This document shows, one piece after another, positions 1 to 64,000 of a stretch of DNA of 64,000 bases. Location of the stretch: contig CM119266.1 of the NCBI GenBank assembly GCA_051294375.1, forward strand, positions 6,899,431 through 6,963,430, written 5' to 3'. Both the position numbers and the translations under genes were made by a program. The notes under the pieces are model-generated. The model saw nothing but the letters and a program-made list of their open reading frames with translations, had not been told where the DNA came from and searched no databases. Position 1 is the stretch's first letter. Every line of letters starts with the position of its first letter. Origin of the DNA: Paraspadella gotoi. Taxonomy: Eukaryota > Animalia > Chaetognatha.

Positions 1-41
1 CCTTCAACGCGCAAACCGGAATTTCTATTCCCCGCCTCTAG

Positions 42-3000
42 ACGGAACAGACCTGCATCCCTGAGGAGGACGAAAAAGAAATGGTTGTGGCTACGATTTG
101 CGCCAAAGACAAAGACAAAGACCCACACGCTGGACCTTTCAAGATCCAGTTCCCGGAAGACGATCCCAATCCTTACTTCACGCTCGCTTGGGACGAAGGT
201 GAGATCTTCAGAGTTCACTAAGTATGGCGTCTCAGCTGTGAATAACATATTTTTAATTTAAAACTTTTAAACTTAATAATTTACTTTTTATAAGTTTAAA
301 AGTCATATAGCATAGCGTTCCGCAAATTGGCGAATAGTGGTCTGCTGCCCGTGGTTAATTTTCTATTTTGTTTGTTTGAATCGGGCTTGATATTGAAATT
401 TGGGTAGAGTACAATTTATATTAATCTGTTCTACCCGCGTTTGAATTTTGCTTTTCGGTTTTAGATGGCGGTAAGTCTATCCTCGGTTGGTTTTATTTTT
501 CTGGTTTTTGCTTTCAAAAACATTTTTAAACTTTTCAGACGTAAAATGAGCCTTAAATGACTTAGTTAGGTTTTTTGTGATGGTTTTCTCCCCCATTTCT
601 TATCCTTGTCTTAACATTGACTGTATTTTTTCTTCCTTCATAAACTTGTCGTAGTCACTCTTGATGTAAATTTTTCCAAATATTTTTTTGTCCCTTTGAA
701 TTTGCTAGTTTTTTTTTTTTATTACTTTTGAATATTTTTTTGTGTTTATCTTTTTAAATTTGTAAAATTTTGATATTGATATCTGCTAAGATATTGCATT
801 CAATAACTTCAGTTACCATTCAATAACAGAATTCAATTTAACAGAATCTTGCTTGCTATGCAACTAAGCTCTCGTTTACTTCATTTTTTTTAAAGCCGAC
901 TAAAACAGCCTCATCAGAAAATAATCCGTTTACAGAATGTTCAACTTGCCTTATTTTTTTGTTTTGTAACAGTTAACTCGGCGTTGCTTCCTTGTCTTGT
1001 TCTAATTCTCGTTATCTTCATTTGAGGTCACGTGAGCTCATTTGAAAGAATGGCGGTGCTGAATGCTATCACTATAAAATATTTCATCGTTTGTTAATTT
1101 ATCTATCATTTTCTCTACCCACCCCCCGCCCCTTGGGACATTTCCCTCTTCCTCCCCTCCGTGACCCAGACGGCTGCGAAGACCGAACGGGCGCGGGCAT
1201 CGTCACCAAGAAAGCGGGCGTGAGCTTCGACTTCGAGCAGCAGCCCTTCATCGAGTTGCCCGTCGTTTTGTCGGACAGCGGGACGCCGGTTAAGTCGGCC
1301 ACCGCGACCGCTTCCATCTGCATCAAGGACGAAAACGACAATTGCATGTTCGACGGAAGCAAAGGTTAATGCTGCAAAATGAAAATTCCGTGATGCCGTG
1401 ATGCCGTGATGCTGTGATAAAAACGCTTAACATCTGGCGATAGTTTGCAAACTCTTAGTGCTTTATACTTTGCGCCTAACATGGAATGTTTAATCGTCAT
1501 TTGAATGGTTATTTTTTGTGATAAAATGAATTAATGTTTTCAAAAGCTGGATATATCGATTGGCTTTATATCATGATGATGGTGATTGTTGATATGTGTG
1601 AACTGTGAAGGGTATGAGTTTTTTGTGTGGCAGTCACTGTGTGAAGCAATGTAGTTTGTTAATCTCTTCGGGTTATTTAACCGAAATCGGAAACTTTTTT
1701 GTCTTTAAATTAGTAGCTAAATTGATTAAGCTTTCCGCTTGCTATACCCTATGCATCTTTAATACATAAATATATTTATAAAACCCCTTATTGGTGCGAG
1801 CATAATATGAACCTGTTCTGTTTAGTTAATCACCAAGCTTTCTTCCTTTGTACTCCACAATTGTGCAGGGGGTGACGACGGTAAGGAAAAATTCACCCAT
1901 TTTAAATTATCAAATAATTTTAAACTTGTTTAAATAAATTTAGAAATAAATGTTAGATTTCGAAAAGAACACTTTGCTTTTAGACACACTTTATATATAT
2001 GGAAGATAATCAAATCTCGTACTTTTTTTATAATAATTCTAATTTTTGAATGATAGAAGTAACTTTGTTTAAAAAAAAATAATAACAATAGTTGGGGAGT
2101 TGTATTCATCAAGTTTTTTTAGTGAATTTTTTATATTCTATTTCAAATTATATAATTCATATTTCATATTTCATTTTGTTATCTCAAAAGGCGAGATTTA
2201 CCTATCCTGGTTAAACTTTAGAAATTACAAGGTCGCAGGTTTTAAACAAAATAAAATATAATATTATTCAATGTAACGGAACTCTTCAAATTGTAATCTC
2301 GGCTTCTTTCATCTTTCTCAAATTTTAAATCTGGAAAGATTTTTCTTTTTTGCGGGAAAAATTATCGGGTCAATCTTTTTCCCCATGTCTCAACAACATA
2401 TTTTCCCCCCCTTTTATTTGACCACTTTATCCACCTCTCCAAAACGCCACCATCTCTATCCCACTCCTTCCCCGACACCACCACCCCCAACTGGGACGAC
2501 CGACTCCAACAATCCTCCAGGCATCACCGTCTACAACTACTGCGACAACCGACCCGACACCGTCATTGGCGACTTCTTCGTCGACGACAAAGACAGCGCC
2601 GATCGTCACATGAAGAATTTCGTACTCAACGATCTCGTCTTAGCCAGTCCTAAGGTCGAGGGAATCGCAGATTATTTCGAGTAAGTGCTTCAAGTCAATA
2701 ATTACTGTTAATGTAATATAGGCAATTTATATGTGTATACAACTTTTATTCTTATTGATGTTCATTTAATGTAACGGATGATTTCGTAACGTGACTTTAG
2801 ATAAAATAAAATCCCCTAATCTCATTTACATATTGTAGTACTAAACTAATCCTTATATATTGATATATTGATATTAGTTTCGGTTTTCTTAAATTTAATT
2901 GATTTACTTTCCTTTGAACTAATCTTTCTCTCCAAGAAATATTTTATTTTTACATCATGTTACAATTGTTATATGCTCTTCCATCTCCTTTCCCCTCTAA

Positions 3001-3261
3001 TCCAAACCAGAATGGACGAATTCGGCGTCGTCACCATGAAATCGGGTCTGCCCGACGGCGAGTACCGACTGTCGGCCACGGTGACCGACAAGATTCCCAA
3101 CCCCAAGTGCAAAGTCTCCAAGGCGACGGCTTGGCTTAAAGTCAAAGTAAGTGTTGTTGTACATACAATATTTTTAAATTAACTGCTCAATACTGTTATT
3201 CTTTAATTGTGATTATCTACTACATTATCTTCCAAGACTTCGACTTAATTATCTCTCTCCT

Positions 3262-3308
<47 letters not shown>

Positions 3309-4744
3309 ACCTTCAACCACGATCGCTACGTCTTAAAAACACTCCCATATTTTTCCAATATCCATTCCTCTCCCATTGCCTCCCGCCAATCCAGTTACGG
3401 TCCATCTGCAGTGGCGAGATTCGCTACACCGTCTGCGTTTGTCTCGACAAATGCAACGAAGAGGAAATGCTGGACATCAGATACGCGCCTGGCGGAAGCA
3501 GCAAGATCAATCGGTTCAAGAATGTCATCTCTGACACGATGGGTAAGTTGAGGTTCATGTTCCGAGGTGAATTATGACAATCCTAATATTTCATTATCAT
3601 AATTATAATTTTACCTCAGTATTAAACTATTGGTAGTGGGATGGGATTGCCAATATTTCTATTCAAACGTACAAAACATTTTTTCAAGGCAATCCCGAGT
3701 GACAATAATACAAAGATTAAATCCCACTAAGAATTGTTTGATTCTGATTGATCGCCTGTGCATGTGATGTCTTTTCATTTTTCAACAACTAAGAGTTTTT
3801 GGATTTTTTTTTTATTCAGGTCTTCCTTCCGTCAGTGAGTGACTTTGGATGTATAAATATTTTTTTATTTAGTTTTTCTTGATTATTTTTTTAGATTAAA
3901 GAAGGCAGAGAAATTATTTTATACATTTTATTAATTATACATCAAGACGTATGGAGATTACAAGGGAAAATCAAAAAGGCGGTTTGGTAGAAGTACAGAT
4001 TAATGATTATCAGACATAGTGATTGGGTGAATGTAAAATGTTTAAAAAAGTAATATTGTTAAAACAGAAATGTTCCAAAAAAATCAAAAAGGAATTGCTA
4101 AGAAATCCTTCGGCGAGTTGTAAACGGAGATAGCAAATAGGCTTAAATATCTCAATTTTTCATTACATTAATTTTAATTAGACTTTTAAATACTTTTAAA
4201 TTGTTAGTTAGGCTCAAAGTACATTCTTTTTTCAAAATAACGTTTCTAGTTTTTAGTATAATTCAATAATTATAAATTTTTAAAATTTATTCCCTTAAGG
4301 AATATCATTCTAGTCATTTAGGTTAAAACATAAGACATAATTCTTTCTCCCATCCCTCAACCCTTTTTCACCCACCCTGACCCCCCCCCTCAAAAAAACC
4401 CCCTCATCGCCCCTGAATCCCCACTCCTCATCCCCCCAACACACAAACCCCCCTCCCTCCGCACACAGGCGCACCAGAGAGTCTCATCGAGATTCTCAAC
4501 TTGAAAAATACAGGAAAAGATGGAAAGAAAAGAGTCCAAGTTTGTTTCTTCATCCACAAGGGGGCGAATCCGCTCGACGGGTTCTATCGGCCTGAGGATA
4601 TCAAAGCCGTCCTTAACAAACACTTCGATCAGGTCCCGATTCTGTCTCGGTCTCTGTCATTTTTCTTCTCATTATATTATTTTTATTTTTTATTCTCTCT
4701 TTAAGTAACTCAAGGATTTCTCTTTCAAAGCCGCTTCTCTCTCT

Positions 4745-4802
<58 letters not shown>

Positions 4803-6977
4803 ACTCACTCACTCACTTCACTCACTCACTCTCTCTCCTTCTATCTCATGCACTCCCTCTCTATCCCTCCAGATCGAAAAAGAAGTAAAGTGCGACGTGT
4901 GCGGCATTCCCACAAACCCTTGCCTCGATGATGTCTGCAACGAAGTCGGTTGCTTGACCAACATGGTGTCCAGCGAAAAACCCTATGTGGTCAACACGAA
5001 CATGACGGCGCTGAGCGGCATCACGAGTAAGACTATGGTGTTTACTAAACAGTATACTACATAAATATAAAAGAGCTCATCTTGAAATTAATGTTAATGC
5101 CAAAATTGTTTTCTATTTCTTTGACTTGCTCTCTTATTGTGCTTCTTATCTCTACCCCATAACTTCCTCCTCTTTCATCCTCTTTCCTTCTTCCTCCTTT
5201 CTTTTCCTCTTCCCTCTTCCCCTTCCCACTTAATAATCCTCTACTATTCTTCTCTTTTCCTCTCCTTTTTCCTCTTCCTCCCACTTCCTCTTCCCACTTA
5301 ATAATCCTCTATCATTCCTCTTTTTTCCTCTTCTTTTCTATCTTCCTAATCCTCTTCCTCTTCCCTCTTCCACACCCGCAGTGGACGTCTCCCACGAGTG
5401 CAAATGCAAAACTGCGCCAAAATCTACTTCTTGCAAAGAAAATCCTTGTCTCAATGGAGGAACTTGTACGGATGGAAAACTCGGATCAAATCGGTGAGAA
5501 CAAGAGTTGGGTATTGTTGTTGTTGATTCTTGTTATGTTTGTTTCGCTTGGATAACATCTTTGTTATTGTTTTTGCATTGACCTTTAATTCTTTTTTTTT
5601 TATGAGCGTTTCATTTAAGTAAGTAAAAAATCCTTCCAGAATCTTCTTCCTCTTCCGGAATCCTTTTCCTTTATTCTCTTCTCTGTTTCCGGTTGTTTTT
5701 TTTTCATCTGTGATGATGCTATCTAAACTGACCTTTTCTTTATAACTTACCCTACCCTTTTGCTACCTCCCAACGCAGATGCAAATGCCCACCCGGATTC
5801 AACGGCCCCCGTTGCCAAGCGACCCTGGTCTCCTTCAACGGTCGCGGCTACACCATGTTAGAGACGATCGGACAATGCGCGGAAACGAGGATCGAACTCG
5901 ATATCATGACGAAGCAATCCAACGGAGTCGTCTTCTACAACGGAGCCATGAAGGAGGAGGATATGGAGAAGGTGAGGTTTGGGGGGGGGAGAAGGGGGGG
6001 GAGGAGATGAGGAAGAGGAAAAGAGATGAAAGGAAAAGGGAGTGAAATGAGGAATGATAGAAGTGAGACTGAAGACAAGAGATATGAAATATGATTGAAG
6101 ATGTACAAGGGTAGAACAAAATAGCTGTAAAAGCGAAAGAACAAGTTAATGCATTTTCTGAAATTTCAAAAAAGAGAACTTTGCTATGGCGATATCAAAT
6201 TCCGAGTAAGACGTAATAGCAAGAAAAAAACAATTTTTACAACCAAAATGAAAAAAGAAAAACAAATAAAATACAAAAAAAACATTATAACCGTTGTAAT
6301 GGTCGAAAAGAACTTTATAACGACGACAACAACCGAAATAACAACCTAAACTATTTTGACGACGACAACCATTGTAATGACCGCAAGGACCATTAATTAT
6401 AACGACCACAACATCCATTATCGCGACCACAACAACTCTTATATTGACCACAACATCCACCCTTTTCGTCCACAGAATCCCTTTATCTTCATGGAATTGA
6501 AGGCGGGAGTTCCCCACATCGAAATCGCCTTCGGGAGGCAGGCGTTGCGAATGGACGGCACAACCAGAATCAATGATGGCAAATGGCATCACCTCGATCT
6601 GCATCTTAGTGGCAAAGTGAGATATGAGATGCATCTTACTGGCAGGATTTGGTGACGGGTGGCATTTTCAAAACGCCTCAAAGAGTATTGCCTATTTTTG
6701 ACAGAAATGAATCAATATCATTTGCCCCTCTCATCATTTTATCCCCTTTTCCCTCACTTACAGGACGTGACTCTGACAACGGATCATTGTCGAACGGCCA
6801 TGATCGATGAGGGGGTCGGCGGTGACGCAGAGACGAAATCCAATCGAACCACTTGCGAGAGCACAGGTTAGAGTCACTGTGAAGAGTGAGATGTGCAGAG
6901 AGTGAATAGTGTGAGAGATTTTAATATTACAATTTAAAAGGAAAAACATTAATTTGAGTCAAGTCAAGAAGAGAATG

Positions 6978-7027
<50 letters not shown>

Positions 7028-7474
7028 CAAAGAAAAGCAAAAATTGTTTTCAAGGCCTCGTCATATAAAATAGAGCCCGGCTATATTGGTTAGCTTCTTT
7101 ACTGATTAAATATTTTTATTTTCCCCTTTTTAAGAAAAATCGATTTTGTTCATTTGTTAAATATGTTATTAAAATTTTACCTTTTAAATCCCAGGAACGA
7201 TCCCCGGAGACAAACTTTTCCTTAAACTCAATACTCCGCTAATGTTGGGCGGCGTTATGTCGGCCAAGGACGGACTTCCTTTCAAGCGATTCTCAAGTAA
7301 GTTTTTAGCATAAAGGTTACGAACTGTTGTCTAATCTTCTTTTATTATATAATTTCCAATAAATCTTCTCTCTTTAGGAATCAACGCTTGTATGAAAAAA
7401 CTCAAAGTCAACGGGGAAATTTACGACCTCGCGTTGCAAAAGCCTTCGTTCGCCAATGCTGAGAACGGATGTTC

Positions 7475-7525
<51 letters not shown>

Positions 7526-10500
7526 CTTCCCCCTCTTGCTATCCGTCTCACTCTCTCATCTCCTTCTCCATCTTACTTTCCGACTTCAGGTTAACTGCGA
7601 CTTTCCTCCGATCTGCAAAGGAGTTTGTCAGGCTGACCTCACCACAGGAAGGAAAGGATCGGGATGGGTCTGCGAGGACGGTGAGTTTTGATGAAGATGA
7701 TGATGATGATGATGATGATCAATATGATATTAGTGACAATAATGTTGAAGTAAAATTGATTATCAATTAAGGAAAAATTATAACGTTAAACTTCTAGAGT
7801 TACTACATTACATTCTCTTAACATTAAATGAAACTACAGCAATATGCAAATGAGATTAAAGGACTCCATCATGGTAATTCTAATGATGATATAGTTGATG
7901 ATTAGTGACGATTTTAATGATGATAATAATGATGTCCATGATTTTAATGACTACAATGTTTTTGATAATCGAGAAACCAAAATCATTCGAGCAAAAAAAA
8001 ATTGTAATTATTTGAAAATGACATTTTTTTCGTCAGTTGGATCCAAATCTGGAGAAAATCAAGGAGGTAACGTATCTGTATACTGTAAGAGACAAGACGT
8101 ACAGGAAAGCCACCCGATATTCGCGCACTTACCTTTCGTCTCTGGTGTCAGAACTGTAACAATCGTCTGTAACAATCTTAACTAACTGGTGACAGCGATT
8201 TAAAACAAATAAAAATACACCAGAAAATGACAAAAATCAGCACCATATTAGAAAAAAAAATCGATTTTATGTTTAGTACAATTTTTCTTAAAACAAAAGA
8301 TAACGATTTCCGGAAATCAAATTTAGGCTGCCAAATAATTAAAAAATGAAGTTAATAATATTTTATGATTGATTTTTTCATTTCATTCATTTTTTATTGC
8401 ATAAATTTATTCACAACCCTCAGAAAATCGGAATCGGCCCAGAAATTACGGTCGAATGAGAGGTAAAAACGATTTTTTAAAAATATTTTTTTTGATAAGT
8501 TTTATTATCTTTTTCAATCATTTTTATTCATTTTTTTACGCAACTAATAAAGATACTCCCAATAAAGATCGTTTAAGACCCGATGGACGTAGCAAAGGTA
8601 CCTTTATAGCCTATAGTTTACAATCATTTACATATGACATGAAAATGATTTAAAATTATTTGAAATTATTAATTTTCTCTGTCCATTTTTTTGTCCTTCT
8701 CCTAAAGGGAAACCTAACAAATCTGACAAAGATAAACATAGTCACGGCGCCAGTAGCCCAGGTAGTCAATTAGACTTACTCAGTAATTATCAAACAGAAG
8801 AATGAATAGTATCAAAATATTGTAGCTTAGTTAATATCTTTTGAACTTTTTTCTTTTTAAAGAAACACCCCAAAAAGACAGATGGAAAAACGATGACGGT
8901 AGCCAAGGTACTTTTCAAAAAACTTTCAAAAGAATTTTTACTTGTTATTAAATTATTTTCAAAATCTTCATACAAATTTTTTCAAACCTTTTTTTTCTTT
9001 TTAAAGAAACACCCAAAAAAGAAAGTTGGAAAAACAATGACGGTAAGCCAAGGTACTCTTCAAAAACTCCTTAAAAAATGTCACTTGCCATAAATTTAAA
9101 CATAAGAATATTTTAATTATTTTAAATATAAATTTGTGACGAGTGAATATCTTTCTAACACTTTATTTTCTTTTAAAGAAACACCGCCAAAGACAGGATG
9201 GAACAAAGATGACGGTAGCCAAGGTACTCGTTAAAAACTTTATAGAAAATCCATACCTTGCACTATATATTTATTATTTTTTAAATTTATTCCAAGTTTT
9301 GCCAAATAAATCTTTTTAATTTTTTTTTTAATTTTCAAAGATAAGTCCAAAAAGGAAGATGGAAAAATGAAGGCGGTAGCCAAGGTACACTTCAAAAGGC
9401 TTCATAGAAAATATATAATTCGCAATTAATTTAAACATAAAAATATTTTTTATTCTTTTTTTGTCTTTGAATTTCCCTCTTGAAGGAAGACCTGATAATA
9501 CGAAATCTAGTAATAATGAGAGTAGCCAAGGTAGTTTTTTTTAACTTAAACTTCAGTAGATTAGTTGTTATATTTTTATATGACACAATGAAAATAACGT
9601 GGCCGAAACGGTTCGTGCTGATTTTGTCCTTTAAAATTGTTCTGAGCCAATTAATTGATCATTACTTTGGTAATATGTGCGATATACACTACTGGAATTA
9701 CTGTATCTGACCATACCCTTGACCATCAACAAAAAAGCTAACTAGATCAAATAGTAAAAAAGATGAAGCAATAGCTCGAAACGCTTAAAATTTAGACCAT
9801 TGCTTTTATAAATGCAAAAAAATATTAATATTATTAAAACAAAACTTAACGATAACCTAATAGTTAACCGAGACCAAGATGAATATTTTTTACCCATCAT
9901 TCCTCAATTTATATGAATCATTTGTTTGTAATTAGTCAATTAATCTAATAACAATATGACAAATTCATTTTCAATTTTCTTTTATGAATGGAAGTTTTCT
10001 CTGCTTACTCCCTTGTGTCTATTATTTAATATTTTAAAGTATTTTCAAAAACCTTATATAATACATATTTTTCACTTTTTTCAATTCTTTCAACAAAACA
10101 ACATCATAAAAACATTTAAATTAATTAAAAAATGATTGAATGATTTTGGAAAAAAATATTTTGAAACTTGAGAATATGGATTATGAGTCAGGAAAAAATT
10201 TGCAATTTCTACAAAAATCAGCCTCTACCTTTGATTTTTCTAGAGCTGATTTTTTTATTTTTTTGATATTTTGATTTCTATGCAAAACCATTATTCTCAA
10301 TGAGCATAGGTCGGGACGAATTTTTTCCCAACAATTTGAAAAAATTTCAACTTTTCTAATTAGGCTTTTTGGGGAAATAAATAAATAAATTATTATACGA
10401 TGGTACATCGAAAGTGATATATCTCTAAATGACAAAAAATTTTCTTCAAGTTTTATTTGAAATTTAAGTATTGTACCAATAGAAATAAGTGAGATACTCC

Positions 10501-13500
10501 CGCTTGCCCAAATTTTTATTTAACAAGATTTGTACTGCTAATTTAAAAAAAGTATTTTTTAAATTAACTTTTGAAAGAAAAGAGGTAGCAAGGTGGATGT
10601 GGTATCAATTAAAGCCCTAATCATGGACACCTTTCTAAAAGAGTTTTATAAATTAAATCATAAATCTTTACACAGCTTTTGTTAAATCAGAGTTAAAAGT
10701 ATAACAGTTTTTTGCTTTAAAATTTCAATGAAGGCATATGAAATTTTTTCTTTTCTTGTATAATTTGAAAAAGGAAAAACTGAATTACATTTTGTTTATT
10801 ATTAAATTTTTTTATTCCATAAATTGCTTATATTTTTCAGTTAAAGTAAAAAACAAGCAAAAATTTATGTTATAGCTTGATAAAATGTATTTTTAAATAT
10901 TAAAAATAATAATACAAAAATGTTTTCAGCTTGATAAACAGCTGGACATCTACTTCTTGTCTGTGAAAAAAAATCGTCATTTTTCATATCTTAACTGCAA
11001 ACTAAAAGCTTGACACACTGCTTGTTTATCATAATAAGTTGTAAAAATTATATAGCTGGTAACATATTTGACAAAGCAAAACATTATGAGTTAAATTGTA
11101 TTGATAATTTTTTTTTAATATAGCAAGGAATTTAATTCTATTATTTATCATCCATTTTAATTAAGAAAAATATTTCTCGTAATAGCCCATTGGAAAGGGT
11201 TCATTGACTGACTTAATGATGAAATTTTTAGATTTCTTACTGCCCCCATTTCACAAATATAAAAGGTCATGGTTATCAGGTCAATAAGTCAATTATCTGT
11301 ACCCTTTCTGCAACCTGCATTCCAAATTTTTTTTTCCCTTTCAATGTATTAAATAAAAAAAATTATTTGAGAGAACAATCGCGTGGAGAATGCCATTGTA
11401 GCCTTAGTTACCCCTTCCCGATCGAATTTTTAAATGAGGTTTTTTTCGCTCTATTTGAGACATAACACTACTATTGGACTATTATTTTTTTTTTCTATTA
11501 CAATCTATGAATAAATATGAATAAGTAACTTTTTAAAAAAATTATCATCTTTCACCCTATATTCAGTCATATCTAAAAAACAAAAAAGATTTTGCATTGA
11601 TATTTTGGATATCACATATGAACTATAACGTTTAAAAAATAAAAAAAATATAATAATATTGAACAGTGATTTTTTTAGAGGAACTAGTAACTTCAGTGCC
11701 ATATTGTATTTGTCATATAGAAAAGCAAAAAAGACATTTTCTATCTCTTTCACGTTTGCTTTCCTACCACTAATAAAGAAAAACCACCTAAAGAAAAAAC
11801 TCCGAAAGACAGATGGAAGAACAGTGACAACGTAATTTCAGAAGCATTTTGAGCATTAAAATATATACTATAACCTATGACAAAATACCTGATAAAAAGA
11901 AATCAAGTAGTGACTTTAGTAGGCAAGGTAGTGTTTTTTGACATTGTGTTGGTAGTTCTTAAACCTCTTGGAAAAAATTAAAGATAGAATTTTAGTTGAT
12001 TTTTAATTTGTATTTTTGGTCGCTTAATTGAATTTTTTTTTTTTTACTGTCTTAGGTTCATCGTCTTTGTCTAATCCGAAAGGTACCTAATACCTATAAA
12101 AGTTGATAAATTTTAAATTTTTTTAGCATAAATTTCATAGATTCATCGCTAAGTCCTTATGAAGGTAAGGCAATGATATACACATGTGTGTAAAAGAAAT
12201 TTTAAACTTTGAACCCCTACTATCTCGCTTGTCTGTCGTCCTATGAAGTAAACTTGGATTTATTTCAAAGCCAAGTCAAAAATCTTTCATTTGATCCCAT
12301 GACGAGGTTTCTATGCCTAATATTATAAAAGCTATGCTAAAAATCAAGCAGTTTTTACGAGCTCATCCTTATCCTCGTCCTCTTTTCATAGAGGATAGAG
12401 CTACTCAGCCTAAAGCTACCCAAAAATATTATGAGGAAAATGGATCAAGGTGCTCGCCAGACTGCAACATCATTAAAAATGTCTGGTCAATGAGGGTCAT
12501 GAGGGAGATTTCGCAGTACAATAACACAAAATCTATGAAATAAACAGATCGTAAAGCGCGTTTGGCAGGAGCTGAACCCTTCCTATTTGCGCAGTCTCTA
12601 TGACTCTCTCTCTCCTTATCGTTAGAAGCAAATGGTAGTCTGACAAAGTATTATGTTACTGAATCCTAAAAAGTATTGGTTTCCTTCAAAAAGTTAAATA
12701 AAAGGCTTTTTTTGCACACATGTGCACTTAAGCTTATCTATTTATTTTAAATTCTTAAACTTTCTTATTCTATTTAGCGAAAATTTGAATTATCTACCAA
12801 AAATTCATATCATGTTAAAATATTTTAAATTTTTTTAGATTGCTCCTCATCTCTGCAAGGTAAAACCTTTTTTTACTTTAAAATATAGAATCAAGATTTA
12901 GATAACTCTTTGACATTCTCTCCTTTTAATCAAGGATTATCAAAGTTAGATGGCGAAGATTACTTTTATATTATCAATCAAGGTAACTGTATTAATTCCA
13001 TTTTTAGTTTAGTTTTTATTTTATTAAAGTTTTTATTTATATAATTTAGCTTTTAAACTCTAGTCGCCTCAATTTAATTTCCGGAAATTTTTATTCATGA
13101 CGCCTGTGTCGTACCTCGTATAATATTTTTACAAATAATGAGGTGTTCGCAATCAGACTTAGCGTGGAGTCAGTCCCTTAAAGAAAAATGGAAACAAAAC
13201 TGATTTCTAAACAAAACAAAATAAAAAACCTTAACTTTTGTTGCTATTTTGTTTCTCGTGTCTTCAGAGGAGTGCGACTGCAACCGCAAGGGGAGAAGGT
13301 GAAGGATTGAAGGACGGAAAAGGATGCGGGAAAAACTTTAGAAAAGGTTCCTTTGTCAAATATCAACTCAAAGGGAAATTGTGCGAATCGTTGAAAAAAG
13401 GAGAGAATCAAATCGAACTCAGTTTCAGGTAAAGAAAAGGAAAGCAAACTAAGGAGATACTTTGGCACTTTCTTCCTAAAGCGCCCCATTTTTGATCGTA

Positions 13501-16500
13501 ATACCTAAACTTAACATTAATCTCTTTTTTTTTTTATTTAAGCTGAAATGGAAAACATGGCCGAAATCTTTAATATTTATCTTTTAATCCTCTAAAATAT
13601 TTAGACCTTCTTAAATGCCCATCATTTTTTTATTTGAAAGCTCATCTGATACAAATTAGAACAATTGCATGGACTCCTTTAACTTCAGGACTCGGACCCG
13701 AACGCGAAAATTCTTTTCCACGCGACGTCGAAAAATCTCATCGAGTATATGTCCATCGAAATTATTTCAGAAGAAACTCGTCTACTTTTACAATTTGGGC
13801 GGAGGCGAAGAGGTGAGGGAAAAGGAAAAATATTTATTATTAAAGTGTTAATAAATGTTAGGTTAAAAAAAACTTTAAAAAGGTTGTGGCGAACGGTTGC
13901 TTAGGTAACTTTAAAAGTTTAATTAGTTAAATTAGGTAATGAAGTGACGTGAATTAATAGTAGAAGTCTGTTATTAATTATTCGTTTTTATCTTCACAAC
14001 AACGATCTTTTCAAACAATTATGTAAATCAACCGAGCAAATATATTACAATTTAGATTAGGTTACATTAAAATTACATTAAATTTTCATAACAACATTTC
14101 ACTTCTATCGAGAATAGGTCAAAATCTACTTTGTTTTCTTAACAATGTATTTTTTATAAAAATATACCAATTTCATACTTATTACTAGTCTTATTCTTAT
14201 TCTAAATCATCACCATTTCCAACCCTTTTTTTTTCCGCCAGCGTCTGGAACTGGAAGGCGTGAACGTGGCGGACGGTGAATGGCATCACCTGACCCTCTC
14301 GCGTTACGGCGCCCGAGTCACGATGGCCATCGACGGCGGCGAGGGAGATTTGACTGTGAAGAATGCTCCGATGCCGAACGCTCACGCCGAGATAGAGATC
14401 GATTGTGAAAGAATTTATTTGGGGGCGAAAGTGGATTCGTGGGGAAACTCGGCCGATGTCATTTCCAAGGATTACAAAGATGGTCAGTTGAGAAGAGGGA
14501 GATAATGGATAAGTGGTAGGTGGCCTTTGGCCGATGCCATTAGGTCGGATCATCATGACGGGAGAATTGGGACAAGTGAGATCTTGTTTAAGCCAAATTT
14601 TGAAAATGGCGGACTAGAAATTGAATAAAGATTGAGTCGAGAATGCACCTGGGTCCTGAGCTGAGGGCGAGTGAAATGGTCTTCAATTTGTGAGGAAAGT
14701 TGACCAATTTTGTTTTAAAACTCACTCACGTGATTATATTCACATCCACAGGATGTTTAAAGAACTTCCGTTTCCAATCCGTTCGACTCCCGATCCTCAA
14801 TACATCTCTGACCAATGTCACCATCGTCACAAATAACGTCGACCCCTGTTGCCCCGAATGCAATGAAGACGAGGGCGGTTGCCCGGCTTGCTTCCCTACC
14901 TGCCCATCGAGCATGGTGATAAGAATGTTTAATAATAATAATAATTACAATAATAATAATAATAATATTTTAAAAATTATGCGTGCAACTATGTTTCGAT
15001 AAAAACCTTTTTAAACCGAAACTTGCAAATGAGATTTTTGCGTTCTCTCATTCATCCCCACGCAGACCTGCATTCCCACCTGGCGCGGATCCTCCTGCGG
15101 CTGCAAATGGCCTTACCATCCGCTTCCCGAAAACATCCACAAATGCGTGCTCGATCCCTGCGAACCTCACCCTTGCCACAACGGCAAGTGCGTCGTCAGT
15201 GGCGAGGGATATTATTGCGACTGCTACACCACTGGGTAAGATTTATGCCGATACTAATGTTGGAGCCGCAGCGGGGATTGAGAATGATGCTGTTGTTTAA
15301 TGCTGTTGATGCTCTTCGTTTCTGTCCCGTCTGACGGAGAAAGCTATATTTGTTAGCCGGTCATTATTTATTTTCTTAATTTGGTGCACTAATTTATTGT
15401 TTTAATTTGAACAAAAAAGGCTTATGATTTGTTTTTTGAGAAACTCTTGATGGTATTCCTAGTCAAAAGCTTGGCGCTTGGCTTTTGCCATATTTACTAT
15501 CTGTGATTGAATAGATGCCTTTAACTTACAATACCGCTGTTTTTATAAAATCAGTAGGGCAGGATAGCTATACATGTGGAATTAAATAAATAATTTGCAT
15601 AGTTTGTTAACAATTTTCATATATAGTTTGTTCTTCATTTCATAATTGATGGTAAATCATAATATAATTTTTCCCTAATTGGTTAGTCATTCCTTGATAT
15701 ATTTAAGACATAATCTGCAAAACCTTGCTGGCCACCTTCTGTAAATGCTTGATTTTTTTTTTAATTTATAAAATTGGAATTATTATCTAATATTATATAT
15801 TTTAACAAGGTTACAACTATATTATTGGGTCATTAATAGCTATTAATTATAAATATTTTACACTATTAGAAAACTATATTTATTTTTTTTAATTTAATAT
15901 CCCGGAGTACTACTGAAGACCAAATCTGTTGATCTCGAGTCTTCATCAGCTGATGAAGACTCGAATCAACAGAGTCGAATAAACCATGTAAGTGATATGT
16001 AATAAATAATAAAAAAATTTGTTGTCAAATAAGGCAGGTTGACTTCACCACCAATTTAAACCAATTCCCTAATAAGTTTTTACTTTATATTTAGATTCAA
16101 TATAACCATCGGAACACGCAGTAATGAAAAATAGATACCGTTTAATGGTCAACCAAATTTATGTAACCACTTTTGGCAGCGTATTGGATGTTTATAGAGG
16201 GCGGATCAATATCGATCTATTTGTATGTCGGCGGAAGGGCCAGTCGAACGACAAATTTTAAAGAATCCCGAAAGACTTGGATCTTTGGGATTTGGGTAAA
16301 GATGCGTGATAACGGAACAAGAAGAGATAGAGTAGGGAGGGATATACGACTTTAGTTCTCCCTTCACCGCGTGGAAGCACCAAACTCCACAACATGAGTT
16401 CTCCGGCATTGTGGCCAACTAAACTTTTCGGAGTTCTCTATGGAGGATTGGGATGGTGTTCCATAGCCACCTTCGCTGCACTCGCTCCCAGCACCAGGGC

Positions 16501-19500
16501 AGCACCACTGGGTCCTGGGACGACAGCGTCTCAGCCAGGGGAGCAGGACATAATTGACGAACCGGGAAAGACATTAAAAGGACTGATAAAGTCGGATGGG
16601 CAAAGGTGTGAAGTTTAATGAATTATTATTTTTAATATAATTCACATTTTAAATAAAAATAAAATAGGTTTTTCTTTTATATGTTTTGGATCGTCTTCGA
16701 TCCCTATCGTACTTCGTAATAGGGGGGTTGCGATTGAAGCATGAGAATTCAGCCACAATATTCATTCGTAAATGGGCGGGGAATATCGAGACTTCGGTTT
16801 CCAGTCCCTCAGCGAATTCCTTGCCCTGGTAGGAGCGAGATGATTTGGAGGTGCCGCGAATGGAACGCGCATCAAAAGAGAATTGAGGGCAGGCAGCTGG
16901 GGGAGACGTTGTCTTGAAAGGGAATAGAAGAGAGAGGGCTCAGCACGACGGCGCCGAGAACCCCCACCAGTCGAGGTAAGTCACGACTTCGATCAGCTCT
17001 TCAGTGCACTGAGGTCCTTTGTATCTGCGGGAATGGAGGGAGTTGTTCTAAGTAGGGAAACTGACTACGAATCGAAGCTCGATTTCGAAAACTCGTAATC
17101 CGCTCAATAGCAAAAAAAAAAAAAAAAAAAAAAACTTTTTACTGTCAAATAAATGGAGATAATTATAAAAGCGCTCAAACGTACGGAGGAAAGCAATCAC
17201 CGTTTTAACGTGTTAAAACTGTTACGGCCGCCATTATTTATTACCTTCCTGAATACGAATGTCTTTTCTTCCAAAAACTTTTACCAGTCACCTTTTTTAA
17301 TTTCAATTCTGACCAAATTATATTTCTATTCTCTCGGGATAAAAAAAAAAGCTCAGTGCAAACCGCGGTAACGATACAATACATGATAATAAACACTAAT
17401 TTATAAACACCGAAATATAACGTTTGTAATTTTATAATTTTTCTAAATATTTATAAACAAATTAGCGAATCTGTGCCAATAAGCGAACTCGTTGAGTCTC
17501 GTCACACTCCTGAACTCTACTTACGTGACGCCACTTTTTTTTTTTTGGTCCACGAAAAAAGTGAAGAAAAATTCTTTTAAATTATTTTTAAAAATTGCTC
17601 AAAGANNNNNNNNNNNNNNNNNNNNNNNNNCGCCAATAAGGCCAAGGTCAACGCCAATGCCGCAGCGGCCGCTAATGCCAATGTCAGCGCCAACGCAGCC
17701 GTGGCAGCGAACGTCAGCGTCAACGTCATGGCCGGAGCAGCGGCCAATGGCTTCTTGGCGCGCCGTTGGGCGCAGGCTTTTGGCGGCCAGCGGGCCGCGG
17801 CTAGACGGCCCTGCCATTGGCCGCATGCTCCGGGCCATGACGTTGACGCTGACTTCGCTGCCACGGCTGCCAGTTGCGCGACATTGGCATGTATACTCGG
17901 TTCTCCGCTGCGGCTTGGCTAGTTGACTCTCTGGCCTCTATTGGCGCTTCTGCAGATTCTTTGTTTCCTTTTCGTCCGGTCATACGTCGCTGTCGTTCGT
18001 CGCTGGTCGTCTCGTCTGTATGTTTACGGTCGTCGATTGTATTTTTGGAGTAATGACGTTTGAATGTGTCGCTCTTGAAGTCTTGCCGCCGCGCCGCCAG
18101 CCGGCCGCTCCGCGCCGCGCCACCCCGCGCAATGAACCGCCCTCGGCGCACTTTGACGACTCCCCCTCTGCCGAGCACGACAGATCTTGTATTAATAATA
18201 AAGCACATAAACTAAAAGTGATCATCATATATGAATCTAAAATCAATTGATTACATCTATATACTTTACACGACAGCGTCAACCTGAAAAATGAGTCGGC
18301 GATGGAACAAAGCAGCACCCAGCAGCGCAGCCCAAAGCCGCGCCACAGCACGACTGGCGCGAGAACCCACCCAGTCGACGGTAAGTCACGACGATGCAGC
18401 TCTTCAGTGCACTGAGGTCCTCTTGTATCTTGCGGGAATGGAGGGAGTTGTTCTAAGTAGCGGGAAATGACACTACCGAATCGAAGCTCGAATTTCGAAA
18501 AACCGTAATCCGTCTCAATTAGCAAAAAAAAAAAAAAAACAAAAAAAAACTTTTTACTGTCAATAAATGGAGATAATATAAAAGCGCCTGCAAACGATAC
18601 GGAGGAAAGCGCAATCACCGTTTTAACGTTAGATTAAAACTGTTACGCGCCATTATTTTTATTACCTTACCCTGAATACGAATGTCTTTTCTTCCCAAAA
18701 ACTTTTAACAGTCACCTCTTTTTAATTTTCAATCATTGACCAATTATATTTCTATTCTCTCCGGATTAAAAAAAAAAGGCTCAGTGCAAACCGCCCAGGT
18801 AACGATACAATACATGATAATAAACACTTAATTTATAAAACACGAAATATAACGTTTGTAAGTTTATAAATTTTATCTAAATATGATATAAACAAATTAG
18901 CCGAAATCTGGTGCCAATAAGCGAACTCGTTGAGTCTCGCTCACACTCCTGACTCTACTTACGTGACGCCACTTTTTTTTTTTTGGTCCACGAAAAGAAA
19001 AGTGGAAGAAAAATTGCTTTTAAATTATTTTCTAAAAATGCTCAAAAGAGAACAATACTAAAGCTATCTCGTCAGACCGACAGAAAGCGCAAGCAGCGAT
19101 CAACAGCATTAAACAACAGCATCATTCTCAATCCTTATCCGCTCGCTGCGCTCCAACATTAGTATCGCATAAATCATTAACCCAGTGGTGTTGTAGCAGT
19201 CAGCAATAAATATCCCTCGCCACTGACGGACGCACTTCGCCGTTGTGGCAAAGGGTGAGGTTCGCAGGGATCGAGCACGCATTTGTGGAGTTGTTTCGGG
19301 AAAAGCGGATGGTTAAGGCCATTATGCAGCCGCAGGGAGATCCGCGCCAGGTGGAATGCAGGTCTGCGTGGGATCGATATGCAGAGAACGCAAAAATCTC
19401 GATTTGCAAGTTCGGTTTAAAAAAGGCTTTTTATCGAAACATAGATTGCACGCATATTTTTAAATATTTTATTTATATTATTGAATATTAATATATTAAA

Positions 19501-20664
19501 CATTCTATATCACCATGCTCGCATGGGCGGTAGGGAAGCAAGCGGGCAACCGCCTCGTCTTCATTGATCGGGGCAACAGGGGTCGCGTATATCTCGGTCT
19601 CATTATTGAGTCGGAGTTCGAACGGATTGGAAACGGGAGTTCTTAAACATCCTGTGATGTGAATATAATCAGTGAGTGAGTTTATATAAGATATCAAAAT
19701 CGGTCAAATTTCCTCCACAACATTGAAGAACCATTTCAACTTCGCCCTCCAGCTTGTTCTCGACTCAATTCTTTATTCATTTTCTAGTTCTCCATTTTTC
19801 CAAATTTGGCTTTAAACGAAGACATTCTCACTTTGTCCTCAATTCTCCCGTTCATTATGATCCGACCTAATGGCATTGGCCAAAAGGCCACTACCACTTA
19901 TCCATATATCTCCCTCTCTCAACTACCATCTTTTGTAATCCTTTGGAGATGACATGCGGCCGAGTTTCCCCACGAATCCACTTTCGCCCGCCAAATAAAT
20001 TCTTTCACAAGCGATCTCTATCTCGGCGTGAGCGTTCGACTCGGAGCATCTTACAGTCAAAATCTCCCTCGCCGCCGTTCGATTTGCCATCAGTAGACTC
20101 CGGCGGCGCAGTGTCGCTAACGCCCACCATGAGAGGGTCAGGGTGTGATTGACCATTCACCGTCCGCCACAGTTCACGCCTTCCAGTTTCCAGACGCTGG
20201 CGGAAAAAAAGGGTTGGAAATAATGAATGAATTAGAATTAAGAATAGCACTAGTCAATATGTATGAAATTCTCTCTCTTGNNNNNNNNNNNNNNNNNNNN
20301 NNNNNGTTTGAGTGGGGAAAGGCCAAGCGTGGTTTGGGGGGAAAGGCCAAGGCCATTCAGGATGCCAAGAAGGCCAAGGAGGAGGAGAAGAAAAAGAAGA
20401 GTTAGTTTGAGTGGGGAAAGGCCAAGCGTGGTTTGGGGGGAAAGGCCAAGGTCATTCAGGATGCCAAGAAAGCCAAGGAGGAGAAGAAAAAGAAGAGTGA
20501 GTTTGTGTAGGGAAAGGCCAAGCGTGGATTGGGGGGAAAGACCAAACAGAATGTTGGGAAAGGCCAAAAGGCCTTTGGGGGAAGGCCAAGCAAAGTTTGA
20601 TTAAAGGCCGAGCAGAGTTTGGGAGAAAGAAAAAGCTCTAGCATTGATGGTATATTAGAATATG

Positions 20665-20708
<44 letters not shown>

Positions 20709-23700
20709 AAAAACAGAGGAAGAACCAAGCGACGAATCGTCCTCGGAGGAGGAGGAAGACTCGGGCAGAAGAAAAGCCAATCTCCAACAAAGTAAGTTTT
20801 ACATTTTTAGGTTATATTATTTGAATTAATTAATATTAAATTAAGCGATAGTTTGAAGTGCACTAATCGACACGACACATTAACCCCATTTTATATTCTT
20901 TTGTTTNNNNNNNNNNTTTTTTTTGGTTTCGCGGTTTTTTATCATTCGATGCTCTTTTGTTCCTCTTTTCTTTTTTTTATTTGTATCGCAAATCCTTGAC
21001 ATTATTATAATCAGGCGGTGTCAAGTTATCTTTTCCGGCAAAACCCAAAGAGATTAAACCGCTTTTGAAAAATGGTAGGTTCTTAACACAAAAAAANNNN
21101 NNNNNNNNNNNNNNNNNNNNNNNNNNNNNNNNNNNNNNNNNNNNNNNNNNNNNNNNNNNNNNNNNNNNNNNNNNNNNNNNNNNNNNNNNNNNNNNNNNNN
21201 NNNNNNNNNNNNNNNNNNNNNNNNNNNNNNNNNNNNNNNNNNNNNNNNNNNNNNNNNNNNNNNNNNNNNNNNNNNNNNNNNNNNNNNNNNNNNNNNNNNN
21301 NNNNNNNNNNNNNNNNNNNNNNNNNNNNNNNNNNNNNNNNNNNNNNNNNNNNNNNNNNNNNNNNNNNAAAATATATACTTATCACTCTGTAAACTCGGGG
21401 GAAATTTTTTATTTTTTTCTACACCGAATTTCCAAAGGCCACGTTCCACGTTCAGGACCGACATATTGGGATATTTTTGTAGATCCTAGCAAGGCAAGGC
21501 GGCCCTTTCTCCGCCCGAATGTCCGACTGTCTTCATTCAATTAGTCCGATGTTCACTTTTTTCCCATTGATGTCATATTTTCGGTTTTTCGGAGCATGGT
21601 TTACTGTTTTCTTTTTGTCTTATGTTCACGATTCTCCGTGATGTTTTTCCGTTTCGCTGATACTTGAGCTATCACGGCCGCTGCCGATGTGAGAGGAGAA
21701 GGAGAGAGAGACGGGCGAGTGATAACAAAAAAATTATCTGAGAGAGCTCGCGTGAATGAGTTGACAGAAATTCGACAGTGAAAAAACAGTGGAAAAAAAC
21801 ATGGTGGGAAAAAAACAGATTGACGATAATATTTTTTCAAAAAGTTACTAAAGATTTTTTTAAAAAAAATTACTTACTGTAGATTTCAAACAAAGAGAAA
21901 GTAAAAAAGACATTGAGTCAGACACATACTGTAGTATTGTTTTGTTGAAAAAAGTAGATTATTCTAAACATGTAATATAAATATTTTATTTTTCGTCGGT
22001 TTTAAAAAAATAATCTTTATTAAAATTATATTTTAGAATGCCCAAGATTTGTTTTCTTTTTAAAGTAGTTTTGTTAAAGAAAACGATGAGACCTTAGAAT
22101 CGTGTTTTAAAGTGCAAGCAGAGCGAAAGCATGTGAATTGAGTGAAATTTAAAGTGAATTCGGGAAAGCCGTTTCCCATTTCAAAAGTTACATTTAACAG
22201 AAAGATTAGGCAAAACATTTATATTATTACAAAATTATTTTCTTAATTCTTTTCTTATTTCATTTATTATTTTGATTTTTAAAAACTAAGGCGAACGATT
22301 TAAGGGTCAGTAAACTTTCGATGTTTTATTCATTACAAAAGAGAAACGTATTTTGTGGTACACTTTTTTCGAAAAAACCCATAATTTCCCCCCTCAAAAA
22401 ACTGGGAGTAATGCATAGATGAAATTTGAATATAATTGGACTCATTGAACTAGAGAGAGATGAATAACATGGAGCCAGTGATTCATTCAATTTCTGAGTT
22501 GGGAGAATAGATATTAAACAATCTGTTGCTTAATTTTAATTGTACAAAACCTACCATCGTGTAGAAGAGGTTTAGTTTCTTTGACTTAGCCGGCTACAGC
22601 TTTAGCGCCTAACCATTACAAACGAAAAAGAGAAACGGTGCGAAATAATTTCATATTTAATGAATGATTAAAATTAATAATTAAAAAAAAATTTTAAATA
22701 TTAATTATTAAATGACCGGAAACGTTCTTCTATATACGAAATTTTACGTCTGGCGAAAATTACGTCGTATGTTTTGAAAATATTATTTAAAATAAAGTTT
22801 TGAGAAAACCTACATTCATTGTTGACGGTTTAGCCTGATTAAGGTTTAGCACCTCTTGCCATTATTCTTGTTTGGGAAACAAATATGGTCACACATTCGT
22901 GTGTTTTTAGTCGGTTCTCTTTATTGTCCCTACGTCTTCACTTTGAATCTAGGGAAGGACTCGCCCCGATTCCAATTAATTAATTGAATCAAAAGAAGAA
23001 GAGGGATAATTCAGCGACTGTCTACATGTCCACACTTCTGATACAAAAGCTCCAATGGAATTATAACACTGTGCTGGCTGCTCACGCACCCAAAAGAGGA
23101 ACTCTGCGCTTCAGTCAAGATGAGGCTGATGCAAACCCGGGACTGTCTCGAGGCGATCTCAATTGCCTCCTTGAAGTTGCTTAAAACATTCCCAACAATA
23201 TCACATCGTGAACGTAAAATTCGGTGCACATTCAACTGGACTTTTTCTTAGGAGGCTCCTACTTCTAACATATATCCTCTAATATGAGTTCATTTACCCG
23301 ATTCTATCACACGAACGCTGGAAACGTGGCCTTTCGGGAAAAATTCGGTTTAAGGTTTGTGTAGAAAAAAATAAAAATTCCCCCGAGGTTTACAGATGTG
23401 ATATAGTATATATTTTACCAACTGCAGCTACATGGTGCTTTTATATAAAATTTCCGCTTTACGCTTTTATTGTTCTAACGTCAATAAAAAAGTACAACGA
23501 CATTACATATTTTTGTAAAAAATTTTTTTTTGTGTTAAGAACCCTTTACCATTATTGTCTCAAAAGCGGTTTAATCTCTTTGTGTTTTGCCGGAAAAAGA
23601 TAGCCTTGGACACCGCCTTGCTGTGAGTAATAAGTGTCAAGGGATTTGCGATTACAAATAAAAAAAAAGAAAAGGGAAATATATATAAAGCAGCATCGAA

Positions 23701-26700
23701 TGCATAAAAAAACGTCGAAACCCAAATAAAAAAACAAAAAAAAAACAAGGATAGATATAAAATTGGCGGTTGAGATGTCGTGTCGGAATTATAGTGCACC
23801 TTCAAATACTATCGACTTAAAATTTTAAATATAAATTAATGTCAAATAATATAACCTAAATGTTAAAACTTACTGTGGTGTTGGGCAGATTGCGCTTTTT
23901 CGGGTTTGCACCGCAGATCTAATTCCATCCTTCGGCTCGAGGACGATTTCGGTCGACTTAATGGTTTCTTCCTCTAACGTTTTTGTGTGTGAGCAGAGGA
24001 GAGAGAGAAGATCCGACGAGAGAGTAGAAGAGAGACGATGANNNNNNNNNNNNNNNNNNNNNNNNNCCTTGCTGCAAAGTAGGAGTTTAATGCTGCAATG
24101 ACAGCTTAAAATGCTGCAATACTGAAAAGAAGTCTGTCAATGATGTAATGAAGGCTGTAAATGCTGCAATAAAGCCTACGAATGTTTTTAATATTCAATA
24201 AAGATTGCGAAATTTGCGGTGAAGACTAAGAATGCTACAGTGAAGGCTGGAAATGCTGAAAAATAGACTGTCAATGCCGCAATAAATGCTGTGAAAGTGT
24301 GAATACTGTAAAGACGACGATTTGCGAATCAAAGATTTCGCTTCAATTCGATGTTCTTTTGTTTTTCTGAGGCGGCGTCAAACTCGACTTCGCCGCCCTC
24401 ACCGCCAGCGCCAACATGAACAACGCTTCCAACATGGCGGCCATCACAGCCGGTGACTCTGCCTCCAGCGGCGGATTCGGCGCCGCCTTGGCCGCCGCCA
24501 ACGCCGGAGCTGGCGCCGGAGCTGGCGCCGGCGTAGGAGTTAGTGCGGGAGCTGGCGCCGGGGCTGGCGCCGGGGCTGGCGCCGGGGCTGGCGCGGGAAT
24601 CGGCGCCGGCGCCGCTGCCGGCCCCGCCGCCGCCGCCGCCGCTGCCAAGAACGCCGCGTTGGCGCGAGCGGCAGCGATGGCGCAGGCGCAGGCGGCGGCG
24701 GAAGCGGAAGCGGGAATGATAGAGAGTGAGTTGATTAGTTTTGAGATTCAAATGTAATATTAATAAATTAGACAATTATTTTAGTTATTCACTAATTGTT
24801 AATTCATATATACTAAATACTATACCGTTCTATTTACATGTATTCTACGGTATGTATTATGTTATTACGTACATTTTACTGTAAATGTAAAATTCTTTTT
24901 AAAGACATGGACAAGGCGGAGATGGGTCGGTTCATCATGTCACAACTCCTCGACATGGATCACGACAGTTCTTGGTTCCCTGGCGACGCCGGACTCGTTT
25001 ATCAAGACGAAGGCGACGGTTCGATCGCCGAGTCTCTCTCTTCGCTCTCGACCAACGGATCCGAAGCCGACGCCGCCGACTTGGCCGCCATGGCTGCTTA
25101 TCACGGGATCAGCGTGTCCGCCGCCGGAACGATGTCGAATAGTGAGAAAACCATAGGATTTCTTTCATCATTTGTTCTGTTTTTTTGTTTTGTTTTTGTT
25201 TTTTTTTGTTTTATGTTTCGGTCATTTGTTTTGATTTTTTTATGTTTTGCTTTGGTTTTTGTCTGTTTATTTTCTTTTTTGTTTTTTGCTGTTGTTATTA
25301 GTTTATTGTTGTTGCTGCTTTTTTTGTTATTGTTGTCGTTATAGTTGTTGTTGTTGCTGTAGGATGCGAAATATTTTCTGTTCATTGAGTTTATTTCTTT
25401 TAGGAGTTTCATGCTTCAATCTGTGAATATCCTAATACAATCATTTATTAATTTTTGATAATTTATTAATTTATTCCTTTTTTTTTTTCATTTAATTTTT
25501 CGCGGTCGTTTTCAAATTCTCTCTCATGTATTTTAAATATTCTTACTTAAAAATGTAATTAGTTATCCACTCAATTAAACGTTCCCTTCCCAAGTAACTT
25601 CATGAGACGACTTACCACAAGTCTCTCTCTCTAAACCCTTCCACTCTCCTGTTTCTCTGAGCCGGTCTATTCCACCGTATTTNNNNNNNNNNCATCATTT
25701 GTTCTTTTTTTTTGTTTTGTTTTTGTTTTTTGTTTTTTATGTTTCGGTCATTTGTTTTGTTTTTTTATGTTTTGCTTTGGTTTTTGTCTCTTTATTTTCC
25801 TTTTTGTTTTTTGTTGTTGTTATTAGTTTATTGTTGTTGCTGCTTTTTTTGTTATTGTTGTCGTTATAGTTGTTGTTGTTGTTGTTGGATGCGATATATT
25901 TTCTGTTCATTGAGTTTATTTCTTTTAAGATTTCATGCTTCAATCTGTCAATATTCTAATACAATCATTTATTAATTTTTGCTAATTTATTAATTTATTC
26001 CTTTTTTTTTATTTAATTTTTCGCGGTCGTTTTCAAATTCTCTCTCTTGTATTTTAAATATTCTTACTTAAAAATTTAATTAGTTATCCACTAAATTAAA
26101 CGTTCCCTTCCCAAGTAACTTCATTTTTTTATTCAATCACTCATTTATATTTGTCTTTTCATTAATTAATTAATTAATTCATTCATTAATTTCATTTCAT
26201 TTCCCCCTTCTAGGCCGACCGCCGAGCCGAGGCGACAACCTCCAATCGCCGATGATGAACATGGATTCAGCGATGAACATGAACATGAACATGGGAATGA
26301 ACATGAACATGGCCGGCATGTCCGGCATGGGCGGCGGCATGGGCGGAGGAATGGGCGGCGGCATGGGCGGAATGGGTATGACCACACTCCCGATGGCTGC
26401 ACCGACTGTGGGTTAGTGTCACAGAAATTAGATCGGGGCTTTTTTTGGAGGTCGGTGGCGTCGGCGATCTCTCGTCTAGTTGCAGTTTCATTTAAATTAG
26501 TTATCATTATTAATTAATTGAATTTATTATTTATGTAATTTTAGATTACTCATTTTTAAGTCCGCTTAAGACAGAGAGATGACGGAGAGAAGATGAGAGG
26601 CTGGTAGAGATTGAGAGAGAGACCGATCGAGATTAGGAGAGTGAGACGAGAGAGCACAGAGAGAGAGAGCGACGGCTAATCGCGTTTCCAGTAAACATTA

Positions 26701-28297
26701 AACAATTATCTAACTAATTTTTTCGATCAAATCATTTTATCGTTCTCACGTTAGAACCCGTCGTTGGTAAGAAGAGATTATATCACGTTGAAGTGATAAA
26801 CTATCACATTGAAGTGATGAAAAAATATCTCGTTGAAATGATAAAAAGTATCACCGTGACGTGATTTTGCGCACACGAAATGCGATCTCGTTCTCCTTTG
26901 GCTTATTACGATATAATTAATGCCGGATAATTTTCTTTTAATAGATATTTCAATTGGGTGGTTTGATTTTCGAAATTGAATCTAAATCCATTTTTTTGGA
27001 TTTGTTGTCAGCGGGTACTCGAGGTTTTAATACGTTCTTAATCCTTTTAATTTATAATTTATAATTACGTATACTCAATAAATTAATTTAACATATAACA
27101 AAATAGTAATTAACAATTGTTAACAAACGTTTTTCTTGCCGTCAATCTCCCTCCTAACGCCCCCCCCCAAAATCTGTTGTCCGTTCAGAACATGATGTCA
27201 ATTCGATCTTCCATGTCGAGTTTGTCATCTTTGCCGGCACATGACAGATTTGACAGAGCCTCGAGTCCCCATCGATCACAGTATTATAATCGCTACGGTA
27301 TCCAACATACGATGCTCTAATTTCATGATGTATTAAATTAATTAACTCTAGGGAAACGCATGATTTTTTTTTTTCAAAGTTCGAAAATTTTCTACTGTTT
27401 TTCTACCTTTTTTCATTGAGCTGTGAAGGTACAGGAAAAGACACCTGAAAGCTGACCTCATGATTGCGTTAGTGACATGTCTATGAATTGTGACTCGTTG
27501 ATTGACTTGACTGACACAGAGATAAACATAAAGAAACACAATGAGTATAAAGATAATGATAATGAACATTTTTCATGTCAAAACATTTCTCTTTTTTCTT
27601 TCAAAATCAAATTGGTTTTAATTTTTCTCATCGATGGATTTAAATTCCTATTTGTTTCTTTTTTTCTCTAGATTCTTTATTATTTTTTTCAGGAGTCCCC
27701 ATGATGCCCATGGGCTACGGCACCATGCCCATGATGATGGCCCCACCCACGATGATGATGGCGCAACCGACCATGATGATGGCGCAACCGGTGAGTTCAG
27801 TAACGTCACGTCCGATTTGATGGCGTAACTTTGGAAACCTTTAAATTTTAATTGTGTTTTACGTAGTTGATTTTTATCACTATAGTGAATAGTCGTAGAA
27901 AATTAGGCGGAAGATGATTAAATCAAAAATTTGAATTATACATAATTATACGTCCATAATAATTCTAACGAAAGTTTGTGATTTTTCTCGACGGCCACGG
28001 CAGCCAAATTGGTTCGACATGTTTAATTACGTAAGAGAGTTCGATTTTATAAATAAATGAACAAAGTGACAAAAAAATATTTTGGTGTTGGTTTTTCTCT
28101 TTCCCTCGGAATTCTCATTTCTTACTTTCTGTCTGTCTGACTCTGACGGTATCTGATTTTTTTTTCGAAAACTGTTAGACAATCTGTGTATTATACAATT
28201 TTATGAAACAAATTTTATCAATTTGTTTTTTTAAAAAAATGTTAATCTGTCTCAAGGGTATCGTCATTTTAGGAAAACGCATTAATACGAATTGTCT

Positions 28298-28343
<46 letters not shown>

Positions 28344-28663
28344 CTTCCAGATGATGACTCCGCAGATTGATGGCGCCGCAAATGGTCGTCAACCCCTACG
28401 GCACCTTGCCGGCCCAGACTCAACCCCCGCCCCCCGCGCCGATGTCCCCAACGCCGTCCACCATGAGCACCGTCATCGATACGGAGACAGCGACTCAGCA
28501 ACTCAAGCGAAGCATGGTAAAAAATGTGGGACATGGGCGGAAGGGCATGGTGGAAAGGAAAAGAAGAAAGAATTTAATTTAATTTAGATTACTTTTAATT
28601 AGTTTGGGAGAAAGAACAAACTCAAGGGCTGAGAGTATATCAGAACATGAATAATAATATTAG

Positions 28664-28750
<87 letters not shown>

Positions 28751-29236
28751 AGCACGTGGAAGAGAACGTGACAGAAATCAACCGACAAATGGTGAACGGC
28801 GGCGGATACGGTGGCATCGAGAGTAGTGGAGGTAAGTGAAAGCGGTGAAAGATTTTAAAAGTCGGCTTGATTGCAGTTGTTCCTCAAAATTTTTAACTTT
28901 AAACTTTTATCATTCATTAAACTACTACGCCATTTTATTTCCTCCGTCTATTCTCCTACAACGTTTCCTGCCATTTCATTATCATATTTTATTTTCCCGC
29001 TCTATTTTCCGATTGTTCAATTTTCCAGTTCCTTTCGCTAATTTCATTCTCTCATTTCCTTCTAACATTTCATCCTCTCATTCCATTCTAATTTTATAAC
29101 ATTCCATTCTCTCATTCCATTCTCCCAATTCATTACATGATTCTCCCATTTAATTCTCCAGGTGATCGATTACGACACGGGCGACGTCCTTGACGTTATC
29201 GACGTCGTCGAAGAAGAACTGGAGGTCGCGACTTGA
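42..29236 (+). CDS. Type-III classical cadherin (DN-cadherin/N-cadherin-like), 5'-partial, multi-exon
   Basis: Phase-consistent exons: 42-198, 1170-1364 (FDFEQQ...SDSGTP...DENDN), 2521-2680, 3011-3146, 3395-3542, 4469-4632, 4873-5026, 5382-5493, 5779-5971 (EGF CKCPPGFNGPRCQ), 6476-6616 (LamG1 INDGKWHHL), 6764-6866, 7195-7296, 7378-7478, 7590-7680, 13268-13428, 13689-13812, 14242-14482 (LamG2 VADGEWHHL), 14752-14915, 15066-15235 (EGFs). The TM exon is misassembled. Cytoplasmic exons: 20717-20791, 24372-24725, 24905-25141, 26214-26411, 27189-27297, 27693-27790, 28351-28516, 28753-28831, 29162-29236; the junction into 27189 is not phase-resolved. Domain order EC-NC-EGF-LamG-EGF-LamG-EGF-TM-CBD follows Drosophila CadN. 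A few 1-nt indels must be assumed. Confidence 0.93.
465..470 (+). CDS. Candidate 6-nt cadherin microexon (adds DG)
   Basis: ttttcggttttag|ATGGCG|gtaagt lies in the phase-1 intron 199-1169. It preserves frame, has a consensus donor, and has a TGC in the upstream pyrimidine tract. Confidence 0.6.
1869..1880 (+). CDS. Candidate 12-nt cadherin microexon (adds GGDD)
   Basis: ttgtgcag|GGGGTGACGACG|gtaagg lies in the phase-1 intron 1365-2520. It is a GC-rich island in an AT-rich intron and preserves frame. Confidence 0.62.
3820..3834 (+). CDS. Candidate 15-nt cadherin microexon (adds GLPSV)
   Basis: ttttttttattcag|GTCTTCCTTCCGTCA|gtgagt lies in the phase-1 intron 3543-4468 and preserves frame. Confidence 0.62.
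8037..12982 (+). CDS. Array of about 15 symmetric phase-1 microexons inside the inter-LamG EGF region of the cadherin
   Basis: Clean AG/GT-bounded, 3n, stop-free units: 8037-8066 (30), 8424-8462 (39), 8553-8597 (45), 8708-8761 (54), 8863-8907 (45), 9007-9042 (36), 9179-9223 (45), 9486-9530 (45), 12056-12082 (27), 12141-12164 (24), 12839-12859 (21), 12935-12982 (48). Imperfect units: 9341-9384 (44) and 11779-11831 (53) are each 1 nt short, and about 11883-11927 has a degenerate acceptor. Confidence 0.75.
12181..12724 (+). mobile_element. Internally deleted Tc1/mariner-like DNA transposon relic
   Basis: Terminal inverted repeats CACATGTGTGTAAAA (12181) and TTTTGCACACATGTG (ending 12724), with TA on the left flank. 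The degenerate internal peptide FIEDRA...SPDCNIIKNVWS resembles the Tc1 QDNA...SPDLNPIENLW DDE motifs. A related fragment lies near 56435-56555. Confidence 0.7.
16940..17024 (-). CDS. Start of the cadherin TM exon, inverted by misassembly
   Basis: On - the sequence cccgcag|A TAC AAA GGA CCT CAG TGC reads (G)YKGPQCTEELIEVVTYLDWW. This completes the EGF that ends CDCYTTG at 15235 in phase 2. The noisy copy at about 18430-18285 continues into a hydrophobic helix, approximately WWVLGAVVLGAALG..LLCSIA. Confidence 0.75.
17631..20280. other. Noisy gap-fill sequence (raw-read-like) with foldback; duplicates cadherin exons
   Basis: Flanked by 25-N gaps. 19050-20280 is an indel-rich reverse complement of about 14160-15350. 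18340-19050 is a noisy copy of 16950-17605. 17631-17750 and 17815-17947 are reverse complements of each other. Confidence 0.85.
20306..20640 (+). repeat. Degenerate tandem repeat of about 100 bp (about 3 copies)
   Basis: gtttgagtggggaaaggccaagcgtggtttgggggg...aagaaaaagaagag recurs at 20306, 20405 and about 20501. Confidence 0.8.
23290..24041 (-). other. Noisy inverted duplicate of about 20670-21470 (probable assembly artefact)
   Basis: Indel-rich reverse complement of the 20717-20791 exon and its flanks, abutting a 25-N gap. Confidence 0.8.
24905..25141 (+). CDS. Cadherin cytoplasmic beta-catenin-binding domain exon
   Basis: EMGRFIMSQLLDMDHDSSWFPGDAGLVYQDEGDGSIAESLSSLST aligns with the E-cadherin segment [45 protein letters not shown]. 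Confidence 0.9.
25165..26123 (+). repeat. Near-identical direct duplication of about 430 bp across a gap
   Basis: 25165-25602 closely matches 25693-26123, and the copies are separated by a short unique segment and a 10-N gap. Probably allelic or an assembly duplication. Confidence 0.8.
26755..26766 (+). CDS. Candidate 12-nt cytoplasmic microexon (EPVV)
   Basis: ttctcacgttag|AACCCGTCGTTG|gtaaga lies downstream of the phase-1 donor at 26411. Confidence 0.45.
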
Positions 29237-31114
29237 CGTTATTCTGGCCAAATTGACGTCGCCCCGGCCGCAATGACGCCGTCCCGGCCGCAATGACGTC
29301 ACCCCGGCCGGAAATGACGTCCCCCCCTATATCCCGTCATTTTAAAGTCGCGAAAGAATTTTCAAAAATCTCATTTTTTTTCTCATGCGTTGTTCTTTTT
29401 TTTTTCTAATTATTTTGATCTGACGCCTCAAAAAAAATATATATCTTCTCTCAACTCATCTCAAAATACGAAAACAAATGATCATTAGAAATTCTAAATG
29501 CACAAAAAATATTTTTTTTACCTGTACAATGTTTTCGTAGTAATATTCTTTCTTCCCTTTACGAGTGGAGAGATGTATAATTTATATATATATATATATA
29601 TCTTCTTTGAATTTGTGAGTCATCTCATATTTCATATCTAATGAAATATTTCTTTTCTGTTTTTAACTGGTTTATATTTAGTCACCATTTCTTATTAATC
29701 CAGTTAAGTCCCTAAGTGCCAATAATTATCGTTAGAAGGGCTGTGTCCACTGTCCACTGTCCAGGAATTTTTTTAAAAAATACAGTATTTTACTAATTGT
29801 TTCGTTTCGTGAAAATAAAAATGTTTTGAGTAGTTTTTATCATTATTTATATCAAACCTGTTAACACATTTTTAAAAATAACTCAACACAAATCGGGCGT
29901 TTGACTACAGATAATCTGACTCTTTCTTTTAACGCCTGTGCCTTTCTCTGTTAACAGACGCGCATGGTTAATATTTAGAATTTCTAGTTTGAATATAACC
30001 AGTTACATTATTTTTGATCAACCGTGATGAATTCAGGCTTCAATGCGGATAACTATATTTTTTTAAAAAATACTTATCAGTCTTCCATCGTGCTCGGCTG
30101 GTTCTTGCTCTACATTTGGAAGAGGCTTATGGAAACTTACTTCCATTTTTGCAGGCTTTTTACGATATTCTTAAACTAAAAATTAAAAATCTAAAATTAT
30201 AGATTACTAAACAGTTGAGTTTTCCATTCGCTCTTTCACTTTATGATGTGATTTTTTTTATTTTTTACATACGCACCATTATAAGGCTTATGTTATTCTA
30301 TATAATTAGTTCCAAATCGTATAAATGTTTCGACCTGTATCGTTTTGGTTTGATCGGGAACATCGCTTCAGCATCATTTTTGTTTAACTCTTTGTTTTGC
30401 TTCATTTTGGAAATAGTTTACTTAAAAAAAACAAACATTTTGTACAATGCAACGTGTCGACCGCGGACGCGAAAATTAGAAACCTTCGATGCTCTTTTGT
30501 TGAAGTTAGATTTCGAGCGCCACGGTCCGTGCTCCGTTTAAACTTTCCAAACACGAAACTTCCATTGTTTTAATTGTTTTTGTTTTTGTTTTTTTTTTTC
30601 GCTGAACTTCGTTCATTAAACTGAATAGTCTGCACCTCGGGTTGAAAGTTCGAAGGATATTACTATCTGGCGAAATAGTTTACGTGTATTAACAATGCGG
30701 TAATATATCACTAGTTTATTTCACGCCTTAGCGAATCTCTACGAAGGAATATTTGACAACTCGTGTTTTCTGTGATATCTTCGGAATGCAGCATTTATTG
30801 ATTGTGTTTCCGGCGTACATATTGTACATATCGTGAAATGGTTAAGATTTTATTAAAGTTGTTACACTGTTTGACTTGCTTTTTATTTTTAATTCCATAT
30901 TTAATTAGATCTTTCTTTTTTTCCTTCTTCTACCGTTTTATACTTGACTGGACCAGACTCGGCTTGGTTTTTCAATCAATTCTGTTGAAGAGACAGTAAT
31001 TATTGATAAGTGTTAATGACAGAACCGTTCAATATAAGCAGTCCCTGAGCTTCGGATCAGGCTGTAACAACATGTTACAGGCGGGTTAAGCGCCCCGTCC
31101 CTCTTAACTGCCAG

Positions 31115-31200
31115 TCGACCACCGGGCTAGAACCCCGGACCTTTGGGTTGGGAGGTGAATGACTTGCCTCCGGCACCAATGGCCGCTGATGAACGGTTGG
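31115..31200 (-). mobile_element. Possible tRNA-derived SINE fragment
   Basis: The reverse complement has the B-box-like ggtccggggttctagcccggtgg but no intact cloverleaf. Similar B-box-like fragments occur near 36290 and 42560. Confidence 0.3.
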
Positions 31201-32750
31201 TGGATTTTAGTCCACCATACTGTTATTTTTGAAGCTGCTTATACGAACCTAGTAGATTAGGTAAAATACCTGTTCGTTGTCTGGGTAATGGGTATGTATA
31301 ACTCATTAAGTGTAAAGGGACTTTGTGGATCTTCCTTCGCCACACCCTATTTACGTCTTTGCTGCCCTCGTATTTTAGGGTAGAAGAAATACGGTAAAAC
31401 TGTAAAATTGTTGTTTTACCTCGTCAATAGTAATTGTTTGACCTCGTCAATAGTAATTGTTGTTTGACCTCGTCAATAGTAATAGTCTCAATTTCGCGAC
31501 TTCGCTATTTTTTAGAATTGTAGATAATATAATAATATAATATAATATAATATAAGATACAACCACAAAAAAAGTTTGAAAAAGTCAGAAGGTAAGCTTA
31601 ACCAAAAAAAGTGGTCTCTTGATTTAAAATCACGTTTCTTGTTTTATCGTTATATCAATCACTTTTGAATAGGCAGGAAAATAATAATTAATGATGGTCG
31701 ACGATTTTTCCGCAACCCGGTTTCTCTAGATACCGATCACGTTGCCGAATTTTAGTGATTTCGTTCAGGTTTTGTATGTCAAAGAATTTACGAAGATTGA
31801 AAATAAAATTAACTGGATTTTAAAATCGATTGATAAAGTCTAAACTGATGCAAATAAATTAACGATATATAAAATAAATATTTTTTTTATGATTTGACTG
31901 AAATCCTTGAAAGTTTGTTACAACCCTGGTGAAAAAAAAAGGTTGTCTTCATCAGTGTGGTCTCTTCCGCAGTCCATACTCCAACGTCCAGTCTTGATTT
32001 TCAAATAACAGTTATTAGTATTAAATAAATAATAGTAATAATTATAATAAATGTGTGGTAATCACTTATTGCAAAATCTGATTTATAACAGGTTTATCAG
32101 TCAAAGAGGAGGTCATTTACCTCACCTGACACTTGACATGAAATTTGGTAAGCGCTTCAGACAATTATCGAGAGAAAGAAAAGTAAAAAAGTGGCATTAC
32201 TTACCTCAAACAGTACTAAAGGCACGAAACACCATAAAACTGAAAGAAATAAGAAAACTCAAAATTCAAATGTAGTCTGAACATTGAGAATTGAGTAAAA
32301 TAATAAGCTTTTTACTAGCCTTACTTCAAATTCATTTGCATATTATAATTTTTTAAAACGATGGCGAGAGTTCTATAGAAACGGCATTAAGTCCTATCGC
32401 CACAACGAGTAAAAAAGAAAAGCATTTATATATTATTTTCATTTGATCACTCGACTAGACGTTAGACATAAGACAGAAACAATTATGAAACATTTGCATT
32501 AAAATTATCTCTCAGTACCGGTCTACAAAATTGATTGACAAAATTAACGAGTTTTATTTTACTTAAGCCGTTTGAATGTCTCTCTCTGGCACGTGTCGTC
32601 TTATCTTTTAAAAAGAAACTTGTTTTTTTCTTTTTTTTGGTTTCCACTCACGTTTCATGAACTTGGCAAATCTCTGGAAAAACTAATGTATCTCTCAATG
32701 ACTATTGTTTATCATAATTTAAAAAAAATGATGTTCTGAAAAATAAAACA

Positions 32751-35269
32751 ATGAAAAAGGACATTTTTGTCATCATAATTCTCATACTTGCTGCGGGTAA
32801 GTAATATTCATTTTTTTTCTCATGTAAAACTATTAAAGTATTAAATGTTTTTTTTTCGAATTTCAAATTCATAACTCACCTTATGACATAAGGTGAGTTT
32901 TGGTTTTGATTATAAAACTTATATATAAACTTGAATTTACCTTTTTGGAAATTTAATCATATTAATTTCCAAAGCTATCTATATTTAAACCTTTTACTTA
33001 TATTGTTTTAACTAAGAGAATTTTATCCATTATTTCAATTTTTATTTTTTTACACAGATACGGACTGCCACAAATCCAAGAACACCGTATATAAAATTAA
33101 GGAATTTTACAGACAAGGTAAACTTTCTTGATGTTAATTAATCATTATTTAAATATTCAATTATATCAATTAATATTAGTACTTCATAAAATTAAAAACG
33201 TCAAGAGACAGCCACTTACCTCTCTCTTCCTCTTCCACGCCCCCCCTCTTCCAGACCCATGTTACCTAGAATGCGAGTCCGGCCAAGAGTCCCTCCACAG
33301 CCTCCAATTCTTCACCATCACAGACAAACGCGTCTGCTTCTCCAAACCTTTCGTCAACCCCCCCGCCTTCACTTGGGGCATCACCAAGGCCGTCGACGTC
33401 GAAACCATGGGCCCCACTTGGGCCAACGTCTGGCTCAAGAGTGGCGTCGACCGAAAAGGCGCCGACATGGGCGTCATGGTCCACGACAGCGGAAACAAGA
33501 ATAATCAAGTGGAATTTTCTTGGATGGCCTGCGGGTATACAAGAAGAAGGAGAGGGTGGAACTGGAAAGCCAAAAAAAAGGGAGGGAAGGGGAAAAAGAA
33601 AAAAGGAAAGGGAAAGAACAATGATAAAAAAGGAAAAAACAAGGGAGGAAAGGGAAAGAACAATATTGAAAAGGGAAAACACAAGGGAGGAAAGGGAAAA
33701 GACGATAATAAAAAGGGAAAGAACAAGGGAGGAAAGGGAAAAGAACAATATTGAAAAGGAAAACACAGGGAGGAAAGGGGAAAAGAACGATAATAAAAAG
33801 GGAAAGAACAAGGGAGGAAAGGGAAAGAACAATATTGAAAAGGGAAAACACAAGGGAGGAAAGGGAAAGACGACGATAATAAAAAGGGAAAAAACAAGGG
33901 AGAAAGGGAAAGAACAATATTGAAAAAGGGAAAACACAAGGGAGGAAAGGGAAAGAACGATAATAAAAAGGAAAAAACAAGGGAGGAAAGGGAAAAGAAC
34001 AATATTGAAAAGGGAAAACCAAAGGAGAGGAAAGGGAAAGAACGATAATAAAAAAGGAAAAAACAAGGGGAAGGGAAACGGCAAGGAGGAAAACACGATA
34101 ATAAAAAAGGAAAAACAAAAAGGGGAATACAGGAAAATTCACAAGGGAGGAAATGGAAAAGATGATATTGATGAAAAACACAAGGGAAAAAATGGAAAGC
34201 ACCATCATCATAAGGGAAATCACAAGGGAGGAAAAGGAAAAGATGATGATGATGATGATGATGATGATAAAACACAAGGGAAAAAATGGAAAGCACCATC
34301 ATCATAAAGAGGAATCACAAGGGAGGAAATGGAAAAGATGAGATTGTATGATGATGATGAAAAACACAAGGGAAAAATGGAAAGCACCATCATCATAGGA
34401 AATCACAAGGGAGAAATGGAAAAGATGATGATGATGATGATGAAAAACACAAGGGAAAAAAAAGGAAAGACCATCATCATAAAAGAAATCACAAGGGAGG
34501 AAATGATGAAAAGATGATGATGATGATGATGATGATGTAAAACCACGAGGGAAAAAATGGAAAGCACCATCATCATAAAGGAATCACGAAGGAGGAAATG
34601 GAAAAGATGATGATGATGATGATGATTGATGATGAAAACACAAGGGAAAAAATGGAAAGCACCATCATCATAGGGAAATCACAAGGGAGGAAAATGGAAA
34701 AGATGATGATGGATGATGAAAAACACAAGGAAAAAAATGGAAAGCACCATCATCATAAGGGAAATCACAAGGGAGGGGAAATGGAAGATGATGATGTGAT
34801 GAAAAACACAAGGGAAAAAATGGAAAGCACCACTCATCATAAGGGAAATCACAAGGAGGGAAATGGAAAAGATGATGATGATGATGAAAAACACAAGGGA
34901 AAAAAATGGAAAGCACCATCATCATAAGGGAAATCACAAGGGAGGAATGGAAAAGATGATGATGATGATGAAAAAACACAAGGGAAAAAATGGAAAGCAC
35001 CATCATCATAAGGGAAATCAACAGGGAGGAAATGGAAAAGATGATGATGATGATGAAAAACACAAGGGAAAAAATGGGTAAAGCACCATCATCATAAGGG
35101 AAATCACAAGGGAGGAAAGGGAAAAAGGGCAGAGGAGACAGAAGAGGGGGGAAAAGAAATGAAGAAGGAATGGGCAAAAATTGATATGATGGTAAAAGGG
35201 AAAGTTGATGGTGTGAAGGCGAATGATGAAAGTAAAAAGGATGAAGAAAGAAGACGCGAATTATTATAA
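32751..35269 (+). CDS. Secreted H-type lectin domain protein with long Lys/Gly- and His/Asp-rich repetitive C-terminal tail
   Basis: Exon 1 (32751-32796) encodes the signal peptide MKKDIFVIIILILAA. Exon 2 is 33058-33117. Exon 3 starts at 33255 with CFSKPFVNPPAFTWGI...VEFSWMACG, an H_lectin-like pattern. It runs into the repeats GGKGKNNIEKGKHK and GGNGKDDDDDEKHKGKNGKHHHHKGNHK, then a unique tail ending ...DEERRRELL* at 35269. AATAAA follows near 35440. Homopolymer indels break the frame within the repeats. Confidence 0.72.
33570..35120 (+). repeat. Coding tandem repeat: about 42-bp units grading into about 84-bp units
   Basis: Recurring units cacaagggaggaaagggaaagaac and aaaaatggaaagcaccatcatcataagggaaatcacaagggaggaaatggaaaagatgatgatgat. 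Confidence 0.9.
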
Positions 35270-37860
35270 GTCAATGGGGGAAAAGAAAAGTTGAGAGCAG
35301 AAGAGAAAATTGTGAGAGTGGAGTGTTAACATTAAATTAATATGTACATAAATAATACATATGCATATTTTAAAAGAATACATGAACTTATTATTACAGA
35401 CTTCTAACAATTTCCATCGTTTTTGATCTAGACTAAAAAATAAATGTTCATTGCCAACACGATTTTTCAGCGAAAGAAGAAAGAAAGAAGGAAGAATGAG
35501 AGAGATAGGATTTGAGATTATGAGTGAAATAGCGAGACAGTTCGAATTTCAATCATGCTGAGTGAGTCATGAATCAAATCATGAAAGTTTATTCGTTCAC
35601 ATACAATTTTAAAACTAAATAGTGAAATTGACAGTGAATTCCTTTGATAGTATCAGCTTAGTAATGAATTGAAACAAGTAATAAATATACGTTAATAATT
35701 TTGGAATCGGGAACGAATGTTCGAGACAAGACGTCGACCCAATTAGCCGCTTGGATTGACGCAACCGGCAATAATTGAGAAGGTTTTTTCTATTTTTTCT
35801 TCACGTTTTAGTATTTCTTGAGTTTTTTAATTTATAAATACAATAATAGTTATTTTAAATCTAAAAAATACTAAATAAAAAAAATAATTTCAAGCTAGGA
35901 TAATTAGTTTAAAACAAAAACCTATAAATGTGGGAGATAAAATTGCATGGAGAGACGAAGCTAAGTTTTGTTTATGGAATTATAAAATTATATTATTAAA
36001 ATTAGGACTTTGGACAGGCTTTGGTGGTTTAAGGCCTCCATCACTCTTACAAGATAATGACATAGCAGGTCCCTGCAAGCTTTCAATTAAAACTTTATCA
36101 CAGTCTCGTTTATTCACTCCCAGAGTACCTGGCTTCCCTATCAATGAAGTGTTATTATATTATACTAAAACAAGTAAGTTTTTCTTCAATTCAAATTTAA
36201 AGGAAAAAGCTATTCAAGGAACGTTAGCATAACGGGCTTTGGACCTGCAGTGACCAGCCCATGTCACTGGCATGTATCACACCATGACCGTGAGGGGATT
36301 GAACCCGGAACTCACTTAGCTGGCCAAACCAACGGTACGAGCTGTAAGGGAGGTGAATTTATGATTCCCCACAATATCATCTTTTTTCCGAAAAGCAATC
36401 ATGGAAGAGTACAGAGTGGTCAACTTTTTCTCGTTAATACGAATTAAATAAGGCTTAGATATCGGCAAAACGTCAAAGCACCTTTTTGAGAGACTTTCTG
36501 TCTGCCTTCAGCGCTAGAACGGGGACCTGCTTGCTTCCCGAAATCCCGTGATTGAGTTGCCGTCTCATGTGGACGGAGTTGCTTGACTTTGTCCCCTGAT
36601 CTTTTTCTTTTTTATTTTCATTTTTTGTTCACATTTATTACATAAGATATTTTTGCAACCATTATCGCAATTATTTGTTTGCTCTGTTTTCTTTTCAGAA
36701 AAAAATATTAAATAAGTTCGTCCATCGGGCAGCAATAAAGACTCGCTCGGCAAGCAAAGGAGTCAACCATTACGACTTTAAAGTTGATTCGTTTTTTAAC
36801 CATTTTAACCATTTTTTAACCATAACCTGTAGTCAATAGTCATTGTATCTCCCCCCTGAAAATTCAGATTTTCTCCGAGTTAAAAATCCAAAAAGAAAAA
36901 AAAATGACATTCTGCCCTACTTTGATCTTTATTGCTTAATTGGTTTTCGAAACGAGTAAAACTCGATTGAGAAAAGATTCGAGTCAAGGTAAAAAAATCT
37001 TTTTTTGCTTCGGAGCGTTTTTGCTTTAGTTCGCTCATAGACATAGTAACATTTACTATGTTTACATTGGGTTTTTTTCCTCAGGTCGAAGAACTTTGCA
37101 GCTGTTTACTTTACGGCACGGCGCTGTTTTTGATATTAAGTGGGGAAAAAATAGTATATAATTTGCAATTTTTCATATAAAATATTCAGTAAATATTTAT
37201 AAAAATTAAATTGTTTCCCAAAGGAACGAAGGTCATAATTACTAAATTACTAATTAGTAAATTTTAAGCACAGCAGCTCAATTTACTCAGGAACAAACCG
37301 AGAGCACAACATCAACATCAACATCGAGTTTTCAAACATTTTTACCTAAAAAACTTTTTTTCTTTCGATTTCGAGTTATTGATGCGCGATGTCCCTGGTT
37401 TAAAGTTTACGATTAAAACACAATCGTCATCATCTTCATCATCATCAACCATGATCGATCTCTCTCGATCTTAACCCAGTCCGCGATGAATGATGAACCG
37501 AGCCTCGACGTGCGAGCGCAAACTCGCGTTCAAACTCATCCTCCGCCTTGAGCTCCGATGATTCGAATCGCTCTACATCTCTTTAGGATCGCCTCGTGGC
37601 TTCGCCAGTCAATGTAAATCGCTTTAAATCGCGATTAGAATCGTTGTGAATCGCTTGGCCACCGAGTTCGGATTCATAACCCCGTGCACGAAGAATCGGA
37701 GAATCAGTACGTGAATTTTGAACAACAACCACAACAACATTCAACAGTGCAACAACGTGCAAACGACTAGTCAAGACTCGAGCAAGAATTTGCTTTTTTA
37801 AAAAATTCATCTTGCAAAATCAAAATCATTTTACTTTTTCACGGACTTAAAAAAAAAAAT

Positions 37861-39631
37861 ATGTCGAATCAACACAATCAAGTAAGCGTTGCACAATTGC
37901 ACATTGTTTAACTGGAACATAATTCGACTTAATATACATTCGTTAGTAAAAATTATTTTCTTTTTTTCCTCACATCACTCCTTTTTCCTCTCTTCCAGCT
38001 CCCTTCCTCCCGTATTCCCCCACCCCCTCCCCCCGAACGAATCCCGCGTCCCCCTCTCCACCACCCCAGGGGATTTCCAGGTTTCCCCGGGGGACGACAA
38101 ATTCCCCTGGGGGAACTTCAAGAGAGACTCAAGGAAAGGTTTTCCTTCTCGCGACAGGAGAACGAAGATTTCGTGGGAAGCACCGGCATTATCGTCGGTG
38201 AGTTGATGGACTCTGTCTCTCTTGCTATTTCTTTCTCTCTCTCTCTTTTCTCTCTCTCTCTCTCTCCTCTCTCTCTCCTCTCTCTCCCCTTTCTCTCTCT
38301 CTCTCTCAAACATTAATTTCGTGGAAGACACGGACATTATGTCGGTGGGTTGGATGACTCTGTCTCTCTTGCTATTTCTTTCTCTCTCTCTCTTTTGCTC
38401 TCTCTCTCTCTCTCTCTCTCCTTCTCTCTCTCTCTCTCTCTCTCTCTCCCTTTCTCTCTCTCTCTCTCAAACATTATTTCTTTTTATTCCATGCAGGCAG
38501 CTTACTGTGGAAAAGACGCCCAACTCGAGTCTCTCATAGAGAAAATTGCCAAAGGAACTAACCCTGACGGCGGCGGCGGCGGCGGCGGCGGCGAGGACGG
38601 CAGAAGCAGAGTCGTCAATGAGCTGAACAAACGCAATCGCTTTGGATGCACGGCACTGAGACTCGCTGCCACGAGTAAGTATAGTTAATTCAACCCTGAG
38701 CAAATCCTTACCCCAATTTCTTAACTCACCCTTGATACTCAACAGCCGGTCAACCCCTCTGCCTGACCCGCATCATCAACGAAGGCGCGGACGTCGACAT
38801 CAGCGATGTCAAAGCGCAGACGCCGCTCTTTGTCGCCATTGCCAACAACCATCTGCAATGCGCTGAGATTCTGCTCAAGGCTGGTGAGTTTGCAATGACT
38901 CAATTAATGACAATCTGTCATAAGATTTTGATCAAGGCTGGACAGTTTGAGCCGAGCTTCAATCCGCAACTGCAAATGATTTTTTTTTTTTCTAGCAGAA
39001 ATCAACATAATGTCTGGCACGTATAGTGCTTTGAAATGATTGCAACAAGTCCGATATTTTAGTTTGGCTTCATTTACTTTCTCATCACCCTTTGCCCCTT
39101 TAGGAGCGCACCCAGACGGAAATCCCGACAACCTGAGCACTCCTCTCTACATGTGCGCCAACGCGGGTTGGCTTGAAGGACTTGAGGTGAGATAAGTTGA
39201 ATCATTCGTTGTCGTCGTTGTTTAGTATAATACTTATTTAATATATGTTAACTTTATGCCACTATTTTCCAAGAACGATCAATTTTTATGCTTTAAACCT
39301 AAAAATTAACTTATTTCAGAATTTAAACGCTTTTCCGAAAATTTATCCTAGAAAAAGAAGCAAAAATATAATCGTTGTTATCCTTGCGCTTCACTTTTTC
39401 ATATCAATCACGTTTTTTTCCGATTAAACTAACTCTTTTTTTTTCAGCTCCTCATCCGCTGGGGCGCCTCCCTGAATCGCCCCCCTTACCACCACGCCAC
39501 TTTCCTCACCTCCCCGCTGCACATCGCCCTCGCCTACGGCAACCGCCATTGCTTCGAGGCGCTGCTGCTGGCCGGGGCGGATCCTGATCACTGCTGCGGC
39601 GGGCGACACCGAAGATGGTGGGGGTGAGGAG

Positions 39632-39723
<92 letters not shown>

Positions 39724-40690
39724 GTTTTTTTTTCACTTTGGCGAAGGAATGATAAAATTTGCGAATATGATATTTATTACTATTTAAGTTCACAACCAGC
39801 TCAACTTCTCATCCTCCTTCAAATTTCCCAAAGACATCCCCACCACCCCGTCGAACCAACGCGTCCGCCCGCTCCGTCCTCCGTCGCGCGGCGGCCTGGC
39901 GCAGCTTCCGCTCTACCACGTGGCGCGGCGCCACGGTCGCGGGGCCGACTACCTGCGCCTTTTGTTCGAATTCGGGGCGGACCCTTGGTCGAGGGACGAG
40001 GACGGGGCGACGGCGTTGGAGGCGAGAGGCTACGAGCAAGAGGGCGAAGTGGAAATTAGACCGGAGGAATTTTTGAGGAAAATAATGGGTCAGTATAGAG
40101 TTTAGGATTTATAGTACGGTGTGGTTAAGAAAACAAAATCAAAATCTTAAAATTACTGGATTAAAAAAAAAAAATTGTTCGCAATATAATTTGTTTGCTT
40201 TTAACAGTTCTTTACCATTACTTTACCTTATTTTTCTTTAACATTTTAACTTTTCTTTTTTTTAAACTTTTTTTTTCCAGTTTTATTTTAATTCTTTATC
40301 GTTTTACAAATTTTCTGGATCTTTTATCAAGACATCGATCCCATTTCTCACTCAACAGTCTTCACTCGTACACCTTTCACCTTTGTATTTGTAATTTCTC
40401 AAGGAAAGATTAAGTAATCCTTTGTGATGACATCTAATCATCAACTAAAATCTTCCCCTCCCCGTTCGCCAGCCGCCCCCCGTTCCCTGATGTCCCTCTG
40501 CCGGCTGAAGATCCGCTCCAGCGTCCTCGGTCCGGATCGGCTCCACCGGCTTCACCGCCTCGCCGGCGTTCTCCCCCCGCTGCTCCTAGATTACATCCGC
40601 TACAATCAGAGTAGCGACGTCGTCACGCGGTACGACGGCGACGCCGGAGAGAAGGGCGCCGCGGTTTTAAGGGGCGCCGCATCAGTTTAA
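37861..40690 (+). CDS. Ankyrin repeat and SOCS box protein, ASB1/ASB12-like
   Basis: Exons 37861-37881, 38081-38197, 38497-38674, 38746-38883 (GADVDISDVKAQTPLFVA, ASB1/12-type), 39104-39186, 39448-39616, 39834-40088, 40473-40690 (SOCS box PRSLMSLCRLKIR...LPPLLLDYI). One 1-nt indel near 39600 is implied. Confidence 0.88.
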
Positions 40691-41544
40691 AGCGTCAATC
40701 CGCGTTAATGTCATTTAATGTTAAACGTTGGGTCAATTTATTCTGTATTTTGGGGGAAATTCTTCTCTGTTCGGTCTGATTGCACATGTATGACTTTCCT
40801 CATACAATTCCCTATTATCGTTTCTGCCTTTTGGTTCAAAAATAAAAGTTCCGTATTAAATATTATTTTTACTTTTAGTAATACTAGAAGAAATTGTTAC
40901 GAGAATCGTTAAGTAAATATTTACAAATGTTTGAGCAAATCCTTTGGCAAATCCTCTCGAATCACAACAGTCGACATCAGGACCAGCCCGTTGCGTGTTT
41001 TTAGAAAGTCCCATTGTTTCCCGGGCAAACGATGGATAAATAATTAAATATATTTTTGTTCCCATTTAAAAAAACAAAAAAAATTTAAGGGTGTTATATT
41101 ATAAACTTAAAGTTATTAAATCAAGCTTTAAAATGAAATTAAACAAGGTTTCATCAAAGCATTAGTTATCTTGTCATTTTTCTTCATCCTCATACGAACT
41201 TGTAAATTGTCTCATTCTTCTCCTGCATTTCTTTCTTGTGATTTCCTTTTCCGCCGTCTTCGACATTCAGCTCTCCGCTTTTCCCTCCTTAACCCTTAAC
41301 CCCTAACTCCTAACCCTTAACCCTCCTATAATTTACTCCGTTCCTTCCTTCCCTACTCCATCAACCTCCTCCTCATATCAAATCATTTCATCTTCCTCCT
41401 CATACTTATCCTCGACTCATCCTCCTCCTCATCTCATCTTCCTCCTCATCTCATCCTCATCTCATATTCCTCCTCGACTCATCCTCCTCCTCGAGTCATC
41501 CTCCTCTTCATCTCATCTTCTTCCTCATCCTCATCTCATCCTCC

Positions 41545-44500
41545 TCATCTCATCTTCCTCCTCATCTCATCTTCCTCCTCAACTTGGTAGAAACGACTCC
41601 GCCGGGTCGATTCACGTTCTTCGTGTTCGTCGTCGCCGCCGTCTTCCTCGCCTGTTTCCCAGGCGCCGACCGCCTGATCATCGACTGAGTGGCCATCGAC
41701 TGTGGTCCCGATTGATGTCGCGGCGTCGCCTGTCGAAGATGAGGACTGATTGACTCGATTCAGAGCTCGCATTTCTTTTTTCCTCCTTTCCGTACGAATA
41801 TTTTTGGTCTATGTATTAAATTTATTTAATTAATCGAGAATTTCAACTTCTGAGCTGCGAAAAGAACTATTCTTTTCGTTGCCCTCTTAGTTATGTACAT
41901 TTTTATCTCTTTCCCACAATAAAAAAAAAATCCTTTGATCATAAACACTAAATCCAGATTCTCTCTAAACAACTCATTCACGATTCCTAATCCACAAAGA
42001 GAGATTTACTCCCTTTTCCCTCCTACTAGTACTGCCTCACTCATCATTATTAACAGCAACCCTCAACCTCCTCTCTCTCTCTCAGTGTCTCCCTCTTTCC
42101 AACCCCCTCGCCTGCGACGCCGTGTATCCCGACTCCTCGTCGGCGGATTCTCCCGCCGGGCGTCTTCCCCCTCGATGATAATATCTGCCGATCTGTCGAT
42201 CCTCGTCGTTGATGAAAGAATCGAGTTCGGACTCAGATTCTGATTCCGACAAATCCGCGAGGACGCGAATCTTCTTGGTCCGGACCTGGAGATGGAGACG
42301 GGGGACATGTAATAATGATATATTATGTATTGTATATAATATATATATATACGGGTCGAATGAGCGAGAAAAATTTCAAGGATCGGGAAGGGATAGCGCG
42401 CGGGGTGGGGCATGATAAAGTAAGAAGTTGTCACAATTGGTTGCAGACTTCGAAATACAAAAACCCTCCGTCGTTATCACTGAAAAAATCGCTTCTCCAA
42501 CACTCTCGCCTTTAGTCTAGTTTGAATGGCTGAACCGTCTAAAACCCAAACGAGCGTCACGGGTTCGATCACCGGACAAACGTGACGGAGCTGGTTTAAG
42601 CGCTATAATGAAAAAGACAGCCGAACCTAAATCATAACGTTAAATTGGGATTCGTCGAGTCAATGGCAACAATAATTGAATGCGTGTTTTCTATTAACCA
42701 TAACAGTATAATGTAATAACTGGGAGAAACTGAAAAAAATTGTTATAGTATGAAAGTTACAAGATTACTTGGTTCAACAATATTTTTAAGTACTTTTTTT
42801 TTAACAAAGTTTGATTTTATTTTGCAACGAATTTTATTTTAAAAGAGCAGACATGTTTCGGCTCACAATACGAGCCTTCATCAGCGCACATGAGTTATAT
42901 GAGTTAATCTCTCAAACAACGAAAAAGAAAGGATAATTACCATAAGTACTTTTTTAAAATTTTTATAAATATATTTACACACACAAAATTCATCTTCTCC
43001 ACCTTCGTCGTCTCTAACCTTGTGACAAACGACGCAGAGATTGACGAGTAGCTCGACGAACTCCATGAAGTTGAGGAAGCAGGCGCCGCAGAAGAGGCCC
43101 GCCTGTCCGCCCATCTGAGCGATGAAGAACATCGTCGAATATCCCTCGTCCTCTTTCGTCTCTATCACCTGAGGAGGTCGAGACAGGATTGTGACGGCAG
43201 CCAGATTCTTTGCGATGGAAGAAAGTTGTTTGTTTGTCTATCAAACGCGAGGAAGTTGTTTGTTTGTCTATCAAACGCGATCTGCTCGTCAGCGATGAGA
43301 AGGGGTTGACTTCTTAGGATGCCTTCAGTTTTTCAGCTAAATAAGACGCAATAGGCTGACCCGAGAATAAAATTTTTTAAAGAAATGTCAAAGGAGGCTT
43401 TCCGAATGACGAGCAATCAAAAAACATTTAAGATAAGATTAAGATGATTGTATGCGAAGTCTATGATCGCAATGAATTTCGTCAATCCACAGATCAACAG
43501 AAGAATTCGAACCTAAACTCACCAATAGATATAGAGAGACTGACCGACTTACTCTGAGACCGGACTCGCCTCGAGTTCGCTGACGGAAATCTTGATCTCG
43601 AACATCGATTTCCAATAGATGAACTGGAGCTCCTGCGGATCCTTGTCGAATTCGAAGATTTCGATCTTCGAGTAAGTCTTCACAATGTCGAAGGTGAGTA
43701 AACCTCAGAGAAAAAAAACGGTTGCTTTTGTTGCTGTTGTTGTTATTGTTGTGGTTTGTTGTTAAAAAAACGGTTGCTTTTGTTGCTGTTGTTTTTATTG
43801 TTGTGGTTTGTTGTTAAAAAAAAACGGTTGAGATCGAATTTGTGGATAAAACTGAGCGAACAAGGAGACTTCCCTCACCATGTTTGTAAAACTGTCCAAG
43901 TATGGCCTCCAACATCGCTCCGCAAATCTTGAAGGCCTTGTCCAATTTGACCTTCTTGCCGGGACCGAAAAGGGTTTGCAGGAGGGAACAGCCTTTCCCC
44001 GTCGCGTTGTTGCAATTGGGATAAGGGTACACGTATCTGCCCTTTCCCGAATTTGGGGAAAGAGGAGCTCGTCAACTTTTACCAAATCATGCCGATATGC
44101 GGACGAGGGAAAATATGGACAATTGGACAATGGACATGCCAACCAGACAAAAATAATAAACGAACAACAAGGATGATCTGATGAAGCAAGAACACAAGAC
44201 TAACGAAAAATTACCGAAAATTATCTAATAATAAAAATTTGCGCAAAAAAAAAAAAAAAACCAAAGCAAAAAACAAAAAACGAAAGAAAATAAGGAGGGA
44301 CCTCGGCACGAGACGATTAAGTAGATAGAGGATGGTGAAAGCGGGGCATCCGTCGAAGATATTGGGCGAAAAGAAGAAGCCGACCGGAGAATCGGCCCGG
44401 TTGAATCCAGGGTAGACCATCTCCGATCTATCCGTGGGATACTCTTCTGATTTCCAAAGCTGGGTATCAGATTGACTCACTTTTAACTTACCATTTATCA

Positions 44501-47074
44501 CCAATTCTTGACCCACTAATGACTCCCCAATGTTCCATCGGCAACCCATCATGAACAAAACCATCTACGAAACATCTGACCCACCAACGACCAACCGGTG
44601 GGCAATTCTTTTTATTCTCTTTGTGCAAATCCTTCTTTAAGGCCTCCATGGCGCATGCTAGTCTCTTGGGTTTGAGGCAAATCGGAAATTTGGATTCGTC
44701 CATGTAATGCTGCAAAGGACTCACGTAGTAGAGGCACCCACAGTTCTTCTTAATCGCTTGCCATCTGACGAGAAAAAAAAAAAGAGTTGTGCCGTATTTC
44801 TGAATTCATTTGCATATTTCAAAAAATAATTTATCTTTCGTTTCCGAGTGATCTCCTAGCGCTAGCCTGTTCGTCTGCAAGCAGCACTCGTTATCCATGA
44901 TGAACTTGTGCTTGGCGGCCAAGGGAAAGACTTTGTAGAGCCTTTTGTTGAGAGTCTTGGCCGTGATGCAGTGGGGTTCGGGACAATGTTTCTTCTTGTA
45001 GGCCAGGACGTTGGGTTTCTCGTCCCGACAGAGTTTTTTTGTAGTGAACTTCAAACGAACTGAGGGAAAAATTACAAATTTTGAAGATTCAGAAAACAAA
45101 GGGAATTTTTAGGCCACCAAGCCAAAGATCGACGATCAAAAACAATAGTTTTTAACCGTTTTTTTCGAAAAACCTAATATTCAAATTTATTTTAGAACTT
45201 TTACAGGACTTTTCATGAAATCTTCCTTATTCAAACTCGCCTTGGGTCTGTCTGCCCGCCTTGCAGTTGAAGGCGGAGCTAAAGTAGTCGAGTTGCGGCA
45301 TGGTCGGACATGGTGAGGAAAAAGCGACTCTTACGCCGGACTCGGCGTTCACCATCGGAAAGTGATCGTTTTGGTTAATGCCGGCGACGATTCGGAGGGT
45401 CACGCTCTTGTCCTTGCCGGTTATCTGCCATTGTAATAATAAATACATAGTAGTATACAAAATATACAGTATAAGTTTCATTAAAAGACAATGCCCATAA
45501 AGATAGTAATAATGATGAATTTGAAAAATTTAATCTCTTTCGAAATTCTGTAATATCAATTTCATAATTTCGTGTCAAAATCTCTTTACGTTAACCTTCC
45601 TTACCTTTAAATCCAAAAGCGCATCTCAATTAAATATCTGTCCCGTCACAAAGATATCGAAAGCGACCTTGAAATTGTTGCACGAAGTCTTCTTGGCCCG
45701 TGAGTCTTTGAGAGAGAAGCAAGTGCCGGCGAAGGGGGTCTCGAACTTCCTCCAGTACTTTGGCCCCCAACAGTTGGTGCCTCCCAATTCGCAGTCGATG
45801 ATCAAGTTTTTGAAATCGCTGAGAGGTCGGCGGAGGGAATGGCGGTGGAGGCGGGGGGGAGAGAGGTTTAGCAGGGTGGCGAAGGAATCGGAATATATCG
45901 GACATCGGTCAGTCGGGAAAAATGCTAATAATAGACTCTGGTAACGGCCAAAACAAAAATTACACAAAAAAGAGCGGGAAAGATATCATAGGGCACCGCA
46001 TCTCTTCCTCTCCTCAAGGTGTTTTTTAATTTTTATTTTTTTAACGGAGAATTAGATCGCCGTACGACTTAGTATCTTTCCACAATCCTCATCTCTTCGT
46101 TCTCCATCATTCCCGCCTTTGCTAACCTTCAATAATCAATAATAAACATTAAACAAAACCAACAGACAACAACTTTCCCCCCCCCTTCTCCCCGCCAAAC
46201 CTGGGGACGTAAGCTTCGATCTTTTTGCTTGAGAGAATCGAAGTGTAGATTTGATAGAGAAATCGGATCCTGTCGTCGATCGCCATGTGACCGGAAATGT
46301 ATTCCGACCCCTTAGTTTTGTAGGGCTGCATGGAGCATTGGTCTCTGGTGAAGATTAGCCCACAGGGGATTCGTTCCACGCAGTTCTGTCGATTAAGCTG
46401 GGCGGAGGGTGGGAGAGGGAGAGACGTGGGCGGGAAAGAAAAGACCGAGTTTACATATATTTTTTTTTCTCTAATAATAAATAATATTTTTTGAGATATA
46501 TTTCTAAAATGACGGGAGGATTGGGCCCCCATGCAGCGTTGTCCGCCCTCCTCGTGTTCTAATAGCACCCATATTATTCCACCAATGTATGTATAATGAT
46601 TGCACACACTTAGGATTCCGGCCCCTTCGAAAGGTAATAGCAGGAAAGTTCACAAGTAAAAAAAAAACGAGTTTGAATAAAAAGAGAATCAGAGATTAAT
46701 CACAGTTGCACCAAAAATGATAAAATAATTAATTCATTTATTATTATTTTTTTATCTCCCCCCGCCTCCCAATGTTTTTCTCTCAACCTCGTTCTCGGGA
46801 TTTTTCCGAATACATTGAGCGATGATCTGATTGTAGTACTCGGCCTGTCGAAGAAGCAGCGCCAGCCACTCTTCCGCCTCCGTGAAGGAGTTCGTGTTGG
46901 GGAAAGGCTCGCCCGGTCTGCCCACTCGACGCTGCGCTCGTTGAAAGCGATCGCTAGCTTTGAGTTTTCCGAACGAGAGGAAGTTCACGTCGCAGAGGGT
47001 CACCTGGCGGAGGAGTATGAAAAAACAGAAGAACTTTTTTTTACGAAACAAGTACAAATGTTAAAAACAGTTGA

Positions 47075-47158
<84 letters not shown>

Positions 47159-47598
47159 AAAAAAGAAAAGGAAAAGGAAAAGGAAAAGGAAAATAAAATA
47201 GTTACCAACAATTAAAAACAAGCTAAAACTGTAAAGGAAAGTTAGAAAATAAGGTCTCCCTTGACCTGAGGCAGAGTAAGCGAAGTCTTTTTGGCGATCT
47301 TTTTGTCAACGATGATGTCCTTGTTGGCCGTGTACCGAATGCCCAGTTGGACCAGCTGGTAAAAGGTGAGACAAAGAGCGAGAATGACCAGGAGAAACCA
47401 CAAGATACGCAGGACGAAGAACTTGGCCTTGAAGATTCGCTCGAAGCCGACGATGTGGGTGAAGCAGCTGAAGTCCTCCACCTCTTTGAGCAGCGCCCGC
47501 CGCAGGAACGTCCGCTCCGCCTGCTGTTGCAGCTGCTCCTTGTCCTTGTCGGCTTCCTCGTCGGTCGGAGCGTCGGCCGCCGACGTCGCCGTCACCAT
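41545..47598 (-). CDS. Degenerin/ENaC (ASIC-like) amiloride-sensitive channel subunit, divergent
   Basis: N-terminus FSCFTHIVGFERIF, TM1 RILWFLLVILALCLTFYQL, then LPQVTLCD, CELGGTNC...FETPFAGTCFS, SGVRVAFS and a Cys-rich thumb. The TM2 exon 43168-43019 reads AQMGGQAGLFCGACFLNFMEFVE. The terminal exon is either 42285-42082 or 41808-41545. Confidence 0.88.
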
Positions 47599-49202
47599 TC
47601 CGTGAGTCGGGAAGAGGAGGAAGAAGGAGATAGAGAAAAAGGAGGAATTGGATGAGGAAGAGGTGGAGGAAGATGAGGAAGAGGTGGAGGAAGAGAGCGA
47701 GAGAGTGTCGATCTCTCGAGAGGGATTCGTGCGTCACGGTCTCTGGCATTCACAGTAGGAATGTTGTTCACAAATAGTTTTAAAAGTATTATTAAAAAAT
47801 GGTTGTCACTTGCTTTTAAATTTGGTTTGTAAGTAGAATTTGTACATCTTTTTTGTAAAACTATAAGCTAAACTGAGTGGGCACGGCCGAACGGTGGTAT
47901 TTGAATGGCTGGCTGCCTGTCCGAAAGGGGCCGGCTTCTGCTACTGGTTAGACTGTTCCAACAAGATATTATTAACTCGAGTTTTCGATGAGGGCGACCG
48001 TCATGCGTAAAAGTCACAATGAAATATCAATTAACTAAATTTACTTTTCGTTTGGTCAAGATCCGCTTAACCTTATTCATTCTCGGAATTCATGAGGACT
48101 TACTCTTACTCTTACTCTTTCAGTCTTAGGCTGTACCGTTAGAATCCAAGAAAAAAGTGGTGTTAGAGGGCAAACTTCGCGGATCCCCTAAGGTGTTTAT
48201 TCCCGACGGTGAGATGTACTACTTTTATATTTTATATGTATTATATATATATATTATATATTTATATATATATATATTATATTATATTGTATTATACATT
48301 TGTACATATGCTAAAGTCTGATTTTTTAATTCGTTTAAATTATATCCATAAAAGCATTTAAAACAGCTCATCAGGTAAGGTCAAATCAGCTAAATAGCAA
48401 TTCAGCTTGCGAGATTAATTGCTTAATTAATTTAGGCTTAGATTGCTAAAATTGTTCACTCAAACAAAGGAAATAGATTTGAAAAAAGTTTAGAATTTCA
48501 AAAACTGTGGAATGACTGTATTTTTCAAATCACAACTCTTACCTCAAGTTTTTGAGGAATTATTTTCTAAAAGTAACATGCTCGTGATCAAATTTTTTGG
48601 TTAACTACCGTTTAAAAGAAAAGTTACAAATAAATTTTACAAAGTTAGACAAAAACTACTAGGGATTGCATTATTAGATAGGAAACGAATATTTTTTTTC
48701 GTTAAAAAATCGGAAATACAGGTAGATGGGCTAAAATTTATTCAACTAAAAAAATAAATTAAAAAAAAAAACAAGACATCTTAATGAGGCAAAAACTAGT
48801 CACTATTCTATAAATTTCAGGAAAATCATCAGGGTTATAGTCGCTGCGCAAACATCGCCTATCACATGTCATTTTCAGCATTTTCATCACCGCTGTCGTT
48901 TACAAAGTTCTCGATGTCTAGGAGATAAAAAAAATTAAAAAAGAATAAAAAAACGGCATCCCCAATGTCAGAAAGACAAAAAGAATAAATCTTTCAACCA
49001 TATTCCAAAATATTTCGTAATTTTTCCTATAAAAAACAAATAAGGGTAAAAAAGTTTCCTTTTCAAATCTCGTAGGTCCCACGACGTCCTCCGTTGACAA
49101 AAAAAACAACAACAATAATTAATGATAGTTAATACATAAAAAAAAAATAAGGAAGAGCATTAGTTTCTGTTTGTGCGGGGGAAACGTGACGTCGCGCCCG
49201 GG

Positions 49203-59481
<10,279 letters not shown>

Positions 59482-62269
59482 CTGGAATCAATCAATTAAT
59501 TAAGAAATCAATCAATCAACTAGGAAATTAATAAATGATTTATCAATCAATCAACTAACTGATAAAAAATAATCTGTATCCATACAGCTCGAGCTGCTGC
59601 CAGACGTCTGACCTGTGTTGTCGGCGATGTTAATACGATGCTCTCCGCGATGAATGTCGGGTAATACGTAGCGGTATCGACCCGTTCGATCTCCCCGCGC
59701 CACCGTTATCTAGGATTTTATGATTACAAATATTGTTCTCTTCACTTTCGCTGGATTAATTAATTAATTAATCGAATAATTTAAAAATAAAGGTAAAATT
59801 GCGGTTAACAACAACAACGAAAAAGACGACGAAGACGATCAAAACAGAAAAAAACTAGATCGTCGAAAGCCGCGATTAATTCAATTCGCACCTAAAATAA
59901 TTGTTTTGGATAATATTTTGCAAAACATAATTGTGTAATATTACCTTAGGTTACGAAAAATAATCAATTGAAAATTTTAAAAAACCTAAACAAACTATAC
60001 GATAACTATACTATCGATAAATAATTTTGGTTGCTACAATATGCAAACGAGATTAAGGGTCTTAATATATATTGAGACGAACCAAAAATCTCTCCGCGAC
60101 AATTGCACGACGACGATCGCAAAATTCGCGTCAAAAACAAAATATAATAAACAAAAAAGGAGGATAACAACAACAACGACTAAAAACTTACTTCGTCCGG
60201 ATTCATTGTCGCGATTTTTTTCTAGATTCACGTCGAAGAAGAAATTTAATTTCGTCTTTGGCCGAGAGAGTCGCTATGAAATTCGAAAAGCCGACGCTTG
60301 GTCATAATTCGGCGTCGCCGGCGTCACTCGGCGCCGCGGCGTCTCCAGTCGGAGCGGGCAGCGTCGCGATGAGGAAGAGGAACAAACATTTTTTTTTCTG
60401 GGAGAATTTAGTCGCGTCTCTAAGAAGTTGAAGCAAAAACATTAATAAATAAATAAAAAAAGTTAATAAAAATGTATTTAGATAAATTGGCATTTAACAC
60501 AAGATTTAACTTAAGATCGTCTCTCTCTCGTTCTCTCTCTCTCTCTCTCTCTCTTCTCTTCTCTCTCTCTCTCTCTCTCTCGCAGTTCCACCCCAACAAA
60601 AATGACCACATTTGGAAAAAGACAATTCTGACAACGAAGACGAAAATGACAAAGACGTCTAAGATTCGAAAAAGACTAAATTAGTCAAAAATAACAAAGA
60701 AACTTCCAGTTACTATTTTTTTGAGGTGAGAATTAATCGATGGATTGCAAATAACCGGTTTTTGCGATTCTTTCCGACATGATTATAATAATTAAAGAAA
60801 AACCTTCAACTTGAAAAATACTTCGTTTTTATCTTGTGGGTGAGAAAATTTTACGAGGACAGTATCCTCAGTACTTATCTAATCCAGTTTAGTAAGTGAA
60901 ATTTAAGAGGTAGGGAAAGGTCAAGGACTTTTCTGACATCTATAATAATGTTGGAAAAGACCATCAAAATGAAAGTCTGGGACATTCGTCATAAATACAA
61001 ATTATCAAGAGATTTTACGATTTTTTTTCATTTTATAAAACATTTTTGTTCACTATTTCAAAATGTAAGATTTCGTTTAAAAATATAATATTTGAAAACA
61101 AAAGACAAAGTTATACGCTCGCCCGCAGTGAGAAAGTTTTCAATTTAGAATCCATTAGTAGTTCCCTGGATAATTGAGATAATGAGGCCTGTGAATAAGG
61201 CGAATCTTGTGAGGTTCGATGATCGCGAGATCACGTGAATTATATTCCTCTCCCAAAAATGTTCATCGAATTCCATAATAACCACAAAAGTTGAAAATAA
61301 AGCAGAAGTCTGCATTCCGGAGAGTCAAACTTGGAGAGAAACAAGAAAAGAGCATTCCGAAAAGCATTCCGAAAAGCAAGAAAGCATTTCGAAAGACTTA
61401 GGCAGGGTCCTCTCGTTTTCCTGTTTATCCTTCGTCTGGATCTTTGAAACGAAATCCGGGACGAAGCAGAAGACAAAGGAAGAAGAAGATAATGTGTTAC
61501 ACGATAGGGAAGGGGAAGAGGAGAGAGAGAGGAAGATGGGCGGTGCTTTTTGGAATACTTTTTTTATCTTTTGACAGATAAAAAAGAAAGAAGACGGAAC
61601 AAGACATGAAACTGTAACGAAATGTTGAGAGAAGTACCTTACTAGCTTTCATTCGATTGAGTGCGACATCTGTGAAACCTACATTATAACTAGCTGGTTT
61701 TCATTATCATAATTTCAGTGACTTCTTTTAGGCTGACATTTAAAATAAAATCAAAGAGGTCATTACCAATGTGAGCACTAGTAATTGCAGCAACAAAAAG
61801 AGAAACAATTATTCTCTCTGTTTTTTTGAGATATTTTACGATGTACGAAATCTTCTGTTACTTGAACAGATAAAAATCAGATCATGGTCAGGAAAAATTA
61901 GAAAAGTCAATAGACAAATTCCAACAAAGCAACAACAACAACACTTTCCCTAACGGTCAGATCCCAGAGACACCACTCGGAAAAAGCCACGTGGGTCATT
62001 CTTGTTTTTTTACCATAGGTCATTAAATTCTAGGCAGCGAAACTGCCTGTTAAATCTAGAAACACACTGTGTTCTCTGATGAGGTTCTGTAGAAATTCAC
62101 GAAATTCTCTGTGGAATTGAAGATGAGAATTTGAAAAAGATGGAGATTGCAACTGTCATAAAGATGACAAAGTGAGCGAAAGTAGATGAGAGGAAGATGA
62201 CTAGTATAATGAGTAGTGCAATAGAAGTAATGAGGCCCTCATCGAGGCGAGTCACGAAATTTAAGCGAC

Positions 62270-64000
62270 TCAGAGAATCGTCGTAGTGACGGCGGAGATT
62301 CCGTGAACGAGGACGACGGGGGGAATGTCTCTCGTGATCCGCTCGTAGTGATCCACGAATCGATGATGATCTCGTGCGTCGGAAGGCGGCAGTGACAAGT
62401 AGAGGAAACTCACTGGAAGGAAAGTGAAAGTCACGATCTCGACTACAACCCTAAGTTTCCTTCCGCAGACTCACCTGTAGTTTCCTTCGAGTAACTCCGG
62501 ACGAGCTCGTTGACGCCGTCGAGGAAGTCGTAGGGGACGCGGGCGAATCGACTCGGCTCCAGTGGCTCGTCGAGTCGGGAAAAGCTTGGAACTAAAAGTT
62601 GGAGGAAGAAGTCCAGGGAGAAATAGAAAAAGAAAAGAATGATTCATCAAATGGAATAAATCCATATAATAAGTTATAAATTAATTTAATAAAAAAGCTA
62701 TTTTGACCATAATTTTAAACTGACTGTTTTGGGTTAAGGCCAATAATAACAAAGAGGGACACGTCTTCAATCAAGACTCTATTACAATGAAGTGAGAGGA
62801 GATTTTTTTTACTGTTTCAATTGGATAAAAGGAATATATAAGCCAAAAAAAGTTAAACGTCGCTAAAAACCCTAGCGGTCAAGTCAAATGTTACATCCAT
62901 CATCGCTTTTGGAATGCGACTTTCATCCATTTTCCTCACCCGACATTTCCCGATCGGCGTCGCTCGAGCGGAGGCGGGTCACGTGATCCCAACTAATAAG
63001 AATGATTTCGGCGGGAATTCGGAGTTGAGCCAAAACCTGAGCCGATTGGCAGAAAAAGATGAGGTTTATTCTTACTGCTCTTGTTAATTAATTAAGATTA
63101 ATTAGAAACTGTTATTGTTAATGAATTAGATGGTATTGTTGTTAAAGCTAATATGAAAAACCCATTCCATCGATTCACATCTTCCAAGAAAAGTACTCGC
63201 CTTCGCAAAGTTCTTCTTCATGAACTCCGCGTCATCCTCCTCAGTGACGCAGAGAAAGACCCGGATGTGAGTCCCGGCCTTGTGCCAATGCTCCACCATC
63301 TCTAGGATGCAGGCCCAACTGCAGCATCAGCAGCGACGTCGTGTCCAGTAGGCGGAAACTCGACGGCTGGAGAAAGTTGTGCGGCCAGACGTCGACCACC
63401 ACCTGGAGAAAATGGTTTTCAGTCCATTTTTTATCTATTAATGAGCCATAAGTATTAATCAGCTTTGAAAGGTTTTAAAAATATTTTTATAGCCCCAAAT
63501 AAGTACTTATTAAGTTATAATAAGCTTTTACTGTAAACCTTTTTATTCTTTAAATCCGCTTTGTTGAAAGACTGAAAGTTTCGAGTGATCAACAGGTTCT
63601 TTTGCGACTTGATTATATCAAAGAGAATGTCCATATACTCGGAAAGCTGCAAAGACTTTTTCTGGTCGCCGGACCGCAGAGGAGGAAAGGCAGTTTCCAC
63701 CTGTAAAAAAAAATTTCAATTATTTCAATAAAATTGTTTACGAAATAATTGACTGACCTGATCCAAGGGCATCTGGAAGACTTTGGTCTTGAGGTCACTT
63801 TTCGCCAAAGCCATCGACAGTGTGTCTGTTGGGGGACTGTCGTCGTAAAACCCGAGGCAGACGGTATTGGGCTTCATTCCACCAAGACCGGACAATCTGA
63901 AAGTGAGCCCAAAATAAGACGAATTTTAAATAATGGAAAAGTAATGATTAATCAACGCACCTTCCTTCACCTGTAGAGATTTTGAACGCCTTCTCTGACT
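62270..64000 (-). CDS. SLC12A9: Second SLC12A9 paralog, 3' part (5' end beyond the window)
   Basis: Exons carry [46 protein letters not shown], and a final exon [18 protein letters not shown] with the stop at 62270. Exon boundaries largely match copy 1, but the introns are diverged. Confidence 0.9.

Follow-up and report, generated by a model that had tools for sequence, protein, structure and literature searches.

Small or clustered alternative exons have been described in several proteins that resemble the locus considered here. Arthropod N-cadherin has three mutually exclusive exon pairs and a 12-nt micro-exon, 7a' (PMC2655722). CD44, an adhesion receptor, has a cluster of optional variant exons in the part of its ectodomain close to the membrane; the common form is the shortest, which omits all of them, and inclusion lengthens a disordered region (PMC10376988). 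In the PEVK segment of projectin/titin, up to 21 alternatively spliced exons, the shortest of 24 nt, encode a fast-evolving low-complexity segment of 34-624 residues (PMC3835035). Schistosome micro-exon genes (MEGs) contain runs of very small symmetric exons, and in VAL-6 such a run is joined to an ordinary domain (PMC4350168). A search of the literature on cadherins found no report of an optional mini-exon block of the kind described below.

Within the window (the whole 64,000-nt stretch of DNA analysed), the apparent intron 7681-13267 of a cadherin gene contains about 14 small in-frame exons in tandem (Table 1). On balance, about 13 of these are probably optional mini-exons with weak splice sites in CE2, the second EGF-like domain, which are skipped by default, included as runs of neighbours, and add a disordered mixed-charge spacer of at most ~174 residues.

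The host gene encodes a classical cadherin of a divergent, type III-like kind. The membrane-proximal order NC-CE1-LG1-CE2-LG2-CE3 is present, with Pfam matches to EGF, to LamG (twice) and to Ig_Shg (26.4 bits, just missing the cut-off of 27), and the protein aligns collinearly with P0094 (E 5e-60). CE1 to LG2 are connected by RNA joints, and the order and strand of the exons suggest that the cytoplasmic exon belongs to the same gene. Of the 14-17 extracellular cadherin repeats that characterise type III cadherins, only a weak match (1046-1366) was found, and the window begins inside the gene. The single transmembrane segment expected after CE3 was not located; the region from 15.4 to 24.9 kb contains a fold-back duplicate and N gaps. 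Identity is 28% to the nearest named protein and 28% over 508 columns to the best full-length match; the relatives that are closer (40-50%) are short fragments without a name, none of which extends over CE2. A word-based protein search yielded none of 100 candidates for the LG2 exon and one of 395, an unnamed 74% fragment, for the cytoplasmic exon; among the 150 matches listed of the 164 found with HMMER for the LG2 exon, there was no close full-length orthologue. A metagenome match was rejected as an orthologue, being a single 28-residue match in a densely coding contig. The CE2 insert is absent from all 27 homologues compared, a highly redundant set from bivalves, a limpet and midges, and four oyster isoforms differ only by inserts of 5-6 residues near the N-terminus, none of them in CE2.

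Table 1. Mini-exon units, flanking exons and other features of the locus (window positions).
Feature	Positions	Strand	Evidence and remarks
Upstream constitutive exon, first half of CE2	7590..7680	+	ends in phase 1; frame shared with RNA-joined upstream exons
Unit 1, 30 nt, VGSKSGENQG	8037..8066	+	joint 8066>13268, contig depth 143; alignment to type III CE2
Unit 2, 39 nt, Arg-rich	8424..8462	+	joint 8462>8553, depth 4; acceptor from sequence
Unit 3, 45 nt, repeat family D2	8553..8597	+	RNA joints at both borders
Unit 4, 54 nt	8708..8761	+	RNA joints at both borders
Unit 5, 45 nt, repeat family	8863..8907	+	RNA joints at both borders
Unit 6, 36 nt	9007..9042	+	acceptor in RNA joint 8907>9007; donor a candidate
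Unit 7, 45 nt, repeat family	9179..9223	+	sequence; 89% identity to unit 5
Unit 8, 44 nt as assembled	9341..9384	+	sequence; in-frame 39-nt alternative from 9346
Unit 9, 45 nt	9486..9530	+	sequence
Repetitive intronic stretch cutting the array into two	9537..11738	.	summed depth 125-1163, many diverged contigs
Unit 10, 54 nt, repeat family D2	11779..11832	+	donor short of one G in assembly, G present in RNA-run contig
Unit 11, decayed paralogue of unit 9	11883..11927	+	73% identity to unit 9; acceptor lost
Unit 12, 27 nt	12056..12082	+	sequence
Unit 13, 24 nt	12141..12164	+	sequence
Unit 14, 21 nt, one Cys	12839..12859	+	sequence; contig end at 12860, the predicted 14>15 splice branch point (indirect)
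Unit 15, 48 nt, C-terminal half aromatic	12935..12982	+	sequence; contig start at 12953, 30 bases before donor (indirect)
Downstream constitutive exon, CE2 end and LG2 start	13268..13428	+	RNA joints 8066>13268, 13428>13689
Cytoplasmic classical-cadherin domain exon	24905..25140	+	PF01049, E 6.9e-8, 32.9 bits (curated cut-off 24)

All 12 units listed as clean in a preliminary description were recovered with their positions and peptides, and every one is a multiple of three in length, has the form AG..G/GT and lacks a stop in phase 1; the three that it had called imperfect correspond to units 8, 10 and 11. The 14 phase 1-1 units measure 21-54 nt and only four of them are 30 nt or shorter, so that most are mini-exons rather than strict microexons. 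Unit 6 has 36 nt to the donor at 9042 and 46 nt to the paralogous donor at 9052, and the RNA-run allele of unit 13 differs at three of 24 bases. No AG is present at the acceptor of unit 11, either in the assembly or in the RNA-run contig. The repetitive stretch, in which no units were found, probably represents mobile-element insertions. Two further candidate units (11232-11279 and 12399-12449) were dropped, as both lie in repeated DNA.

The genome assembly carries indel errors. As assembled, the downstream exon 13268-13428 meets a stop 10 codons in when read in phase 1; the reading frame stays open only when two G's are added that the RNA contig has and that correspond to two 1-base deletions in the assembly. 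The 44-nt length of unit 8 may likewise reflect an assembly indel.

Unit 1 is probably a core exon that lies outside the variable cassette, because its alignment places it on the conserved C3-C4 hairpin in CE2. The C3-C4 spacing is 8-13 residues in 27 of 27 homologues, and here it is 14 with unit 1 and 4 without it. In the CE2 of DN and Pt1, C3 is followed by VG[S/T] (PMC5473995), and unit 1 begins likewise. The optional part is units 2-15, with up to 174 hydrophilic residues.

The RNA evidence consists of assembled contigs from one run (X1) of one study. None of the listed runs is recorded as RNA, and X1 was treated as such on account of the GT..AG joints in its contigs; runs X2 and X3, from other organisms, yielded nothing of use. 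These contigs drop rare variants, one filter removes records, and four joints beside simple repeats were discarded. By arithmetic, a 1190-nt contig ends at 7680, and the end of a contig at 8065 suggests the joint 7680>8037. The joint 8066>13268, from unit 1 straight to the downstream exon, has a contig depth of 143, and units 2-3-4-5-6 are linked by four consecutive joints with depths of 4, 4, 4.1 and 4.2, so that skipping and inclusion both occur, although contig depth is a poor measure of transcript level. Depth is unbalanced across the site, with 361 and 384 in the flanks and ~165 entering 13268. Branching at unit borders with k=31 predicts the positions of five contig ends. The proposal that the units are real exons is thus upheld by RNA joints for units 1-6, which also show that 7680 is not always joined directly to 13268, and since 8066>13268 skips units 2-15, these are not constitutively included. 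The joints listed include none of 8066>8424, from unit 6 onward, or from unit 15 into 13268, and no contig therefore ties the 2-6 chain into a full mRNA. There is also no direct joint for units 7-15 among those listed, which does not imply absence, given the loss of rare variants from contigs.

The missing flank joints would fit a different transcript end, in which the chain runs into a retained intron or local poly(A) site and yields a truncated, secreted ectodomain, or else starts from an internal promoter. One contig also covers 8037-8462, from unit 1 up to the donor of unit 2, without splicing. However, the ends of contigs at 12860 and 12953 agree with splicing of units 14 and 15, and a terminal path would have no need of the downstream exon's frame, which every unit preserves; a different transcript end appears very improbable.

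The same joints could also arise from leaky or transient splicing, if the units are tandem copies and exonised scraps that have working splice sites and are joined, with little or no function, in nuclear intermediates or rare mRNAs. The chain has a depth of 4 against 143 for the skip form, below the unspliced intron contigs in the array (5-11), and it lacks a listed joint to either flank; one acceptor is lost, the array is split by the repetitive insertion, and most of the substitutions that separate paralogues are non-synonymous. The decay of unit 11, these amino-acid-changing differences and the depth of the chain relative to unspliced contigs count against the favoured reading of an optional block. 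A tissue-restricted isoform would, however, also show a low level in one run, and evidence against leaky splicing comes from the frame being kept in unrelated units of 21, 24, 27, 39, 48 and 54 nt, from exons more alike than their introns, and from the excess of in-frame, stop-free units over shuffled introns. Such units are closed by 15 of the 24 candidate donors in the intron, compared with 0.86 +/- 0.94 (maximum 5) in 500 block-wise dinucleotide shuffles under a main filter that was chosen after the units had been seen. Five other filter settings gave 35, 26, 16, 21 and 9 in-frame units against shuffle maxima of 30, 21, 8, 14 and 2 (200 shuffles), and the observed count thus lies above the maximum in all six settings. 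Taken together, leaky splicing seems an unlikely explanation.

The splice sites fit default skipping of the block, as AAG acceptors and GTAC/GTAG donors are weak splice sites. AAG acceptors occur in nine of the 14 units and many of the unit donors are GTAC or GTAG. It had been suggested that the AAG acceptors resemble those of ordinary exons; this holds for the cytoplasmic exon at 24905, but none of the nine RNA-supported constitutive exons uses AAG. A UGC upstream of the acceptor, the eMIC/Srrm4-type neural microexon signal, is found at only two of 14 units, and there is accordingly no sign of that signal.

A more far-reaching proposal is that any subset of units can be spliced. Cells would then choose among thirteen independently skippable exons and internal donors, as in schistosome MEGs, producing hundreds to thousands of ectodomain variants and setting the length and charge pattern of the globule per cell type or per cell. 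Each intact unit is phase 1-1 and 3n, so that any subset stays in frame; additional in-frame donors lie within units 5 and 7, and paralogues diverge mainly in amino acids. A length of 3n per unit is, however, expected if exons were gained or duplicated singly, and alone is no proof of combinatorial use. All four listed block joints connect neighbours at near-equal depth and none skips a unit within the block, which leaves the claim unsupported so far, although contigs drop rare variants and missing skip joints prove nothing. Low-complexity peptides would be poor specificity determinants, and the site is far from the adhesive cadherin repeats, to judge from an AFM study of DN-cadherin, in which the CE/LG region forms a globule close to the membrane and separate from the adhesive unit (PMC8325961). 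Combinatorial use is quite unlikely on this evidence; if true, it would add a third mechanism of adhesion-receptor diversity to exon choice in Dscam and promoter choice in the protocadherins. Mutually exclusive use of the Dscam1 or CadN type was rejected, as units are joined to one another (2-3, 3-4, 4-5 and 5-6), the paralogous pair 5 and 6 among them.

The insert is hydrophilic and, as had been proposed, charged: with all units it comprises 184 residues, with 36 K/R, 30 D/E and 15% Ser, is rich in Ser, Lys, Asn, Asp, Gly and Pro, and has 21 order-promoting residues. From this composition it is predicted to be disordered. A furin-type RxxR site is absent and SG occurs once, and specific cleavage or glycosaminoglycan attachment is thus unsupported. 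The paralogous exons 5, 6 and 7 are 74-89% alike and their flanking introns 56-67%, which is consistent with constraint on the exons. Paralogous units differ mostly at amino-acid-changing codons (five of the seven differing codons between units 5 and 7). The block probably grew as an exon-plus-intron unit of 150-170 bp was duplicated in tandem and unrelated small exons were gained; the locus, where duplicates stand next to unrelated units and a single decayed copy, shows a variable-exon block under construction and loss.

If the block is indeed optional, it may be switched on in a particular tissue or at a particular stage, with inclusion mostly of exons that follow one another, which would produce one long isoform or a few graded ones. 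The loop would then protrude from the CE2 hairpin, which lies between the two laminin-G domains in the globule next to the membrane, at a distance from the adhesive cadherin repeats. By loosening or spacing the globule it could leave binding specificity as it is and alter the strength of adhesion, lateral packing or shedding. The function of the EGF/laminin-G globule in ancestral-type cadherins is poorly understood, and a splice switch of 0 to ~174 flexible residues in its middle would be a natural probe of it. Such exons are likely to be overlooked by gene prediction, and similar blocks may hide elsewhere.

The host gene shares its domain order and classical cytoplasmic domain with the type III classical cadherins (Drosophila DN-cadherin, spider Pt1/Pt2, bivalve 'neural-cadherin'; PMC5473995), whereas its CE2 cysteines are rearranged. 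As in arthropod N-cadherin, a type III ectodomain is alternatively spliced, there with one micro-exon among the exons; the arthropod exons, however, replace each other and encode cadherin-repeat and transmembrane parts (PMC2655722), while the small exons here add up in CE2. Small symmetric exons in tandem (14 phase 1-1 units) are a feature shared with MEGs, but the coding region does not consist mostly of tiny exons: the units contribute at most 184 residues to a large multidomain protein. In this large conserved receptor they are an insert that can be left out, and only the whole-block skip and neighbour joints are listed. In projectin/titin a small-exon array sets the length of a low-complexity segment, as the block here would, although those are intracellular elastic muscle proteins with PEVK composition and many demonstrated isoforms (PMC3835035). 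The locus shares with the CD44 and PEVK systems an optional in-frame cluster that is skipped whole in the commonest form (143 vs 4, a rough depth measure). CD44 is an unrelated protein, and its variant exons are longer and lie in a stalk, whereas the exons described here, of 21-54 nt, lie inside an EGF-like domain.

The apparent intron 7681-13267 (+ strand), flanked by two exons of one cadherin gene, is a block of real, partly RNA-verified, optional mini-exons in a divergent type III-like cadherin. All twelve units named in the preliminary description were found, each a multiple of three in length, free of stops in phase 1 and bordered by AG and G|GT, as were its three imperfect units. With a simple splice-site filter, set after the units had been seen, 24 donors in the intron pass and 15 of them close an in-frame, stop-free unit, compared with 5.1 donors (maximum 13) and 0.86 units (maximum 5) in 500 block-wise dinucleotide shuffles. 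The opposite strand of the intron gives 2 with the same filter. Among 22 tiles of 5.6 kb, the 20 from elsewhere in the window give 0-4; the other two, + strand tiles partly covering the array, give 11 and 5. The in-frame units also exceed the maximum of 200 shuffles under all five other filter settings, so the comparison with shuffled introns proposed earlier yields an excess throughout.

Units of the array and other features of the window
Feature	Position	Likeness to other units	Remarks
Unit 1	8037-8066
Unit 2	8424-8462	unrelated or faint
Unit 3	8553-8597	repeat family
Unit 4	8708-8761	unrelated or faint
Unit 5	8863-8907	repeat family
Unit 6	9007-9042	repeat family
Unit 7	9179-9223	repeat family
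Unit 8	9341-9384	repeat family	imperfect; 44 nt, 39 nt in frame from 9346
Unit 9	9486-9530	pair with 11
Unit 10	11779-11832	repeat family	imperfect
Unit 11	11883-11927	pair with 9	imperfect
Unit 12	12056-12082	unrelated or faint
Unit 13	12141-12164	unrelated or faint
Unit 14	12839-12859	unrelated or faint
Unit 15	12935-12982	unrelated or faint
Candidate micro-exon	1869-1880		12 nt, frame kept, borders CAG / GTAAGG; flanked on both sides by ectodomain exons of this cadherin
Inverted copy	14169-17603 vs 18346-20270		85-89%, error-rich, many gaps; palindromic centre 17631-17946
CE3 region	14752-15236		unusual Cys-rich start
Possible small exon after CE3	15906-15988		GTAAGT donor, Ser/Asp/Glu-rich; similar stretch near 20716-20792
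Open stretches around cytoplasmic exon	24371-24757, 26214-26416, 27693-27790		Ala/Gly-rich and Met/Gly-rich
Tandem repeat, ~84 bp	33587-35125		long Lys/Gly/Asn/Asp-rich open frames; Cys-containing N-terminal stretch precedes at 33122
Neighbour genes, by eye from ORF text	38600-40700 (+), 42900-47700 (-), 51000-58900 (-)		resemble ankyrin/SOCS-box protein, DEG/ENaC channel, SLC12 cation-chloride transporter

Four members of the repeat family lie at 144-172 bp spacing. Exons 5, 6 and 7 are 74-89% alike and their flanking introns 56-67%, and the codons that differ between these exons are mostly non-synonymous. AAG acceptors occur at 9 of 14 units vs 0 of 9 RNA-supported ordinary exons, with their use at units 3-6 confirmed by RNA, and many unit donors are GTAC or GTAG. 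Together the 14 in-frame units encode 184 residues (174 without unit 1), including 36 K/R, 30 D/E and 21 order-promoting residues, in agreement with the charged insert initially proposed; this composition predicts disorder.

Exon 13268-13428 as assembled meets a phase-1 stop after ten codons, and an RNA contig opens its frame with an extra G behind 13289 and another behind 13300. A further G behind 11831 completes the donor of unit 10, and the exon next after 13268-13428 requires two frame changes. Given these base losses relative to the RNA contig, part of the units that look imperfect may owe this to errors of sequencing. The acceptor AG of unit 11 is absent in both the assembly and the RNA-run contig, and this unit looks decayed.

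Unit 1 stands apart. In CE2, the second EGF-like domain, located between laminin-G domains LG1 and LG2, the loop between cysteines C3 and C4 has 8-13 residues in 27/27 homologues (a highly redundant set of bivalves, a limpet and midges); in this gene it has 14 if unit 1 is included and 4 if it is absent. Unit 1 starts with VG[S/T], as is described at the same place in fly DN-cadherin and spider Pt1-cadherin, and two alignments that differ in placing the earlier CE2 cysteines both put it directly ahead of C4. From loop length, start and agreed position, unit 1 is probably a core exon, with units 2-15 probably inserted at the end of the C3-C4 hairpin.

RNA evidence comes from a single public run, X1, as assembled contigs. 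These carry GT..AG joints for ordinary exons either side of the array and agree with those exons nearly base for base; X1, whose RNA nature was at first a guess, is on this ground spliced RNA from this species or one very near to it. Five joints are listed inside the array; four beside simple repeats, probably including those from 7680, were dropped by the tool filter. The joint 8066>13268 (donor>acceptor; contig depth 143) means that unit 1 can splice directly to the downstream exon, bypassing units 2-15, and the joints 8462>8553, 8597>8708, 8761>8863 and 8907>9007 (depths 4, 4, 4.1 and 4.2) mean that units 2 to 6 can be spliced together one after another. Unspliced intron contigs within the array have depths of 5-11. 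Because of these contigs and the unbalanced flanks (depth 361 on the upstream side and 384 on the downstream side, against about 165 leading into 13268), contig depths give no inclusion level.

The variable set envisaged in the preliminary description is thus upheld as to block skipping and unit joining; its free choice of subsets is not, since no joint skipping a unit within the block is among those listed for X1, nor is 8066>8424, any joint past unit 6, or unit 15 into 13268. Leak or splicing intermediates are an unlikely source of the neighbour joints, and free combinatorial use is slightly less likely still; the symmetry of all units does not decide among the readings, because any singly gained exon must stay in frame. 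X1 contigs also end at 8065, 7680, 12860 and 12953, and one starts at 13267. By our reasoning from k=31 assembly logic, the first two ends fit splice 7680>8037, the last two are where splicing of units 14 and 15 would leave them, and the start fits a minor splice from an ACG-ending donor (7680, 9042 or 11832). An alternative transcript end is the least probable reading.

Somewhat favoured is a default-skipped block, included mainly as neighbour runs, that adds a flexible LG1-LG2 loop. Weak splice sites would make skipping the default, some cells would include mainly runs of adjacent units, and a long loop would more probably alter packing, spacing or shedding than the choice of partner. In DN-cadherin the same region is described as forming a globule close to the membrane and apart from the adhesive repeats (PMC8325961), and in the related receptor CELSR1 the EGF between two laminin-G domains is described as packing with LamG2 in a compact, adhesion-regulating module (PMC12038025).

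Along the gene, Pfam detects, in this order, cadherin, Ig_Shg (the membrane-proximal NC domain), EGF, two laminin-G and classical cytoplasmic domains, the type III layout as defined in PMC5473995. Among the matches listed, the best full-length one is a scallop 'putative neural-cadherin 2' (28% over 508 columns), and closer relatives are unnamed fragments. A fragment of a marine protein, P0022, unnamed and 46% identical, shares the Cys-rich start of CE3, a further membrane-proximal domain; this points to a putative undescribed divergent cadherin lineage. The transmembrane exon was not located in a region carrying a fold-back duplicate and gaps; the inverted copy is probably a long-read assembly artefact, with LG2/CE3 exons duplicated on the minus strand. 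The open stretches near the cytoplasmic exon hint at a cadherin tail of low complexity and unusual length.

The open-access literature listings searched yielded no account of a comparable block in a classical cadherin; the type III cadherin alignments drawn as figures in supplementary files 6, 8 and 10 of PMC5473995, outside the search, may contain CE2 inserts from further arthropods. The block would work like the variant exons of CD44 (PMC10376988) and the PEVK exons of projectin (PMC3835035). It resembles micro-exon genes in exon form but differs from their main feature, a coding region made mostly of very small exons (PMC4350168). Like the candidate at 1869-1880, CadN has a micro-exon of 12 nt, and its alternative exons are described as mutually exclusive, unlike those of the block (PMC2655722).
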